A stretch of DNA of 64,000 nt from positions 6,567-70,566 of the forward strand of contig JANOVM010000026.1 of NCBI GenBank assembly GCA_031417395.1, written 5' to 3'. How positions within the stretch are numbered: position 1 is the first letter of the stretch; the number at the start of each line of letters is the position of its first letter. Positions 1 through 64,000 of this stretch are shown here, one piece after another. The position numbers were made by a program, and so were the translations under genes. The notes beneath the pieces are model-generated. The model searched no databases and was not told the origin of the DNA. It worked only from the letters and a program-made list of their open reading frames with translations. The stretch is from Bacteroidota bacterium (GTDB lineage: Bacteria; Bacteroidota; Bacteroidia; AKYH767-A; 2013-40CM-41-45).

Positions 1-1227
1 TACTGTCAACATTCCGTTGAAAGGGTTGGGAGTAACAATCAGGTTAACATTTTCTGACGCAATATTTTTAACTCCTACATTGCCATTAAAATAGAAATAG
101 GTACTATCGCCCGAATCAATTCCTCCAAGAGCATCATAGGACAAATTAGTCTGACTAAGTAAAATACTGGCAATATCATAGGTGTAAAAGTTTTTACTGA
201 ATAACACCCAGGCAATACCGTCCCAGGAATTTGTAGTAGAATTTATTAGCTTGTTGTTTACATCGAATGTATTGGTAGTTCGATTTGAATTATCCCATGC
301 AGTACCTGACCAGGAATTTGATATTGAGCCGATTTGATTGTTATTCACATCATAAGTGTTAGTTATCTGACTTGAGTTTTCCCAGCTGCTGCCATTCCAG
401 ATTTGATCTGTAGAAGTAATTTGGTTATTATTTATGTCGTAAGTGAAATCGACCTGATAAAAATTTACCCATGCTGTACCGTTCCAGTTTTGAAGGGTAT
501 TATGCGTGAGGTTATTGCTAAGGTCGTATGAAGAAACAATTAAAATATTGTTATCCCACGTATTAACGTTCCATAGTTGAGAAGTGGCGCTTGTCTGATT
601 ATTATTGACATCGAAAGTATAGGTAGTTAAAGAAGAATTTTCGAAAGCAACCCCATTCCAAGTTGTAAAAGTAGAACTTGTAAGGTTATTATTTACGTCA
701 TAAGTATTGACAGTTTGTTCTGCATTTTCCCAAACATTGACATTCCATGCTTGTCGTAGTATAACGGTTATGTTATTATTTACATCGAAAGTCTGAGTGA
801 ATTTATCTGAATATACCCATGAAATACCGTCCCAGATCTCTTTTACATAAGAAGTCAAATTATTGTTGACATCATAAATAATGTTTACCTGTTTTTCCTG
901 GTAATTCCACATAGCCGAACCCCATGTCCAGTTGTATATACTATCGAAAGTAACTATAACTGAAGCTGAATTCAGTGTTGAATTATTTTTAGAAGCATAT
1001 AAACTTTCTAAATGCTTTTGCAACTTTGGATTGTTTTCGACTAATTTTTCCAGCCGGAAAATGGCCGATGAATGAATCGTCTCCTGCTTCACAGGTATAA
1101 AATTTTGTGCATGAAGTACTCCATTCCCTAAGGTCAGGACGCTTATTGCAAAAAGTAGTTTGGAGATTCTATAATTTAACTTTGCGGGAATAATTCCCGG
1201 GTTTTCTGTTGTAAATGTTTTGTACAT
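1..1227 (-). CDS. Secreted repeat protein with type IX secretion (T9SS) C-terminal sorting domain, 3' end truncated by window edge
   Basis: Not in the ORF track. ATG at 1227 (MYKTFTTENPG...LLFAISVLTLGNGVLHAQ, signal-peptide-like) is in frame with position 1 and no stop was seen in the segments translated. Nine (Y/F)D(V/I/L)xNN-type repeats are spaced exactly 87 nt (29 aa) apart. The last codons read VTPNPFNGMLTV, the start of a T9SS type A CTD. Confidence 0.85.
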   Translation of the reverse strand, partial: MYKTFTTENPGIIPAKLNYRISKLLFAISVLTLGNGVLHAQNFIPVKQETIHSSAIFRLEKLVENNPKLQKHLESLYASKNNSTLNSASVIVTFDSIYNWTWGSAMWNYQEKQVNIIYDVNNNLTSYVKEIWDGISWVYSDKFTQTFDVNNNITVILRQAWNVNVWENAEQTVNTYDVNNNLTSSTFTTWNGVAFENSSLTTYTFDVNNNQTSATSQLWNVNTWDNNILIVSSYDLSNNLTHNTLQNWNGTAWVNFYQVDFTYDINNNQITSTDQIWNGSSWENSSQITNTYDVNNNQIGSISNSWSGTAWDNSNRTTNTFDVNNKLINSTTNSWDGIAWVLFSKNFYTYDIASILLSQTNLSYDALGGIDSGDSTYFYFNGNVGVKNIASENVNLIVTPNPFNGMLTV

Positions 1228-1312
1228 TTTTTTATTCTTTAGGTGTTTTGATTTTTTATTTATTGCAATTTTCAAATATACTAAAAACCATTCAATTTTC
1301 AAATAATGCATA

Positions 1313-2419
1313 CTATTTCTTAAGCAAATCAAACAATCGAGTATTAATATATAGCGTTTCTTTCCAAACTTGTTTGGAGCGAAGCACTTTAATTTTTTCA
1401 AGTTCTTTTAAATACTTGGAGGCTGTGATCCTGGAAATTCCAAAACGTTCGGTCAGGTATTCGTTTTTACAATAGGGTTGTTCAAATAGCAATTCTATTA
1501 ATTCTTTACTGTATGATTTGGGTGCTTTTTTCTTTACAAGCTCTTGTGTTTTAATAAACAGTTTGCTAATCTCTTTCACGTGTGCAATGGTTTCATTGGA
1601 TGTTTGCTCTATTCCTTTTAAAACAAAAAGAACCCATCCTTCCCAATTGTCTTTTGTTCTCACTTCCTGTAACAATCGATAATAATCAGCTTTGTTATTA
1701 ATGATGTAAACACTTAAATACAATATAGGACTATCAAGCAACCCATTTAGTATAAGATAAAGAACATTAATAATCCTGCCTGTACGACCGTTACCATCAT
1801 AAAATGGATGTATACTTTCAAATTGGTAGTGTTGTACTGCCATTTTTATTAAAGGAGAAATATCATCATCTTGATTCAGATACTTTTCGAAGTTATTCAT
1901 CAATCGGTTAATGTTATCGATATTGTCAGGAGGTGTATAAATTACTTTTCCCGAAGCTGCATTCCGTAAAGCTGTTCCGGGCAGCTTCCGAATACCGGCT
2001 GTGTTTTCTTCCAGTATTTTTTGAATTTCAATAATTGAATTGGAGCTTAAAAAACCTTTTTTCTTGATAAAGCGAAAGCCAAACTGCATCGCTTCACGGT
2101 AGCGCAATACTTCTTTGGTAGCACTATCTATTTGTAAGCCTTTTGAAGATAGAGCCTGATATAATTTATCCTGCGTAGTTATTACATTCTCAATTTCAGA
2201 ACTGGCACTTGCTTCTTTTAAAATTACAGCATTCAATAAAATATCGGGATTGGGTAAAATCTTGGCGAGACCTTTTAATTCAGCTAAGGCTACAGAAGAT
2301 TTTACAAGCTGGCGAAGCACTTTTACCGACTCAATCTTACCTTTTTCGGGAGGTAAAAAAGGAAGGTTATTAAAGGGTTTTTCACTATCCGATTTTTTAT
2401 TTGAGGTCTTTTTTGTCAT
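1313..2419 (-). CDS. Fic-domain protein (AMP transferase) with N-terminal inhibitory helix and C-terminal HTH
   Basis: Fic motif HPFYDGNGRTGR; inhibitory (S/T)xxxE(G/N) motif SSEIEN; C-terminal helix-turn-helix-like ISRITASKYLKEL. Confidence 0.93.
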   Translation of the reverse strand: MTKKTSNKKSDSEKPFNNLPFLPPEKGKIESVKVLRQLVKSSVALAELKGLAKILPNPDILLNAVILKEASASSEIENVITTQDKLYQALSSKGLQIDSATKEVLRYREAMQFGFRFIKKKGFLSSNSIIEIQKILEENTAGIRKLPGTALRNAASGKVIYTPPDNIDNINRLMNNFEKYLNQDDDISPLIKMAVQHYQFESIHPFYDGNGRTGRIINVLYLILNGLLDSPILYLSVYIINNKADYYRLLQEVRTKDNWEGWVLFVLKGIEQTSNETIAHVKEISKLFIKTQELVKKKAPKSYSKELIELLFEQPYCKNEYLTERFGISRITASKYLKELEKIKVLRSKQVWKETLYINTRLFDLLKK

Positions 2420-2510
2420 GTAAAGTAATTATACCTGATGTTTTTCTCATGTAAAGATAATGATAAAATTTATACATGATAAAGGTCTCATGTATAAAAT
2501 CTATACATGA
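2416..2510. promoter_or_regulatory. Cluster of palindromic boxes TCATGTA(T/A)A-N5-TATAC(A/C)TGA upstream of and overlapping the fic start codon
   Basis: Perfect 9-bp inverted repeat TCATGTATA-AAATC-TATACATGA at 2488-2510; degenerate copy at 2416-2438 over the ATG; half-sites at 2447-2455 and 2471-2479. An operator role is inferred. Confidence 0.6.
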
Positions 2511-2654
2511 TAAAAGAGGGAAGCGCTGCGGGAATTGGTTAGCGTTAGAAGGGATTCAACCGGGGGATTTAGAAGGGTCACTTTACAGTACATAATTCGA
2601 AAACAAAGCTCGAAAAATATTCGTCGAAGGTTTTACAAGTTCTTTTCAAGAAAA

Positions 2655-3849
2655 TCAATACAAAAGTCCAAACATCCATAATGGAATTTCACTACCCACG
2701 GGATATTCAAGGTCATCCTTTACAACTCTGGCATTTTTTACACCTGAAATTTGTTTTTTTGTTTTGTTTTTGCCACCTATATCAAAGGTATATTTGTTAT
2801 CAATAATAAAATCACCCTGTTTCGGTATTTGAACTTTTCCGACTGCTAGTACCTGTGACAAAAAGAATGTTTCGCGCAGGTTACCCATCTCAACCTGTTC
2901 TTCGGCAAGAGCAAAAAGTAAATTGGTATTGTTAAGATAAATTTTTTCAGGTTTTTGCAGGGTTGTTGTGCTTTTTCCTGCCGGTTGGAGCAGGGTAATA
3001 AGTTTGGCTTGCTCCAGATAGTGAAGATAATTGTTGAGTGAATTTCTATGGATGTTCGTTTTAGCCGCCAGAGCCACTATATTGGGTTTAAACGGAACCT
3101 GTTGTGCAATCACATATATTAACTGCAATACTTTTTTGGCATTGCGAATGTCAAAGTCTTTTAACTCAGCCATATCGTATTCAACAATGGTTCTGATTAA
3201 CTGATTAATTTTGCGGTGAACAGATTCACTGTCTTCCATCATGAAAGGGTAGTATCCTGTTTGAAGATACTCATTGAAAAACTCTAAAGGTCGAAACGAA
3301 CCGGTTAATTGTATTTTATAACCGGCTACATCTTTCATAAGTTTTTCCATTGACAAGGCCGGAATTTCAATGCTATGTTTGAGTAGAAGGAATTCACGAA
3401 ATGAAAGTCCGGGCAATTCGTAAATAATAGCTCTTCTGCTCAAGTCACCCTGTTGCCTGCTAATGTCAATAATTAAAGATCCGGTAAATATTATTTTTAA
3501 ATCAGCATAGAGGTCGTACAAATTTTTTATTTCTGCCGACCAATTTTTGTATTTATGCACTTCATCTAAAACCAGTATTTTCCCTCCCTGTTTATGAAAT
3601 TGAGCTGCTGTTTCTTTCAGACTGTTATTCGTAAAGTACATATCGTCCATTGAAAAATAAACAGCTTTGGAGGATGGCAGGTTTTGCATTTTCAACCATT
3701 GCAAAACCAGGGTTGTTTTACCTGTACCTCTCTGGCCCTTAATTCCAATCAGACGGTTTTTCCATTTAATCTCATGAATGAGATATCGCTTGAAGTCCAG
3801 TGATGTATTACTTAGAAAGGTAATCAGACTGTTCAAAGAGTGTTTTCAT
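2655..3849 (-). pseudogene. AAA_14 ATPase + DUF4143 protein with an apparent +1 frameshift near its 5' end
   Basis: Walker A GQRGTGKT, Walker B LVLDEVH and DUF4143-like KPEKIYLNNTNLL. The ATG at 3849 gives MKTLFEQSDYL then SK-stop; removing one T at about 3816-3818 joins it to the long ORF (LSNTSLDFKRYL). It could also be a sequencing error. Confidence 0.7.
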
Positions 3850-3934
3850 TTGCACTTTCGTTTGTGCAAATATTCTATAATATGCACTTTAAGTTGTACA
3901 TATTATTAATTAAAATGCACATTATGATGTGCAT
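3849..3934. promoter_or_regulatory. Three tandem palindromic boxes TGCAC-N8-GT(G/A)CA upstream of the AAA gene
   Basis: Boxes at 3851-3868, 3883-3900 and 3916-3933 (32-33 bp period); the first, extended to TTTGCAC, touches the start codon. Confidence 0.65.
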
Positions 3935-3965
3935 ATATTGAATTTTTTAGAAAAAGGGGGTTTGT

Positions 3966-4283
3966 TTATCCAATTTTACGCTTCACATGAATAATTTCCC
4001 CGGAATCGCATTGCAGTACATCATTTTTTTTGAAGACTTGAATGGAAAATATTTTTTTCCGTGCTTCAAAATTCATTACTTCAAACATGATATCTGTAAA
4101 AAAGGAGATTGCATCGAAACATTCATCGTCTTTTATCCAATTGGCTTTAAGTTGGAAAAAATAAGAAGTTGAAGAATCTCCCGGGTAAGCTTCCTTCAAG
4201 CAATATTCAGAAACCGGTTTGTTTTGTGCAGAGCATTGATCAATAAATTTATTAATTTCCAGTTTTAATTCATTTCTATCCAT
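3966..4283 (-). CDS. Small hypothetical protein, probable partner of the upstream HEPN gene
   Basis: 105-aa ORF overlapping the HEPN gene by 19 nt, consistent with translational coupling; no family recognised. Confidence 0.7.
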   Translation of the reverse strand: MDRNELKLEINKFIDQCSAQNKPVSEYCLKEAYPGDSSTSYFFQLKANWIKDDECFDAISFFTDIMFEVMNFEARKKIFSIQVFKKNDVLQCDSGEIIHVKRKIG

Positions 4284-4723
4284 TTCAATATACCCTTTTC
4301 ATTTTCCAACAATTCCAGTAATTCTTTACATTCATTTTCGCCGATTGATCCACACGGTTTATATCTTAATTCTTCAGACCATCTTTGAAAAAAAGTAGAG
4401 CTTCCCAAAGATAACGATTTTTCAGAGGCTTTGTCAATATCGAATTTCTCTTTTAATCCGGAAAATATTAAAAGAGTTAAAAGATTATGAGTTTTTACGG
4501 CTTTTCGAACTTCGTTTATCCCTCCAATATCCTTGAGTTTGGACTCATCCGTTGTAAATAAGTTCGGTACCCCAAATCGTCTGCAAATTTTTGCTTTTAA
4601 GGCCAATTCAATTGAATACCCGGATAAATAAAATGCCCCATCAAATTTTCCGGCATGGAATAAAATCCTGGCTTCCTCAATTCTAGTTTTCACTAATTCT
4701 TCAATTTGTTCAGGAGAATCCAT
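4265..4723 (-). CDS. HEPN-superfamily protein
   Basis: HEPN-like helical signature EEARILFHAGKFDGAFYLSGYSIELALKAKI, followed by KTHNLLTLL and WSEELRY motifs. Confidence 0.75.
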   Translation of the reverse strand: MDSPEQIEELVKTRIEEARILFHAGKFDGAFYLSGYSIELALKAKICRRFGVPNLFTTDESKLKDIGGINEVRKAVKTHNLLTLLIFSGLKEKFDIDKASEKSLSLGSSTFFQRWSEELRYKPCGSIGENECKELLELLENEKGILKWIEMN

Positions 4724-4916
4724 TCCGTATCAATAAAAGCTTGCACGAAATACCATGATGATAATGCGCAATACTGTGTTTCAAAAATATTAAAAGATAC
4801 GCTGAATAAAATTTACTATAAGCGGAGAAGTGAATGAATGTTGGGTTCTTTTTTTCATACAAAACCTTAAAAAAATATTCTCTTTTTATTTGTCAAGCTA
4901 AGAAATTGATAATTAT

Positions 4917-4956
4917 TATTCATGATAAACTTTTCATGTATAAAATCTATACATGA
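4917..4956. repeat. Second copy of the fic-upstream palindrome segment
   Basis: 36/40 identical to 2471-2510, including the exact 23-bp palindrome at 4934-4956. Confidence 0.85.
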
Positions 4957-5031
4957 GAATTTTAGAAAACGCTTCGGGATTAGGTTAAAATAAACATTTA
5001 TTCACTAGAGTTCAATTAAATTTTAGGGGAG

Positions 5032-5049
5032 TTATTTTCCAATACATAA
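5032..5049 (-). repeat. Degenerate copy of the last 18 bp of mnmE (att-like site)
   Basis: Minus strand TTATGTATTGGAAAATAA versus mnmE end TTCTGTATTGGGAAGTAA (13348-13365): 15/18 identical, same orientation, still reads CIGK-stop. Confidence 0.6.
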
Positions 5050-5281
5050 TATAACTAATGGTAAAATTTGTCGTAAAATTATAATTTAATAACTATTCTT
5101 TTAAGTGGGATACATTATGGATACAAAATACAATGAAATTGTAATTTCGGTTTATAAATTCTATTAATGATTTTATTTCAAATAATGGTTTTTGGACTGC
5201 GTCCTTTCAAACATATTTACGACTATTTTAAATTAAAACAATGAATTTGTAGAATTTATAAAAAAAAAGTAAATTGCGTGA

Positions 5282-6727
5282 ATGGACCAGGAACAATTTG
5301 AAGCATTAAAGCGTGATAGGGAAATAAGTAAATTAGACGAGGAGATTAGAAAATTACAGCTTGAATCTAATGATTTAAATAAAAATTCTTTTAGAAAGAA
5401 TTGGTTACAGCCTATTTCAATATCAATAATTTTATCTGCCTTAACTTTTATGTGGTCAACATGGAAATCAGTAAAATATGATACAGCATCAGTTATTTCT
5501 GAAAAATATGAACTTTCTAAAAAAGTTGATTCATTGCATGCTGAGGAAGCCAAAATTATTGATACTTTAAATAATATGAATAAAAAATTATTTTTTTATT
5601 CAACAAAAATACACTACCAAGAATCAAAAATAAATGATTTAAATAAAAATTATTTATTATCAGTAAACAATTTTAAAAATGCAAAAAGCAATCTTTCTAG
5701 AGCTGAATATTTATTGCTTGTAAAAAGGGTTGATGTTTCTTTGGATGATATAAAAGAATCGTTATCTAAGAATGACCCTAATTCTTATTTTAACATTGAC
5801 CAAGCAATGAATTATATTTCACAATTCCCGCATTTTAATATTTCAATACAAAAGCGAATTAAAGATCGAATTCGAAACGAGTTTATTATTAATTCTAATT
5901 TATTGATCAAAATTTATGGTGTTAGAATTATGAGTTTATTTGTTAACAACGAATACACTTTGGAATGGAATAAATTAGCAATTCATTATATTGATAGTTC
6001 TTTTACTAGTAGATCTATTTGGTTTGATGATAATATTAAGAATGAATATTTATTCGGACCAAGATTGATTACTGATTCGATTTATGTTGAGTCTATTATT
6101 GATTTACTTAAGAGAATTCAAACTTTCGAAAAGAGTCCTTTAATAAATAATTTAATCAACTACGTATCAATTTATTTTAATTTATCTAATTTTTCAACTG
6201 AGACATCGGATAGGATATATAAAAAATATATTGGTTACTTAATGATTTTGGCAGACGTACAGCATCAAGGCTATTTTGGATCAACATATCCATATTATAA
6301 TGGTATCGATGAGAATGAAAAATTAACTAATTGTTTAGACCTTAATTGTTTTCAAATTATGGCTTCATATTTTATTAAAGATGTACATGAATTTTACATC
6401 AAAAAGAATGAATACGTACTTTATAATATTAAAAAATTTATTTCAAAATACTATGAGCCAACCAATGTTCCGAGAGGTGCAGATACTTATTTTTTTGAGA
6501 GACAAAATTGTTTATCAAATTATTTTCGTGGTTATAATATAGAGCCACCAACAAATGACCAATTAATTCAAATAGGGCGTGATACAAATTTGATTTCCTC
6601 CTTTATTATGTTATTCCACAAACCAAATTGGGATGAGAAAATTAATATTTGGACTGATCCCAAATTAACATATTTTATTGAAAATAAAATTAAGCTTAGG
6701 GAAAAAATAAGGTCTAGTAATTTTTAA
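5282..6727 (+). CDS. Hypothetical protein with one N-terminal hydrophobic segment and coiled-coil-like regions
   Basis: 481-aa ORF in very AT-rich DNA; hydrophobic stretch WLQPISISIILSALTFMWSTW; no family recognised. Confidence 0.75.
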   Translation: MDQEQFEALKRDREISKLDEEIRKLQLESNDLNKNSFRKNWLQPISISIILSALTFMWSTWKSVKYDTASVISEKYELSKKVDSLHAEEAKIIDTLNNMNKKLFFYSTKIHYQESKINDLNKNYLLSVNNFKNAKSNLSRAEYLLLVKRVDVSLDDIKESLSKNDPNSYFNIDQAMNYISQFPHFNISIQKRIKDRIRNEFIINSNLLIKIYGVRIMSLFVNNEYTLEWNKLAIHYIDSSFTSRSIWFDDNIKNEYLFGPRLITDSIYVESIIDLLKRIQTFEKSPLINNLINYVSIYFNLSNFSTETSDRIYKKYIGYLMILADVQHQGYFGSTYPYYNGIDENEKLTNCLDLNCFQIMASYFIKDVHEFYIKKNEYVLYNIKKFISKYYEPTNVPRGADTYFFERQNCLSNYFRGYNIEPPTNDQLIQIGRDTNLISSFIMLFHKPNWDEKINIWTDPKLTYFIENKIKLREKIRSSNF

Positions 6728-6733
6728 AAATAC

Positions 6734-7576
6734 TTATCGGTTTTTCTTTTTTGCTGGCAATGGAAAATTAAATTTTACATCTTTTATTGAAACTATTTCT
6801 AAAACATTTTCTGCTTTTATAACATGTGTTGAACTATCCATCAAATCATACACAAAATAAAATTCAGGTGTGTTTCCAATAAAATAGGATGTGCTATGTT
6901 CGGGATATACTTTAATTAGGTCTTTAAAATCTGTACATACAAGTTTTATAGATCTACTGTTTGGGTTATGCATTTTTATTAATGCTGGAATTGTTGCTGT
7001 AGCTGGATATATAATCAATGCGATAAATATAAAAAGCCCATAACTGTAAATATATTTTGTAATCGGTTTGTTTTCTATTACTATTCTATGTTTTAATCTA
7101 TAGAATGAATATAATATTGCTCCATCAAATAACCATAAGTAAAATAATGGTGTTCCTTCTGGATAAAAATATATCAATATTAGAGCAGCGCCAATTATTA
7201 AAAGTAATAATAACATTCTGATTTTCCTACCCCAAATTCTATTAAATCGAATCTGACATATATTTTTTGCACGTTGTTTAGGTGTTAATACTTTATGATC
7301 TGGTTCAGGTGCAGGAAAGAAAGCATTCATTATTACGTCAAAAAAAACACTAAACAATTGACCTGCTAATAACATAGATATTATCCAAGTTGCCGCAGAA
7401 CCAAGAAAAGCAGAAAACAGAAAACTGATATTCAGGTATGGAACAATATCAAACTGAAAGTATTTGTAATATACTATCTGTTTACAGGCTTCTAAAATTA
7501 ATAATGTAATACTATAGATTGGAATTGCTTGTAAAAGTGTTTCCAATTTAAAGCCTTTATCATCTGAACCTGTCAT
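6734..7576 (-). CDS. Unknown multi-pass membrane protein (paralog B)
   Basis: 280 aa with several hydrophobic segments; shares N- and C-terminal motifs with 7591-8451. Confidence 0.75.
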   Translation of the reverse strand: MTGSDDKGFKLETLLQAIPIYSITLLILEACKQIVYYKYFQFDIVPYLNISFLFSAFLGSAATWIISMLLAGQLFSVFFDVIMNAFFPAPEPDHKVLTPKQRAKNICQIRFNRIWGRKIRMLLLLLIIGAALILIYFYPEGTPLFYLWLFDGAILYSFYRLKHRIVIENKPITKYIYSYGLFIFIALIIYPATATIPALIKMHNPNSRSIKLVCTDFKDLIKVYPEHSTSYFIGNTPEFYFVYDLMDSSTHVIKAENVLEIVSIKDVKFNFPLPAKKKNR

Positions 7577-7590
7577 ATTAGTATTATTTT

Positions 7591-8451
7591 CTATTGAATC
7601 ACTTCTTTAACTCTATCCTTCTTTAGAACTCTCACAGTTAAGAGCTTTTCATCATACACAAAATAGTATTCCGAGGTATTTCCTATATAGTAAATTTCAC
7701 TTCTTGGTTTAATTATTTCATCTTCAAGAATTAATTCAGTTATTCTATAGATCGGTTTATATTTATACGAAAAGTATTCAAAAGCAATATCATTTATAGA
7801 AATTATTAGAAATGTAAGAAGAAGTATTTTCAATGATAGTCGTCGCATCATATAAAATATTTTATCTACCAATAGTTGATACTGCTTTGTCGAAGCTTTC
7901 ACAATTCGAACTTTCCTTTCAGTTTGTTCCATTTGTTCTAACAGATTTTCAGGAACATCTTTTGTTGCAGCAGTTATTTTCTGTTCGTTTATCATTGCAA
8001 CCATTTCTTCTACCTGATGTTTCTGTTTTATATATTTGGGAAATGCTGTCAAATATAATTTTATTATTGACATACCATTTTTACTTAATCCCCACAAGAA
8101 ACTGAATAGAATTAAATATGTAATGTAAATTGTAGAGTTTAGAATTTTTATAGAAAGTAAACTTAGTGATATAAATACTAAACCATCTACATGTTTCAGC
8201 AATTTATATTTATTTTTCCTTTCAGAAAATTCCTTAGCCATTTCTGATAACACAATGACAAATATGTAAACAGCCATTATAAGTACATACCTGCTTACAT
8301 CATATAAAAAGAATAGTAGAAGATCGGAAATTGTTACATAAGGTATAATATTAAACCCAAACAAAGAATAATATCCAACAAGTTTAACCGCTTCGAATAA
8401 AATAAAGGTAGCAGAAAATAAAGGAATTGATTTAGTTAGTTTTTCTAACAT
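7591..8451 (-). CDS. Unknown multi-pass membrane protein (paralog A)
   Basis: 286 aa with several hydrophobic segments; C-terminal YYIGNTSEYYFVYD versus YFIGNTPEFYFVYD in paralog B. Confidence 0.75.
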   Translation of the reverse strand: MLEKLTKSIPLFSATFILFEAVKLVGYYSLFGFNIIPYVTISDLLLFFLYDVSRYVLIMAVYIFVIVLSEMAKEFSERKNKYKLLKHVDGLVFISLSLLSIKILNSTIYITYLILFSFLWGLSKNGMSIIKLYLTAFPKYIKQKHQVEEMVAMINEQKITAATKDVPENLLEQMEQTERKVRIVKASTKQYQLLVDKIFYMMRRLSLKILLLTFLIISINDIAFEYFSYKYKPIYRITELILEDEIIKPRSEIYYIGNTSEYYFVYDEKLLTVRVLKKDRVKEVIQ

Positions 8452-8518
8452 TATTTTTTTAATTCAAGGCAAATTTCACACTCTGTGGGGTATTCTTTGG
8501 TATTAATTAATGTTGGGG

Positions 8519-11494
8519 TCATTTCTGATTTTCCTTATTATTTTCTATAAATTCAATTTCTTCCTTTGTCAAACCGTATAACTGGTAAACAATTTCATTT
8601 ATTTTATTTTCAATATATTTTATTTTGTTATCTATCTGCAGTTTATTTGAATGAAGATTAGTTTCTGAATATTTTTTGTTTAATTCCAATAATTGATGAA
8701 CCAAATTTATGGTTTCGATTTGAAAATTATTTTCAATACTATTGTCTGATCTAATGACTTTAATTGGCAAAAGAGATACATACATTGGTTTGGCTTCAAT
8801 AAACCCACCTTGTCTTTCGGCAGCAATTTTCTTTAAATAATACCACAAAAGATTTGAATTTAGTAGACCTAATAAATAAAAGTCATCAGAAACAAAGAAT
8901 GCGGCTGGTGCATTAATATATAAAGGATCTTTTATAATAGTGAAAGGAGAAAGTTTACATAAATTTCCCCAAGCAATTTTAGGTTTTTCAAATTCCTTAT
9001 AATATTCAGTAGAATCTTGTATTTCATACCATTTATAGGTTCCCGCCTTTCGACCTTCCCAATTCGTGCCTTTAAAATCTTTAGGCTTAGGCATTAGTTG
9101 TTTCTTAAATTGCAATAAATAATTCTTTATTGATGGGTATTTTTCGATTTCAATTCCGCGTTTTGTAAATATGATATATTTTGTTGTTTCTGGATATTTA
9201 TATCGCTTAATATCTCGTCCAATGATAAAAGGTTTAATAACTTCAATATTATTTTTATCCTCTTTTAATAATTTATTTTTTATCGTATTTTCAATTATAA
9301 AAGCTTCATTATAGCCAGTTAAAATTCCTCGAAATATTTTTTGGTTTAAATATGAATTTAATGGAATCCCTTTACTTTTTATTTTATTAATAAGATTTTG
9401 TTCAGAGGTCGAAACAAGATTCCATCCATTATCATCCAAGGAATCAATACGAATATTTATTTTATTCTCGAGCACATAATTATCTAATGTATCAAATGAA
9501 AGAGTCTTTACATTTACAATATTAAATTCAGATGAATTTTGACCTGACCTAACGATTAGAATACATGGATAAGTTGTGGCTCCGCTAAAAACCGGTAATT
9601 CTCCAAAATCAATTATCTCGAGTATATTTTTTGATTTAATCCAGCGCCTTAAATTTTCACCGTAATTTGCTCTCATCCATTTATTAGCAACGATAATTCC
9701 AAATAATCCATCCTTATTAAGTAATTCAATTCCCTTTTCAATAAAATAGCTGTATAAATCAGCCATTCCATGATAAACCTTGTAGTGTTTTTCGAAATAT
9801 TTTTTTGGGTCACCAAGTAATTCTTGCCTTACATAAGGAGGGTTACCAATTACAGCATCGAAGCCCCCATTTTTAAATATTTCTCGAAACTCTTTCTTCC
9901 AATTAAATGGTTTAACCTTTCTATCCTCCCCAAAATCAAGTTCGCCAGAATAAAAATCAACATCAATCAAACTATTCCCACATTTAATATTCTCATCAAG
10001 CGTCGGCAAAACTCTTTCATGAAACATTTTCATCTGATTAGAAATACTTGCTTCTGTTTCACCCTCCATACATTTAAGCAAAAGGGAAAGCTTAGTTACC
10101 TCAACAGCGTTTGCATCAATATCAACGCCAAAAATATTGTTCAGTAAAATTCTTTTCTTTTCAGAGGTTGTTAAATTACCTTCAGGAGTTAAAAGGTTTC
10201 CCTTGCTGGTTTTAGCTTTTTTTCCATTGTCGGTATAGTAGTTTTTATGAAAGTCAAGTAAGAACTGGTAAGCACCTATTAGGAAACTCCCAGAACCACA
10301 GGCAGGGTCAACAATTTTTAGTTTACTTATTTCGTCGGGCTTCTTTCCTTCAATGTGTTTGCCGACGGTGTTTTTTACAATGTAATCGACAATGTACTGT
10401 GGAGTGTAGTAAACGCCGCCGGCTTTTCTTACTTCAGGCTTTTCTTCAATCTTAGCATGATGGGCGGGTGTTATACGAATAACCTTTCCTAAAAACTGCT
10501 CGTATGCCGTTCCCATAATTTCAACCGGCATTGCATCGAAAGCAAACGGGCTGGGGTAGTACATGTCGGTTATGATGTTCTTCAATACCTTATTGTCAAT
10601 AGTCAGGTGTTCGCTTATTTTATCTTTCTTAAAATCAAATAAGCCTGAATTGTATTTATCGTCTGCCTGTTTGAAAAGGTTGAATAGGTTTTTGTAATGG
10701 TCTCCTGCTAAGGTTTGTTTGAGGTTTCCAAAAGGCTCTACATTTCTGTCTTCTGCAATACGCAGGAATATAAGTCTATCAATAATTTGTTGTACGACAA
10801 AGTTTATTTCGTCTTCGTCGAGTTTCTTATTGTTTATTGCAATGCTTGTTGCAAGGTAGGTTCTCCATTCGTCGAGGGATTGCAGAAATTCTTTATCAAC
10901 GGTGGCTGTTCCTTTTTTGTGGGTGTCGCTTTTAACGAATTTGTCGAAGCTGCCTTTAAGTACATTTTCTTTTCCGAACGTTTCCCAGAAAAAATCAAAT
11001 TCTTTTGCATAATCACGAAAGTTTAAATACTTTATTCTTGCTGTGGAAGCTTTATCGTTTGGGTTTGGTTTAACAGTGCAATCGTAAAGCGAAAATTCTT
11101 CGAAGTCTGTAATAATACTGATAGGAAGTTTTGCACTCCAACCGTATCGGCGAATCTGATAGGCGGGAGGTATTTCTTCTTTGACTAATACACTTGGTTT
11201 TTTAGCTTCAACAAAAAATAATTTTTTACCACCGACAAGGCGAAAAGAATAATCCGGTGCTTTTGAAACGCCGCTAATTTTTAATCTGTCTTCATGAATT
11301 ACCTCTCTGTAGGATTCTGCATAGCCTTGTTCATTGTCAACATCCCAGCCCAGTGATTTGAAAAATGGGTCAATGAAATCCCGCCTGGTTTGTGTTTCAT
11401 TGTAAGTGGAATTCTTGTACGATGCGTATTGCTCGTCGAAACGTTTTACAAGTTCGGTTAATTTTTTAATTGCCTGATCTTTCGGATTCGCCAT
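8519..11494 (-). CDS. Type IIG restriction-modification enzyme (endonuclease + N6-adenine MTase + TRD; Eco57I/TaqI-C-like)
   Basis: N-terminal PD-(D/E)xK-like PDYSF...FVEAKKP; SAM-binding motif DPACGSGSF; catalytic GNPPY; C-terminal target-recognition region. Confidence 0.92.
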   Translation of the reverse strand: MANPKDQAIKKLTELVKRFDEQYASYKNSTYNETQTRRDFIDPFFKSLGWDVDNEQGYAESYREVIHEDRLKISGVSKAPDYSFRLVGGKKLFFVEAKKPSVLVKEEIPPAYQIRRYGWSAKLPISIITDFEEFSLYDCTVKPNPNDKASTARIKYLNFRDYAKEFDFFWETFGKENVLKGSFDKFVKSDTHKKGTATVDKEFLQSLDEWRTYLATSIAINNKKLDEDEINFVVQQIIDRLIFLRIAEDRNVEPFGNLKQTLAGDHYKNLFNLFKQADDKYNSGLFDFKKDKISEHLTIDNKVLKNIITDMYYPSPFAFDAMPVEIMGTAYEQFLGKVIRITPAHHAKIEEKPEVRKAGGVYYTPQYIVDYIVKNTVGKHIEGKKPDEISKLKIVDPACGSGSFLIGAYQFLLDFHKNYYTDNGKKAKTSKGNLLTPEGNLTTSEKKRILLNNIFGVDIDANAVEVTKLSLLLKCMEGETEASISNQMKMFHERVLPTLDENIKCGNSLIDVDFYSGELDFGEDRKVKPFNWKKEFREIFKNGGFDAVIGNPPYVRQELLGDPKKYFEKHYKVYHGMADLYSYFIEKGIELLNKDGLFGIIVANKWMRANYGENLRRWIKSKNILEIIDFGELPVFSGATTYPCILIVRSGQNSSEFNIVNVKTLSFDTLDNYVLENKINIRIDSLDDNGWNLVSTSEQNLINKIKSKGIPLNSYLNQKIFRGILTGYNEAFIIENTIKNKLLKEDKNNIEVIKPFIIGRDIKRYKYPETTKYIIFTKRGIEIEKYPSIKNYLLQFKKQLMPKPKDFKGTNWEGRKAGTYKWYEIQDSTEYYKEFEKPKIAWGNLCKLSPFTIIKDPLYINAPAAFFVSDDFYLLGLLNSNLLWYYLKKIAAERQGGFIEAKPMYVSLLPIKVIRSDNSIENNFQIETINLVHQLLELNKKYSETNLHSNKLQIDNKIKYIENKINEIVYQLYGLTKEEIEFIENNKENQK

Positions 11495-11536
11495 TACATC
11501 TGGAAAGTTTAATAATTGTCCAATATAAAGAAATAT

Positions 11537-11665
11537 TTATATCATTTTAAATGACTCTTCCTGAATGGGTTCCGGTTCAGGCAATCCGGCATCCAGGCAA
11601 GCTTTTATCATATCGGGAATACCTGTACCCATTCGTTCAATGTATCCTGCCAAAAATAATGGGTC
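11537..11665 (-). pseudogene. 42-codon remnant of a gene paralogous to the ATPase domain of 11743-13263
   Basis: Translates DPLFLAGYIERMGTGIPDMIKACLDAGLPEPEPIQEESFKMI*, versus EPMYLAGYIERLGTGTSDMVRLSRIAGLKEPDFRQEEIFKAI in the upstream gene; no credible start. Confidence 0.8.
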
Positions 11666-11742
11666 AGATTAAAGGTATAATTATTAAAATTTCACCTCGA
11701 TCAACAACCCTTTTACCTGTTTTTAGATTTTTAAAAGAATGA

Positions 11743-13263
11743 TTATTTCCGGTCATTTTTTTTCTTATTCATTTCTTCTTGAATTTTTTTACCTTTTTCA
11801 GTTAACCGATACTTCTGATTTTTACTAGTCGGAGTTTTAGGCAGTGTCATTTCTATATACCCATATTTCAATGCAGGATCAATATAAACTGTTTTAAATG
11901 ACTTTCTGTCCTTTAACCCCAGTAATTCCTGCAATCCATCCCTGCTTAGAGATCCATTCATAATTGAAACAAGCTTTTTAATAGAAAAGTCTTCTTCGAC
12001 TTTTAGAGTATCTTGAGGGGTGTCATGAGGGGTGTCTTGAGGGGTGGAAAGTGTGGGAACCGGACGGTATATAATAGCTTTGAAAATTTCCTCCTGTCTG
12101 AAATCAGGTTCTTTTAGTCCTGCAATACGAGATAATCGAACCATATCGGATGTTCCTGTTCCTAATCGTTCAATGTATCCCGCAAGATACATAGGCTCTG
12201 CCAGCAATGGATTAGCCGGAACGGATGTGTGTAGCCTTTTTAATTTATCTACAGTCCAGCCCAGCGGCAATGATCCCGGATTCCAAACTTCAAGGCGATC
12301 GCCAAATAGCATTATTTGAACACTTGCATTGCTTGTATAGTCCCTGTGAACTATTGCATTTACAATTGCTTCAGCGATTACTTCTTTAGGAATTTCATAG
12401 CTTCCCGGAATTTGAATATTCTCTTTGCGGGTGCCTATACGATAATCTAATTTTGACAAAACAAAGTCAACTGCTTGGTCTGCCAGTTCAAAAACTGTCC
12501 CCTTGAATACTTTATATGAAGGAATCGGTTTTTCAACTGTTGTTCCATGAAATGAGGCACATCGGATTTCAGAGTTAATGAAAAAACGCTGGGGAGATTT
12601 GCCAAAAAGTAAAATAGCTGAATTTGTGAGTTTATTGTCCTGAAAAAGGTTTAAATGTGTAAGAACGTTTTCAATTTTATCGTTTTCATCGAAAGGGAAC
12701 CCCCTTTTTGAATTTGCAATCTGAATAAAGGATTTTATCTTGTCGCTGTCAATGTCGGATATTACAGCATTTTCAATAATTGAAGTGTCAAAAGGAACAG
12801 ATTGTATTATTTTTTTTTCTTCAAGGTATCTGACTAGTGCTGCATATACAGACGATTTCAAATCATCTATTGAAGAAAACTTTTTTCTTATAATGCCATC
12901 CTGAACTTTTGAAATAAATATACGCTCTTTCGGATCTCTTTCGGAATTAGAATGATTTGTAATAAAAATTAATCTTGTCTTATTATGTAATGTAGCATGA
13001 TCAAATTCGTGCTCTGTTGGAGATATTGCATTTTTTTCGTTGCCATACTGCTTGCCAAGAATGCCTAAATAAATATCACTTTTTTCTACTTCGTTCAAAT
13101 AAATATGATCAGCATTCTGATCAATAGCCGGTAAAAGTTCAAATAGAAATGGTTCAAAGAACTTGCTTAATAAAGGATCGGATGAAATGCATTCAAATAA
13201 AACTTGACGTTCTGATTTAAATTCATTTTGTACACTGCTGATAAATATTTTTCTTCGATTCAT
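11743..13263 (-). CDS. DUF4062 domain + HATPase_c_4 (RecG-C-like) + winged-HTH protein
   Basis: N-terminal KIFISSVQNEFKSER...SDIYLGILGKQYG (DUF4062-like); EAIVNAIVHRDY, NPG and IERLGTG (HATPase_c_4); C-terminal PTSKNQKYRLT; TPQD-type linker repeat. Confidence 0.8.
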   Translation of the reverse strand: MNRRKIFISSVQNEFKSERQVLFECISSDPLLSKFFEPFLFELLPAIDQNADHIYLNEVEKSDIYLGILGKQYGNEKNAISPTEHEFDHATLHNKTRLIFITNHSNSERDPKERIFISKVQDGIIRKKFSSIDDLKSSVYAALVRYLEEKKIIQSVPFDTSIIENAVISDIDSDKIKSFIQIANSKRGFPFDENDKIENVLTHLNLFQDNKLTNSAILLFGKSPQRFFINSEIRCASFHGTTVEKPIPSYKVFKGTVFELADQAVDFVLSKLDYRIGTRKENIQIPGSYEIPKEVIAEAIVNAIVHRDYTSNASVQIMLFGDRLEVWNPGSLPLGWTVDKLKRLHTSVPANPLLAEPMYLAGYIERLGTGTSDMVRLSRIAGLKEPDFRQEEIFKAIIYRPVPTLSTPQDTPHDTPQDTLKVEEDFSIKKLVSIMNGSLSRDGLQELLGLKDRKSFKTVYIDPALKYGYIEMTLPKTPTSKNQKYRLTEKGKKIQEEMNKKKNDRK

Positions 13264-13347
13264 TCGGTATCAATACAAATTTTATGAATTTTTTTAATAT
13301 TCACAAGTAAAAGAAACCCTAAGTGAAATTGTCAAGAAGCATTTTTT

Positions 13348-14748
13348 TTACTTCCCAATACAGAACCTCGAAAAAATATTCTCCAGCAAGTCCTCCGTTG
13401 AAATCTCCCCGGTAATCTCACCCAAATAATTCAAAGCATGACGAAGGTTGGTGGCTATTAAATCGTTGGTAAGATTGCCAAGCAATCCTTCATGAACTTT
13501 TTGCAATGCTTCTGAAGTTTTTTTCAATGCTTCTGTATGACGCGCACTGGTGACGATGGAATTGTTTGCTTCTACATTGCCTGTTTTGTATAGTGAAATT
13601 AGAAAATTGCGCAGACTGTCAATATTTGTTTTGTCTTTTGCTGAAATTAAAATAAGGTCTTTTATAAAAGCGTAGTCTTTGTCTATGTTGTAAGAACTGA
13701 CGGCATCAACTTTATTGCCTACAGGAATAATGTTTACTTTTTCATTTACACTTTCCTTAAGTTTTTCGAGTTGAGAATGCAATTCTTTGCCCGAGGTAGT
13801 TATCATGTCAAATACATACAATATCACCGGACTTGAATTCATTTTTTCAAAAGTCTTTGCTACACCGATTTTTTCAATTGCATCGTGTGTTTCGCGCAGA
13901 CCGGCTGTGTCGATGAAGCGGAATTTAATTCCGTCGACAATGATTTCTTCTTCTACCGTGTCTCGCGTTGTTCCTTCTGTTTCACTTACGATGGCGCGCT
14001 CTTCATTCAGCAAAGCATTCAGAAGGGTTGACTTTCCTGCATTTGGTCTGCCGGCAATTACGATGGGTATACCGGAGCGAATAGCATTTCCAAATTCAAA
14101 AGAGGCTATGAGTCTTCTTATAACTTTCAGAAGATTTTCAACTGTTTCACGCAGATGTCCGCGGTTTGCAAATTCTACATCTTCTTCTGCAAAGTCGAGT
14201 TCCAGTTCTATCAGGGAAGCAAGATGGATCAATTCATTTCGGAGTTTTTTGATTTCTTCTGAAAAGCCGCCACGCATTTGTTTCAATGCCAGACTATGTG
14301 CGCCTGCTGAATCGGAAGCGATAAGATCCGCTACGGCTTCTGCCTGACTTAAATCCATTTTGCCATTTAAAAAAGCGCGCAGTGTAAATTCTCCCGGTGT
14401 TGCCAAACGGGCACCTGCTTCCTGACAAAGCATGAGAATCTGCTGCTGCACAAAAGTAGAACCATGACAGGAAATTTCAATGGTATCTTCTCCCGTGTAA
14501 CTGTGCGGTGCTTTCATTACGGCAAGCAGAACTTCATCAATTAATTTCCCATTTGATTCAATGATACCAAAGTTAAGCGTATGGCTTTTATAGGAATCAG
14601 TAGAGCCGGCTTTTTTTTTAAGAGGCTTAAATAATTTATCCGCAATAACATAGACTCCTGTTCCGCTTAATCGTATAACTGCTATTGCAGACGTTCCGCC
14701 ACCTGTTGCCAAAGCTACAATGGTATCGCCCGGATTGAATCCTTTCAT
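13348..14748 (-). CDS. mnmE: tRNA uridine-34 modification GTPase
   Basis: DTIVALAT, GEFTLRAFLNGKMDLSQAEAV, GRPNAGKS, DTAG, NKVD and C-terminal FCIGK. Confidence 0.98.
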   Translation of the reverse strand: MKGFNPGDTIVALATGGGTSAIAVIRLSGTGVYVIADKLFKPLKKKAGSTDSYKSHTLNFGIIESNGKLIDEVLLAVMKAPHSYTGEDTIEISCHGSTFVQQQILMLCQEAGARLATPGEFTLRAFLNGKMDLSQAEAVADLIASDSAGAHSLALKQMRGGFSEEIKKLRNELIHLASLIELELDFAEEDVEFANRGHLRETVENLLKVIRRLIASFEFGNAIRSGIPIVIAGRPNAGKSTLLNALLNEERAIVSETEGTTRDTVEEEIIVDGIKFRFIDTAGLRETHDAIEKIGVAKTFEKMNSSPVILYVFDMITTSGKELHSQLEKLKESVNEKVNIIPVGNKVDAVSSYNIDKDYAFIKDLILISAKDKTNIDSLRNFLISLYKTGNVEANNSIVTSARHTEALKKTSEALQKVHEGLLGNLTNDLIATNLRHALNYLGEITGEISTEDLLENIFSRFCIGK

Positions 14749-14954
14749 TTCGTAAAATTATGCATTTGCACGTTGATTTCTCTGATTTTTCTACTTTATC
14801 TGTAATATGTTTGTTAAGTATTATATGTACACATAGCTATCGGCATAATAAAAAAAAACCTATTTTCGCAAACAATAAAATCATCCTTGTTTTATGCCAA
14901 CTTGCTGTTGCTATTATTAGTTAAGTAATTATCAAAAATTATTATAGCCCAAAA

Positions 14955-14996
14955 TCGTTACTCGTCACTCGTTATTCGTTATTCGTTACTCAACTT
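14955..14996 (+). repeat. TCGTTA(C/T) heptamer array ending in TCGTTACTCAACTT
   Basis: Five tandem heptamers; the same family occurs at 57591-57625 and 58410-58729. Confidence 0.85.
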
Positions 14997-15030
14997 CCTT
15001 TTATATTCAACCCCTCTCCAATCAAAAAAA

Positions 15031-15912
15031 ATGAGCATTCTCGTCAACAAAAAAAGTAAAATTATCGTCCAGGGCTTCACAGGTAGTGAAGGAACATTTC
15101 ATGCAGGACAAATGATTGAATACGGCACCAATGTTGTTGGCGGCGTTACGCCCGGCAAAGGTGGCACCAGTCATTTGGATCGTCCTGTTTTTAATTCAGT
15201 AAGCGATGCTGTAAAGCAAACCGGAGCAGATGTTTCTATCGTATTCGTTCCGCCTGCTTTTGCTGCTGATGCCATTATGGAAGCAGCTGAAGCCGGTATT
15301 AAGCTTATCGTTGCAATTACAGAAGGCATTCCTGTTAAGGATATGATCGTGGTGAAAAACTACATCGATAGTCGTTCTGTTCGACTCATCGGCCCGAATT
15401 GTCCGGGTATCATAACAGCAGATGAGTGTAAGGTTGGAATTATGCCCGGCTTTGTTTTCAAAAAAGGACGCATAGGAATTGTTTCCAAATCAGGAACGCT
15501 GACCTATGAAGCCGCCGACCAGGTTGTAAAAGCCGGAATGGGAATTTCAACAGCCATTGGAATAGGAGGAGACCCTATCATTGGAACAACAACAAAAGAA
15601 GCCATAGAGCTTTTTATGAATGATAAAGATACCGATGGTATTGTAATGATTGGAGAAATAGGAGGAAGCCTTGAAGCTGAAGCCGCTCTCTGGATCAAAG
15701 CCCATGGAACAAAACCTGTCGTTGGATTTATAGCCGGACAAACAGCTCCTCCGGGACGCCGCATGGGCCATGCCGGAGCCATCGTTGGCGGTGCCGATGA
15801 TACAGCAGCAGCCAAAATGAAAATCATGCGCGAATGCGGCATTCACGTCGTTGAATCACCTGCAGTTATTGGGGTGACAATGGCGAAGGTAGTGGGGAAG
15901 GTACCGGCTTAG
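15031..15912 (+). CDS. sucD: Succinyl-CoA synthetase alpha subunit
   Basis: VQGFTG...[15 protein letters not shown] and MGHAGA (phospho-His). Confidence 0.98.
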
Positions 15913-16000
15913 GAATTTGAAAATTTGAGAATTTGAAAATTTGAAAATGAAGGTACGAACTCCCCATTTTCAAATTTTCATATTCCCAAATTCTCAAATT
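15913..16000. repeat. GAAAATTT-type tandem array with inverted counterpart between convergent genes
   Basis: gaatttgaaaatttgagaatttgaaaatttgaaaatg ... cattttcaaattttcatattcccaaattctcaaatt. Confidence 0.8.
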
Positions 16001-18731
16001 AATTTTTCTTCTTCTCAAAATCCCCCGCCTGAACATAAACTATCTTCTCAGGCTTTATCCATTTTTTCAGGGTAGCATTGATTTGAGCTGTAGTAAGACT
16101 GCTAATTGCTTTTTCCTGATCAGCATCCCATTTAATTGTACGATTGAGAGGCATGTATCTGGTTAGCTTTTCTACCAGGTAATTATCTTGAGAACGATTT
16201 CTGTTTCTGCTTTGAAGGAAACCTGATTTAGCATCAGCTAATTCCTGTTCAGTGATTCCGTCTTTCAAAATCTTTTGCAGCTCTTCTTTATAGGCAGCCA
16301 TAAGCTTATCGCTATTTTCCGGATTATAAATCGCATACGAGCCGAAATTACCCTCGCTGTCGAGGTCACCGGCCTGCAGATAAGAACCTACACCATAACT
16401 GATTCCTTCTTTCTGACGAATACGAGTAGCTAGACGCGAATTCAGGAATCCTCCTCCTAAAATAAAATTACCCATAATAAGTGCAGGATAATCGGCATTG
16501 TCATCTTTCAATTCAAGATTGTAGCCGCAAGCCATCATAGCATTGGTCTTATCAGGAGTATTTATTTTTTCACTGTTAGCAGGAGCATCATAAGAATGAC
16601 CCATTGCATACGTGTATTTTTCAGTTGATGACCAGTTCTGCATCATGGAAGTGATTTCTTCGATTACAGGCTGCTTATCAAAATCACCTACGATAACGCA
16701 TGTAGCCTGGGAACTGTTGTAGAAGTCAGCGTAAAATTTCTTTACATCATCAAGTGTAACCTTGCTTGTAGCTGCTGTTTGTTCGTCGAAGCTCATTGGA
16801 TATCTGAAATCTTCTGGCCCGTAATTATTGGTGCGTTTCTGAAGCACATTGAAAGCGATAGCTTGGGGCTCACTTTTTTGCTGATCGATACTGGTAAGGT
16901 TTTCCTGTTTTAGTTTTTCAAATTCGTTAACAGGAAAAGAAGGCTCACGAAGGATTTCGCGCGTCAATGCTAAAGCAGCTTTTAGGTTTTCTTTTGTAGA
17001 CTCTAGCGTAATCATTACTTTTTGACCACTGCTGTTAATATTTAGCTCTGATTTAAGTTTGGCCAGTTCATCATTTATTTGTTCTCTGGTTTTATTTTTA
17101 GTTCCTGTCATCAACATTGATCCTGTAATATCGCTGATTGTTGATTTTCCTTTCAATGAATTTTCAGAACCGATACGGAGCGTAATGTTCAGTTTTACAG
17201 CGCTTCCACGAGTGGTTTTTGGTAACAATGCATAACGCGCTCCACCGGCAATTTCTCCTCTGATAGTGCGGCTGTCTATATTTGCCGGACTTGGATCAAA
17301 GGCTTCAGCAGAAGCAAGCGCTTCTTTTCCTTTATAATCTTTCAACATAGTTTTCAGGTCGGGAGCAGCAGCAATTGAAACACGATCTGGATTCTTTTCA
17401 GGAATAAAAAGACCGGTTGTTCGGTTGGATGGTTTGTAATAGGTGGCAATTACTCTGTTTACATCATCTGCTTTAACTTTTTCTATATTATCTCTGTAAT
17501 TAAACAAAAGACGCCAGTCGCCCTGAGCAATAAATTCACTTAAATACATTCCAACATAGTCAGTATTGTTGTACATCATGTTGTAGTATTTAAGAATATT
17601 GTCTTTTGCACGTTGTGTTTCTTCTGCTGTTACGGGATTGTTTTTAAGATTATCCATTAAATCAAGCATTGTTTTTTGTGCTTCATCCAGTGATTTTTCT
17701 TTGGGTACTTCTGTACTAAAATACATATAACCTGGATCTTTTGATGCAAGTGAAAATCCGGACACGGAGGAAGCTTTTTTAGTTTCAACTAGAGCTTTGT
17801 AAATTCTGCCGGACGGAGTATTGGTAAGTACTTCCTGAAGAACATCAGTAGCAGCATAATCAGGATGTGAACCCGCACAGATGTGATAACCCATAGCAGC
17901 TACCTGCACATCGCCTACACGACGAAGCGTAACTGAACGTTCTCCGTCTTGCGGTGGTTCAATAGTATATGGTTCGCTTAATTTTCTGGCAGGACGTGGA
18001 ATACTTCCAAAATATTTATTAACGAGTGTAAGTACTTTTGCTTCATCGATTTTTCCCGCAACAGTAAGAACGGCATTGTCGGGCTGGTAATATTTTTTAT
18101 AAAATGCCTGTAGGTTTTCTATTGGAACTTTTTCAATATCTTCTTTGGAACCAATGGTAGATTTTCCATAGTTATGCCATAGATAAGCTGTTGAATAAAC
18201 TCTTTCCATAAGAATTGAGCCGGGGTCATTTTCACCTGCTTCAAATTCATTACGCACAACTGTGAATTCAGTCATCAGATCTTCTTTTTTGATGAATGAA
18301 TTAACCATTCTGTCGCTTTCCAGGCTAAGTGCCCAGTTCAGATTTTCATCGTTGGCAGCAACGGTTTCGAAATAATTGGTTCGATCATACCAGGTAGTAC
18401 CGTTTGGACTTGCTCCGTGAGCAGTAAGTTCCTGTGGAACGTTAGGGTGTTTAGTTGAACCTTTGAAAAGCATATGCTCAAGTAAATGAGCCATTCCTGT
18501 TTCGCCGTAACCTTCGAGGCGGGAACCTACTAAATAGGTAATGTTTACGGTGATAGTTGCTTTAGAAGGGTCAGGAAATAACAATACTCTCATGCCATTG
18601 CCGAGTTTGTATTCTGTTATTCCTTCAACCGTTGTGATTTTTACCGGTGCCGGCAAATCAGCTTTTTGTGCATTTGTTTTTGATAATGAAATCAGGAAAA
18701 CAAAAGCGAGTAAATACAAATTGTTTTTCAT
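15999..18731 (-). CDS. M16 family zinc peptidase (pitrilysin/PqqL-like), secreted
   Basis: Inverted zinc motif HLLEH and two M16 halves. Start moved to the ATG at 18731 (MKNNLYLL..., signal peptide). Confidence 0.93.
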   Translation of the reverse strand: MKNNLYLLAFVFLISLSKTNAQKADLPAPVKITTVEGITEYKLGNGMRVLLFPDPSKATITVNITYLVGSRLEGYGETGMAHLLEHMLFKGSTKHPNVPQELTAHGASPNGTTWYDRTNYFETVAANDENLNWALSLESDRMVNSFIKKEDLMTEFTVVRNEFEAGENDPGSILMERVYSTAYLWHNYGKSTIGSKEDIEKVPIENLQAFYKKYYQPDNAVLTVAGKIDEAKVLTLVNKYFGSIPRPARKLSEPYTIEPPQDGERSVTLRRVGDVQVAAMGYHICAGSHPDYAATDVLQEVLTNTPSGRIYKALVETKKASSVSGFSLASKDPGYMYFSTEVPKEKSLDEAQKTMLDLMDNLKNNPVTAEETQRAKDNILKYYNMMYNNTDYVGMYLSEFIAQGDWRLLFNYRDNIEKVKADDVNRVIATYYKPSNRTTGLFIPEKNPDRVSIAAAPDLKTMLKDYKGKEALASAEAFDPSPANIDSRTIRGEIAGGARYALLPKTTRGSAVKLNITLRIGSENSLKGKSTISDITGSMLMTGTKNKTREQINDELAKLKSELNINSSGQKVMITLESTKENLKAALALTREILREPSFPVNEFEKLKQENLTSIDQQKSEPQAIAFNVLQKRTNNYGPEDFRYPMSFDEQTAATSKVTLDDVKKFYADFYNSSQATCVIVGDFDKQPVIEEITSMMQNWSSTEKYTYAMGHSYDAPANSEKINTPDKTNAMMACGYNLELKDDNADYPALIMGNFILGGGFLNSRLATRIRQKEGISYGVGSYLQAGDLDSEGNFGSYAIYNPENSDKLMAAYKEELQKILKDGITEQELADAKSGFLQSRNRNRSQDNYLVEKLTRYMPLNRTIKWDADQEKAISSLTTAQINATLKKWIKPEKIVYVQAGDFEKKKN

Positions 18732-18876
18732 AGTGTTTAAGTTAAGCTGTAAAAGTATTAAATGATCGTATTCAGGCAATAAAAAAGTTATTAAACTTTG
18801 TTAAGAAGTGCTAAAATCTAAAAAGGAAATGGTGGTCTTGAAAAACTTTATTTAATTTGCACAAAACAATAGAAAA

Positions 18877-19623
18877 TTGGAAAAATTACTCATCGGAAAA
18901 ACAGCACTTATTACAGGAGCTTCCAAAGGCATAGGCAGAGGAATCGCTTTAAAACTGGCTCAATCGGGCGCTAATATTGCTTTTACATACCTGTCATCGG
19001 TTGAAAAGGGCCTAGCTTTAGTGCAGGAACTTGAAGCTGAAGGAATAAAAGCAAAAGGCTATCAATCCGATGCTTCTGATTTTAAGGCGTCTGAAGATTT
19101 AATTCAGTCTGTTCTCAATGATTTTGGAAGTCTGGACATTGTAGTTAACAATGCCGGAATTACTAAAGATAATTTATTGATGCGAATGACAGAGGAACAT
19201 TTCAATGAGGTAATTCGGATAAATCTGAATTCTGTTTTCAACATTACAAAGGCTTGTCAGCGACCCATGTTAAAACAGCGTAAAGGAAGTATAATAAATA
19301 TTACAAGTGTTGTAGGAATAAAAGGCAATGCCGGACAAGCAAATTATGCGGCTTCAAAGGCAGGTATTATTGGTTTTACCAAATCGGTTGCTCTTGAACT
19401 TGGAAGCCGTAACATTCGATGCAATGCTATTGCTCCGGGATTTATTGAAACGGAAATGACGGATGCACTGTCACCGGAAACAGTAAAGCAATGGAGAGAG
19501 TCTATTCCGCTGAAAAGGGGAGGGACGCCGGAAGATGTTGCTAATGCTGTATTGTTTCTGGCTTCTGATTTGTCGACTTACATTACAGGGCAGGTAATTT
19601 CTGTTGATGGAGGGATGAATTGA
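18877..19623 (+). CDS. fabG: 3-oxoacyl-ACP reductase
   Basis: TGASKGIG, NNAGITKD, YAASKAG and IAPGFIET; TTG start. Confidence 0.93.
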   Translation: MEKLLIGKTALITGASKGIGRGIALKLAQSGANIAFTYLSSVEKGLALVQELEAEGIKAKGYQSDASDFKASEDLIQSVLNDFGSLDIVVNNAGITKDNLLMRMTEEHFNEVIRINLNSVFNITKACQRPMLKQRKGSIINITSVVGIKGNAGQANYAASKAGIIGFTKSVALELGSRNIRCNAIAPGFIETEMTDALSPETVKQWRESIPLKRGGTPEDVANAVLFLASDLSTYITGQVISVDGGMN

Positions 19624-19705
19624 TTTTTTTTTTAGATATTTCCCTTTATTAATTGGAGGGTAAAGTAATTTTGAATTTTGTGGATGATTGTAGTGCCGGA
19701 TTTTT

Positions 19706-19747
19706 ACCACATTGGGCACAAAGGTTTTACACAAAGAAGGCACAAAG
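19706..19747 (+). repeat. CACAAAG repeats
   Basis: CACAAAG at 19717, 19730 and 19741, preceded by a degenerate CCACATTG. Confidence 0.6.
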
Positions 19748-19780
19748 AAGAATAAATATTAAATTATAAAATATACTCCA

Positions 19781-21835
19781 ATGCTTAAATCGTACATTTT
19801 CAGATTCACTTTATTGCTTGTTATTATTTCTGCTAATGCTCAGGCTGACTGGCTTACTCCTGAATTATTGTGGAAGATGGGCAGGGTTTCTGATCCGCAG
19901 CTGTCTCCTGATGGTAAACTTGCAGTTTATAATATTCGACGTTTTAATGTGGCGGAAAATAAAGGCAATACTGATATCTGGCTGTATAATTTTTCAACTC
20001 ATTCCGCTCGTGCCATTGCTGCTGATTCAAGCAATGAAATACAGCCGCGCTGGAGCAGTGATGGAAAGAGAATTTTTTATTTAAATGATAAGTCGGGAAG
20101 CCGGTTGTGGAGCATGAATGCCGATGGCAGTGATAAACAGCAGGCAAGTGATATGAAGGAAGACATTAATACTTATGGAATTTCCGGTAATGGAACTATG
20201 ATATGGCTGGGCATTGATGTTAAGCTTGACAGGTTTTTTGGAAAAGATAAATATCCTGATCTGCCCAAATCTACCGGACATGTTTACGATGACCTGATGA
20301 TGCGGCATTGGGATCAATGGGCTGATGGTTCATACAGTCATGTATTTATCGCTCCACTGAGTAATGGAAAAATCAAATCAGATCCTATTGACATAATGAA
20401 AAATGAACATTATGATTCTCCAATGAAACCCCACGGTGGTGATGAAGAAATCAGCTGGAGCCGGGATGGAAAATTACTTGCTTACACGTGTAAAAAATTC
20501 AACGGACTCGAATATGCCGTAAATACAAATTCAGATATTTATCTATACGATGTCGCTTCCGGTAAAACAATAAATGTAACTTCCGATAATGCCGGATATG
20601 ATAAATCTCCTGCTTTCTCTCCTGATGGAACAACGATGGCCTGGATCAGCTGGGAAGAAGCCGGAAACGAAGCATCGCTTCAACGACTATTTACTTATAA
20701 CCTGACGACAAAAGCAAAAAGCAATTTGTCTAAAGGTTTTGAATATAATGTTGAAAACCTGCATTGGTCCGGTAAATCGGATCGTATTTATTTTCTTGCA
20801 GACATTCAGGCAACAGATCAGATATTTTATTGTGAAACTTTGGCTAAAGCAAATAACATTAAGCAATTGACAACGGACATTGCTGATATTAATGGTTTAT
20901 CAATTGCATCAAATGAAAAGAAGGAAGACCTGATACTTGCTTCACGCATGTCTATTTCACAACCGACAGAACTTTTCTCAATCGATGCAAAAACAGGAAA
21001 ATCAAATCAAATAACATTTACGAATGATGATGTACTTTCCCCTTTGACACTAGGAGAAGTTAAAAAAATGATGATAAAAACTTCTGATGGTAAAGAAATG
21101 CTGACGTGGGTAATTTATCCGCCTAACTTTAACCCAAAGAATAAATACCCGACATTGTTGTATTGTCAGGGCGGCCCTCAGAGTACCGTTAGTCAGTTTT
21201 TCTCATACCGCTGGAACTTTCAGTTAATGGCTGCCAATGGCTATATTGTTGTTGCTCCCAATCGTCGCGGACTTCCGGGTTTTGGAAAGGAATGGAATGA
21301 TGAAATTAGTAATGACTGGGGCGGACAAGCAATGACTGACTTACTCAGCGCAATTGATAGTGTTGCAAAATATCCATACGTTAATAAGGATAGGATGGGG
21401 GCAGTCGGCGCCAGCTTCGGCGGCTATTCAGTATTTTGGCTTGCAGGTCATCATCAGCGAAGATTTAAAGCATTTATTTCACATTGCGGCGTATTCAACA
21501 TTGAAAGTATGATTGCAACAGAAGAATTGTTTTTTCACTTGCATGAATTTGACGGAGCCTATTGGAGATTGCCTAAACCGGTAAGCTATACCAAATTCTC
21601 ACCTCACAACTATGTTAATAATTGGGACACCCCAATTTTAATCATCTCTAATGAAAAGGATTATCGGATTCCATATTCCCAAGGCCTCGAGGCATATTCT
21701 GCAGCAAGACTTAAAAAAATCCCTGCTCGTTTTCTGAGTTTTCCCGACGAAGGACATTGGGTGCTTAAACCTCAAAACAGCCTTATGTGGCAGAGGGAGT
21801 TTTTTGGGTGGTTGGATAAGTATTTGAAGAATTAG
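19781..21835 (+). CDS. S9 family serine peptidase (beta-propeller + alpha/beta hydrolase), secreted
   Basis: PD40-like repeats, nucleophile GASFGG, D in EKDYR and H in DEGHW. Confidence 0.93.
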   Translation: MLKSYIFRFTLLLVIISANAQADWLTPELLWKMGRVSDPQLSPDGKLAVYNIRRFNVAENKGNTDIWLYNFSTHSARAIAADSSNEIQPRWSSDGKRIFYLNDKSGSRLWSMNADGSDKQQASDMKEDINTYGISGNGTMIWLGIDVKLDRFFGKDKYPDLPKSTGHVYDDLMMRHWDQWADGSYSHVFIAPLSNGKIKSDPIDIMKNEHYDSPMKPHGGDEEISWSRDGKLLAYTCKKFNGLEYAVNTNSDIYLYDVASGKTINVTSDNAGYDKSPAFSPDGTTMAWISWEEAGNEASLQRLFTYNLTTKAKSNLSKGFEYNVENLHWSGKSDRIYFLADIQATDQIFYCETLAKANNIKQLTTDIADINGLSIASNEKKEDLILASRMSISQPTELFSIDAKTGKSNQITFTNDDVLSPLTLGEVKKMMIKTSDGKEMLTWVIYPPNFNPKNKYPTLLYCQGGPQSTVSQFFSYRWNFQLMAANGYIVVAPNRRGLPGFGKEWNDEISNDWGGQAMTDLLSAIDSVAKYPYVNKDRMGAVGASFGGYSVFWLAGHHQRRFKAFISHCGVFNIESMIATEELFFHLHEFDGAYWRLPKPVSYTKFSPHNYVNNWDTPILIISNEKDYRIPYSQGLEAYSAARLKKIPARFLSFPDEGHWVLKPQNSLMWQREFFGWLDKYLKN

Positions 21836-21867
21836 TACTAAGTACTTAATACTTAGAATTTAGTATT
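21833..21867. repeat. AAGTACT-type heptamer array
   Basis: tagtactaagtacttaatacttag...tagtatt; same family as 45304-45388. Confidence 0.7.
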
Positions 21868-21893
21868 TTTAATTAAGGATTCCAAAAAAAAAC

Positions 21894-21901
21894 TACTTTT
21901 G
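21894..21901 (+). promoter_or_regulatory. Bacteroidota -7 promoter box for the tRNA pair
   Basis: TACTTTTG matches TAnnTTTG and ends 9 nt before the first tRNA base. Confidence 0.6.
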
Positions 21902-21909
21902 CCCTCCTT

Positions 21910-21989
21910 GCCCAGGTGGCGAAATTGGCAGACGCACCACTTTGAGGGGGTGGCGGGCAACCGTACGAGTTCGACTCTCGTCCTGGGCA
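21910..21989 (+). tRNA. tRNA-Leu (GAG)
   Basis: Acceptor GCCCAGG/CCTGGGC, D-loop AAATTGGCAGA, anticodon loop TTGAGGG, long variable arm and T-loop TTCGACT; CCA not encoded. Confidence 0.96.
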
Positions 21990-21995
21990 CTAAGG

Positions 21996-22064
21996 ACAGT
22001 CTGAGTCCGGAGTCTGAGTCCGTCGATACGCAGACTACGGACTCAGACTCCGGACTCAGACTGT
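21996..22064. repeat. Perfect 28-bp inverted repeat built from AGTCTG/AGTCCGG units between the two tRNAs
   Basis: Arms 21996-22023 and 22037-22064 are exact reverse complements, with a 13-nt loop. Confidence 0.92.
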
Positions 22065-22073
22065 AGTTCCCCC

Positions 22074-22157
22074 GCCCGGGTGGCGAAATTGGCAAACGTT
22101 GCGGTCTCAGAAGCCGTTGGAGTTACATCCTTGAGAGTTCGAGTCTCTCCTCGGGCA
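22074..22157 (+). tRNA. tRNA-Leu (CAG)
   Basis: Acceptor GCCCGGG/CTCGGGC, anticodon loop CTCAGAA, long variable arm and T-loop TTCGAGT; CCA not encoded. Confidence 0.96.
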
Positions 22158-22165
22158 CGAAGTAC

Positions 22166-22295
22166 AGTCCGAAGTCCGTAGTCTGAGTCCGGAGTTTCAA
22201 ACTCAGACTGCGGACTTCGGACTCCAGACTCCGGACTTCGGACTCCGGACTTCGGACTTCGGACTACAGACTACGGACTACAGACATCGGACTCC
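22166..22295. repeat. GGACT(T/C/A)C-type heptamer array with inverted arm downstream of tRNA-Leu(CAG)
   Basis: 22166-22188 pairs with 22201-22223 (22/23), then about ten further heptamer units follow. Confidence 0.88.
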
Positions 22296-22571
22296 AGCCT
22301 CAGCCTGCCCTTCCCAACTCTTTTAATTCCCACTTTTTTATTTCTCTATCAGCGTTTTAACTTTTTCTAACTTTTATTGTAAGGTTTCCACAAAAATCAG
22401 CTGAACAGATTTATTTGAATTCACTATAAAGTAAGCAAACAGGACATTATTTAATCTTGTTTCCCTTCAGTTTTATCATCTGTATACGCTACGCACCTGT
22501 AAATAATAATACTCTCATACCCATTAAATAAAGAGAAAAATACTTAAGACTGGTTTTTGGTTAGACGAGAG

Positions 22572-22607
22572 GCCCCGTTCAGCATAGCTGGCGGGGTTTT
22601 TTCTTTT
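22572..22607 (+). terminator. Intrinsic terminator
   Basis: GCCCCGTTCAGC-ATA-GCTGGCGGGGT hairpin followed by a T-rich tract. Confidence 0.75.
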
Positions 22608-22771
22608 ATGATAAATTATTAAGAATTAACATTTTTCAAATCCGATACTAGAGTATTAGCGGACGATAAATGCCCATTCCCCAATACAATCCTCTTCCTG
22701 CCCAACAATTTTTGTAAAGGGATGTGTTCAATTTTAGTTTTGAGAATCATTCAAATTTAAAATCTAAAATT

Positions 22772-23023
22772 ATGAGTACACGAGAAATTCAACAATTTAT
22801 TTATCAGAGAGGCGAGTTTACTTTCTTCGATGGCAAGCAGGATGAAGGAATGATTATCTGCAGGTACAACATTCCGGAAGCACGGATAGAATATTATTTA
22901 ATTCCTGTTTCAAACGTTTTAGCATACCAGGCTGCTAGGGCTCATTCGGAAATCGATGCGCATAAAAAACTGGGATGGAAAATTGATATCGGTAAAATTT
23001 CTAACATTAAAATTCACAACTAA
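22772..23023 (+). CDS. Small hypothetical protein
   Basis: 84 codons including the stop, from the A-rich-preceded ATG at 22772 (MSTREIQQFIYQRGEF...); the ORF track uses an upstream GTG at 22724. Confidence 0.7.
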   Translation: MSTREIQQFIYQRGEFTFFDGKQDEGMIICRYNIPEARIEYYLIPVSNVLAYQAARAHSEIDAHKKLGWKIDIGKISNIKIHN

Positions 23024-23236
23024 TGAATAAGTTAAACATTTACAATAAACTTTTTATACTGTTCTTTGCTATACTGATAGCGATAATAATCAAGAAAGCT
23101 CCTCACGAAAAGAATGAGAACGGCGGCGGAAAAAAATCTGTTATCAGCAGTGAGAAATAAAACAATATATGCTTTGCGGGCATTATGTTTTAATGTTTTT
23201 CTTAAAGGTCGTTAGGAATCCTTTAACGCATATTAT

Positions 23237-23271
23237 AAATCCGGCTTATGGAATTTTCCTTAGCCGGATTT
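23237..23271. terminator. Hairpin just downstream of mgtE (probable terminator)
   Basis: AAATCCGGCT...AGCCGGATTT inverted repeat with AT-rich flanks. Confidence 0.65.
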
Positions 23272-23292
23272 TAATTTTCAGCGGACAATTCG

Positions 23293-24672
23293 TTAAAGCA
23301 AAGTGCCTTTAAGAACCAGAAATGCAATTGTAAAATAAATAATCAGCCCTGTTACGTCAACCAGTGTTGCTATAAAAGGAGCTGATGATACAGCAGGGTC
23401 CCTGCCCAGTTTTTTTAAAACCAGGGGTATCATTGAACCCATAATGGTTCCCCATAAAACAATTCCAATCAAGGTGAATGATACGGTAAGTCCCAGCAGA
23501 AAGTAATGTGGACCGTAAATACTCGTGAATTGTGACCAGGCAAAGATTCTTAAAAAGCCAATAAAACCCAGAAGGCTTCCTAACGCAAGTCCTGAAATAA
23601 TTTCTCGTCGCATAACATGCCACCAGTTGGACCAATCAACTTCACCCAGAGCCATGGCACGAATGATTAGTGTTGCTGCCTGTGAGCCGCTGTTTCCGCC
23701 GCTGGAAATGATTAAGGGAATAAACAATGTCAATACAACAGCTTTACTTAACTCATCGTTAAAAAATCCCATAGCGCTTGCCGTAAGCATTTCTCCCAAA
23801 AAAAGGACGATTAACCATCCAGCTCTTTTCCGAATCATCTTAGCCATGGAGATTTTAAGATAAGGCTCATCAAAGGCTTCCATACCACCGATTTTCTGTA
23901 TGTCCTCTGTATCTTCCTGTTCAATGATATCTACCACATCATCGATTGTAATGATGCCAAGCAATAAACCTTTAAAATCAGTTACAGGAAGGGCAGTCCT
24001 GTTGGTTTGTTTAAAAATTTCAATAGCTGCTTCCTGATCGTCGCGGGCATTCAGGAACGTAAATTGTTTATCCATCAGGTCGCTTACCTTTTTGTCCAAG
24101 GGAGCAAGCAGAAAGTCACGAACTTTTATATCATCAATCAAAAAGCCATTGGTATCTGTAACATAAATATTACTTATCGTTTCACTGTTCTGTCCGAATT
24201 TCCGAATGTAATCAAGTACTTGCTGAACATTCCAGTCTTCTTTTACAGACAGATAATCCGGAGTCATCAACCGGCCAATACTGTCTTCAGGATATTGAAG
24301 GAGTTGTTTTGCTGTTTTTCTCTCTTCATCGCTAAGTAAAGTGAGATACTTCTGCAGAGTTACTTCCGGAAGTTTTTCAAAAAGGGCTGTCCTGTCATCA
24401 GGAGAAATCTGATTAAGTGTGGCAACCAGTTGATCCACACTAAAGGATCCGAGCAAATCCATCTGAATCTTAAAGTCCAGATTTTCAAAGGTCTTAATGG
24501 CTTTTTCAGCTTCCAGAACCTGGAAAACTTTCAGATAATCTATTTCACGGGAATCATTGATCAGTTCAGCCAACTCTTCAGGCTGAATATTGGCAGTCAG
24601 ATGCTTTAGCTTATAAAGATTGCCGGTAACAAGCCGCTCGGCAAGTAATTCTTTTTCGTCAATTTTTGCCAT
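23293..24672 (-). CDS. mgtE: Magnesium transporter MgtE
   Basis: N-domain, two CBS domains, GGNSGSQ motif and DPAVSSAPFIATLVDVTG. Confidence 0.96.
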   Translation of the reverse strand: MAKIDEKELLAERLVTGNLYKLKHLTANIQPEELAELINDSREIDYLKVFQVLEAEKAIKTFENLDFKIQMDLLGSFSVDQLVATLNQISPDDRTALFEKLPEVTLQKYLTLLSDEERKTAKQLLQYPEDSIGRLMTPDYLSVKEDWNVQQVLDYIRKFGQNSETISNIYVTDTNGFLIDDIKVRDFLLAPLDKKVSDLMDKQFTFLNARDDQEAAIEIFKQTNRTALPVTDFKGLLLGIITIDDVVDIIEQEDTEDIQKIGGMEAFDEPYLKISMAKMIRKRAGWLIVLFLGEMLTASAMGFFNDELSKAVVLTLFIPLIISSGGNSGSQAATLIIRAMALGEVDWSNWWHVMRREIISGLALGSLLGFIGFLRIFAWSQFTSIYGPHYFLLGLTVSFTLIGIVLWGTIMGSMIPLVLKKLGRDPAVSSAPFIATLVDVTGLIIYFTIAFLVLKGTLL

Positions 24673-24744
24673 GGATGATCGTCCATTCTAAGAGGAAAAT
24701 AAGTGAAGCAGCGAAGATAATGGGTTAATTTGAAAAAGCGGCTT

Positions 24745-27273
24745 TTATTTCAAATTCTTATCAGATCTTTTTTTATTCTTGACCAGGGATTGATAATCCA
24801 GGTAATACAAAACTTTCAGAGAAACAGAGTTTGTCTGTGGACTGGAAAAGGTTTCTTTCAAGTTTGAAAAATAATTCACTGCATTATACCCAGATTCAGA
24901 AACAATGAGATTTTTATACGTAACCAGGAAAGAACTTCCCGGAGCAAATTGCCAGTTGTAAACAAGATCAATTGTAAAATAATTCGAATTAAAATCGTAG
25001 GCTTGCATATCATTTTGTGAATAATCATCGAGCTTTCCTAAAGTATTAAGCTGATAGAATTTATTATACTTTCCATTCGACCAATAATGACGAATTGAAC
25101 AGCTTAATGACATATCGTTCTTGAAGATGTAATTGGATGTAAGTGAATTTTCAAGCGTGACAACATCTCTTTTTCCGAAGACAGATGTGTCAGAACCGGC
25201 TAACGTTGCAAAACCAATTTCGCTTTTATTTTTATCATATTGATTACCTGCTTGCATTGAAAAATGGTCACTAAAACGAATTCTTGGATTAATATAATAT
25301 CCATAATTATCATTTCCATCTAATGATCTAAAATGTGAAGTGCGGCCACCAAAATCAAAAGCGAGTCTTTTATTATAATTGGTTGTAAAATTAATGCTTC
25401 CGTAAATTCCGGTTGGATTCAAATAATATTTGTCTTCAATCCTTGGTTCAAAATAGTTTTTAACTTCAATCGGATTAAATCCCATATCAGCATATATTGA
25501 CCAATTGCTGTTAAAGAGCAGAAAAAAATTAAAACCGCCGGAGAGATCTGTCAATTCATTTTTCCTGCTTATTTTTCCACTTCTGTTTGCATAAAAAGAA
25601 ATACTTCCTTGCTTAAAATGTTTCCAAAAGGGATTAAATTCATTGTAAGAATAATAACTATTTAATTGCGAATAATCATTATAGAAAAAATAACTAAGGT
25701 CATTTTTATTATATGTTTTGTCTGAAGCATCATAGGATATTCCATATTGCGACTTTCCGATTATTTTGTCAGCCCTAAATAAATAAGACGATCCTGAAAC
25801 ATTTTTCTTTTTATCTCCTTCCCATTCGAAAATATGACTCTCAGAATACTGACCAAGAAGACTATATTGGTGCTTTTTGTTTTCTAATCTTACTTGCCCT
25901 TTAGTAACATTGGCGTCCCTCGATTTACCATCCCTCATTACATTAGAATTCACAAGATAAATCTGGCTATTGTTTTTCAATTGCTGATCAAAAATAATAA
26001 GGTTGTAATTTGTTAGTGGTTCCGTGAGAATTTTTTCTCTTTCTCCATTGGATCGCTTAATGGTTGCATACGTATTATTCGTAATAGCATTCAGTAAACC
26101 TATTCCTAAACCTTTATTTGTCCTACCTGATATTTTTGTTGCATTGAGTAATTTTACTTTATCAGGATTATCCTCTAATACATCACCTTCATTCAGAGAG
26201 TTAGAAACACTATAAAATAAGTTAGGTGTTTTTCCAATTCTTCTAGAATAAAAAAGTCCTCCTTTGGAAAAAAGAGAAGTTCCTTCTTTAAAAAAAGGTC
26301 TTCTTTCAGAGTATATTGTTTCAAAAGCAGACAAATTTTTAACCTTATTGTCACTCTGTACCTGACTGAAATCTGGCAAAAGGGTCATGTCCAGAGTAAA
26401 GCTTTCATTAATTCCATATTTAATATCGGCGCCGCCACTATAGGAATAAGAGTTTTCGTAAAGGGTATTTTTACCATCAGCACCGGAAGGCGACCGTTCA
26501 GAATAAAACGACAAATAGGGTGTTAGACTAAGCCGTAATGGAGGAGTTATGTTATTAATTCCATCCATTGTTCCCCAAAAGAGCATACGATTGGAAACAT
26601 CCTTTGGTGTGAGTGACCATTGATCATATTCGCGGTTACGCCGTATTAGTCGCGCAAATTGTATACCCCAAAGCTGTTCAGTCTTCGGTGGGAAACGAAG
26701 AGCTGAATAGGGAATCCTGATTTCTAAGGACCAGCCCTCAGTTGTCAGCATTGTTTTGCTTTCCCAAACAGCATCAAAAGTCAGGTTATCATCAAACGAT
26801 TCTGACTGAACTCCTGAAGCGCTAACTTCGAAAACATAGCCTCCTTGTCTAATGTTGTATGGATCAATTCCAATTCGAAAAAAATCACTGTTTAAATCGC
26901 CTGATTCATCTCTATTGCCTAATTGATGCAGTATGCTGTCGGGATGTGAATCATATAGTATCGCTGAAAAATAAACAGCGTTATTATCGTAAAGAACTTT
27001 TACTTCTGTACGCTGACTGGCTTGAGCACCTTCAACAGGATCCAGCTGAATAAAATTTTCGGCGACATTGGCTGAATTCCATGCTGGTTCATTGGGAGTT
27101 CCATCAATTTTTATGGCTGAGCTTAATGGTTTTGCAGTGTATTTTTTGGGTTGAACTTCAGCAAAGGCGGAAAAATTAATTAGCATTAATTGCATGCTGA
27201 TTAATACAAATAGAATTGTTCTTTTTGTAAAGTCAAACGATAATAAGAAAAGTCTTCGAAAAAAGAGTGTCAA
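24745..27273 (-). CDS. DUF5916 / CBM9-like domain outer-membrane protein (copy 1)
   Basis: CBM9-like N-terminus (IKIDG...E..W, EIRIPYSALRF) and DFSQVQSD, FYSRRIG. Start placed at TTG 27273 by homology to copy 2; the ORF track starts at 27330. Confidence 0.82.
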   Translation of the reverse strand: MTLFFRRLFLLSFDFTKRTILFVLISMQLMLINFSAFAEVQPKKYTAKPLSSAIKIDGTPNEPAWNSANVAENFIQLDPVEGAQASQRTEVKVLYDNNAVYFSAILYDSHPDSILHQLGNRDESGDLNSDFFRIGIDPYNIRQGGYVFEVSASGVQSESFDDNLTFDAVWESKTMLTTEGWSLEIRIPYSALRFPPKTEQLWGIQFARLIRRNREYDQWSLTPKDVSNRMLFWGTMDGINNITPPLRLSLTPYLSFYSERSPSGADGKNTLYENSYSYSGGADIKYGINESFTLDMTLLPDFSQVQSDNKVKNLSAFETIYSERRPFFKEGTSLFSKGGLFYSRRIGKTPNLFYSVSNSLNEGDVLEDNPDKVKLLNATKISGRTNKGLGIGLLNAITNNTYATIKRSNGEREKILTEPLTNYNLIIFDQQLKNNSQIYLVNSNVMRDGKSRDANVTKGQVRLENKKHQYSLLGQYSESHIFEWEGDKKKNVSGSSYLFRADKIIGKSQYGISYDASDKTYNKNDLSYFFYNDYSQLNSYYSYNEFNPFWKHFKQGSISFYANRSGKISRKNELTDLSGGFNFFLLFNSNWSIYADMGFNPIEVKNYFEPRIEDKYYLNPTGIYGSINFTTNYNKRLAFDFGGRTSHFRSLDGNDNYGYYINPRIRFSDHFSMQAGNQYDKNKSEIGFATLAGSDTSVFGKRDVVTLENSLTSNYIFKNDMSLSCSIRHYWSNGKYNKFYQLNTLGKLDDYSQNDMQAYDFNSNYFTIDLVYNWQFAPGSSFLVTYKNLIVSESGYNAVNYFSNLKETFSSPQTNSVSLKVLYYLDYQSLVKNKKRSDKNLK

Positions 27274-27348
27274 GTAATTAATGGTTTTTCGCAAACATAA
27301 ATAATTCCAAATTAAATTGTGGTTAATCAAATGTTAAAAATACAGGAT

Positions 27349-29865
27349 TTATTTGAACTTCATTTTTCTCCTGACTAATAATTGATAGTCCAGATAATAT
27401 AAAACTTTCAGCGATATTGAGTTTACCTGAGGACCGGAAAGAGTTTCTTTCAGATTTGCAAAGTAACTCCTTGTATCATTCTCTGATTCAGATAGTATAA
27501 GGTTTTTATAAGTTACCAGAAAGGAACTTCCCGGCGCAAATTGCCAGTTGTAAACAAGATCAACCGTAAAATAATTTGAATTAAAATCATAAGCTTGCAT
27601 ATTGCTTTGTGAATACTCAATTAGCCTTCCTGCAGAATTTAACTGATAGAATTTATTATACATTCCATTAGACCAGTAATGACGTATGGAAAAAGTCAAC
27701 GACATGTCGTTTTTAAAGATATAATTGGAGGTAATAGAATTTTCAATTGTAACTACTTCTCTTTTTCCGAAAATTGACGTATCCAAACCCATAATTGTCG
27801 CAAATCCTATTTCATTATTATTTTTGTTGTATTTATTTTCAATTTGTAAAATAAAATGATCGCTGAAACGAATTCTTGGAATTATATAGCATCCCCAATT
27901 ATCACTTCCTTCAATTGTTTTGACGTGGGAATAAAATCCTCCAAAATTGAAAGCGAGTTTTTTATTATAATCTGTTGTTAAATCAAAGCTATTAAAAAAT
28001 GATTTAGGATTCAGATAAAACCGATTTTCAATTCTTGGTTCATAATAGTTTTTCCCGTCAACCGGGGATACTCCATATTCTGTATAAAGTGACCAGTTAT
28101 TATTAAAAATAAGAAATAGTTTAATGCCACCTAAAAGATCCGTCAGTTCATTCTTTCTGCTTAAACTTCCTCTTCTGTTTGCATAAAGCGTTATACTTCC
28201 TTGTTTAAAATACTTCCAGAAAGGATTGTATTCGCCGTATGCAAAATAACTGTTGAGCTGTGAAATATCGTTGTAAAATAAATAACTTAAATCGCTTTTG
28301 TTGTATGTTTTTTCTACGGATTCATACGATAAGCCATAAAGAGCTTTGCCGATTATTTTATCAGCTGCAAAATACATTGCTGAACCTGAAACATCGTGCT
28401 TTTTATCATCTGTCCATTCGAAAATATGGCTTTCCGAATAATTTCCGCGAAGACTGTATTGGTTCTTTTTATTTTCAAATTTAACTTCGCCTTTTGTAAC
28501 ATTGGCATCTCTGGATTTACCATTACGCATGACGTTAGTATTGACAAGATAAATGGAACTATTGTGTTTCAATTGCTGATCAAATACAATAAGGTTGTAG
28601 TTTGTCAAAGGTTCTGTTAGAATTTTTTCTATTTCTCCATTCGATCGTTTTATTGTAGCATAGGTATTATTCGAAACAGCATTCAGAAAGCCTATCCCCA
28701 GTCCTTTATTTGTCCTGCCGGATAATTTTGTTGCATTGAGTAATTTTACCTTATCAGGATTATCATCTAAAACATCGCCCTCTTTCAGATAAAATGGAAC
28801 ATCATAAAACAATGCCGGCGTTTTCCCAATCCGCCGCGAATAAAAAAGTCCGCCCTTGGAAAATAAAGAAGTTCCTTCATTAAAAAATGGTCTTTTTTCG
28901 GAATATATTGTTTCAAAAGCTGATAGGTTTTTAACTTTGTTGTCGCTTTGTACCTGGCTGAAATCAGGTAAGAGTGTCATGTCTAAAGTAAAACTTTCAT
29001 TAATCCCGTATTTTATATCAGCACCTCCACTATAAGAATTAGACGATTCATATTTCTTGTCTAAATAATAAGTTTTTGACGGAGAGCGCTCAATATAAAA
29101 AGATAAATACGGCGTTAAACTCAATCGGAGTGGTGGAGAAATATTTTTAATCCCATCCATTGTTCCCCAATAAAGCATACGATTTGAAATATCTTTAGGC
29201 GTCAGTGTCCATTGATCGTGCTCGTTATTACGTTTGATTATCCGGGCAAATTGTACAGCCCAAAGTTGTTCTTCCTTTACAGGAAAACGAATGGCTGAAT
29301 AAGGAATTTTTATTTCTAATGACCAACCGAATTCACTTATACTTACATCGCTTTCCCAAACAGCATCAAAGTTCAGATCCTCGTCGTAAGATTCAGATTG
29401 TACTCCGGAAGCGCTTACCTCAAATACATAACCATTTTGTCTTTGGTTGTATGGGTCAATACTTACACGAAATCCATCGCTGTTTAAGTTCCCTGATCCA
29501 TCTCTGTTTCCAAATTGATGAAGAATACTATCAGAATGAGTGTCAAAAAGAACAGCTGAAATATAAATCGCAGTGTTATCGTACAAAACTCTTACTTCAG
29601 AAATTTGGCTTGCAAGAGCCCCTTCTTTAGGATCTAGTTGAATAAAATCATTAGCCACATTTGCCGAAGTCCATGCTAGCTCATTCGGAGTACCGTTAAT
29701 TGTAATGGCTGATGTCAGAGGTTTAGCGGTGTATTTTTTAGGTTGAACTTCAGCAAAGGAGTTGTAATCAACCAATAATATTTGAAGTATTACTAAAACA
29801 AAAAGAATTGATTTTTTTGTTAAGTCAAAAGAGATTAAAAAAATATTTTGGAAAAAGTGCACCAA
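27349..29865 (-). CDS. DUF5916 / CBM9-like domain outer-membrane protein (copy 2)
   Basis: Collinear paralog of 24745-27273 with long identical blocks; TTG start. Confidence 0.82.
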   Translation of the reverse strand: MVHFFQNIFLISFDLTKKSILFVLVILQILLVDYNSFAEVQPKKYTAKPLTSAITINGTPNELAWTSANVANDFIQLDPKEGALASQISEVRVLYDNTAIYISAVLFDTHSDSILHQFGNRDGSGNLNSDGFRVSIDPYNQRQNGYVFEVSASGVQSESYDEDLNFDAVWESDVSISEFGWSLEIKIPYSAIRFPVKEEQLWAVQFARIIKRNNEHDQWTLTPKDISNRMLYWGTMDGIKNISPPLRLSLTPYLSFYIERSPSKTYYLDKKYESSNSYSGGADIKYGINESFTLDMTLLPDFSQVQSDNKVKNLSAFETIYSEKRPFFNEGTSLFSKGGLFYSRRIGKTPALFYDVPFYLKEGDVLDDNPDKVKLLNATKLSGRTNKGLGIGFLNAVSNNTYATIKRSNGEIEKILTEPLTNYNLIVFDQQLKHNSSIYLVNTNVMRNGKSRDANVTKGEVKFENKKNQYSLRGNYSESHIFEWTDDKKHDVSGSAMYFAADKIIGKALYGLSYESVEKTYNKSDLSYLFYNDISQLNSYFAYGEYNPFWKYFKQGSITLYANRRGSLSRKNELTDLLGGIKLFLIFNNNWSLYTEYGVSPVDGKNYYEPRIENRFYLNPKSFFNSFDLTTDYNKKLAFNFGGFYSHVKTIEGSDNWGCYIIPRIRFSDHFILQIENKYNKNNNEIGFATIMGLDTSIFGKREVVTIENSITSNYIFKNDMSLTFSIRHYWSNGMYNKFYQLNSAGRLIEYSQSNMQAYDFNSNYFTVDLVYNWQFAPGSSFLVTYKNLILSESENDTRSYFANLKETLSGPQVNSISLKVLYYLDYQLLVRRKMKFK

Positions 29866-30056
29866 GTAATTTAGGGTATTTTACAAACATAATTAATTCT
29901 TTTATAAATCATATTATATAAATTACGAGCTTTGTTCACAGCTTTACCTCTTCAATGAGTATATATCGAATAAATTATATTTGATTATTAATTAACTCAA
30001 TATAATTTATTTTCATATTTTTACACAAAATAATCCTTGTATCTAACCTAATAACA

Positions 30057-30743
30057 ATGTATAAAAAATATTTATTGAATCTGCTTTTTATTTTTTCAAT
30101 TATTTCTGCGAAGGGGCAGTCCTGCGAAGCGTATTTCCCACTCACCAAAGGTGCTGTAATGGAACTGACTTCTTATAATGAAAAAAACAAGCCCCAAACG
30201 GTTTGCACTACTATCATTCAGAATGTAGAAAATATGGGCAATGACGTAAATCTTACTCTTCATGCAGATATTGTTGATGAAAAAAACAAACCTGTTTCTA
30301 AAGTTGATTACGATGCAAGATGCAGCGAAGGTTCCTTTTTCATTAATATGAAGAGCCTTATTTCATCCGATCAATTAAAAGCGTGGGAAAGTATGACTGT
30401 GAAAATCGATGCAAATGATGTTTCATATCCGCTAAACTGCACAGCCGGACAAAAACTCGAAGACGCTTCGCTTAAAGTTGATGTTTTTATGAATGATATG
30501 AAAATGCCTGGCATGACAATAAATGTAATTGACAGAAAAGTAATTGGTATGGAAAGTATTACAACTCCTGCCGGTACATTTGAGTGTGTTAAAATTTCGG
30601 CTACTCAAAAAGTGAAATATATAGTAGGCTATGAAATGCGTACCATTGAATGGTTGTCAAAAGGCAATGGAATTATTCGGTCAGAGTCCTATAAAGGGGA
30701 GAAGCTAAAAGGTTATACACTGATGACAAAGCTTACTAAGTAA
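30057..30743 (+). CDS. Secreted hypothetical protein (DUF3108/TapB-like beta protein)
   Basis: Signal peptide; ESITTPAGTFECVKI...EWLSKGNGIIRSESY motif typical of this group. Confidence 0.65.
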   Translation: MYKKYLLNLLFIFSIISAKGQSCEAYFPLTKGAVMELTSYNEKNKPQTVCTTIIQNVENMGNDVNLTLHADIVDEKNKPVSKVDYDARCSEGSFFINMKSLISSDQLKAWESMTVKIDANDVSYPLNCTAGQKLEDASLKVDVFMNDMKMPGMTINVIDRKVIGMESITTPAGTFECVKISATQKVKYIVGYEMRTIEWLSKGNGIIRSESYKGEKLKGYTLMTKLTK

Positions 30744-30824
30744 GTTTTAGTTTTGTTGAAATAATTAGTCATATAAAATTAATAATCAATAATTTATAGT
30801 GTTCAATTATTAATTTTGTTTCTT

Positions 30825-31346
30825 ATGAAAGTTGCACCTCCTTCTTTTGAAGATCTAAGTACATATTACAGGGAATACTGGAAATATCTTTCCGGCAATG
30901 ATTTAATTGAAGCTCTGGAAAATCAAAGTGAATCTGTTTTAACTTTAATAAATCAAATACCCGCAAATAAAGAGGATTTTAGGTATGCTGAAGGCAAGTG
31001 GATGGTAAAAGAACTTATTGGCCATCTGATAGATGTTGATCGTATTTTATCTTACAGAGCATTGCGTTTTGCCCGAAACGATCAGACTGCCCTGGCAAGC
31101 TTTGATGAAGATCAATACATGTTAGAAAGTAATTTTAAGTCTCGTTCTTTAAAGGATATTGCTCTTGAATGGAATACAGTAAGAAAGGCAACTTTAAGCC
31201 TTTTTGTTAATTTAGATGCTGCTACCCTTGATCGTACAGGTATTGCCGGCTCTAGCCAGGTAAGTCCAAGGATAATTCTTTATTTCATTTTGGTTCATGA
31301 ACATCACCACATAGAAATACTTAAAAACAGGTATCTTTCTGTATAA
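30825..31346 (+). CDS. DinB family protein
   Basis: YAEGKWMVKELIGHL and HEHHH metal-binding His pattern; ATG at 30825. Confidence 0.88.
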   Translation: MKVAPPSFEDLSTYYREYWKYLSGNDLIEALENQSESVLTLINQIPANKEDFRYAEGKWMVKELIGHLIDVDRILSYRALRFARNDQTALASFDEDQYMLESNFKSRSLKDIALEWNTVRKATLSLFVNLDAATLDRTGIAGSSQVSPRIILYFILVHEHHHIEILKNRYLSV

Positions 31347-31365
31347 TCTGTTTGCTTATTTATTC

Positions 31366-31373
31366 TATTTTTG
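31366..31373 (+). promoter_or_regulatory. -7 promoter box upstream of sucC
   Basis: TATTTTTG matches TAnnTTTG. Confidence 0.5.
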
Positions 31374-31447
31374 CGCCCAATGATATTGGCTTTTCAGTGT
31401 GATATCAGGTAAATAAAACAATTATTAATCCTATTAGATAAACTCCC

Positions 31448-32641
31448 ATGAATATCCACGAATATCAAGGAAAATCAATTTTAAAATCATTTGGCGTAGG
31501 AATACAGGAAGGTATTGTTGCAGATACTCCTGCCGATGCAGTAAATGCCGCAAAAGAATTAAGTAAGCAAACCGGAACTCAATGGTGGGTTGTAAAAGCG
31601 CAGATACATGCCGGTGGTCGTGGAAAGGGTGGCGGGGTAAAACTTGCTAAATCATTAGATGAGGTTAAAGAAAAAGCAGAAGCAATTCTGGGTATGAACC
31701 TGGTTACAGTTCAAACCGGTCCACAAGGAAAACTTGTACGTAAGGTTCTCATTGCTCAGGATGTTTATTATCCCGGAGCATCTCCAACGAAAGAATTTTA
31801 TATGAGCGTTCTGCTCAACCGTCAGAACGCTAAAAATATAATTATGTATTCGACAGAAGGTGGAATGGATATTGAACACGTAGCAGAAAAAACACCTCAT
31901 CTGATTTTCAAAGAAGAGATTGATCCCGCTACAGGATTACAACCCTTTCAGGCAAGGAAGATTGCTTTTAACCTTGGCCTAAGCGGCGAAGCCTTCAAGC
32001 AAATGGTCAAATTCGTTGCTGCACTTTATAAAGCATACGATTCCATTGATGCTTCTATGTTTGAAATTAATCCCGTACTGAAAACATCAGACGATAAAAT
32101 ACTAGCCGTAGATGCCAAAGTAAATTTCGACGACAATGGATTGTTTCGTCATCCGGATTATCTGGCCATGCGTGATGTTACAGAAGAGGATCCCACAGAA
32201 GTAGAAGCAGGCGAACACAATCTGAATTATGTAAAGCTTGATGGAAATGTAGGTTGCATGGTTAATGGCGCCGGTTTAGCCATGGCCACAATGGATATTA
32301 TTAAACTTGCCGGTGGTGAGCCTGCGAATTTCCTTGATGTGGGCGGTACTGCTAATGCAGCAAGAGTAGAACAAGCTTTCCGAATTATTCTTAAAGATCC
32401 TAATGTTAAAGCATTATTAGTAAATATTTTTGGCGGAATCGTTCGTTGCGACAGAGTTGCACAGGGTATTGTTGATGCCTGCAAGAATATTGGAACTATT
32501 AATATTCCTATTATTGTCAGACTTCAGGGAACAAATTCAATAGAAGCAAAAAAAATCATTGACGAAAGCGGCTTAAAAGTTTTTTCAGCAATACAGCTTA
32601 AAGAAGCAGCTGACCTGGTTGCTCAATTGTTGAAAAAATAG
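31448..32641 (+). CDS. sucC: Succinyl-CoA synthetase beta subunit
   Basis: MNIHEYQGK, KAQIHAGGRGKGGGV, GCMVNGAGLAMATMD and NFLDVGG. Confidence 0.98.
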   Translation: MNIHEYQGKSILKSFGVGIQEGIVADTPADAVNAAKELSKQTGTQWWVVKAQIHAGGRGKGGGVKLAKSLDEVKEKAEAILGMNLVTVQTGPQGKLVRKVLIAQDVYYPGASPTKEFYMSVLLNRQNAKNIIMYSTEGGMDIEHVAEKTPHLIFKEEIDPATGLQPFQARKIAFNLGLSGEAFKQMVKFVAALYKAYDSIDASMFEINPVLKTSDDKILAVDAKVNFDDNGLFRHPDYLAMRDVTEEDPTEVEAGEHNLNYVKLDGNVGCMVNGAGLAMATMDIIKLAGGEPANFLDVGGTANAARVEQAFRIILKDPNVKALLVNIFGGIVRCDRVAQGIVDACKNIGTINIPIIVRLQGTNSIEAKKIIDESGLKVFSAIQLKEAADLVAQLLKK

Positions 32642-32713
32642 AATGTGATTTAATTATTTCATTCTTTTCGGCTTTATACTATTAACAAGAATATTTTTTG
32701 AAAATTAAATACA

Positions 32714-33595
32714 ATGAAAGTTCTTTCTAATGAAGATGCATTTCTGGCTATTCCTGAGCCGGAACTTTGTTCTTTAAAGAAATCAAAATACGTAATTCAA
32801 CAAGTACCTTATGAACACACATCGTCGTATATAGAAGGTTCTAAATTAGGTCCTGCAGCCATAGTCAACGCTTCGCATTTTGTAGAATTCTACGACGAGG
32901 AGTTAGATATGGAAACCTATAAAAAATGGGGAATAGCTACTTTGGAACCCCTTGATTTTACCGGTAAGACCGATGAAGCTGCCGTTAATTATATCGACGA
33001 ACAGACAGAAGCTTTAATCAAGGAGGGAAAATATGTTATCTCTTTAGGTGCTGAACATACAGTTACCAATGGATTTGTTCGCGCACATAAACGAAAATAT
33101 CCCAAGCTTGCAGTTTTACAGATTGACGCTCATTCCGATCTCCGCGAATCGTATCACGACAATATTTATTCACACGCTTCTGTAATGAAGCGTATTCATG
33201 ATATGGGTATACCGCTGGTGCAAATCGGTATTCGTGCTCAATGCAAAGAAGAAGCTGACTTAATAAAAAGTTCTCCGATTATCGATACTTTTTATGCTCA
33301 TTATATCAGAAAAAATCCTTCATGGATGAAAGAAGCGCTGGATAAGCTTCCCGAGAATGTATATCTTACCATCGATGCAGATGGTTTTGATCCTGCTGTT
33401 GTTCCCGCAGTTGGAACAGCAGAGCCCAATGGTTTGTTCTGGAATGAAACCCTGGAGTTTCTGAAATTAGTTTGCAGCAAAAGAAAGGTTGTAGGTTTTG
33501 ACATCGTTGAATGTGCCCCCATTGAAGGTTCCATTCTTTCAGAATATACATTGGCCAAACTTTTATACAGGATAATCGGATATCTGGAATTATAA
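32714..33595 (+). CDS. speB: Agmatinase (ureohydrolase family)
   Basis: GAEH, DAHSDLR and DADGFDP...PAVGT motifs. Confidence 0.85.
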   Translation: MKVLSNEDAFLAIPEPELCSLKKSKYVIQQVPYEHTSSYIEGSKLGPAAIVNASHFVEFYDEELDMETYKKWGIATLEPLDFTGKTDEAAVNYIDEQTEALIKEGKYVISLGAEHTVTNGFVRAHKRKYPKLAVLQIDAHSDLRESYHDNIYSHASVMKRIHDMGIPLVQIGIRAQCKEEADLIKSSPIIDTFYAHYIRKNPSWMKEALDKLPENVYLTIDADGFDPAVVPAVGTAEPNGLFWNETLEFLKLVCSKRKVVGFDIVECAPIEGSILSEYTLAKLLYRIIGYLEL

Positions 33596-33598
33596 ATC

Positions 33599-35086
33599 AT
33601 GAAAAAAATTCTTATAGCCAATAGAGGTGAAATTGCTATCCGTGTCATGCGTTCGGCGCGTGAATTGGGCATAGCGACTGTTGCTGTATATTCCGAAGCA
33701 GACAGGAATGCTTTACACGTTCGTTATGCAGATGAAGCTATTTGCATTGGTCCGGCAAAATCATCACAAAGTTATTTAGTTTCTGAAAAAATAATTGCTG
33801 CTGCAAAAGAATGTGGTGCAGATGCCATTCATCCCGGATACGGCTTTTTGTCAGAAAACGCTGACTTCGCTGATATGGTTGAGGCTGCAGGAATTACTTT
33901 TATTGGTCCTTCCGGTTCTTCCATGCGGAAAATCGGAAGTAAGATTGCCGCTAAAGAAACTGCAAAAGCTATTAATGTTCCACTTGTACCGGGTACAGTT
34001 AAAGCAGTAGAAAATATTAAAGAAGCGAGAACAATTGCAGAAGGAATAGGTTTCCCTGTTTTAATAAAAGCTTCAGCAGGCGGCGGTGGAAAAGGAATGA
34101 GAATCGTTCATTCTGATAAAGAATTCGAAGAACAAATGAAATTGGCTATCAGTGAAGCAAAATCTGCTTTTGGCGACGGTTCAGTTTTTATTGAACGATA
34201 TGTTTCATCACCGCGTCATATTGAAATTCAGGTACTGGGCGATAAGCATGGAAACATTGTTCATCTTTTTGAAAGGGAATGCAGTATTCAGCGCCGGCAT
34301 CAAAAAGTTATTGAAGAAGCGCCGTCTTCGGTTTTATCTCCCGCTTTGCGAAATGAAATGGGAAATTGCGCCGTTCAGATTGCACGTGCTTGCGGTTATT
34401 ATAGTGCAGGAACGGTAGAATTTCTTCTAGATGAAAAAATGAATTTTTATTTTCTCGAAATGAATACGAGGCTTCAAGTCGAGCATCCGGTCACTGAATT
34501 TATAACCGGACTTGATTTGGTGAAGGAACAAATACGAATTGCAAAAGGAGAAAAACTAACCTTCAAACAAGAAGATTTGAAAATAACCGGTCACGCAATT
34601 GAGGTAAGGGTATATGCAGAAGATCCTGAAAATAATTTCTTGCCGGATATTGGCACATTGTCTTCCTATAAAATTCCTCAAGGACCCGGTGTTCGCGTCG
34701 ATGACTCTTATGAAGAAGGAATGGAAATTCCAATTTACTATGATCCTATGATTGCAAAACTTATTACTTATGGCAAAGATAGGAGCGAGGCCATTGATCG
34801 TATGAAGCGTGCTATTGATGATTATACTATTAGCGGCGTAACAACAACACTTGGCTTCTGCCGTTTTGTTATGGATCATAAAGCTTTTACTTCAGGAAAA
34901 TTCGACACTCATTTCGTTAAAAATCACCAAAAGGTAAATGAATTACCTTTACTTTCTGAAGATGAAATGAAAATTGCATCCATTTTGGCTGTAAATGCAA
35001 TTCGTGGATCGAATTCTGCAAGTGTTCAAAATAAATCAGCCAACAATCATGTTTCTAATTGGAAGCAAAATAGAATTCAGGAATAA
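33599..35086 (+). CDS. accC: Biotin carboxylase subunit of acetyl/propionyl-CoA carboxylase
   Basis: ILIANRGEIA, HPGYGFLSEN, ERECSIQRRHQK and EMNTRLQVEH. Confidence 0.9.
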   Translation: MKKILIANRGEIAIRVMRSARELGIATVAVYSEADRNALHVRYADEAICIGPAKSSQSYLVSEKIIAAAKECGADAIHPGYGFLSENADFADMVEAAGITFIGPSGSSMRKIGSKIAAKETAKAINVPLVPGTVKAVENIKEARTIAEGIGFPVLIKASAGGGGKGMRIVHSDKEFEEQMKLAISEAKSAFGDGSVFIERYVSSPRHIEIQVLGDKHGNIVHLFERECSIQRRHQKVIEEAPSSVLSPALRNEMGNCAVQIARACGYYSAGTVEFLLDEKMNFYFLEMNTRLQVEHPVTEFITGLDLVKEQIRIAKGEKLTFKQEDLKITGHAIEVRVYAEDPENNFLPDIGTLSSYKIPQGPGVRVDDSYEEGMEIPIYYDPMIAKLITYGKDRSEAIDRMKRAIDDYTISGVTTTLGFCRFVMDHKAFTSGKFDTHFVKNHQKVNELPLLSEDEMKIASILAVNAIRGSNSASVQNKSANNHVSNWKQNRIQE

Positions 35087-35090
35087 ATTA

Positions 35091-35735
35091 ATGGACGAAA
35101 ATATTTCAATGCGCATTTGTGCAAAGCGTACTTCAGGCTTTTTTTTCATTTTATTTTTTTTCTTCGCCATTATTGGAAATGTTTATTCTCAAGAACCTAT
35201 TCAGGTAAAAGAAGGAGTTAAACTCCCTTTTATTGTTGAGGGAAGCGACACCATTCCTGTCGTAAATCTTCCAATAGTTAATATTAGCGACTATGCTAAT
35301 CCGGACTACCTTAAAAATTTAAAAGAATATTACAGACTTCGTTTTAACGTTATAAAGGTTTATCCTTATGCCAGACTTGCTGCTGTCAAATTAAATGAAA
35401 TGAATAGCAGAATGGCTTTGATGAAAACGGATCGTGAAAAAAGGAAGTATAGAAAAACAGTTGAAGAACAAGTTCGTAAAGATTTTGAAGAACAGGTAAA
35501 AAAGCTGAGCATTAATCAGGGCAATGTCCTTATTAAATTAATTGACAGAGAAACCGGTAATACTACCTATGATCTTATTAAACAATTAAAAGGTTCTTTA
35601 AATGCTTTTTTCTCTCAAGGTATAGCAAAACTTTTCGGCCACGACCTTAAAGACGAATACGACCCAACGCAAGGGCAGGATAAAACGATTGAAAATATTG
35701 TTCAGCAGATTGAGCGGGGGGAGATTACTTTTTGA
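35091..35735 (+). CDS. DUF4294 family protein
   Basis: KVYPYA, GNVLIKLIDRETG and LKGSLNAFF; start moved to the ATG at 35091, just after the accC stop. Confidence 0.85.
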   Translation: MDENISMRICAKRTSGFFFILFFFFAIIGNVYSQEPIQVKEGVKLPFIVEGSDTIPVVNLPIVNISDYANPDYLKNLKEYYRLRFNVIKVYPYARLAAVKLNEMNSRMALMKTDREKRKYRKTVEEQVRKDFEEQVKKLSINQGNVLIKLIDRETGNTTYDLIKQLKGSLNAFFSQGIAKLFGHDLKDEYDPTQGQDKTIENIVQQIERGEITF

Positions 35736-35766
35736 TTTCTCTATTTACTGAGGAATTTTTATACTC

Positions 35767-36188
35767 GGATTGCAAACCGATAGCTATCGGTTCCGCTGTT
35801 AACTAGAGCAGGATTAAAAATCCTGCACAGCGGTGAGTATTTAGTGCAGGATTACAATTTCTACACAGCGGTAATTCACTCTTGCAACAAACTATACTTA
35901 AAAGTACTATTAATACGGACCTGATCTAGTTCCTCATTATATTCCAAAAATCCTATATCTACTAAATTAGATAAGAAGCCTCCTAATACTTGTGAGAATT
36001 TATTGTCAGTAAAATAGAATCCTTTCCAATCTATAAATCTTTCTAGCTGTGCAGGATTGAAAATGCTACACTAAATAATCTTGGATTTGTAATCCCATAA
36101 ATCATCGTTTTGCAGAATTTGTAAATCTTACCGCTGTGCAGGATTTGCAATCCTGCTCTAAATAACTTAGGATTTGCAATCCGCGTAA
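35767..36188. repeat. REP cluster left of the tyrosine transposase
   Basis: GCAGGATT-N-AATCCTGC hairpins with GCTGT/ACAGC tails in both orientations; 36131-36188 is 53/58 identical to 37072-37129; 35767-35792 is identical to 36935-36960. Confidence 0.88.
35876..36043 (-). pseudogene. 3' fragment of an unknown gene captured between REPs
   Basis: 55 codons, ERFIDWKGFYFTDNKFSQVLGGFLSNLVDIGFLEYNEELDQVRINSTFKYSLLQE*, with the 5' end cut at the REP at 36046. Confidence 0.6.
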
Positions 36189-36323
36189 TTAGCTTTTAAT
36201 TTTAAAATATAAAAGTCACTTTAATACTTATATGATGTATTTTAAAATAGTAATTCAGCTTTAATAATTGATATCCATTAAATTCAAATCTATTTTTATG
36301 TTTTGAAAATATTAATTGAATGT

Positions 36324-36929
36324 ATGAACGGACAACACTATAGTATTCGCCCCGAAAAATCCTACTTCATGACCCTTACAGTTGTTGATTGGATAGATGT
36401 TTTTACAAGAGTTAATCATAAAATGTTGCTTATAGATTCTTTAAAGTATTGTCAAAAAGAAAAGGGATTAAACATTTTTGCCTGGTGCCTGATGCCAAGT
36501 CACCTTCATCTAATCGCAAATACAAATGCGAAATTTGAACTTTCAGATGTCATGAGGGATTTCAAAAAATATACGTCCAAAAAATTGGTTGAGCAAATTC
36601 AAGTGGAGCCTGAGAGTAGAAGAGCGTGGATGCTTAATCGATTTGAATATGCAGGGAGGTATAATAATAAAATTAAGTATTTCAAATTCTGGCAGGATGG
36701 AAATCATGCTATTGAAGTGTATAGTGAAAAAGTTACCTGGCAAAAAATAAATTATATACATCAAAATCCTGTTGTCGAAAGGATAGTTTTTAAAGAGGAG
36801 GATTATCTTTTTAGTTCAGCGAGAAATTATTATAATTTACCTTCTGTTTTAAACATTGATTGTATAACACCACCGGTAATTACCGCAGGTATGCCTGGAT
36901 TTTACAAAAATGGATTTGATGAAATTTGA
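36324..36929 (+). mobile_element. REP-associated tyrosine transposase (RAYT, IS200/IS605 TnpA HUH/Y1 family)
   Basis: YFMTLTVVDWIDVFTR, HUH motif MPSHLHLI, FWQDGNH and catalytic Tyr in KINYIHQNPV; flanked by REPs. Confidence 0.92.
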
Positions 36930-36934
36930 TACGA

Positions 36935-37129
36935 GGATTGCAAACCGATAGCTATCGGTTTGTAATCCGCGTAAACTACTTCCCCCGCTGTGCAGGATTT
37001 GTAAACAGTACCGCTGTGCAGGATTTACTGCTGTGCAGGATTTTCCCGCTGTGCAGAATTTGTAAACAGTACCGCTGTGCAGGATTTTCAATCCTGCTCT
37101 AAATAATTGCGGATTTGTAATCCGCGTAA
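36935..37129. repeat. REP cluster right of the tyrosine transposase
   Basis: Five GCTGTGCAG units, a 34-bp near-perfect palindrome (36935-36968) and GCGGATTTGTAATCCGC. Confidence 0.9.
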
Positions 37130-37137
37130 ACTATTTC

Positions 37138-37938
37138 TCAACCACCACCAAATTTCGATTTAACCACATTTAAAAACTCTCCGGCAATATGAGCATTCGT
37201 AGCAATAACCTCCTCACCGAAAATGAAATTATCCGCACCGGAAAAATCAGTAACAATGCCACCTGCTTCTCTCACCAGTAAAACACCACCTGCCACATCC
37301 CATGAATTCAATCCATATTCATAAAATCCTTCAAACCTTCCACAGGCTACATAAGCAAGATCAGCGGCTGCTGAACCGAGTCTGCGTAAGCCATGTGTAT
37401 TGCGCATGCAGTAGTCGAAAATTTCCATGTATGGTTTCATGCGTTCATACTTGTGATAGGGGAAACCTGTAGCAAGAAGTGAATCGGAAAGTGTTTTTAT
37501 TCCGGAAACATAGATTCTTTCACCATTTAAATAGGCCCCGCCGTTTTTCCATCCATAAAAACATTCTGAAAGATTTAATTCATGAACGACACCAATTACC
37601 ATTTCATTGTCTTTCATTAAACCAATACTGATACAAAATATTGGCATTCCATGAATGAAATTAGTAGTACCATCCAAGGGATCTATTATCCAATTGTAGA
37701 TAGGCCCTCTTGAAGTTGAAGTGTTTTCTTCTGTAATGAATCCGGCATCGGGGAGAATTACTTTTAATTCTGCAACAAGCATTTCTTCCGACTTCTTATC
37801 AACGTATGAAACAAGATCGTTGTGGCCTTTTTTCTCTATGAAGCTGTCGTTAAATTTCTTTCTTTCTTCCAGAATGAATTTGCCGACTATGCTTGTCAGT
37901 TTTGTGACTTCAAGACAAATTTCTTTATAATCCTTCAT
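37138..37938 (-). CDS. suhB: Inositol monophosphatase family protein (SuhB-like)
   Basis: WIIDPLDGTTNF, RRLGSAAADL and WDVAGG. Confidence 0.9.
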   Translation of the reverse strand: MKDYKEICLEVTKLTSIVGKFILEERKKFNDSFIEKKGHNDLVSYVDKKSEEMLVAELKVILPDAGFITEENTSTSRGPIYNWIIDPLDGTTNFIHGMPIFCISIGLMKDNEMVIGVVHELNLSECFYGWKNGGAYLNGERIYVSGIKTLSDSLLATGFPYHKYERMKPYMEIFDYCMRNTHGLRRLGSAAADLAYVACGRFEGFYEYGLNSWDVAGGVLLVREAGGIVTDFSGADNFIFGEEVIATNAHIAGEFLNVVKSKFGGG

Positions 37939-39088
37939 TGGTTTTTACTTTTTTCCGAAAATAAAATATGCCGAAAATTCCGGTAAGGATTAAAATAAGC
38001 GAAATTAATTGTGCCTGTGAAAAATCGATGCCCAATAGATGATACTTTGAATTGATTCTGATTTGTTCAATCAAAAATCTTTCAATGCCGTTAAAAAGCA
38101 AATACCAGGAAAAAAGTGCCCCCGGAATATTTATTCTTTTTCGCATCGACCACAAAACAAAAAACAAACCAATGCAAACAATACTTTCATAAAGTGGCGT
38201 TGGAAAAACACTTTCTGCCAGCTGATAACAATGATTACCGGTGCAGCCATCAATTGGAATTCCTTCATTGATTACATTATTGGGATAGCGATAACTCCAA
38301 AACCAATCAGGTAAAAAATTCAAGAAAGAAGGTTTCGGTAAATTATTTACTATTCCCCAGTCACCATCACCGGATAGCTGACATCCCAGTCTTCCTGTTC
38401 CATACGCTAACATTAACCCCGGTGCATTAGAATCGCAAAGCTCGAGAGGAGGGATGTTATTTTTATTTCCATACCACAATACAACTATAGCTCCCACGAT
38501 AAGTCCGCCATACATGGTCAGTCCGCTTCCGCTGAAAAACATGCCGAAAGGATCGGCTGTGAAATCGCTCCAGTATTCCAGCAGGTGGAAAATTTTAGCA
38601 CCCAGCAATCCCCCTAAAGCAGAGGCCATGGTAATTTCCGAAACAAGTTGATGAGGATAAACAAGTTTTTCTGAAACTTCAGGCACTTTTAATTTAACCT
38701 TATTTTTCTCTCTGTATTTTAGAAATACAAACAAAGCACCAAGTAACAGACCTCCTGCAAGGTTCCCCTTTAGGGATAATATTACTTTTTGAGGATTTTC
38801 AAGAAATTCTACATGGTTAAAGAGTACATAAACAATCTTAAATCCAATAAGAAAGCCATAAATGCCATTCCAGAAAAGTTCTCCTGCAGAAGCTGCTTGG
38901 CCTAAAATTTCTTTTTGTAGAAGAGGTTTTAGTCGGCCCATTTTTTCTTTTCTTTTAAGCTCCAGACCAAGTGTGTAAGCTGCAAGTAAAAAAGAAATAG
39001 CCACAAGGGTTCCAAAAGAAGGAGGGAAAGAGGCTGTAAAATGAGTTCCGAAAAAATCGTTTATTAGATCAGAAATGCCTGGATACAT
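37925..39088 (-). CDS. lgt: Prolipoprotein diacylglyceryl transferase family protein
   Basis: GLTMYGGL, GRLGC, FPTPLYE and RFLIEQIR. Confidence 0.82.
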   Translation of the reverse strand: MYPGISDLINDFFGTHFTASFPPSFGTLVAISFLLAAYTLGLELKRKEKMGRLKPLLQKEILGQAASAGELFWNGIYGFLIGFKIVYVLFNHVEFLENPQKVILSLKGNLAGGLLLGALFVFLKYREKNKVKLKVPEVSEKLVYPHQLVSEITMASALGGLLGAKIFHLLEYWSDFTADPFGMFFSGSGLTMYGGLIVGAIVVLWYGNKNNIPPLELCDSNAPGLMLAYGTGRLGCQLSGDGDWGIVNNLPKPSFLNFLPDWFWSYRYPNNVINEGIPIDGCTGNHCYQLAESVFPTPLYESIVCIGLFFVLWSMRKRINIPGALFSWYLLFNGIERFLIEQIRINSKYHLLGIDFSQAQLISLILILTGIFGIFYFRKKVKTNEGL

Positions 39089-39136
39089 AATGTGTTTTTT
39101 GAATTAGTAAATTAATAAAGAAAAAAAATAGATTGA

Positions 39137-40456
39137 TCAGGCTTTTATTTCTGCTGCTTCGTCGGTTGAGATAAAACAATCAGCGGATTCAATTTTTAAT
39201 TTAACCGGAAAATTAACAAGCGTTCGGTCGTAAGGCCTTGTAACTCTAATGTAATTTTCTGTATAACCGGACATCTGTTCATTTTTATTTTCTTCTTCAA
39301 AAAGAACAGTGAACGTTTTGTCCATATTTTCTCTGTAGAATTGATTTCTTTTTTTCTCTGAAAGAATACGAAGCATTTTATTTCTTTTTTTTCTTTCAGC
39401 ATACGGTACTGTTCCCGGCATGGAAGCAGCTTCTGTATTTGGTCTTTCAGAATATGTGAAAACATGTAAATAAGAAATATCCAAATCTTGAATCAAACGA
39501 TATGTCTCCAGAAAATCCTCTTCTGATTCCCCGGGAAAACCAACAATAACATCAGCCCCAATACAGGCATGAGGCATAAGCGCTTTAATTTTATGAACTC
39601 TTTGGGCATAAAGATCTTTTTTGTACCGCCTGTGCATCAATCCAAGTACTTTATTGCTGCCGCTTTGAAGTGGCAGATGAAAATGAGGTGCAAAACGATT
39701 GGATTGAGAAACAAAGGATATAATTTCATCGCTTAACAAATTCGGTTCAATGGATGAAATTCGAAATCGCTCTATGGAATCAAGGGCATCAAGATTTTTA
39801 ATTAAATCTAGAAAACTGCTTTTATGTTCTTTGGAATGACTGTTGAAAATTCCATAATCACCGATATTAACTCCGGTGAGTACTATTTCCAGAATTCCTT
39901 TAGAAGCAAGTTCTTTCGCTTGAGTAATAATATCCTCTATAGAAGCGCTTCGGCTTGCTCCACGAGCCAAAGGAATGGTACAATAGGAGCAAGGGTAGTT
40001 ACAACCGTCCTGAACTTTTAAGAAAGCACGGGTTCTATCACCAAAAGAATAAGCAGGATGAAAAATATCAGCTTCATTAATGGTGCAGGAATGAATTTCA
40101 GCTTTATTCTTTTTGGAAAAGTCTGTGAGATAGGAAGGCAAATTAAATTTTTCTGTAGCCCCTAATACAAGATCGACACCGTCAATTTGTGAAATTTCTT
40201 CAGGCTTTAACTGAGCATAGCAACCAATGACAGCGATAAAAGTATCGGGATTATTCTGTAAGGCTCGTCTGACAATAGTTTTACATTCTTTATCTGCATT
40301 TTCTGTGACGGAGCATGTATTAATTACAACAACATCAGCCCCCTCTTCAAATTCCAATTTTTTAAAGCCCGCGGATTTCAATTGCTTTCCAATAGCTGAT
40401 GTTTCAGCGAAATTAAGTTTACATCCAAGGGTATGAAAGGATACTGTCCGGTTCAT
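39137..40456 (-). CDS. mtaB: tRNA t6A37 methylthiotransferase
   Basis: FHTLGCKLN, INTCSVT, radical SAM CNYPCSYC and YLHVFTYSERP. Confidence 0.93.
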   Translation of the reverse strand: MNRTVSFHTLGCKLNFAETSAIGKQLKSAGFKKLEFEEGADVVVINTCSVTENADKECKTIVRRALQNNPDTFIAVIGCYAQLKPEEISQIDGVDLVLGATEKFNLPSYLTDFSKKNKAEIHSCTINEADIFHPAYSFGDRTRAFLKVQDGCNYPCSYCTIPLARGASRSASIEDIITQAKELASKGILEIVLTGVNIGDYGIFNSHSKEHKSSFLDLIKNLDALDSIERFRISSIEPNLLSDEIISFVSQSNRFAPHFHLPLQSGSNKVLGLMHRRYKKDLYAQRVHKIKALMPHACIGADVIVGFPGESEEDFLETYRLIQDLDISYLHVFTYSERPNTEAASMPGTVPYAERKKRNKMLRILSEKKRNQFYRENMDKTFTVLFEEENKNEQMSGYTENYIRVTRPYDRTLVNFPVKLKIESADCFISTDEAAEIKA

Positions 40457-40499
40457 GCGCGAAAATAAAGATTTATTGTCCGATTAGCTAATTAGAGTA

Positions 40500-41606
40500 T
40501 TACTTATCCATAATTTTCATAAAACATGAAATTGGGTAATGATCGGACAGTTTTTCATTAAAGGTTTTAAATGCTGTAGATTGAATTTTTTTATCATGAA
40601 AAATATAATCAATTCTGAAAGAAGGAAAGGGACCGGCATAGGTTTTTCCTGAACCGCGACCACTTTCCCTGAATGCATCCTTCATATTCGAAGATAGTGT
40701 AGCATAGGTGTAGGACGAAGGAGTATCGTTAAAATCGCCGCACAAAATGACAGGATAAGGGCTTGCATTCATGGAGTCTCGCAACGTTTCTACCTGCTTT
40801 GCTCTTTTCAGAAACGCACGTTTGAGTCGCCGTAGAATGTTGAGTCCTCCTTTCAATTCATCCTGTTCAATATCTTCTTTGTTAAGGTTTTCAATAAACT
40901 TATAATCGGACCAGGCGAAACGAATACTTTGCAGATGTGTATTGAATAAGCGAATAGTATCTTCGCCAACTTTAATATCGCTTATGATTACTGTATTTGC
41001 ACCTTTAGCCTGGAAATGTATAGCATCTTTTCCGACAATTGGAAACTTGCTAAAGGTGGCAATTCCCCAGTGGTCTGTTTTACGAAGGGTAAAAGTATAA
41101 TCAATTTGCGAAAATGGAGTTTGTAGATAGGTGATTAATGTATCTTCATTATTGAAAGAAGTGTTTTTTTTGTCTGAAGAATAAAATTCCTGAAAACAAA
41201 TTATATCCGGATTTTCTTTTTTTAGAAATTCAAAAATGTTTTTTCGAGTTTCTTTATTATGAAACCAGTTGTATAAATTAAACAGCCGGACGTTGAAAGA
41301 CATAACTTTAATGTAACCATTTTTCGTGAGGTTTACTTCTTTATCAGATGAAAAATTTAACTGAACAATACTTGTTATTCTGCCAATGCTTAAAAGAATC
41401 ATGAGCATCGACAGAAACACTCTTTTGTTTCGGCCAATTATCCAATAAATTACATAAATAATATTTAAGACAAAAAGTATTTCAAAAGCTAAACCAAACA
41501 AAGCCAGCCACCAGATTTTTCCTGGACTAACATAAGCTGCAAGCAGTGAAAGAGCCAGTCCGGCAGCTGCAAGAATATTAGTAAGCCAAACTATTTTCCT
41601 GAACAT
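40500..41606 (-). CDS. Endonuclease/exonuclease/phosphatase family membrane protein
   Basis: N-terminal TM helices; SFNV, ICFQE, CGDFND, RIDYI and SDHYP. Confidence 0.92.
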   Translation of the reverse strand: MFRKIVWLTNILAAAGLALSLLAAYVSPGKIWWLALFGLAFEILFVLNIIYVIYWIIGRNKRVFLSMLMILLSIGRITSIVQLNFSSDKEVNLTKNGYIKVMSFNVRLFNLYNWFHNKETRKNIFEFLKKENPDIICFQEFYSSDKKNTSFNNEDTLITYLQTPFSQIDYTFTLRKTDHWGIATFSKFPIVGKDAIHFQAKGANTVIISDIKVGEDTIRLFNTHLQSIRFAWSDYKFIENLNKEDIEQDELKGGLNILRRLKRAFLKRAKQVETLRDSMNASPYPVILCGDFNDTPSSYTYATLSSNMKDAFRESGRGSGKTYAGPFPSFRIDYIFHDKKIQSTAFKTFNEKLSDHYPISCFMKIMDK

Positions 41607-41638
41607 TCAATGTGATTTTCATCGGGTCGAATAAACAT

Positions 41639-42517
41639 TTATTCCTCCTTGCTGACTTTAAATAGAAAATTTTTTTCTTCCTGGGTAAGACTGCCGTAAC
41701 CGGATTTACTTATTTTATCAAGTATTTCGTCCATTCTTTCCTGTTTAGCTTTTTTATCGAGTATAAATTCCTCGTCCATCTTTTTCTTTTTGTGTGCAAC
41801 CTTCATTCTGCTTCCGGAGAAAAAACGATCGAAAAAGTTTGTGAGCCAGGCAGTTAGATCCTGCCCTTTTTGAAGTCTTTTAATATAAATAAAACCGTAA
41901 AGTGCTCCACCCAGATGAGCTATATGTCCACCTGCATTGGAACCGCTTACATTGACAAGATCAAGCAGAATAGAAGCAAGCGCAATCCATTTTAAAGATA
42001 CTGCTCCAAAAAAAAGAAGATTAATTTTATAATCAGGAACCAGAGTAGCAGCTGCAACGGTAATTGCCAGAACACTTGCTGAAGCTCCGAGTGCATATGC
42101 TGAAGGTAATGAGCCTGAAAAAAGCGGAAATAAATTATATGCAGCAATAAAGAAAATAGCTCCTGAAAGTCCCCCGATTAAATAGGTATTTAATAGTTTT
42201 TTGTTGCCAAGATATTCCTGGAAGATCCGGCCCATCCAATACAGCCAAAGCATATTAAATAATATGTGACTTATTTCCCAATGAAAGAACATATAGGTAA
42301 TAATGGTCCAGGGCTTTGTAATGAAAAGAGAAAGGCTCGCCGGTATGGATAATACATCGGCGACATCGACAAACTCAAAAATAGGAGCCAAGAAGAGTCT
42401 TGAAATAGCATTGACAATCCGCAGCACTAAAAAAAGACCAATGTTAATAATTAATAGCCGCTGCAACGTATCGGAAATACGAACTTGTGAACGAAGATTT
42501 TTTAGCGGTGAATTCAT
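41639..42517 (-). CDS. Rhomboid intramembrane serine protease with C-terminal extension
   Basis: HILFNM, GASA and AHLGG; C-terminal DEILDKISKSGYGSLT (DUF6576-like). Confidence 0.92.
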   Translation of the reverse strand: MNSPLKNLRSQVRISDTLQRLLIINIGLFLVLRIVNAISRLFLAPIFEFVDVADVLSIPASLSLFITKPWTIITYMFFHWEISHILFNMLWLYWMGRIFQEYLGNKKLLNTYLIGGLSGAIFFIAAYNLFPLFSGSLPSAYALGASASVLAITVAAATLVPDYKINLLFFGAVSLKWIALASILLDLVNVSGSNAGGHIAHLGGALYGFIYIKRLQKGQDLTAWLTNFFDRFFSGSRMKVAHKKKKMDEEFILDKKAKQERMDEILDKISKSGYGSLTQEEKNFLFKVSKEE

Positions 42518-42524
42518 AACATTT

Positions 42525-43355
42525 TCAAAATTGATCGTCTCTTCTTTGTTTATATTTACTTCTCCAAAAAAGGATAATTATAATACCGGTTACTAATCCG
42601 CCAAGATGTGCAAAATGCGCAACGTTGCCACCGCCTCCTGTTATGCCTGAATACAATTCAATTACACCGTATAGAACAACAACATATTTAGCTTTAACCG
42701 GTATGGCAAAGAATAAATAGAGAAGGCTGTTTGGAAATAACATTCCATACGCCAGAAGAACACCGTATACTGCTCCTGAAGCACCAATTATCACAGGAGC
42801 ATTCAGAAGCTGTGTCATCATTTGAGAAGCATAAGAAATACTCTCTGTTGGAGATAAACCATTTGTATTAACCGCATCATAAAGCTCCTGTCCATACCTG
42901 TATTTAAACGCTTCAGTATTCAGTATATTGGTCATTTGAGCTGTAGATTCAGCATTAATATACGATTTTAAAAATGATATTTCCGGATTTAACTGATAAT
43001 AAACAATTGCATAATGTGCCAAAGCCGCGCCCAGACCGGTAAGTATGTAAAAAATCAGGAAACGTTTGCCTCCCCAAACGTTTTCAACGGCACTTCCAAA
43101 CATGTACAAAGCCAGCATATTCAAAAGTATATGCATGATACTGGTATTATCGTGCATGAACATGTATGTAATGAATTGATAGGCTTTGAACTTTTCAGAC
43201 GAAATGTAATGCAAGCCTAAGACATCTATTAAATCTACCCCTTTTTGCATTAATATCATGGTTGCCAGGTACATGATACCATTGATAATGAGTAAATTCT
43301 TCACTACTTCTGGCAATAAGCGATATCCTGTGGGACGGTAATTTTCGTAGCTCAT
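42525..43355 (-). CDS. Rhomboid intramembrane serine protease
   Basis: HILLNM, GASGAVYG and AHFAHLGG. Confidence 0.92.
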   Translation of the reverse strand: MSYENYRPTGYRLLPEVVKNLLIINGIMYLATMILMQKGVDLIDVLGLHYISSEKFKAYQFITYMFMHDNTSIMHILLNMLALYMFGSAVENVWGGKRFLIFYILTGLGAALAHYAIVYYQLNPEISFLKSYINAESTAQMTNILNTEAFKYRYGQELYDAVNTNGLSPTESISYASQMMTQLLNAPVIIGASGAVYGVLLAYGMLFPNSLLYLFFAIPVKAKYVVVLYGVIELYSGITGGGGNVAHFAHLGGLVTGIIIILFWRSKYKQRRDDQF

Positions 43356-43424
43356 AATTGCTGGATAAGTTCAGCCGGGTTAAAGTTGCTTAAGTTTTGC
43401 AATTCCGAAAAATGGCGAAATTTA

Positions 43425-45209
43425 TTAACTGAAATGGCCTTCTATGAAAGCGGTTTTCAACAAAATCATAAACGGCTTTCCCCCATAGTTTCTTTGAGGA
43501 TCTTCCATTTTAAGGATTTCCTTTACCATCATTTTCATCTCTTGAGCATTCAAAAGTGAGTTTTTTCTTATGGAAATGCTTTTGGCCAGCGAGCGGGCTA
43601 TTTTATCAGGTAATCCTGTTGAAAGGGAACTGGAATTATGTTTAAATTGTTCAACCATGGATTCCAGAATATCTTTTACTTTTCCCGGGTCTACATCAGA
43701 AGGAATTCCATGAATAATGTAGCTATTGGGACCGAATTCCTGAATGTCAAAACCAAGATTCCGTATTTCAATAATAATTTCTTTTACCAATTCATTATCC
43801 CCGGGCGAAAAAGAAATGGTTTGAGGAAAAAGACTTTGTTGAGTAATAACTTCTGAGGAACCCAGTTGATGGAGGAATCGCTTATAAAGAATAATTTCTC
43901 TTGCAGCAGCAATATCAATGACTAAAAGGCCATCATCTTGTGGACAAAGAATAAAATTCTTCATTTGAAATACCTGAAGATCTTTTTCTTCGGGGGCGAA
44001 TAAAGTTTCATTAGTATTGATTTCAAAAGCTTTTTCAATAGTTCCTGATGAAACATCTTTTTGGCTTTGCCAACCTGCTGCAGCAATTTTTTTATTATCG
44101 GAATCAAAAGGATTGAAACCGGTATTGATGGTTAAAGCCGGCTTGGGAACAGCCTGGAAACGCATATTGTAAGGTACATCAAAAGATTTTTCATGCTCAA
44201 AATTAAGGGTTGGCGAAACACTGTACATTCCTAAAGATCGTTTCACAGCAGCCCGCACTATGGCATAGATGGAACGTTCATCATCAAATTTTATTTCTGT
44301 TTTTGTGGGATGAATATTTACATCGATTCGGGAAGGATCAATTTCTATACAAAGCCAATAGGAAGCAAAGCTATCGTGGGGCAAAAGCTCTTCATAAGCT
44401 TTGGTAACGGCATGGTGCAGATAACCGTCTTTTATAAAACGTTTATTGACAAAAAAGAATTGTTCGCCGCGTGTCTTCTTGCTGAATTCGGGTTTTCCAA
44501 TAAAGCCGCTGATGGTTAGGAGGGAAGTAACTTCTTCAACGGGAACAAGCCTTTCATTGTAAACGCTGCCATTAATGGCAACGATACGCTGCCGAAAATT
44601 TGACGAAGCCAGCCGGAAAATATCAATTCCATTCTGATTGAGAGCAAACGATATTTCAGGATTGGCATAAGCTACTCTTTCAAATTCGTCTATTATATGC
44701 CTGGCTTCAATAGAATTTGATTTCAGGAAATTTCGCCTTGCAGGAACGTTATAAAAAAGATTTTTTATGGAAATTGAAGTACCGCCAGGAACACCTGCAG
44801 GCTCTTGTTTTTTCATTTCATTTCCTTCAATTTCAATATAGGTGCCTAGTTCATCTTCGTGGCGGCGGCTTTTTATTTCTACCTGTGAAATCGCAGCTAT
44901 GGAAGCAAGTGCTTCTCCGCGAAAACCCATTGTTAGTATTGAAAATAAATCTTCAGCGTTGCGGATTTTAGATGTTGCATGCCTTTCAAAAGCCATTCTG
45001 GCATCCGACGGACTCATTCCTGAACCATCGTCGATTACCTGTATAAGTGTTTTCCCGGAGTCTTTAATAAAAACTTCAATGCGTTTACTACGCGCATCAA
45101 CTGCATTTTCTAAAAGCTCTTTTACTGCAGAGGCCGGCCTCTGGATTACCTCTCCCGCTGCTATTTGATTGGCAACAGCATCCGGTAATAGCTGAATAAT
45201 ATCAGGCAT
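43425..45209 (-). CDS. mutL: DNA mismatch repair protein MutL
   Basis: NQIAAGEVIQRP, KELLENAVDA, GFRGEALASI and DVNIHPTKTE. Confidence 0.97.
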   Translation of the reverse strand: MPDIIQLLPDAVANQIAAGEVIQRPASAVKELLENAVDARSKRIEVFIKDSGKTLIQVIDDGSGMSPSDARMAFERHATSKIRNAEDLFSILTMGFRGEALASIAAISQVEIKSRRHEDELGTYIEIEGNEMKKQEPAGVPGGTSISIKNLFYNVPARRNFLKSNSIEARHIIDEFERVAYANPEISFALNQNGIDIFRLASSNFRQRIVAINGSVYNERLVPVEEVTSLLTISGFIGKPEFSKKTRGEQFFFVNKRFIKDGYLHHAVTKAYEELLPHDSFASYWLCIEIDPSRIDVNIHPTKTEIKFDDERSIYAIVRAAVKRSLGMYSVSPTLNFEHEKSFDVPYNMRFQAVPKPALTINTGFNPFDSDNKKIAAAGWQSQKDVSSGTIEKAFEINTNETLFAPEEKDLQVFQMKNFILCPQDDGLLVIDIAAAREIILYKRFLHQLGSSEVITQQSLFPQTISFSPGDNELVKEIIIEIRNLGFDIQEFGPNSYIIHGIPSDVDPGKVKDILESMVEQFKHNSSSLSTGLPDKIARSLAKSISIRKNSLLNAQEMKMMVKEILKMEDPQRNYGGKPFMILLKTAFIEGHFS

Positions 45210-45303
45210 CTTCCCACAAAATTTTCACCCGCTAATTTCCGAATTTTTATTAGAAGTACCATCATATTTGATGTTTTTTCTTTGATTGCAGTACGGTCAT
45301 TTT

Positions 45304-45388
45304 TTAGTACTTAGTACTTAACACTTTGCATTAATACTCCATACTTTACCATTTCATCTAAGTACTAAGTACTAAATACTAAGTACTA
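45304..45388. repeat. TTAGTAC / TAAGTAC heptamer arrays in inverted arrangement
   Basis: ttagtacttagtacttaacact ... ctaagtactaagtactaaatactaagtact. Confidence 0.82.
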
Positions 45389-46036
45389 CTTAAGCCTATC
45401 CTTAAAAACCTTCTTAAACTTCTCAACTTTCGGTGCAACAACAAACTGACAATAGGGTTGGTCGCCGTTTTGGTTGAAATAGTTTTGGTGATAGTCTTCC
45501 GCTTTGTAGAAAACTGAAAAGGGAGCGATTTCAGTAACAATTGGCTCTTTATAAGCACCTGATTTATCAAGATCTTTTTTGATTTGCTCTGCAAGTTGAT
45601 GCTGTTCTTCATTATGATAAAAAATAACGGATCGGTATTGAGTACCAATATCATTTCCCTGACCATTAAGTTGTGTTGGGTCGTGAGATAAAAAGAAAGC
45701 TTGTAAAATATCTGAGTAGTTTAGTTTAGTAGAATCGAAAACAACCTGCACCACTTCAGCATGGCCTGTGGTTCCGTTGCAAACTTCTTTATAGGAAGGG
45801 TTCTTAACTGTTCCTCCGGAAAATCCGGAGGTTACGCTTACAACCCCATCCAGTATTTGATATTGTGCTTCTGTGCACCAGTAACAACCGCCGCCAATGG
45901 TAGCAGTATCAAGTTTTGAAATGTCTGTTGGTTTTTCTGTCATAGCTATTTTAGGTTGAAATTTTTTTTCCTGTGCGCATGAGGCTAAACACAATGCAAG
46001 CAAGGCAAGTGAAGTAATAAATAGTCCGGATTTCAT
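45386..46036 (-). CDS. msrA: Peptide methionine sulfoxide reductase A, probably exported
   Basis: GGGCYWCTE, GTTGHAEVV and AEDYHQNY; lipoprotein-like signal LASC. Confidence 0.95.
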   Translation of the reverse strand: MKSGLFITSLALLALCLASCAQEKKFQPKIAMTEKPTDISKLDTATIGGGCYWCTEAQYQILDGVVSVTSGFSGGTVKNPSYKEVCNGTTGHAEVVQVVFDSTKLNYSDILQAFFLSHDPTQLNGQGNDIGTQYRSVIFYHNEEQHQLAEQIKKDLDKSGAYKEPIVTEIAPFSVFYKAEDYHQNYFNQNGDQPYCQFVVAPKVEKFKKVFKDRLK

Positions 46037-46086
46037 TTCTGTAAAGATAAGAAAGTCTTAGTCGACGAATTACCTTTTGCAAAAAA

Positions 46087-47463
46087 TCATTTTTTCACTT
46101 CTTCCCCAAAAACAATCAACTCTCCATTTACTTTCTTCAAAAACGATTCAGCAACCTTTGCAGTATACTTTGCTTCTGCAAACCTTGCCATAGCTTCCTC
46201 ATACGTCCGTTGCGCATCAAGAATCTCTGCATTGTTACTTGTTCCAATGCGGTAACGCTCCTGTGCTACAGTTAGCACTTCTTTTGCATAAACAATATTT
46301 TGTTCTTCAATGCGCAAAATAGCTAAAGCATCGTTAAAACTCCGCCAGGAATTGTATAGGTCGGCATTAACTTGTGCATTTGCCGATTCATATTCTAATT
46401 TAGCATTCGCTGCTTCTAATTTTACATTTTTTACCTGATTGTTTATTGTAAATCCACGAAAAAGAGGCAATGATGCTGAAGCTCCGTAATTGAATCCATT
46501 GGATCGATTGTATAATATAAATCCTGCCTCATTAGTATTTTTAGAATAAGCATAATGAGCATTAATGTTGATGACAGGCATGCGAAGGGCTTTTATTTCT
46601 TTAAGCTCCAATTCAGCAATTCGCTTGTTATGTTTGTAATAACTCAGAAGGGAGTTTCTTTCAAAAGCAGACTTCTTTAATTCTTCGAGCTGTGGCTGAT
46701 AAACAATAGTAACGCTGTCTTCTACCGTAAATAATATCTCAACAGATCTGCCAAGTAATTGATTTAAGGAAATACGTTCAGCATCTGCTTCCGATTTAAT
46801 TTTTATTTCCAGGGTTCGCTGACGGTTTAAATCGGTTTTAGCCTGAAGCAAATCAAGCCTTGAGCCCGAGCCATTGTTCAATTTACGTTCAGCAATCTTT
46901 TCTCTCTCCTGAGAAAATTTAATTTCTTCCTGTATGGAACGGAGTAATTGTTGCTGCTTTACCATTGAATAATAAGCTTTGGTAACTTCCAAAATTGAAT
47001 TCTCTATTTGCATTTGCAATTGCTCCTTCGATTGCAAGAAGCGCTCTGAAAGTTTTTCTTTAGTGCTGAACATTTTGAGCCCGTCGAAAATTGTCCAAAC
47101 AGCCCCTATGTCACCACTCGTATTGTTAGCAGAAGCAGCCGTGCGGTTAACTTCATTTCCAGTATTGTATTTTTGCTTTAGTGAATTGGATGATTTTGTA
47201 TAGCTTCCGTTTGCATCAATCCTGGGTAACATGCCGGCATTGCCGGCAGAATTATTATTTTCAGCCTGAAAGCTGTTATTCCCGGCAATGCGTATGTCGT
47301 AATTATTATTTAATACAATTTCAACTGCTTTTTGAAACTTCAAGAGGGAATCTTGTGAAAAAATTTTATTTGGGGAAAGAAAGAAAAAAATACTAAAAAA
47401 GAATATCCAATTAATGTATACTCTTTTACAATTATTTTTTTTTATTTTATTAAAAATAATCAC
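46087..47463 (-). CDS. TolC family outer membrane efflux protein
   Basis: OEP repeat pattern; last gene of the RND operon, overlapping the permease by 4 nt. Confidence 0.9.
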   Translation of the reverse strand: MIIFNKIKKNNCKRVYINWIFFFSIFFFLSPNKIFSQDSLLKFQKAVEIVLNNNYDIRIAGNNSFQAENNNSAGNAGMLPRIDANGSYTKSSNSLKQKYNTGNEVNRTAASANNTSGDIGAVWTIFDGLKMFSTKEKLSERFLQSKEQLQMQIENSILEVTKAYYSMVKQQQLLRSIQEEIKFSQEREKIAERKLNNGSGSRLDLLQAKTDLNRQRTLEIKIKSEADAERISLNQLLGRSVEILFTVEDSVTIVYQPQLEELKKSAFERNSLLSYYKHNKRIAELELKEIKALRMPVININAHYAYSKNTNEAGFILYNRSNGFNYGASASLPLFRGFTINNQVKNVKLEAANAKLEYESANAQVNADLYNSWRSFNDALAILRIEEQNIVYAKEVLTVAQERYRIGTSNNAEILDAQRTYEEAMARFAEAKYTAKVAESFLKKVNGELIVFGEEVKK

Positions 47464-50400
47464 GATTCTTTGTTCTTAATTTTCATTGAAATAAATGTAT
47501 ACATAGCAGGTATTACAAAAAGTGTAAGCACCAATGAAAACAACAATCCTCCGGCTACAACTATTCCCATGGGCATTCTGCTTTGTGCTCCATTTCCAAG
47601 TCCTATGGCAATTGGCAATGCGCCTAACACTGTGGCAATGCTGGTCATCAAAATCGGGCGAAGTCTCAAAGTAGCTGCTTCAATTACTGCTTCTTTTAAT
47701 GCAAGTCCATTTTCTTTCTGCTGATTGGCAAATTCAACTATAAGGATTCCATTTTTTGTCACCAATCCTATAAGCATTATTATACCTATCTGACTGAAGA
47801 TATTTAATGTCTGGTTAAACATCCATAAAGCTAATACCGCTCCTGCTAATGCCAGTGGAACTGTAAGCATAATTATGAGAGGGTCAGTAAAACTTTCAAA
47901 TTGTGCTGCTAAAATTAAGTATATGAGAATCAATGCCAGTATAAAAGCAAATAAAATATTTGATCCGCTTTCTGCAAAATCGCGGGAGGGACCTGTAAGC
48001 GCAGTTGAGAAAGATTCGTCCAATACTTTCTTAGAGATTTCATTCATTGCATTTATTCCATCTCCTATTGTTTTTCCGGGAGCAAGTCCTGCTGAAACGG
48101 TTGCTGATTTATACCTGTTAAAATGATACAATTGCGGCGGACTACTTTCATCACTTACCTTGATTAAATTGTCAAGCTGTATCATTTCACCATTATTGTT
48201 CTTAACATACAATGATTTCAAATCTAATGGCTCATCACGGTAAGCTCTTTCCATTTGTGCAATAACCTGGTATTGCTTTCCGTTCATTGTAAAATATGAA
48301 ATTCTTCTGCCGCTATAGGAAAGCTGTAATGTTTGTGCAATATCATTTACAGATACTCCCAATGCCGATGCTCTGTCTCTGTTAGTTGTTATATTTAATT
48401 CGGGTTTGTTGAATTTTAAGTTTACATCCACTCCCTGAAATACATTACTTTTATTGGCTTCCTCCATAAAAGCGGGTAGTACTTTCTTCAGTGCTTCGAA
48501 GTTTGGCGCCTGAATAACATATTGAACCGGTAGACTGGTTCTTGCGGCCATACCAACACTTATAGTCTGTTCCTGAAGAACGAAAGCTCGTCCCTCGGGA
48601 AAAAAACTCAAATTTCTGTTTATCATATCAGCAATCTTTTGCTGCGATCTTTTTCTTTCTTTGGGATCCTTTAATCCCAGACGAACAAAACCGGTATTTA
48701 CTGCGCCTGATCCTGTAAAGCCCGGGGCAGTAACGCTTAATACCAGTCTGTTTTCAGGTACGGAGTCGAGTACAAATTGAGTAAGTCTATCCATATACGA
48801 ATCCATGTATTCGTAGGATGTTCCTTCAGGCGCTAAAACCTGAAGCCTTAAAAGACTCCGGTCTTCTAAGGGTGCCAATTCAGATTTCAATATTTTTCCA
48901 ATGCCAAATATCATGATTGCACAGATGGCGAGAATAGTTAATGCCCAGCCTCTGCGGTTAATAAAATTGGTGAGTGAATTTCTATAACCTTCAGTCATTC
49001 TGTGGAAAAAAGGTTCTGTTCTTTCGTAAAATCTTGAATGCTTGTGATTTTTTCGTGCAAGCTTAACGTTTAAGACAGGCGTAAGCGACAGTGAAACGAA
49101 AGCAGAAATAAGTATTGCCCCCGACATAACAATTCCGAATTCCCGAAACAACCTGCCAACAAAGCCCTGGAGAAATATAATGGGAAGAAAAACAACAGCC
49201 AGTGTAATGGACGTAGAAACAACAGCAAAGAAAATTTCATTGGAACCTTTTTCAGCAGCCTCCATGGGCTTCATTCCCCGTTCAATCTTTCTGTAAATAT
49301 TTTCAGTAACAACAATGCCATCATCCACTACAAGACCTGTAGCAAGCACTATGGCAAGCAACGTCAATATATTAATGCTAAAACCTGCCAGATACATAAT
49401 GAAAAAAGCACCAATTAAGGAAACAGGTATGTCGATCAACGGCCGCAAAGCAATCAGCCAGTCACGGAAGAAAAGATAAATAATTAACACTACAAGCAAG
49501 AAAGCAATCAACAATGTTTCCTCAACCTCTCCTATAGAGCGTCGGATAAAACCTGTATTGTCGAGGGCTATGCCAAGTTTAAAATCTTTTGGCAAATCCT
49601 TTTTTAACTGATCGAAACGTTTGTAGAATTCATCGGCAATCTCTATATAATTCGAGCCCGGCTGTGGTACAAGTCCCAAACCTATCATAGGAATTCCGGA
49701 TTGTTTCAGAATTGTCTCTTCATTTTCTGCTCCAAGCTTAGCATAACCGACATCGCTGATACGAACGGGACTTCCGGCAACATTGGTAATGATTAGATTG
49801 TTAAAATCATCAACATTATTAAGTCTTCCGCGTGTGTTAACAATTAACTCTGTCGAATTCCCTGCGATTTTTCCGCCTGGCAATTCTATATTCTCTCTGT
49901 TAAGGGCATTTTGCAGATCGAGTGGAGTAAGATTGTATGCTGATAATTTTGCAGGATCGAGCCAGATCCTCATGGCGAATTTTTTCTCTCCCCATACCTG
50001 TATGGTGCTAACACCTGTAATCGTTTGCAGCCTTTCGAGAATTACAGTGGAAGCATAATCGCTTACTTCAAGCTGATTTCTACTGTCGCTTTGAACAGTC
50101 ATGGAAATAATAGCTTCACTATTTGCATCGGACTTGGTAACAACAGGCGGCGCATCTATATCCTGCGGCAATTGTCTAATGGCTTGAGATACCTTATCAC
50201 GAACATCATTTGCCGCCGCTTCGAGATCCACTTCCAGGTTGAATTCAACTGTAATGTTACTGCTTCCTTGATTGCTGGCAGACGATATAGTTCGAATACC
50301 GGCAATTCCGTTTATTGCTTTTTCAATAGGTTCCGTTATCTGTGACTCAATAACTTCTGCACTTGCTCCGGTATAAGCTGTACGAACGGTGATTATTGGA

Positions 50401-50525
50401 GGATCTACTGATGGGTATTCCCGTATTCCAAGATAACGATATCCAATAAAGCCAAAAAGAATGATAACAATAGACATTACCATTGCCAATACCGGACGCT
50501 TCAGACTTATGGAAGAAAGTGACAC
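47460..50525 (-). CDS. RND efflux permease (AcrB/HAE1-like)
   Basis: RPVLA, GLVVDDGIVV, KNGILIV and RLRPILMT. Confidence 0.96.
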   Translation of the reverse strand: MSLSSISLKRPVLAMVMSIVIILFGFIGYRYLGIREYPSVDPPIITVRTAYTGASAEVIESQITEPIEKAINGIAGIRTISSASNQGSSNITVEFNLEVDLEAAANDVRDKVSQAIRQLPQDIDAPPVVTKSDANSEAIISMTVQSDSRNQLEVSDYASTVILERLQTITGVSTIQVWGEKKFAMRIWLDPAKLSAYNLTPLDLQNALNRENIELPGGKIAGNSTELIVNTRGRLNNVDDFNNLIITNVAGSPVRISDVGYAKLGAENEETILKQSGIPMIGLGLVPQPGSNYIEIADEFYKRFDQLKKDLPKDFKLGIALDNTGFIRRSIGEVEETLLIAFLLVVLIIYLFFRDWLIALRPLIDIPVSLIGAFFIMYLAGFSINILTLLAIVLATGLVVDDGIVVTENIYRKIERGMKPMEAAEKGSNEIFFAVVSTSITLAVVFLPIIFLQGFVGRLFREFGIVMSGAILISAFVSLSLTPVLNVKLARKNHKHSRFYERTEPFFHRMTEGYRNSLTNFINRRGWALTILAICAIMIFGIGKILKSELAPLEDRSLLRLQVLAPEGTSYEYMDSYMDRLTQFVLDSVPENRLVLSVTAPGFTGSGAVNTGFVRLGLKDPKERKRSQQKIADMINRNLSFFPEGRAFVLQEQTISVGMAARTSLPVQYVIQAPNFEALKKVLPAFMEEANKSNVFQGVDVNLKFNKPELNITTNRDRASALGVSVNDIAQTLQLSYSGRRISYFTMNGKQYQVIAQMERAYRDEPLDLKSLYVKNNNGEMIQLDNLIKVSDESSPPQLYHFNRYKSATVSAGLAPGKTIGDGINAMNEISKKVLDESFSTALTGPSRDFAESGSNILFAFILALILIYLILAAQFESFTDPLIIMLTVPLALAGAVLALWMFNQTLNIFSQIGIIMLIGLVTKNGILIVEFANQQKENGLALKEAVIEAATLRLRPILMTSIATVLGALPIAIGLGNGAQSRMPMGIVVAGGLLFSLVLTLFVIPAMYTFISMKIKNKES

Positions 50526-51602
50526 TTATTTGGATTTAAAAAAGGAATCTTTAATACTTATCGATAATTGCATTCCCGGTTTTGCCTGCATAATTCCTGT
50601 AATTAGTAAAGTATCACCTTCTTTTAAACCGGAGGTAATTTGAATAGAAGAATCGTTTCTAATTCCTGTTTCAACAGGGATTTTTTCTGCCTTACCATTT
50701 TTAGAAATAAAAACTTTTTGTCCTTTTAATTCAGGGACTACCGCTTGTGTCGGTATTAAAATTGCATTCTCTTCCTTTTTCAACGGGATTTCAATATGAG
50801 CAAATGCTCCGGGAAATAATTTCATTTCATTATTTTCGCAAACAGCGCGCACCAGAACGCTTCTTGTTTTCAAATCAATTTTAGGTTCAAAAGCGTAAAT
50901 CTTACCCTTAAAGATTCCGTCGGATGATTCTGTTGTAAAATGTATTTCAGAATTTATATTAATCATTTTTCTGTACCGTTCGGGTAGAGAAAATTCAAGT
51001 TTAATGGGTTCGATGGACTGAATGGTAGCAATAGTTGTATTGGCAGTAAGAAAAGCACCGCGGCTGACAGATTTTAACCCGATTATGCCATCAAAAGGAG
51101 CAGCAATTTGAGTCTTACTCAGGTTAGAGCGAATTAAATCGATGTCTGCTTTAATGGTATTCAACTGATTCAATGAAACATCATATTCCTGTTGACTGAT
51201 TCCGTTTACGGTTAGTAAATCCTTTTGACGTTCTTCAGTCTTTTCAGCGATTTCTTTTTGAAGCTGAAGTTTTTTTAATTGTGCAAGTAAATCATCATCG
51301 TAAAGTGTTAGTAAAAGGTCTCCTTTTTTAACTCGTGAACCTTCTTTGAATATTATTGCAGTAATTTTTCCGGGAATTTCATTTTTAATATCAACTTCTT
51401 CGTTTGCCAGCAATGTTCCTGATGCGTAAATCAGGTTTTCCATTGAACTTGAGTTTACAACAATGGCATTTACTTTTAAAGGCTGCTTACCTGCCAAAGC
51501 CGGATTCATGGCAGTAGGTGAGGGCGAGCTGCATTTATTAATATATACAACAACAGCAATAAAAAGTAAAGCAAGTAGTAAAATAAAACGTCCGGTTTTC
51601 AT
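50526..51602 (-). CDS. RND efflux periplasmic adaptor (MFP)
   Basis: Lipoyl-like VKKGDLL and IAAPFDG motifs; abuts the permease. Confidence 0.94.
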   Translation of the reverse strand: MKTGRFILLLALLFIAVVVYINKCSSPSPTAMNPALAGKQPLKVNAIVVNSSSMENLIYASGTLLANEEVDIKNEIPGKITAIIFKEGSRVKKGDLLLTLYDDDLLAQLKKLQLQKEIAEKTEERQKDLLTVNGISQQEYDVSLNQLNTIKADIDLIRSNLSKTQIAAPFDGIIGLKSVSRGAFLTANTTIATIQSIEPIKLEFSLPERYRKMININSEIHFTTESSDGIFKGKIYAFEPKIDLKTRSVLVRAVCENNEMKLFPGAFAHIEIPLKKEENAILIPTQAVVPELKGQKVFISKNGKAEKIPVETGIRNDSSIQITSGLKEGDTLLITGIMQAKPGMQLSISIKDSFFKSK

Positions 51603-51711
51603 ATAATTATTTTCTCATTTTGCCAAGATAGCAATTACTTTTTTCACCCACGATATATCTTTGGATTATTTGAAACGGGAAGAAAGTCTTTAATTGTTTG
51701 ATACAATTTTG

Positions 51712-52785
51712 TTACTTCCACTCGGCAATAAAAAGATTTGTATCATGTCCGCCGCTATTATTCCTGTTACTGGAAAAGACAAGTTTCTTACCGTCTCTTG
51801 AAAAAACAGGAAAAGCATCAAAAACATCATTGTATGAAACCTGCTCCAAGTTTCTGCCTTTAAGATCACACATCCATAAATTAAAATGGTAACCCTTTTT
51901 AGCATGGTTGCTGGAAAAAATTACTTTTTTTCCATCGGCAGTAAAATATGGTGCCCAGTTAGCTCCACCCAGGTGCGTCAATTGGCGAAGTCCGCTGCCA
52001 TCGGCATTGCAAATAAATAGTTCCATATTGGTAGGCATTACCATACCTTGTTTCAATAAATCTTTATATATTTTAATTTCTTCATCAGTCTTTGGTCTGG
52101 ATGCTCTAAAGATTAATTTCTTTCCATCGGGCGAAAAAAATGCTCCGCCATCATAACCTAAATCATGCGTAATTTGTTTTACATTACTTCCGTCTACATT
52201 CATTGTATAAAGCTCCAAATCGCCGCTGCGAAGTGATGTAAAAACTATTTTATCACCCTTTGGACTCAGTGTCGCTTCTGCATCATAACCGGGTGTGTTT
52301 GTTAGTTTTCTTTTAATTGTACCGTTTAAATCAGCAACGAATATGTCAAAGCTATCATAAATCGGCCAAACGTACTTATGGTCGGCGCGTGGTGCCGGCT
52401 TCGGTGGACATTCACCCGATGCTTCATGTGTTGAAGCATACAAAATCAAAGAATCACCCGGAAGAAAATAAGAACATGTCGTTCTTCCTTTTCCTGTACT
52501 TACAAGTTTTGGATTAAAATCATCAAGATTTGAATAATATATCTGATCGCATGATACATTCCAGGCCGGATTCGTAACCTGAAAAACGATAGATTTATTG
52601 TTGAAACTGAAATATGCTTCAGCATTATCGCCACCAAATGTTAATTGTCGTACCGATTTAAAATGTTTCTCTTCTTTAAAATGAATAGCTGAGTCTGGTT
52701 GGCTTATTACCTCTTTCTGACAATAAGCGTTTTGCGAAAGAGTTAAAAATGAATAAATTACTAAAAATGTAAAGGCTGCTTTCAT
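51712..52785 (-). CDS. TolB-like PD40/WD40 beta-propeller protein, exported
   Basis: Repeated FSPDGKK / GYDAEA / SNRN motifs; signal peptide. Confidence 0.87.
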   Translation of the reverse strand: MKAAFTFLVIYSFLTLSQNAYCQKEVISQPDSAIHFKEEKHFKSVRQLTFGGDNAEAYFSFNNKSIVFQVTNPAWNVSCDQIYYSNLDDFNPKLVSTGKGRTTCSYFLPGDSLILYASTHEASGECPPKPAPRADHKYVWPIYDSFDIFVADLNGTIKRKLTNTPGYDAEATLSPKGDKIVFTSLRSGDLELYTMNVDGSNVKQITHDLGYDGGAFFSPDGKKLIFRASRPKTDEEIKIYKDLLKQGMVMPTNMELFICNADGSGLRQLTHLGGANWAPYFTADGKKVIFSSNHAKKGYHFNLWMCDLKGRNLEQVSYNDVFDAFPVFSRDGKKLVFSSNRNNSGGHDTNLFIAEWK

Positions 52786-52944
52786 AAATTAAGTTTGTCA
52801 AAGCTAATAATTTCATCGGTTTAGAATTGTCATTACATCATCAGTATTTATAAAATAATTATATTAATATTTCGAAATATTGAACTATTGATTAGTTTTA
52901 ACAACTTCTTAAATGTTTAATTTCTCATTCATTCAAATATTCAT

Positions 52945-54999
52945 ATGTCCAAATTAAAGAAAACCTTATCAGCCTTTTTGATTTTTGCCGCTTGTTCAGG
53001 ATGCAAGGAAAAATCGACCAATTTAACTTCTATTAAGGAAGATGATTTCCTGGTTCAATACATCGATAGTTCTGTTAAACCCGGTGATGATTTTTTCAAA
53101 TTTGCAACCGGTAACTGGATGAAAAATAATCCAATTCCGTCCAGTGAACGAAGATGGGGTATTGCTAATCTTGTCAGGAATGATATCTACGATCAAATAC
53201 GCAGGATAAATGATGAAGCAGCAAAAAACTCGGATTCTAAGAAGGGCAGCAATGCTCAAATGATTGGAGATTTCTGGGCTACGGGAATGGATTCTGCTAA
53301 GATAGATCAACAGGGTGTCACTCCTTTAATGCCTTATTTCGACAAGGTTGATGCAGTTAAAACTAAAGAGGAGCTTGTTTCACTTATTGGAGAATTCCAG
53401 ATGTATGCAGGCTCGCCATTGTTTTCTCCGGCAATTTTTCAGGATGAAAAAAATAGTGAAAAATTTGCTTTACATTTTTATCAGGGTGGTATAGGTTTGC
53501 CCGACAGAGATTATTATTTTAATAATGATTCACGCACACAGAATATCAGAAATGAATATAAAATACATGTGAAAAAAATGTTCATGCTTCTTGGGCTTGA
53601 TGAAAGGAAAGCAAATGCCAATAGCGAAACAATTTTCAAAATTGAAGCAGACCTTGCAAAAGCTTCACGGAAAATTGAAGAAATGCGCGACCCTTACAGG
53701 AATTACAATAAAATGTCTCTTTCTGATTTTACAAAGCTGACGCCATCCATCCAATGGGATAAATTTCTTACTCAAATCAATATTAAAGGACTTGATTCCA
53801 TAATCGTGGGCCAGCCGGAGTTTTATGTACAGGTTGAAAAAAGTTTGAAATCTATTAGTATCGACGACTGGAAAACTTATTTAAAATGGAATCTCCTCAA
53901 TGCTTTTGCTGATAATTTAAGCGCGCCATTCGATCAGCAGAATTTTCATTTTTTCGGTACCGTAATGTCGGGTACTACTGAGCAGCGCCCACGCTGGAAA
54001 AGAATTATGGATGAGGAAGAAGGATTTTTGGGAGATGCCCTCGGACAGCTTTATGTAGCAAAATATGTTCCTGAAAAAATGCGTAAACGCTACGATGATC
54101 TTGTGCAAAATATGCTTGATACATACAAAGAGAGGATTCAGAAACTAGATTGGATGAGCGAAGGAACAAAAGCAAAAGCTGAATTTAAGCTTTCAAAAAT
54201 AAACAGCAAAGTTTGTTATCCCGACAAATGGAAAGATTATTCAGGATTGGAAATCAGTCGTGATTCTCATTTACAAAATGTTATCAATTGCCATAAATGG
54301 CAGTATAACTATGAAGTTGCAAAATTGTATAAACCCGTCGATCGCCAGGAATGGGAAATGACTCCGCAAACATATAATGCCTATTACAATCCCTCCAACA
54401 ATGAAATTGTTCTTCCTGCAGCTCAGTTCCTGATTCCCGGTCTGCCTGATTCTTTGGCTGATGATGCAATTATTTACGGCTATGCTGCAGCCAGTACAAT
54501 TGGACATGAATTAACTCATGGCTTTGACGACCAAGGCAGACAATTCGATGCTTCCGGAAATCTTTCTAACTGGTGGACTTCCGAAGACTCATTAAAATTT
54601 AGTCAGCGTGCGAATATTCTAATCGAACATTTCAATAATTATACTGTACTCGATAGCCTTAAGATTAATGGAGAAGCAACGCTCGGTGAAAATATGGCAG
54701 ACCTTGGCGGTATCGTTATTGGATTGGATGCTTTCAAAAAAACAGAACAATACAAAAAAGGAGAGAAGACCGATGGGCTAACTCCTGTTCAAAGATATTT
54801 CCTTGGTTACACACTTGGCTGGCTGGGCCACACGCGTGATGCAGCTCTTGCCATGCAGGTTATGACAAACGTACATTCTCCAAACTTTCTGCGGGTAAAC
54901 GGACCGTTCTCCCTCGTCCCTGAATTCTATGAAGCCTTTGGAATCAAAGAAGGCGATAAAATGTGGAGACCGGATTCGCTACGAGTTAAAATTTGGTAG
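52945..54999 (+). CDS. M13 family metallopeptidase (PepO/neprilysin-like), lipoprotein
   Basis: NAYY, HELTH zinc motif, GENMAD and HSP...RVNG. Confidence 0.95.
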   Translation: MSKLKKTLSAFLIFAACSGCKEKSTNLTSIKEDDFLVQYIDSSVKPGDDFFKFATGNWMKNNPIPSSERRWGIANLVRNDIYDQIRRINDEAAKNSDSKKGSNAQMIGDFWATGMDSAKIDQQGVTPLMPYFDKVDAVKTKEELVSLIGEFQMYAGSPLFSPAIFQDEKNSEKFALHFYQGGIGLPDRDYYFNNDSRTQNIRNEYKIHVKKMFMLLGLDERKANANSETIFKIEADLAKASRKIEEMRDPYRNYNKMSLSDFTKLTPSIQWDKFLTQINIKGLDSIIVGQPEFYVQVEKSLKSISIDDWKTYLKWNLLNAFADNLSAPFDQQNFHFFGTVMSGTTEQRPRWKRIMDEEEGFLGDALGQLYVAKYVPEKMRKRYDDLVQNMLDTYKERIQKLDWMSEGTKAKAEFKLSKINSKVCYPDKWKDYSGLEISRDSHLQNVINCHKWQYNYEVAKLYKPVDRQEWEMTPQTYNAYYNPSNNEIVLPAAQFLIPGLPDSLADDAIIYGYAAASTIGHELTHGFDDQGRQFDASGNLSNWWTSEDSLKFSQRANILIEHFNNYTVLDSLKINGEATLGENMADLGGIVIGLDAFKKTEQYKKGEKTDGLTPVQRYFLGYTLGWLGHTRDAALAMQVMTNVHSPNFLRVNGPFSLVPEFYEAFGIKEGDKMWRPDSLRVKIW

Positions 55000-55026
55000 A
55001 GGTTTATAATTCGTTAAACATCACTT

Positions 55027-55119
55027 CATGTCCCGTTAGGGACTCAATCTCGGTAACCGTCCCGTCAGGGACGAAGCATCGGTAACACTCCATGTCCCGT
55101 AGGGACTCAATCTCGGTAA
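55027..55119 (+). repeat. Three tandem GTCCC-N3/4-GGGAC...TCGGTAA hairpin repeats
   Basis: Copies at 55027-55056, 55059-55085 and 55091-55119; the last abuts the next ATG. Confidence 0.87.
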
Positions 55120-57399
55120 ATGACTAAAGCCCTCACCACCCTTCTAATATTTGTTTTCACCATATCCTTCCCCACAACCGCACAAACATGGAAAGAAGTC
55201 GGCCCGGTTGAGTTTCCTGTTATAAGCGGTTTTCTCCATGGTACGGGCAGGGTTCAGCAATTTAAATTTCATTCAACGGATCCTAATAAAATGTATGCCC
55301 TGGCAAAGGGTGGATTGTTTGTGTCTACCGACAGTGGTGAAAACTGGAAGAGTAGTGGAACAGATATTTTACCGGGTAGTACGCTTTATAGTTTTTGTGT
55401 TGATCCAACAAATGATCAGATTATTTATGTAAGTACTTGCGATAAACTTTTTTTTCTCACAAATACAGTCATTTATAAAACTACAGATGGTGGACTTTCT
55501 TGGAATGCTGCCAATAACGGTCTCGTCAATAAATTGGCATTTGATATGATTGTTGATCCTTCAAACACTCAGCGAATAATCATTGCTACCAATAATGGTA
55601 TATGGAATTCAAATAATGGAGGAGCTAACTGGTCTGTAGCAAAGAGTGGTGGATATTTTACTCACATGATGCAAATTCCCAATAGCAATACACTCGTTGC
55701 TGTTACGGAGACTGAAGTTTGGCGGAGCTCTGATTTTGGAAACAACTGGTCTGAGGTTAACAATGTTTCATTTTCTGAAGCAGGCGCAGATGGAATGAGA
55801 GTTTGTGTAAATAGTGTACAACCAAATATTGTCTATGTTTTTAGTAATGGTGGTAACGGTGTTTTTTTTAAAAGTGTGGACTCTGCAAATAATTTTACAA
55901 AAATTTATAACAGCTCTACCGTTTGCTTAGTTTGTCGAAACTCCAATCCTTTATCAGGGGGCCAGGGAAATTATGATTTAGCAGCATGTTGCAATCCTCA
56001 AAATCCGGATCATTTGTATGTAGGTGCACATAATGTTTGGGAAAGCAATGACGGGGGTTTAAGCTGGGAAGAGAAAGGAAGTAATGGACCTATATACTTA
56101 CACACGGATCATACTCAGTTGACATTTAATCCACATAACAATTCTGAACTTTGGATATCAACTGATGGAGGTATGTTTAATAGAGTTGGAGCCAATGACA
56201 GTTTATGGAATATGAAAAGCAATGGATTGGGAAGCTTGGAAATCTGGCATGCAGCATGTTCTCCGACTATAAATAATTTACTCTCTATTGGTACGCAGGA
56301 TAATGGCGAGCTATATATGGACAGTGCAGGCTGGTATAATATAAGAGGTGGTGACCGGAATGAAAATTTAATTGTTGATTATTCATCAAACAATTATGTA
56401 TACTATTTAGGAGATTATATTAGAAGATCTCTAACTCCACTCGACATTTATACAGGGTTAAATTATCCTTTTACTCCGGTACAGAATACAAAGATTGCTT
56501 TTTCAAGAATTAATCCTAATCTTGCTATTCTGGCAAGAGATGTACTTTGGTTATCGTTAAACATAAACAATAGCTCACCGTCGTGGACAATAATCAATTC
56601 AACTGTTTCGCCAATCCGTGCTCTTGAAATTTCAACCGCTGATCCAAATATCGCTTACCAGTTAACCAGCGGACAATTTTACCGCATAAACGATTTGTTA
56701 AGTTCGCCTGTTGTTGCTGCATATTCAAGTCCGGCAACTTCAAATTATTCAGGAACACTTTGCAGCGTAAAAAATAATGTTAATGTAGTTTATGCAAGTT
56801 GTTCTGAGAAAATATTCAGAAGCACCGATCAGGGTGCCACATGGACAAATGTTTCCTATAATTTACCTGCAAACGATATTATTAAAGTTTATTGCGATGA
56901 ATTTTCAACCGATGAAACAATCTATCTGCTAAGCGGCGATGAATATTCCGATACAAAGATTTTTAAAAAATCATTAAATGATTCTCTTTGGACAGATATT
57001 GGCGGTAATCTTCCAACAGTTGCTTATATAACGGATTTAATGATGTATAATGATAGTACACCTGAAAGCAAAATCTATGTTTCCACCATGGGACGAGGTG
57101 TTTGGTCGTATAATTTCCGGGATACTTCCGGCACTACAAAGATTAAAACTCCGGAGCCGGAATCGATTTTTAGAGTGTATCCTAATCCTGCCAATAACCT
57201 TTTCTTTGTAAAAAACCTTTTAGGTAAAAATTACACCATTCGTATTTATACAAGTGATGGAAAATTGCAGTATGAAAAATCAACAGACACAGATTTGTTA
57301 TCGGTCGACTGCAAGAATTTTTCTAAAGGATTATATGTATATTTTATTTCCCACGATGGTAAAACTAAAAGAGGAAAGATTGTAATATCGGGACCTTAA
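55120..57399 (+). CDS. BNR/Asp-box beta-propeller protein with T9SS C-terminal domain
   Basis: Multiple SxDxGxxW boxes (STDSGENW, TTDGGLSW, SNDGGLSW, STDQGATW); CTD VYPNPA...GLYVY...KIVI. Confidence 0.88.
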   Translation: MTKALTTLLIFVFTISFPTTAQTWKEVGPVEFPVISGFLHGTGRVQQFKFHSTDPNKMYALAKGGLFVSTDSGENWKSSGTDILPGSTLYSFCVDPTNDQIIYVSTCDKLFFLTNTVIYKTTDGGLSWNAANNGLVNKLAFDMIVDPSNTQRIIIATNNGIWNSNNGGANWSVAKSGGYFTHMMQIPNSNTLVAVTETEVWRSSDFGNNWSEVNNVSFSEAGADGMRVCVNSVQPNIVYVFSNGGNGVFFKSVDSANNFTKIYNSSTVCLVCRNSNPLSGGQGNYDLAACCNPQNPDHLYVGAHNVWESNDGGLSWEEKGSNGPIYLHTDHTQLTFNPHNNSELWISTDGGMFNRVGANDSLWNMKSNGLGSLEIWHAACSPTINNLLSIGTQDNGELYMDSAGWYNIRGGDRNENLIVDYSSNNYVYYLGDYIRRSLTPLDIYTGLNYPFTPVQNTKIAFSRINPNLAILARDVLWLSLNINNSSPSWTIINSTVSPIRALEISTADPNIAYQLTSGQFYRINDLLSSPVVAAYSSPATSNYSGTLCSVKNNVNVVYASCSEKIFRSTDQGATWTNVSYNLPANDIIKVYCDEFSTDETIYLLSGDEYSDTKIFKKSLNDSLWTDIGGNLPTVAYITDLMMYNDSTPESKIYVSTMGRGVWSYNFRDTSGTTKIKTPEPESIFRVYPNPANNLFFVKNLLGKNYTIRIYTSDGKLQYEKSTDTDLLSVDCKNFSKGLYVYFISHDGKTKRGKIVISGP

Positions 57400-57590
57400 A
57401 TACTGTTTAAGGACTTCAGTATTTTTATCTTTTTTTGAAAAAATCTTGATTCCTTAGTATTGATTTTGCATTTTGATGAATGTTATTTTTTATCCCTTGT
57501 TTTTTAATGAGTACTTTTTTTCAAGTCGGTGAAAAAAAGTATCTAGTTAATTCAAGTAGCTTTTACTACTCTCAAATTCTTTCTTGAAAA

Positions 57591-57625
57591 TCGTTAATCG
57601 TTAATCGTTACTCGTTATTCAACTT
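57591..57625 (+). repeat. TCGTTA(A/C/T) heptamer array
   Basis: Four heptamers ending TCGTTATTCAACTT. Confidence 0.82.
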
Positions 57626-57689
57626 TCATAAATCAACATTCGTTAATCTAAAATCAAAATTTATCAATCCATTCATAAATTTTTACCCA

Positions 57690-58385
57690 TCAATACCCAA
57701 TAACCTTCAAATCAAATCCTCCATCCTCGCTAACTTTTTTCGTTTTCGGATAAATTACCTTCGCTTTGTATTTCCCGCTGCGCACCAATATGCTTGTCCA
57801 TTCCTGGACCGGCAGGGAAGTAACCTCTTTTTCATTTTCGTAAACACGAAAGACAATATCCTTATTAGCAGTTTTTAATTTCAATGAAATTTTCTTTGCC
57901 GTAGGTATATCAAAAGAATATACTTTTTCCTGTCCTTGCTCAAGACTTCCGGAAAAGCCCTGCAATACAATCCCTTCATTATTCATTCCAAAAGGAACTT
58001 TACGAAATAAATAACTTCCGTCTTTATCGCTTATGGTCATTCGGCCTTCTGAAATGGAATCTATTTTATAATCAGCTTTGTATTCTTCATTAAAAGAATT
58101 ATAAATAATTTTTATGGAATCATTTTTATTCAGCTCCCAAAAGCCGCTTACATCTGCAGCAACAAAGTCAACCGTTCCATCCGGCCGGAAGTAGTAGCCT
58201 ATGTTATTCAATGAATTTCCCGAGTCCATGCTCCATAATCCATAAATAAAGCTCTTTATAACTTCTGTTGTATCTGTTTTTGCAGCAGAAGTTTTTTCTT
58301 CTTCCGTTTTTCTTTTTTCTGAACAGGAAAAAATTATCAGGAAGAGGGCGAGTAGGGAAAGGGGGGGGATGTATTTCTTAATCAT
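57690..58385 (-). CDS. Hypothetical lipoprotein
   Basis: Lipobox-like IIFSC after a hydrophobic stretch; 231 aa. Confidence 0.8.
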   Translation of the reverse strand: MIKKYIPPLSLLALFLIIFSCSEKRKTEEEKTSAAKTDTTEVIKSFIYGLWSMDSGNSLNNIGYYFRPDGTVDFVAADVSGFWELNKNDSIKIIYNSFNEEYKADYKIDSISEGRMTISDKDGSYLFRKVPFGMNNEGIVLQGFSGSLEQGQEKVYSFDIPTAKKISLKLKTANKDIVFRVYENEKEVTSLPVQEWTSILVRSGKYKAKVIYPKTKKVSEDGGFDLKVIGY

Positions 58386-58409
58386 AAATTATAAATTAAT
58401 AATCATAAA

Positions 58410-58729
58410 TCGTTAATCGTTAATCTCAATCTGAATTCGTTACTCGTTAGTCGCTAGTCGTTACTCAACTTAAAACCGATCGTTACTCGCTACTCGTTGC
58501 TCTGCTATCGTTACTCAACTTAAAACTAATCGTTAGTCGTTACTCGTTGCTCTGCTATCGTTACTCAACTTAAAACGGATCGTTATTCGTTCTTCCGGAT
58601 TCATTACCAGTGGTTTTTGGAATAATGAGTAAGGAAGAACGATTGGTTTAAGTTGAGTAACGATCAACGATTAACGACTAACGATCAAAGATCAACGATC
58701 TACTAATAACGATCCGATAACTATCGGAT
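58410..58729. repeat. Large TCGTTA-heptamer element with three 50-bp-period units and an inverted arm (MITE/REP-like)
   Basis: TCGTTACTCAACTTAAAAC at 58458, 58508 and 58558; inverted copy at 58646-58663; central hairpin TCGTTCTTCC...GGAAGAACGA; palindrome ATCCGATAACTATCGGAT at 58712-58729. Confidence 0.88.
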
Positions 58730-58745
58730 TTGGATCTTTGGTAAT

Positions 58746-59774
58746 TTAATTAATCCCCATTCTCGCCATTGGGGTTATCTCTTGCCCCGCAAAATCTTTA
58801 TTAAGAAACTTATAGTACCCTACAATTGCAATCATTGCAGCATTATCCGTACAATACTCAAAAGGCGGAATAAAAACCTTGCAGTTTTCTTTCATTCCTA
58901 ATTCAGTAATTGCTTTTCGTAGTCCTCTATTGGCACTTACTCCTCCTGCTATTGCTATTTGTTTAATTCCTGTTTGTTTAATGGCGAGTTGAATTTTTCT
59001 TATTAGAATATTTACAATTGAGTATTGCACGGAAGCACAAATATCGTGAATGTTATTTTCAATGAAATAAGGATCCTTGCCCACATTGTCTCTGATAAAA
59101 TAAAGAATGGAGGTCTTTAATCCGCTAAAACTAAAATCAAGTCCTTCAACAAGTGGTACAGGAAATTTAAATCTTTTTCCATCTCCATTTTCTGCATATT
59201 TGTCAATCAGCGGACCTCCCGGATAGGGAATACTAAGCATCTTTGCCGCTTTATCAAATGCTTCACCGGCAGCATCGTCACGTGTCTGACCGAGGATTGT
59301 CATTTTTAAATGGTCTTCTACCAGAATAATCTGTGTATGTCCACCCGAAACTACAAGACAAAGAAATGGAAAGGAGGGAACCTCTTTTTCTTCATTTTCC
59401 TTTTTAATAAAATGTGCAAGAACGTGGCCCTGCATATGGTTTACTTCTATCAATGGAATTGATAAACCAAGAGAAAGTGCTTTAGCAAAGGATACACCAA
59501 CCAGCAGTGCACCCATCAATCCCGGACCTCTGGTAAAAGCGATTCCACTTAGTTGGTTTTTACTTATATTTGCCTTATTCAGTGCTTCTTCAACAACGGG
59601 AATTATTTTCTGCTGGTGAGCCCTTGATGCTAATTCCGGGACTACGCCTCCGTAATAATTATGTATAAGTCGTTGATCAGCAATAATATTGGATAATTCA
59701 TTCGTATTGGAAAGAACTGATGCTGCAGTCTCATCACAGGAAGATTCTATGCCTAAAATGAATATTTTTTGCAT
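58746..59774 (-). CDS. tsaD: tRNA N6-threonylcarbamoyladenosine synthesis protein TsaD
   Basis: GIESSCDET, GGVVPELASR, HMQGH, GEAFDK, SFSGLKT and TDNAAMIA. Confidence 0.98.
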   Translation of the reverse strand: MQKIFILGIESSCDETAASVLSNTNELSNIIADQRLIHNYYGGVVPELASRAHQQKIIPVVEEALNKANISKNQLSGIAFTRGPGLMGALLVGVSFAKALSLGLSIPLIEVNHMQGHVLAHFIKKENEEKEVPSFPFLCLVVSGGHTQIILVEDHLKMTILGQTRDDAAGEAFDKAAKMLSIPYPGGPLIDKYAENGDGKRFKFPVPLVEGLDFSFSGLKTSILYFIRDNVGKDPYFIENNIHDICASVQYSIVNILIRKIQLAIKQTGIKQIAIAGGVSANRGLRKAITELGMKENCKVFIPPFEYCTDNAAMIAIVGYYKFLNKDFAGQEITPMARMGIN

Positions 59775-59789
59775 GGTATGAAAGTTGAC

Positions 59790-59817
59790 TAAGTTTGTCT
59801 TTTAAACTTCAAAATTA
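59790..59817. promoter_or_regulatory. Closely spaced, oppositely oriented -7 boxes for tsaD and the tamB-like gene
   Basis: TAAGTTTG on + (59790-59797) and TAATTTTG on - (59817-59810). Confidence 0.55.
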
Positions 59818-62800
59818 TTAAAAAAGCGCTTCGCATAACAGCTTGGTTTATTAGCATTTTATTGCTGCTGATAGGACTATTGTTTTTTTCTTTACAAATT
59901 GATGCTGTCCAGACTTTTGTAACAAAACGTTTAGCATCTTATTTATCGGATGAACTAAAGTCTAAGGTATCTATAGATCATATTAGCGTTCGATTTGTCA
60001 GAAGCATTGTTTTGAAAGGGTTTTATGTTGAAGATCGTCATGGTGATACTTTAATATATACGGAAGAACTAAATCTTTTAATAAATGATATCAGTACATC
60101 GAAAAGAAAACTCGATTTGGCTGCCATTGTACTAAAAAACGGGGAATTCAATTTAGTTCAGTACAAAGGGGAGGCACATGACAACCTTAACTTTATTCTC
60201 GATTATTTTTCCTCAAGCGACACTACATCTTCAGGTGCTCCCTGGAAAATTAATATTCGAAAACTTACTCTTGATAATTTCAGTTTTAAAAATGAAATTG
60301 AAGATGATTTGCATTTAGAAAAAGGAGTTGATTTTTCTCATTTACTGGTTAATAATATTCATGGTATATTTTCGGACTTTACAAATGAAAATGATTCTTT
60401 GTATGTAAAAATAAACAAGCTCTCCTTCAAAGAAAAAAGTGGATTTAAAGTAAATGAATTTTCCGCTAAAACAAATTTATCATCAACTGAAATTCGTCTG
60501 AAGGAACTAAAAATTCTCACACCCCATACAGACCTTCATACTGATCTCGTTTTTCGCTTCGATAGTATTCCCTGTTTTGATGAATTTACTTCAAGGGTTA
60601 ACTGGACGACTGACTTTGTAAACACTACAGTATCATTTTCAGATATAGCTTATTTTGCTCCTGAATTAACAGGCCTGGATCGATCTGTTAAGATTAATGG
60701 TTTGTTCAAAGGATCCGTAAATAATTTTAAAGGAAGAAATGTTTCACTGCAATGGGGCAGTCGTTCAGCTTTCCGGGGTAATATTTCTATGCGGGGATTA
60801 CCGATTATTGACGATACCTATGCAGATATTACTGCCGATAAAATAAATACAAACAAAGATGACTTGGAGTGGTTTCCGGTTCCTCCTTTTAACGAAGGTA
60901 AGCACATTGATATTCCCAAAAACCTGGAAACCCTTGGTGAAGTAACCTTTAAAGGAAAGTTTACCGGCTTCTTCAGCGATTTTGTTGCTTATGGAAATAT
61001 CAATACGGCATTGGGTTCAATAAATTCCGATTTGAATTTAAAGTATAATAAAAAAACGAAATCATCAGAATACAGCGGTCATGTTTCCGCGTATAATTTT
61101 GATGCGGGAAAAATAGCACTTCTGGATGATCTGGGCAGAGTTACTTTCAGTCTGAATGTGGAAGGTTCCGGACTTAAATTTGATAATATCAATGCGCAGC
61201 TCGAAGGCAATATTGGAAAATTGGAATATAAAAATTATCCTTACAAAAATCTTGTTGTCAATGGAGAGATTGCTAAGAAACTTTTTAATGGATCGCTTAC
61301 GGTAAAGGAGGAAAATGTCGACTTAAGTTTTAACGGCTCCATTGATTTTAGAAATAAATTACCGGAATTTAATTTCAATGCAGAGGTCAACACTGCCCGC
61401 CTGGATGTTTTAAATCTTTTTAAGACAAAAGAAAATACAATTTTACAGACGTCGATAAATTCTCATTTTAAAGGAATTAAAATGGATGATATCGTCGGCG
61501 GAATAGAAATTAAAAATACCAATTTCACCACTGGAAAAAAACTTTACCACATTAATTCAATTGTTGTTGATGCACAAAAGTCAGATAAAATAAGATCCTT
61601 CGATATTCTTTCAGATAATGTTGATGCACATTTTAACGGCGAATTTGAATTAATGAAATTGGGAGATGCACTCAAAGAGATTTTGCCACATTATCTTCCA
61701 TCTGTTGTAATGCCCCGGAAATCATTTTTCAGCAATCAGAATTTCACATATGATATCAGGATTAAAAACCTGAATGTATTTACAGAAAATGCTTTTCCTT
61801 CCTGGGATTTTGCTCCAAATACAACCTTGAAGGGAAACTTAAATACCGTTGAGAATAATTTATCTCTTAGCATTTCTTCGGAGAAAATTAACTTCGGAAA
61901 ATTTGCTTTTGAAAATTTCTCCATGAATGTTTCCGGTAATAATTCGGAACTAAATCTGAATACAAAAGCGGAACGCATAAGTAGTGATGGAAAAAAGTTA
62001 ATTGATATGCCCCAGTTAACTGCTCATGCAAATAATAATAAGATTGATTACGATTTACAATTGGCTGATCAGGATACACAGTCGACAAGGGCACATTTAA
62101 AAGGCTCCATGAACTTTTTCTCAGCCTCTAATTTTAATTTCAAAATCGATAGTTCTTTACTTGTTATTGAAAATGAACAATGGAAAATTGACAATAATAA
62201 CTTATTAGTTTTTGATACCACTTCAATCACTGTTAATTCTCTTGAATTAAGTAAGGGAAATGAAATAATAAAAATCAATGGTTCCCTTGGAAAAAATCCA
62301 GAAGACAAACTTGGGTTAAATCTCTCCGGATTCAGTCTTGATCATTTGAACACATTTATTAAAAGCAGTAAAACCGTCTTTGGCGGCATTATTAATGGTA
62401 ATGTTTATTTAACCAATGCATATACAAAGCCAAGGCTTGAAACCGACCTCAATATTTCAGATTTGTCCGTTAACGGTGATACACTTGGCAATACTTCCAT
62501 TCGTTCCGATTATGACAGTGATCAGGATTTTGTTCATTCTGAAATCAGCGTTGTAAAAGGCTCTGCAATAATAGTGGATGTTAAAGGCAAATACTATGTA
62601 AAACGCGAAAACGATAATCTGGCTTTTACCATTCGACTAAACAATTTGTATTTACATCCTATAGAACGCTACATTGATGATATCATGACCGACATGCACG
62701 GTAAGGTTTCTGCAGACCTGGAATTAACAGGCTCTTTCCGAAAACCTATATTAAATGGCACCGTTGATCTAAATAAAACAAGTCTTATCGTCAATTACCT

Positions 62801-64000
62801 GAATACACGTTATAGTTTTAGTACTACGGTAAAGGTTAAAGAGAATGAATTTATTATTGATGATTTAAAAATCATCGATGCCAACAATAATCAGGCACTG
62901 GCTAATGGCAAAGTTTATCATAATTATTTTTCCAACTTTAGATTTGATGTTGAATTGCAGGCTAACAAATTCCAGGTTTTAAATACAACAATAAAGGATA
63001 ATTCCCTTTATTACGGATTTGCAAATGCCAGCGGCTATGCTCAATTTAAAGGTCCATTGGATAATATGAATATGGATATTTCCATGAGCCCCGATAAGGG
63101 AACTGTCATTAACATTCCTTTGAACACATATGAAGATCTTAGCAGAAGCAATTTCATAACCTTTATTAATCGTTCACAAAACGATTCGAGCGAACTTGTG
63201 CGCAGTCATGTTGATCTATCGGGAATACGATTAAATATGAACCTTGACATGAACCGAAATGCTTTAATCAATATAATTTTTGATGAGAAAATTGGCGATG
63301 TAATTTCCGGCAGTGGTACGGGTAGTTTAAGGCTTGACATAAATACATCAGGAAACTTCAATATGTATGGAACTTATAACATTGAAAAGGGGGATTATCT
63401 ATTTACACTTCAAAATCTTATAAATAAAAAATTTAACATCGATCCGGGTGGAAGAATTACCTGGGCAGGAGATCCCTACGAAGCAATTATTGATATATCT
63501 GCAGTTTATGTTGTTTATACTTCAACACTTTACAATGTTTTACCGGATGATACCACTTTTAAAAGGCGTGTTCCCGTAGATTGCAGAATTTTTCTATCGA
63601 ATAAATTAATGAACCCAACTATTAATTATGAGATTGCAGTACGAGGATTAGCACCAACGGAAGAAGGACTTGTAAGAACTATTCTTAATTCGGAAGAGCA
63701 ATTAAGCAAGCAAATGTTTGGCTTATTGCTATTCAATCAGTTTTTACCTACAGCAGGAACCGGGCAGTCAATCACACGTCTTAATGCAGGTTCCGGAGCA
63801 GGAGCAAGTGCCAGCGAATTATTAAGTAATCAGGTCAGCAACTGGCTTGGACAAATTTCAAAAGATGTCAATATTGGATTTAACTACCGTTCAGCCGATT
63901 CCTATACCAATGAAGAAGTCAAATTAATTTTTTCTAAATCGCTACTCAACGACAGACTGCTCATAGAAGGAAATGTAGGATATTTAAAGGACCAGACCTA
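59814..64000 (+). CDS. tamB: Translocation/assembly module TamB-family (AsmA-like) protein, 3' end truncated by window edge
   Basis: Not in the ORF track. Long frame from an N-terminal TM anchor (IIKKALRITAWFISILLLLIGLLFFSLQ) to DRLLIEGNVGY at the edge (both ends read in the same frame), with TamB-like IFDEKIGD and WAGDPYEA motifs. The start codon is probably ATT (59814 or 59817). Confidence 0.85.
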   Translation, partial: MIKKALRITAWFISILLLLIGLLFFSLQIDAVQTFVTKRLASYLSDELKSKVSIDHISVRFVRSIVLKGFYVEDRHGDTLIYTEELNLLINDISTSKRKLDLAAIVLKNGEFNLVQYKGEAHDNLNFILDYFSSSDTTSSGAPWKINIRKLTLDNFSFKNEIEDDLHLEKGVDFSHLLVNNIHGIFSDFTNENDSLYVKINKLSFKEKSGFKVNEFSAKTNLSSTEIRLKELKILTPHTDLHTDLVFRFDSIPCFDEFTSRVNWTTDFVNTTVSFSDIAYFAPELTGLDRSVKINGLFKGSVNNFKGRNVSLQWGSRSAFRGNISMRGLPIIDDTYADITADKINTNKDDLEWFPVPPFNEGKHIDIPKNLETLGEVTFKGKFTGFFSDFVAYGNINTALGSINSDLNLKYNKKTKSSEYSGHVSAYNFDAGKIALLDDLGRVTFSLNVEGSGLKFDNINAQLEGNIGKLEYKNYPYKNLVVNGEIAKKLFNGSLTVKEENVDLSFNGSIDFRNKLPEFNFNAEVNTARLDVLNLFKTKENTILQTSINSHFKGIKMDDIVGGIEIKNTNFTTGKKLYHINSIVVDAQKSDKIRSFDILSDNVDAHFNGEFELMKLGDALKEILPHYLPSVVMPRKSFFSNQNFTYDIRIKNLNVFTENAFPSWDFAPNTTLKGNLNTVENNLSLSISSEKINFGKFAFENFSMNVSGNNSELNLNTKAERISSDGKKLIDMPQLTAHANNNKIDYDLQLADQDTQSTRAHLKGSMNFFSASNFNFKIDSSLLVIENEQWKIDNNNLLVFDTTSITVNSLELSKGNEIIKINGSLGKNPEDKLGLNLSGFSLDHLNTFIKSSKTVFGGIINGNVYLTNAYTKPRLETDLNISDLSVNGDTLGNTSIRSDYDSDQDFVHSEISVVKGSAIIVDVKGKYYVKRENDNLAFTIRLNNLYLHPIERYIDDIMTDMHGKVSADLELTGSFRKPILNGTVDLNKTSLIVNYLNTRYSFSTTVKVKENEFIIDDLKIIDANNNQALANGKVYHNYFSNFRFDVELQANKFQVLNTTIKDNSLYYGFANASGYAQFKGPLDNMNMDISMSPDKGTVINIPLNTYEDLSRSNFITFINRSQNDSSELVRSHVDLSGIRLNMNLDMNRNALINIIFDEKIGDVISGSGTGSLRLDINTSGNFNMYGTYNIEKGDYLFTLQNLINKKFNIDPGGRITWAGDPYEAIIDISAVYVVYTSTLYNVLPDDTTFKRRVPVDCRIFLSNKLMNPTINYEIAVRGLAPTEEGLVRTILNSEEQLSKQMFGLLLFNQFLPTAGTGQSITRLNAGSGAGASASELLSNQVSNWLGQISKDVNIGFNYRSADSYTNEEVKLIFSKSLLNDRLLIEGNVGYLKDQT

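What the first reader, a model, noticed from the sequence alone, without database searches (positions are those of the whole stretch)
2598..13381. Repeated mnmE 3'-end remnants suggest tandem cassette accretion at mnmE without a local integrase
Seen: the last 18 bp of mnmE (TTCTGTATTGGGAAGTAA) recur in the same orientation at 5032-5049 with 15/18 identity, still encoding CIGK-stop. A more decayed match lies at about 2598-2622 (ctcgaaaaatattc versus ctcgaaaaaatattc at 13367-13381). Both remnants are followed about 45-50 bp downstream by the same 17-mer and then the same 40-bp operator block. Established: SGI1-family integrative elements use the last 18 bp of trmE/mnmE as attB. Inference: two or three successive integrations built this island, in a phylum where I know of no such named system; the recombinase acts in trans or has been lost.
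Basis: partly seen in the sequence, partly recalled or inferred. Interest (0 to 1): 0.75.

Follow-up and report, generated by a model that had tools for sequence, protein, structure and literature searches.

The report
Decayed island stack behind mnmE
The 12 kb of phage-defence genes behind the housekeeping gene mnmE in this uncultured Flavobacteriales bacterium were most likely stacked by mobile elements that insert into the gene's last 18 bases, the target the SGI1 resistance island uses in another phylum; relatives still carry the integrase, and this genome assembly does not.

Summary
mnmE is at 13348-14748 (-). Its tail recurs at 5032-5049 (15/18; all three differences at third codon positions) and, decayed, at 2577-2622. 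Of the seven intergenic regions I tested, only these two resemble the mnmE tail.

Relatives support the interpretation. In 15 of the 19 genomes of the order that carry a particular tyrosine integrase, it lies within 1 kb downstream of mnmE on the same strand. Five integrase-bearing or integrase-less elements of 1.9-28.8 kb are flanked by direct repeats of the 18-mer. Their right ends share two TTTGTACC arm-type sites. They also share a core in which GTTACTTT mirrors the mnmE end around the block TGTATYG.

The copy at 5031-5055 has the element-type left half (7/9 mirror symmetry, against 2-4/9 for six mnmE-side sites). It also sits at a GC jump.

The shared "operator block" is not part of the att site. 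It is the conserved promoter region of SoFic genes, so the window holds one intact and one gutted SoFic unit.

The genome assembly has no integrase of this family; its closest relative sits at tRNA-Glu. The result is a decayed tandem array of integrated elements: a new member of a known kind.

The parts
13348..14748 (-). mnmE (tRNA modification GTPase), 466 aa, intact
   Evidence: Pfam TrmE_N, MMR_HSR1 and MnmE_helical. Orthologues in 28 of 31 relatives.
13347..13371 (-). Current mnmE-side core site (attL type): TCGAGGTTC | TGTATTG | GGAAGTAAA. The part right of the overlap, and the following AAAAAA..GC, resemble the tail that the same cassette supplies in G009.
   Evidence: Arm mirror symmetry is only 4/9, as in the other five mnmE-side sites (2-4/9).
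11743..13263 (-). Module 1: DUF4062 / HATPase_c_4 / Fic-like_C (winged-helix) gene, 506 aa. This is the unit nearest mnmE.
   Evidence: Pfam. About 80% identical homologue directly behind mnmE in G009, where it is the only gene between the real tail and a displaced 57-nt or longer copy of the mnmE 3' end.
11495..11742 (-). Relic of the C-terminus of another HATPase_c_4 gene (DPLFLAGYIERMGTGIPDMIKACLDAGLPEPEP...). It marks gene turnover at a module border. No mnmE-like sequence here.
   Evidence: Repeat D7, translation, z=-0.2 against the tail.
5282..11494 (.). Module 2: type IIG restriction-modification gene (8519-11494, -), two unknown proteins (7591-8451 and 6734-7576, -) and an unknown 481-aa gene (5282-6727, +). 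GC is 24-29% over 5001-10000, against 36.6% for the genome.
   Evidence: Pfam and PADLOC REase_MTase_IIG E 2e-216. Composition.
5031..5055 (-). Relic B1, an attR-type core site: GTTATATTA | TGTATTG | GAAAATAAC. Its left half is the element-type mirror of the mnmE end, not mnmE sequence. It lies at the GC jump.
   Evidence: 15/18 to own tail. Unique genome hit to the genus consensus. 7/9 arm symmetry, against 2-4/9 for six mnmE-side sites. 83-87% identity over 30-35 nt to an attR of G002 and the mnmE end of G018.
4889..4987 (-). Copy B of the SoFic upstream block (palindrome TCATGTATA-N5-TATACATGA plus a second half-site). The SoFic gene it should drive is gone.
   Evidence: The same block lies in front of SoFic genes in G009:C284 and G044:C42.
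4853..4882 (-). Relic B2: GAGAATATTTTTTTAAGGTTTTGTAT, matching mnmE positions -36 to -11. Similarity stops inside the TGTATYG block. It sits where the SoFic 5' UTR should be.
   Evidence: D13. (top non-self nhmmer hit in the genome). (E down to 6.5e-5 in the island). (z=8.7)..
2655..4723 (-). Module 3: HEPN gene (4265-4723) overlapping an unknown 105-aa gene (3966-4283), then an AAA_14/DUF4143 ATPase (2655-3836; PADLOC PDC-S01).
2577..2622 (-). Relic A1: a decayed copy, at least 45 nt long, of the mnmE 3' end including mnmE sequence left of the core (ATTT-TTCGAG-CTTTGTTTTCGAA-TTATGTACTGTAAAGTGAC). It is a displaced gene end, not an element-type core.
   Evidence: (z=6.7, 0/300). Arm symmetry 5/9.
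2443..2541 (-). Copy A of the SoFic upstream block, in front of the intact SoFic gene.
1313..2419 (-). SoFic-type Fic adenylyltransferase gene, 368 aa. This is the last recognisable defence unit of the stack.
   Evidence: Pfam Fic_N, Fic and SoFic-like_C. PADLOC SoFic E 4e-117. NCBIfam ProtAdlyltaseSoFic 435 bits, below the 550 cut-off.

Best explanation
The stretch from 13347 down to at least 1313 is a tandem array of decayed integrated elements at the 3' end of mnmE.

In Flavobacteriales, a family of tyrosine-recombinase elements carries an integrase and an excisionase-type HTH protein. Some also carry a DUF3987 protein and a Zn-ribbon/DUF6371/DUF6965 protein. These elements integrate into a core made of the last 18 bp of mnmE plus one base. 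The element side supplies GTTAC(T/A)TT(T/C), the mirror image of the gene end GAAAGTAAC. Strand exchange most likely falls in the 7-bp block TGTATYG between them. Two TTTGTACC arm-type sites lie 35-60 nt to the left in the element arm. Each insertion restores the CIGK-stop end of mnmE and pushes the older tail downstream.

In this genome at least three such events left three relics:
- B1 (5031-5055), an element-type right junction closing the low-GC restriction-modification block.
- B2 (4853-4882), a truncated mnmE 3' fragment.
- A1 (2577-2622), a displaced mnmE 3' end of at least 45 nt.

B1 and A1 each head a SoFic unit of tail, about 45 nt, then SoFic promoter. One unit is intact and one is gutted. 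The integrase and the arm-type sites have since been lost, so the stack is now a fixed defence island.

Shown: the relics and their significance, the integrase-mnmE linkage, the direct repeats and site anatomy in relatives, and the absence of the integrase from this assembly.

Inferred: the position of strand exchange, the order and number of events, and that the events happened in this lineage rather than arriving as a ready-made composite.
For: 1. The relics are non-random and occur only in two of the seven tested regions.
2. B1 differs from the live tail only at third codon positions, so it evolved as coding sequence. It has the element-type left core arm with 7/9 mirror symmetry, against 2-4/9 for six mnmE-side sites. 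It matches an attR of G002 and the mnmE end of G018 beyond the 18-mer, and sits at a GC step from 31% to 24%.
3. The region downstream of mnmE differs in every genus-mate examined. Several contigs break within about 150 nt of the stop.
4. In G009, the homologue of this window's first island gene is a single-gene insert between the live tail and a displaced copy of 57 nt or more that carries the genus-consensus ending.
5. In G017, mnmE is followed by an excisionase-type HTH, an integrase, PRTase plus reverse transcriptase, and what looks by ORF size like a type I restriction-modification system (not domain-checked). A second tail lies 28.8 kb on.
6. In 15 of the 19 genomes of the order with this integrase, it lies within 1 kb behind mnmE on the same strand. 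The same holds in 12 of 45 metagenomic loci. Five of the 80 loci have a tail repeat downstream on the same strand, and none upstream or inverted.
7. Elements with both ends (G074 6.5 kb, G079 6.3 kb, L104 7.4 kb, L102 1.85 kb, and G017) have right junctions like those on separate contigs in G018, G002 and G009. Most share the arm-type sites and the palindromic core; G079 lacks the arm-type sites.
8. No family integrase occurs in the own genome. The best hit scores 249 bits, against 465-584 for members, and sits next to tRNA-Glu.
Against: - No intact arm-type sites remain in the window or anywhere in the genome, so B1 is assigned to the family on its core alone.
- A1 is heavily decayed. It is not significant in a plain blastn search and marginal against the own tail (3/500). 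It is clearly significant only against the genus consensus.
- B2 lies inside an otherwise collinear SoFic upstream region, which a simple attL/attR model does not predict.
- No closer relative than 76% MnmE identity was available, so no presence/absence polymorphism of these particular modules could be seen.
- The genome is a metagenome-assembled genome of 80 contigs. An integrase on an unbinned contig cannot be excluded.
Confidence: 0.8

Rival explanations
1. The composite island was assembled elsewhere and arrived here in one step, either by one integration event or by homologous recombination in mnmE and a distal flank. On this reading the relics are passengers, not records of events in this lineage.
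For: - The two SoFic upstream blocks are only 76% identical. That is about as far apart as either is from SoFic upstream regions of other species, so at least one came from another lineage.
- Transfer of whole accreted tandems is documented for other systems (PMC5704250).
- G002:C69 and G018:C67 share near-identical junction sequences, although their MnmE proteins are diverged to different degrees from this genome's (61% and 70% identity).
Against: - GC differs sharply between modules (24-29% against 31-37%).
- The first gene is shared with G009 as a stand-alone cassette.
- Both points fit stepwise addition better than one-step arrival. This rival still requires the same site-specific mechanism to have made the relics.
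Confidence: 0.15
2. The island is still mobile. A family integrase is present but unassembled or unbinned, or a resident unrelated integrase acts in trans on the 18-bp repeats.
For: - The assembly has 80 contigs, and mobile genes often escape binning.
- Integrase-less inserts with intact arm-type sites exist elsewhere (L102), which suggests mobilisation in trans is possible in principle.
Against: - Estimated completeness is 98.9%.
- No family member is found at E<=1e-40, or by a family profile.
- The nearest integrase is tRNA-Glu-linked.
- The window's relics lack arm-type sites, and their cores differ from the live tail at 3 to 5 of 18 positions.
Confidence: 0.04
3. The tail-like sequences are chance matches in AT-rich DNA. 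The only real feature would then be a duplicated SoFic promoter/operator.
For: - The genome is 36.6% GC.
- At 2 mismatches, forward hits per genome are about as common as hits to the reversed control pattern.
- A1 alone is weak against the own tail.
Against: - Only two of the seven tested regions score above shuffles (z 5.8 and 6.7).
- B2 is the top hit in the whole genome.
- B1 is unique in the genome, has third-position-only changes, and has an element-type mirror arm.
- The same scars recur downstream, and never upstream or inverted, in other loci.
Confidence: 0.01

Closest known systems
SGI1-family and other integrative mobilizable islands at the 3' end of trmE/thdF (=mnmE) in Gammaproteobacteria
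   Same: - The target is the last 18 bp of the same gene.
- A tyrosine integrase and an excisionase sit next to the gene end.
- 18-bp direct repeats flank the element.
- Different island families share the site, and tandem arrays occur (PMC2297512; PMC9035990).
   Different: - The phylum is different (Bacteroidota, order Flavobacteriales).
- The integrase has the Bacteroidota-type Phage_int_SAM_5 N-terminal module and reaches no curated NCBIfam cut-off.
- No sequence comparison with SGI1 Int or the SGI1 backbone was made, so homology is untested.
- The cargo here is phage defence and T9SS proteins, not an antibiotic-resistance integron.
- The window's copy has no integrase at all.
CIMEs and the accretion model (ICESt1/ICESt3 at the fda 3' end in Streptococcus thermophilus; review PMC5704250)
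   Same: The sequence of events is the same: integration, then decay of the integration genes with att scars retained, then a further integration into the att site that contains the gene end, giving tandem arrays.
   Different: A CIME by definition keeps functional attL and attR. Here the arm-type sites are gone and the cores are diverged, so cis-mobilisation is doubtful. No conjugation or mobilisation genes were identified in any module.
Tycheposons and tRNA-linked island arrays of marine cyanobacteria
   Same: Stacks of cargo modules sit behind a conserved gene end, separated by partial copies of that end, and many modules lack an integrase.
   Different: The target here is a protein-coding gene end, not a tRNA. 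The recombinase family and hosts are different.
Integrase-less defence hotspots between core genes (E. coli and Pseudomonas 'core defence hotspots', PMC10121019, PMC10250203)
   Same: There is a variable defence-gene stack at a fixed chromosomal position with no local recombinase.
   Different: Here att-site scars and a cognate integrase family in relatives give a specific insertion mechanism, rather than flanking homologous recombination alone. I saw only the abstracts of these papers.

Membership tests
Tyrosine-integrase islands targeting the mnmE 3' end (Flavobacteriales family defined here) | Insertion at the last 18 bp of mnmE, leaving a same-strand copy of the tail downstream | tested here: met
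   5032-5049 is 15/18 to the own tail and 16/18 to the genus consensus, and is the only such hit in the genome. Further relics lie at 4857-4882 and 2577-2622.
Tyrosine-integrase islands targeting the mnmE 3' end (Flavobacteriales family defined here) | Right junction carries the element-type core arm GTTAC(T/A)TT(T/C), mirroring GAAAGTAAC | tested here: met
   B1 reads GTTATATTA | TGTATTG | GAAAATAAC, with 7/9 symmetry. Nine right junctions with an element-type left arm have 5-9/9, and six mnmE-side sites have 2-4/9. A1 scores 5/9, which is borderline.
Tyrosine-integrase islands targeting the mnmE 3' end (Flavobacteriales family defined here) | Two TTTGTACC arm-type sites 35-60 nt left of the right-hand core | tested here: not met
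   There is no tandem TTGTACC pair next to any tail-like sequence in the genome. Upstream of B1 only ATGTATC remains at the expected distance.
Tyrosine-integrase islands targeting the mnmE 3' end (Flavobacteriales family defined here) | Family integrase (and excisionase-type HTH) within 1 kb downstream of mnmE | tested here: not met
   No Phage_integrase hit lies on the contig. No family member is found in the genome. The feature is present in 15 relatives.
SGI1 family (Gammaproteobacteria) | Integration into the last 18 bp of trmE/thdF | tested here: met
   The gene end is the same. The SGI1 site is as described in PMC2297512.
SGI1 family (Gammaproteobacteria) | Conserved SGI1 backbone (SGI1-type Int/Xis, mobilisation genes, IncA/C helper dependence) | not tested
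   No SGI1 sequences were on hand. None of the window's genes has a Pfam domain suggesting mobilisation. Membership is not claimed.
CIME (cis-mobilizable element) | Integration and transfer genes lost | tested here: met
   No recombinase or transfer-related domain is found in 1313-13347.
CIME (cis-mobilizable element) | Functional attL and attR retained | tested here: inconclusive
   The cores are recognisable, but they differ at 3-5 of 18 positions and the arm-type sites are missing. Function cannot be judged from sequence.
Integron | IntI-type integrase with attI, and promoterless cassettes ending in attC hairpins | tested here: not met
   The family integrase scores 61 bits against a cut-off of 265 for integron integrase. 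The units carry their own promoter regions, such as the SoFic block. The boundaries are copies of a gene end, not attC.
Defence island | Cluster of recognised anti-phage genes | tested here: met
   PADLOC hits are SoFic (4e-117), PDC-S01 (1e-28), type IIG RM (2e-216), and a HEPN candidate, PDC-M28A (8e-6).

The most novel reading that the evidence does not exclude
The mnmE end of Flavobacteriales, and perhaps Bacteroidota generally, works as an integron-like exchange platform. Short integrase-less units of one to a few genes (SoFic, DUF4062-ATPase, T9SS cargo) would keep a core and arm sites, as in the 1.85-kb unit of locus L102. They would be excised, passed on and re-inserted in trans by the mnmE-linked integrase of a co-resident or visiting element. 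Defence and surface-protein genes would then be shuffled as cassettes at one chromosomal address.
Probability: 0.2. Interest if true: 0.7.

Novelty: new member of a known kind. Interest (0 to 1): 0.45.

Why it matters
It shows how a phage-defence island with no recombinase of its own came to sit at a fixed chromosomal address. It was laid down by integrative elements whose integrase survives in relatives.

It also documents that the last 18 bp of mnmE are used as an attachment site in Flavobacteriales by a widespread integrase family: 15 of 146 genomes of the order and 12 of 45 metagenomic loci. This is the target made famous by the SGI1 resistance islands of Gammaproteobacteria. I found no paper describing this in the held library.

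Practically, the mnmE end is a predictable place to look for new defence genes in Bacteroidota. The inferred core and arm sites give a testable recombination system.

Tried and rejected
- Whole-genome search for further copies of the 99-nt block and the palindrome: only the two in the window.
- Search for longer mnmE fragments, at DNA and protein level, anywhere in the 19.9 kb behind mnmE: nothing beyond B1 and B2. A1 emerged only against the genus consensus.
- Search for a tail relic after the DUF4062 gene (11495-11742), as seen in G009: none. I found a HATPase_c_4 gene relic instead.
- Search for a tail relic after SoFic (1196-1312): not above shuffles.
- Search for intact arm-type sites in the own genome: none.
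- Idea that B2 is merely the diverged SoFic 5' UTR: rejected. By eye on the alignment it matches the SoFic UTRs at only about 10 of 26 positions, against 23-24/26 for mnmE tails.
- Idea that the palindrome is an integrase or Xer site: rejected. The same block precedes SoFic genes that show no tail copy beside them and lie on other contigs than mnmE.
- Looking for same-species strains in metagenome contigs: best MnmE identity was 59%, so no close relatives.
- Integrase query against genome contigs: returned only itself.
- Three literature searches found no description of mnmE-targeting elements in Bacteroidota.

Full report
**What is in the window**

mnmE lies at 13348-14748 on the minus strand (Pfam TrmE_N, MMR_HSR1 and MnmE_helical). 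Reading in its direction of transcription, the following come after its stop:

- A DUF4062/HATPase_c_4/winged-helix gene (11743-13263).
- A 248-nt spacer holding the relic of the C-terminus of another HATPase_c_4 gene.
- A type IIG restriction-modification gene (8519-11494), two unknown proteins, and an oppositely oriented 481-aa gene. Over 5001-10000 this block has 24-29% GC, against 36.6% for the genome.
- A 558-nt spacer (4724-5281).
- A HEPN gene with an overlapping 105-aa partner, and an AAA_14/DUF4143 ATPase (2655-4723).
- A 235-nt spacer (2420-2654).
- A SoFic-type Fic gene (1313-2419).

PADLOC recognises SoFic, PDC-S01, type IIG RM and a HEPN candidate, so this is a defence island. The contig carries no tyrosine recombinase.

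**Check of the observation**

- TTATGTATTGGAAAATAA at 5032-5049 is 15/18 to the live tail TTCTGTATTGGGAAGTAA, on the same strand.
- The 14-mer is at 2609-2622.
- A shared block lies 45 nt further on (2443-2541 versus 4889-4987, 76% over 99 nt). It occurs nowhere else in the genome.

The matches are not chance:

- Only 14 other sites in 4.47 Mb match the 18-mer with 3 or fewer mismatches.
- At 2 or fewer mismatches to the genus consensus, the genome has exactly two hits: the live tail and 5032-5049.
- Among the seven regions I tested (the intergenic spacers, and the SoFic-distal spacer), only 4724-5281 and 2420-2654 resemble the genus-consensus tail above dinucleotide shuffles (z 5.8 and 6.7, 0/300). 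The rest have z between -0.8 and 1.3.
- All three differences in 5032-5049 are at third codon positions, as expected of a sequence that evolved as the coding end of an mnmE gene.

Positions 4857-4882, GAGAATATTTTTTTAAGGTTTTGTAT, match mnmE positions -36 to -11 at 23/26 (z 8.7). This is the best non-self hit in the entire genome to a profile of genus mnmE tails.

**Relatives**

- One genus-mate is titled "uncultured Flavobacteriales bacterium".
- The closest MnmE is 76% identical.
- The DNA behind mnmE differs in every genus-mate examined. In two of them it runs after one to three genes into a block syntenic with another contig (C74) of this genome. Several contigs break within about 150 nt of the mnmE stop.

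Three cases are especially telling.

G009. The homologue (about 80% identity) of this window's first island gene is the only gene between the live tail and a displaced copy of at least 57 nt of the mnmE 3' end. The displaced copy ends in the genus-consensus TTTTGTATTGGAAAGTAA. The live gene now ends in an unusual TTTTGCATCGGCAAATAA, followed by AAAAA..GC as in this window.

G017. mnmE is followed by an excisionase-type HTH protein, a 429-aa tyrosine integrase, a PRTase/reverse-transcriptase pair and further large ORFs, with a second tail 28.8 kb downstream. The large ORFs look by size like a type I restriction-modification system, but I did not check their domains.

G002 and G018. Right-hand junctions sit on separate contigs.

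**The integrase family**

- Across 146 genomes of the order, 19 have a homologue of the G017 integrase at E<=1e-40.
- In 15 of these it lies 285-884 nt downstream of mnmE on the same strand, in at least ten genera of two families.
- Of 80 metagenomic mnmE loci, 45 have at least 1.5 kb of downstream sequence, and 12 of those have the integrase in that position.
- Across the 80 loci, five have a tail repeat (2 or fewer mismatches) downstream on the same strand. None has one upstream or inverted.
- Elements with both ends measure 1.85 to 28.8 kb. The 1.85-kb unit (L102) and a 6.8-kb stretch between two tail copies (L124) have no integrase and carry T9SS-type cargo. The 6.5- and 7.4-kb units carry the integrase and a Zn-ribbon/DUF6371/DUF6965 protein; the 7.4-kb unit also has a DUF3987 protein.

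**Anatomy of the site**

- Right junctions share two (A/T)TTGTACC repeats in 11-nt phase, 35-60 nt left of the core. These look like arm-type sites.
- Immediately left of the 18-mer stands GTTAC(T/A)TT(T/C), the reverse complement of the gene end GAAAGTAAC. This leaves a 7-nt block, TGTATYG, in the middle.
- Mirror symmetry of the two 9-nt arms is 5-9/9 at nine right junctions that carry an element-type left arm. A tenth downstream tail copy (G002:C43) has 3/9. Six mnmE-side sites have 2-4/9.
- Differences between the left and right copies of the 18-mer fall outside this central block, at positions 3, 12 and 15. The block is therefore the likely overlap region. This is an inference from five repeat pairs, not a mapped cleavage site.

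**Reading the three relics**

B1 (5031-5055) is GTTATATTA | TGTATTG | GAAAATAAC, with 7/9 symmetry.

- It is therefore an element-type right junction, not a stray piece of mnmE.
- Its T and A at the mirrored positions match the variant seen in metagenomic element L104.
- Its flanks match an attR of G002 and the mnmE end of G018 over 30-35 nt.
- It coincides with the GC step.

A1 (2577-2622) aligns over 45 nt, with three single-base gaps, to the genus tail. The alignment includes mnmE sequence left of the core. It is a displaced gene end of the G009 type.

B2 keeps mnmE sequence left of the core and stops inside TGTATYG. It sits in the place of the 5' UTR of a SoFic unit. Its origin is unresolved: it may be a half-site left by a further event, or a conversion patch.

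**The "operator block"**

The shared palindrome block is also found in front of SoFic genes in G009:C284 and G044:C42. Those genes are 81% and 73% identical to this one, lie on other contigs than mnmE, and show no tail copy beside them.

It is therefore the SoFic promoter/operator region, not part of the att site. Its presence after both B1 and A1 means the window holds two SoFic units, each made of tail, about 45 nt, then the promoter block. The mnmE-proximal unit has lost its gene.

The two blocks are as diverged from each other as from other species' copies, so at least one came from another lineage.

Earlier notes of this scan report Fic-gene islets flanked by mnmE tail copies in other Bacteroidota genomes. 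I treat these as leads. They fit, but I did not verify them.

**The recombinase**

A profile of 21 family integrases scores its members at 465-584 bits. The best protein of this genome scores 249 bits, and its gene lies beside tRNA-Glu. No intact arm-type sites remain. Loss is therefore more likely than action in trans, with the caveat that this is an 80-contig metagenome-assembled genome.

**Comparison with what is known**

- The last 18 bp of thdF/trmE as attB, flanking 18-bp repeats, and tandem arrays of different islands at that site are established for SGI1 and its neighbours in Gammaproteobacteria (PMC2297512; PMC9035990).
- Integration, decay to an integrase-less element and further accretion is the published model for tandem islands (PMC5704250).
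- The present case follows that logic in a different phylum. Its integrase has a Bacteroidota-type SAM_5 module and reaches no curated family cut-off.
- Whether that integrase shares descent with SGI1 Int was not tested.
- I found no paper on mnmE-targeting elements in Bacteroidota in the held library.

I therefore file this as a new member of a known kind. The window's copy is a decayed example.

**Limits**

- No same-species strains were available.
- The distal border of the island is unknown. The contig ends 7.9 kb beyond SoFic, within or after T9SS-type genes.
- The order of events is inferred only.

Noticed in passing
window 11495-11742: The spacer between the DUF4062 gene and the restriction-modification gene encodes, in one frame, DPLFLAGYIERMGTGIPDMIKACLDAGLPEPEPIQEESFKMI-stop. 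This is the C-terminal relic of a second HATPase_c_4 gene, paralogous to 11743-13263.
   Followed up: partly
window 3849-3934: Three TGCAC-N8-GTGCA-like boxes lie in front of the AAA_14/DUF4143 gene. I saw them while reading the sequence, and a first-reader note also lists them. I did not examine them.
   Followed up: no
L003 (G018:C157 end) and L078 (G018:C67:508-670): In G018, the sequence after the live mnmE stop and the sequence after a right-hand junction on another contig are the same for at least 143 nt, apart from 2 SNPs. The mnmE contig ends there. Either the MAG mixes an empty-site strain with an occupied one, or the left arm of the element copies the chromosomal flank. Metagenomic locus L124 shows the same thing over at least 32 nt.
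   Followed up: partly
G014:C76 (L082/L097) versus G014:C30 (L004): This MAG has two mnmE 3' ends: a full gene on C30, and a 234-aa C-terminal half at a contig end on C76. Only the second is followed by the family integrase. This is probably strain heterogeneity at the site.
   Followed up: no
G104:C3:5960-8927 (not fetched): A degenerate mnmE copy (42% identity, 5 in-frame stops) lies next to a degenerate family integrase, while a second mnmE match (58% identity, residues 8-315) lies on another contig. This may be a whole displaced gene copy.
   Followed up: no
L091:206-6683 (G074) and L104:11006-18376: The small integrase-bearing elements share a backbone of integrase and a Zn_ribbon_16/DUF6371/DUF6965 protein; L104 also has a DUF3987 protein. 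This may be a replication module, suggesting satellite- or plasmid-like biology.
   Followed up: partly
L032:3295 (G002:C43:55094) and L083:1012 (G012:C79): A further tail copy, CTCTGTATTGGAAAGTAA, is preceded by several GTTAC/GTAAC repeats. Between it and mnmE in G002 lie a T9SS protein and an outer-membrane beta-barrel gene. In G012 it is followed by CCGAGCAAAA, the same motif that follows the live stop in four genus-mates. This looks like a second att flavour.
   Followed up: partly
window 1-1000: The gene running off the window start (a 499-aa T9SS-type protein, C26:6378-7877) contains seven 87-nt tandem repeat units.
   Followed up: no
window 15909-16000: A 36-nt inverted repeat built of 8-nt AATTTGAA-type units lies between sucD and the next gene.
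   Followed up: no

Follow-up and report, generated by a model that had tools for sequence, protein, structure and literature searches.

Long and nearly perfect stems within a stable-RNA precursor are known from the 23S rRNA intervening sequences of bacteria such as Coxiella burnetii and Leptospira (PMC4990558). The C. burnetii sequence is a selfish element containing an S23p ORF, and RNase III cleaves its 28-bp terminal stem in the middle (PMC4990558). In Escherichia coli, terminator or trailer hairpins are found a few nucleotides past the tRNA 3' end, after an A/U-rich spacer, and are removed endonucleolytically, while some tRNA operons end in Rho-dependent terminators (PMC2190699). Short tandem units of comparable length have been described in the STRR heptamer repeats of filamentous cyanobacteria, whose function is unsettled and which include hairpin-forming copies between hupS and hupL (PMC2670836), and in the tRNA arrays of Entamoeba, where units of 7-12 bp are confined to the spacers (PMC2652664). 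In the open-access literature we came across no account of tRNA trailers built from repeats in Bacteroidota, nor of heptamer arrays around S23p genes.

The locus described here was found in a window of 64,000 nucleotides (GCA_031417395.1, JANOVM010000026.1:6567-70566), which is part of contig C26 of G000, a metagenome-assembled genome (MAG) of 4.47 Mb in 80 contigs with 36.6% GC. Two tRNA-Leu genes are each followed by a hairpin whose arms are tandem units of 6-7 nt. As in the 23S intervening sequences, the stems are long and near-perfect, PF05635 (S23p) genes occur between the arms of related repeat-built stems of the genus, the distribution is sporadic and the elements look selfish or neutral. 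The differences are that the stems here stand behind tRNA or tmRNA genes or between tRNAs rather than inside 23S helices, that their arms are unit-built and that the Leu hairpins lack an ORF; the position of one stem between two tRNAs sharing one promoter box would speak for a place inside a stable-RNA precursor. With the E. coli trailer hairpins they have in common the position, the A/U-rich spacer and, in some members, a T-run, but they are far longer, perfect and built of units, they have a foot shared between genes, and they are found between putatively co-transcribed tRNAs, often without a T-run. The likeness to STRR is architectural only: both consist of intergenic tandem units of about 7 bp, hairpin-capable, lineage-restricted and with several unit families per genome, but STRR belong to heterocystous cyanobacteria, another phylum, the units here are AGTCYG(N) and others, and we found no link to tRNA 3' ends or S23p described for STRR. 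The Entamoeba repeats are likewise microsatellite-like, next to tRNA genes and variable between close relatives, but they are eukaryotic, belong to tandemly arrayed tRNA units and form neither inverted arrays nor hairpins. REP/BIME sequences with their RAYT genes are also dispersed intergenic palindromes, often at gene 3' ends, and RAYT-like genes are present in G000; here, however, only about 20 loci are involved, mostly behind stable-RNA genes, the unit is variable and the RAYT boxes differ.

Concerning the organization of the locus, a -7 promoter box, TACTTTTG, is located at 21895..21902 on the plus strand, 8 nt upstream of tRNA-Leu(GAG). It was read directly from the sequence, the Bacteroidota box type being outside the coverage of the sigma-70-type promoter scan, and it matches TAnnTTTG, the Bacteroidota -7 consensus. 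No such box was seen upon inspection of the sequence upstream of the second gene, tRNA-Leu(CAG), suggesting that both tRNAs are probably part of one transcript. The two genes (21910..21990 and 22074..22158, both on the plus strand) were identified by ARAGORN and Rfam, and it was confirmed that neither encodes CCA: each ends with the discriminator A (21989 and 22157) followed by C74 (21990 and 22158). In all of the 33 tRNA genes of G000 position 74 is C, while C75 is present in 8, A76 in 16 and a complete CCA in only about 4. This universal C74 suggests that 3' processing leaves or needs it.

Both arrays begin 7 nt past the discriminator base, and their unit length alternates between 6 and 7 nt (AGTCTG / AGTCCGN). 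The spacer stem-loop (21996..22064, plus strand), detected by inverted-repeat search and RNA folding, starts with the foot ACAGT at 21996. Its 5' arm, composed of the units AGTCTG AGTCCGG AGTCTG AGTCCGT, occupies 21996-22023 and is 100% complementary over 28 nt to the 3' arm at 22037-22064, across a 13-nt loop, exactly the perfect 28-bp stem that had been proposed between the tRNAs. The RNA folding energy of this stem-loop is -57.8 kcal/mol (z = -10.3 to -11.5), and 0 of 200 shuffled sequences fold equally well; neither extra units nor a T-run are present. The terminal stem-loop (22164..22223, plus strand), found by the same two methods, has its foot ACAGT at 22164-22168 and arms of 23 nt at 22166-22188 and 22201-22223 with one mismatch (96%) around a 12-nt loop; the first 90 nt of this module fold at -51.7 kcal/mol (z = -7.5). 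It is continued on the same strand by a distal tail (22224..22307) of 10 NCRGACT heptamers up to 22293 and then two degenerate units, CCAGCCT CAGCCTG, so that the 23-bp stem with about ten additional units of the original prediction is also correct. The tail contains 30 C and 20 G in 84 nt; beyond it, near 22335, come a stretch rich in C and poor in G and a T-run. The ORF at 22724-23023, 3' of the tail, has no credible Pfam match. Besides the tRNAs, an Rfam search with E up to 5 returned only sub-threshold matches of the Leu hairpins to miRNA-precursor hairpins, and the Gut-1 RNA motif (RF01706) was not among them.

The original prediction proposed a check of other tRNA loci for the same unit, and the outcome was positive. 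We searched the genome for clusters of at least three AGTCYG/CRGACT hexamers and found 20, of which 12 are at most 150 nt downstream of a tRNA or tmRNA gene. This target space amounts to 0.12% of the genome, so that only 0.02 clusters are expected there (binomial P about 1e-30, by our own arithmetic); the family is thus strongly concentrated at tRNA 3' ends. The linked genes are Leu(GAG), Leu(CAG), Asn, Lys, Ala(GGC), Val(GAC), Met, Gly(GCC)/Leu(TAA), Leu(CAA) with three clusters, and tmRNA (C34:33893-34258). A thirteenth cluster lies behind tandemly repeated tRNA 3' fragments with which contig C30 starts; others come after two protein genes (C62 and C34), form two small hairpins on C29, or stand behind a transposase-like gene at Leu(CAA), and one is a chance cluster in a coding region. 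The array at the contig start (C30:1-340) has at least four tandem units of about 79 nt, each with a tRNA 3' fragment (GGACGGGGGTTCGACTCCCCCCCTCGCTACA) and a spacer, with a trailer hairpin, seven CAGACT units and CAGCCTCAGCCTG at its end. This same ending is common to the Leu tail (window 22294-22307) and to the tail at C30:432-445.

By comparing all tRNA trailers of G000 it is evident that the trailer family is larger and includes the AGTCYG arrays as one variant: stem-loops made of 6-7-base repeats trail about half of the tRNA genes of this genome. The foot (A/T)CA(A/G)TNYGA(A/G) is present behind 14 tRNAs and the tmRNA, 4-9 nt and mostly 7 nt past the discriminator, and alignment of the trailers gives the consensus AATACAGTnTGAGTG. 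Concerning the narrower motif ACAGT[CGT][CT]GA, 10 of its 113 genomic copies are within 30 nt past a tRNA end, where 0.013 are expected, and 9 of these 10 are at +5 to +8. The order of the module is the foot, typically (A/T)CAGTNYGAGT, a 5' arm of AGTNNG(N) units of 6-7 nt, a loop and a complementary CNNACT arm. The units of the 5' arm begin with AGT or GAGT (AGTCYG, AGTGTG, AGTTTG, GAGTGAAC). At the ends of transcription units the modules often have a T-run and/or extra 3'-arm units (CACACT, CAGACT, CGGACT): a tail of at least three extra units is present in 6-8 of about 12 terminal modules and in 0 of 4 internal tRNA-tRNA spacers. Since the reverse complement of such a hairpin keeps the order of its arms, polarity can be read from foot and tail only, and we discarded the occurrence of the GT-rich arm first as a sign of it. 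The possibility that the ACAGT foot is itself a Bacteroidota -7 box was also rejected upon inspection, the spacing being off by one. Further families of repeat-built hairpins are found at window 15914-16000 and at many other loci of G000: AATTTGAR (an 8-mer, at least 12 loci), TAATTCGT, CACGAATG and TTAGTAC. The trailers of tRNA-Ser(GCT), Ser(TGA) and Arg(ACG) start with ACAATTTGA, which ties the AATTTGAR family to the tRNA foot motif.

The inheritance of the modules was evaluated in relatives, every one of them a MAG of an uncultured organism, either "Bacteroidota bacterium" or "uncultured Flavobacteriales". G000 and these relatives were all assembled from short reads, so that unit counts inside arrays may be misassembled. 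A pattern formed by the T-arm, 14-24 nt and CAGTNYGAGT occurred in 15 of the 19 congeners examined, in 4 of 6 genomes from a neighbouring genus and sporadically in the rest of the order, altogether in 25 of 146 genomes, while the reversed pattern, used as a control in the same order-level search, gave one match. With a stricter pattern (leading A), among 400 genomes drawn evenly from the class, only the home family and one other genome were recovered. In at least 15 of the 19 congeners the modules have the same offset behind the same tRNAs, whereas unit sequence and copy number differ; the loci of the Leu, Lys, Val and Ala modules are orthologous and conserved in position between species. Behind tRNA-Lys, ACAGTCCGAGT is retained in 7 species, and the 5-nt spacer preceding it is variable. 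In four genomes the orthologous Leu-Leu spacer forms a long hairpin with near-perfect pairing, made of AGTCYG in G000 and G019 (folding at -70.7 kcal/mol in the latter), AGTTTG/AGTGTG in G017 (-45.4 kcal/mol) and GGTTYCG in G009 (-36.8 kcal/mol). In other genera this position has short hairpins, ordinary terminators or nothing.

In the closest relative, G019, the S9 peptidase upstream is 94% identical, and the loop and flanks of the Leu-Leu hairpin are as in G000; the main difference between the two genomes is in how many units are present at Leu(GAG), Leu(CAG) and Val(GAC). The 5' arm of the Leu-Leu hairpin has 9-10 units in G019 and 4 in G000, the terminal tail of G019 is much longer (more than 20 units within the stretch read), and the Val(GAC) trailer has 5 AGTCCG copies in G019 against 6 in G000. 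The same construction is found on metagenome contigs with an identical tRNA-Leu(GAG) 3' end, there with unrelated AT-rich units, and 7 is the best period in 6 of 10 cases. Structure, position and period thus persist while sequence drifts, as expected from slippage with maintained pairing and not from recent insertion. It had been proposed that the perfect stem implies either a recent origin or an ongoing homogenisation. The second idea fits the data, because the hairpins of sister species are near-perfect despite changed units and copy number; the first, together with the idea of elements inserted after the tRNAs, is not supported, in view of the conserved offset in the congeners, the trailer retained at tRNA-Lys, a tRNA-Glu module older than a neighbouring integrase island (see below), and the lack of target-site duplications, terminal inverted repeats or a linked transposase at the Leu hairpins.

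We also evaluated whether the hairpins could be terminators. A terminator scan of 21500-23400 gave no terminator-like site at either Leu hairpin; the sequences following the two stems are GTAGTTCCCCC and CCAGACTCC. Given that the 28-bp stem lies between tRNAs sharing one -7 box and has no T-run, it is probably inside a dicistronic Leu-Leu precursor. A stem followed by a T-run, the feature of intrinsic terminators, is present in other members (Lys, Leu(CAA), Arg(ACG) and the displaced Glu trailer), and these count against a reading in terms of intervening sequences. The Asn module is 5' of a canonical terminator and the Gly(GCC) module is 3' of one. In two congeners, G003 (L222) and G004 (L223), a hairpin of ATTGAAT-type heptamers occupies the 23S-5S spacer and the 5S itself ends in a normal terminator; G006 and G008 lack this spacer hairpin. 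Gene 3' ends of G000 are enriched in long hairpins of any kind: convergent gaps have 0.66 per kb, tandem gaps 0.32 and divergent gaps 0.17. RNase III (C66:43317-43682), RNase Z (C34:95804-96697) and Rho are all encoded in the genome, and the Leu stems of 28 and 23 bp are within the size range of the Coxiella RNase III substrate. Co-option of the modules for precursor processing, which had also been suggested, is a plausible putative role.

Some modules can be dated relative to mobile DNA. A tyrosine integrase gene lies directly behind tRNA-Glu(TTC), in a 6.4-kb island (C24:41264-47760) bounded by the 13-nt repeat CCGCACGGGCTAC. At the far end, about 6.4 kb away, there is a second copy of this 13-nt tRNA end, with a foot-type hairpin and its T-run behind it; in G012 the module comes directly after the same tRNA-Glu end. 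The old tRNA end and its module were displaced together, and the module is therefore older than the island. Among the cargo of the island is a Kelch-repeat protein bearing a T9SS sorting domain. The same is indicated by a tRNA-Arg(CCT)-like 3' fragment with a module on contig C1 (C1:28882) and by the tRNA-Arg(ACG) locus. In the latter (C30:41050-41383) the tRNA and a terminator are followed by a 5'-truncated tRNA-like sequence, from D-loop to 3' end, which bears a foot-type trailer.

The tRNA-Leu(CAA) locus (C36:147000-149250) consists of an intact tRNA, a second copy with a 14-nt palindrome, CCGATAGCTATCGG, in the T-loop, which is not called by Infernal, three copies of an AGTCYG hairpin with T-run and a GATGAGT...GAGTTAGATATTCGGACA box, and a gene for a RAYT-like Y1 transposase (HUH motif SHLHL), of which G000 has about 11 paralogs. 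The weak Y1_Tnp match at this locus prompted us to consider a REP/RAYT origin of the hairpins, which we rejected: the RAYT-like paralogs are flanked by boxes of their own (GCTTCGACGGACATTCGTCCGTTG...) or by GCTGTGCAGGATT, and AGTCYG hairpins are outside those boxes. The REP sequence of the window, again GCTGTGCAGGATT, is unrelated to the AGTCYG hairpins. Hallmarks of MITEs were not observed either, as no duplication flanks the Leu hairpins and the members of the family are not uniform in size (about 45 to about 190 nt).

An S23p (PF05635) ORF is found in the loop of a subset of 23S rRNA intervening sequences, and the PF05635 genes of the genus were examined as well. Four are present in G000, one of them at C30:133911-134222. 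One is located 250 nt behind tRNA-Lys, directly after an AGTCCG/CGGACT array, the second is flanked by GCAATWG and CWATTGC arrays, the third is between GTAACGA and TCGTTAC arrays (C72:56800-57600), and near the fourth no heptamers were found. The TCGTTAC/GTAACGA family also occurs within the window, at 14955 and 57589-58700. A 231-aa ORF on the minus strand of the window (57690-58385), bracketed by inverted AATCGTT / AACGATC arrays, has no Pfam match. Each of 18 of the 19 other genomes of the genus has 2-10 PF05635 genes. Arrays with a period of 5-9 were found within 450 nt of 31 of 32 such genes, on both sides of 16 and as matched inverted arrays at 14, mostly heptamers and in one case an AGTCYG-type pair (G007). 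For the 3,194 ORF-called genes of G000, used as a control, these fractions are 26%, 2.3% and 0.16%.

A PF05635 gene follows tRNA-Lys and its module in 8 species, and further examples are found after the modules of Asn (G012, G003), Val(GAC) (G014), Leu(CAA) (G005), Arg(CCT) (G017, G004) and tmRNA (G015); the corresponding Asn, Val(GAC), Leu(CAA), Arg(CCT) and tmRNA sites of G000 are gene-less orthologues. In G017 a segment of about 560 nt, comprising a hairpin and an S23p gene, precedes a tRNA-Arg(CCT)-like 3' fragment and an older ACAG-type trailer, an arrangement that looks like an insertion. Most PF05635 genes are not beside tRNAs and most tRNA modules have no PF05635 neighbour. Searching with tblastn and 29 S23p proteins of the genus, we found no PF05635 gene at the Leu-Leu locus in 30 genome loci and 20 metagenome contigs, and the loops of the Leu hairpins, of 13 and 12 nt, contain no S23p ORF; the link between these hairpins and the S23p cassettes is thus drawn from the shared architecture and from other tRNA loci. 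The assembled 23S genes of four congeners are of normal length, with no intervening sequence, and G000 has no assembled 23S.

Taken together, these data are best explained if the Leu hairpins are gene-less, intervening-sequence-like members of a lineage-specific family of stem-loops trailing stable-RNA genes, a reading to which we give an even chance. The stem-loops would be transcribed together with the tRNAs, here as a Leu-Leu dicistron from the box at 21895; RNase III would cut the long perfect duplex as it does in 23S rRNA intervening sequences, RNase Z and RNase P would finish the tRNA ends, and copies with a T-run could double as intrinsic terminators. Units would be gained and lost through replication slippage, and arm complementarity could be kept by selection for the stem, by hairpin-templated (quasipalindrome) correction or by both; quasipalindrome template switching is a known mutational route in E. 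coli (PMC7202029). The elements would be tolerated because they are excised, with no benefit to the tRNA required. It is also possible to hypothesize that the repeat-built stems and the Avd-like S23p four-helix-bundle protein are one functional system, a small cassette riding stable-RNA units, both behind tRNA or tmRNA genes and within rRNA spacers. Its oligomeric protein would bind or process the cassette's own arms, with their period of about 7 nt, and the Leu hairpins would be gene-less copies serviced in trans by the four S23p genes. We consider this extension unlikely.

Among the alternatives, one assumes that each tRNA unit needs a 3' hairpin and that native terminator or 3'-protection hairpins became microsatellite-like through slippage of 6-8-nt units, whose loops are too large for MutS repair; proximity to PF05635 genes would then be incidental. 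The ordinary stem and T-run terminators found at the same position in other genera of the family (L008-L012), the members whose T-run comes straight after the stem, the 3'-end enrichment of long hairpins and the AGTCYG arrays lying in sense direction behind two protein genes are all in agreement with this scenario. However, a 28-bp stem without T-run in a probable dicistron is not what it predicts, the Asn and Gly(GCC) modules exist alongside canonical terminators, and slippage alone does not explain a foot motif common to 15 unrelated genes; moreover, bracketing by inverted arrays is about 280 times commoner at PF05635 genes than at other genes. On these grounds we hold the native origin to be possible but somewhat unlikely. 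Quite improbable, in our opinion, is the reading of the original prediction, an active small mobile element (MITE-, REP- or PATE-like) targeting tRNA 3' ends. It would account for the identical foot and offset behind about 15 non-homologous genes, for the close similarity of GAGTGAACAG-type copies across loci, for the duplicated tRNA 3' fragments at Arg(ACG), at C1:28882 and in the C30:1-340 array, for the insertion-like segment of G017 and for the Arg(CCG) trailer, whose type differs between G000 and its closest relative; yet the Leu hairpins lack the ends, target duplication and adjacent transposase of such an element, the Leu, Lys, Val and Ala positions are conserved between species, the Y1 transposases use other end boxes and the REP sequence of the window is unrelated.

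A further alternative concerns only the extra CRNACT units, which could be a C-rich loading (rut) site for Rho, the hairpin acting as a pause before a Rho-dependent terminator while the paired internal stem lets the polymerase through. The restriction of tails to terminal modules, the C bias of the Leu tail running into a G-poor stretch, the CACACT / CAAACT tails that contain no G, the presence of Rho in G000 and the Rho-dependent ends of some E. coli tRNA operons (PMC2190699) all point this way, but the CGGACT unit has equal G and C, tail units are able to pair with the 5' arm so that their single-strandedness is not clear, many tails are 3' of a T-run and perhaps rarely transcribed, and the counts are small. 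As an account of these modules it appears very doubtful; within the preferred reading, that of intervening-sequence-like stem-loops, the C-biased distal tail may add Rho-dependent termination, an idea that is weak for CGGACT units.

These observations indicate that tRNA 3' flanks in this lineage are not random spacers but contain a conserved and fast-evolving structural module, in which pairing and period persist while the sequence turns over. The module brings together heptamer-type intergenic repeats, the orphan S23p/Avd-like family and tRNA genes as landing or riding sites. From a practical point of view, arrays of variable copy number beside conserved tRNAs would serve well to tell strains apart, and MAG assemblies are likely to break at them. 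Should RNase III cut the stems, the maturation of tRNAs in these Bacteroidota would gain a step outside the standard model; and if the association of S23p with the stems is truly one system, it would provide a function for a large orphan protein family and for heptamer repeats of the STRR kind.
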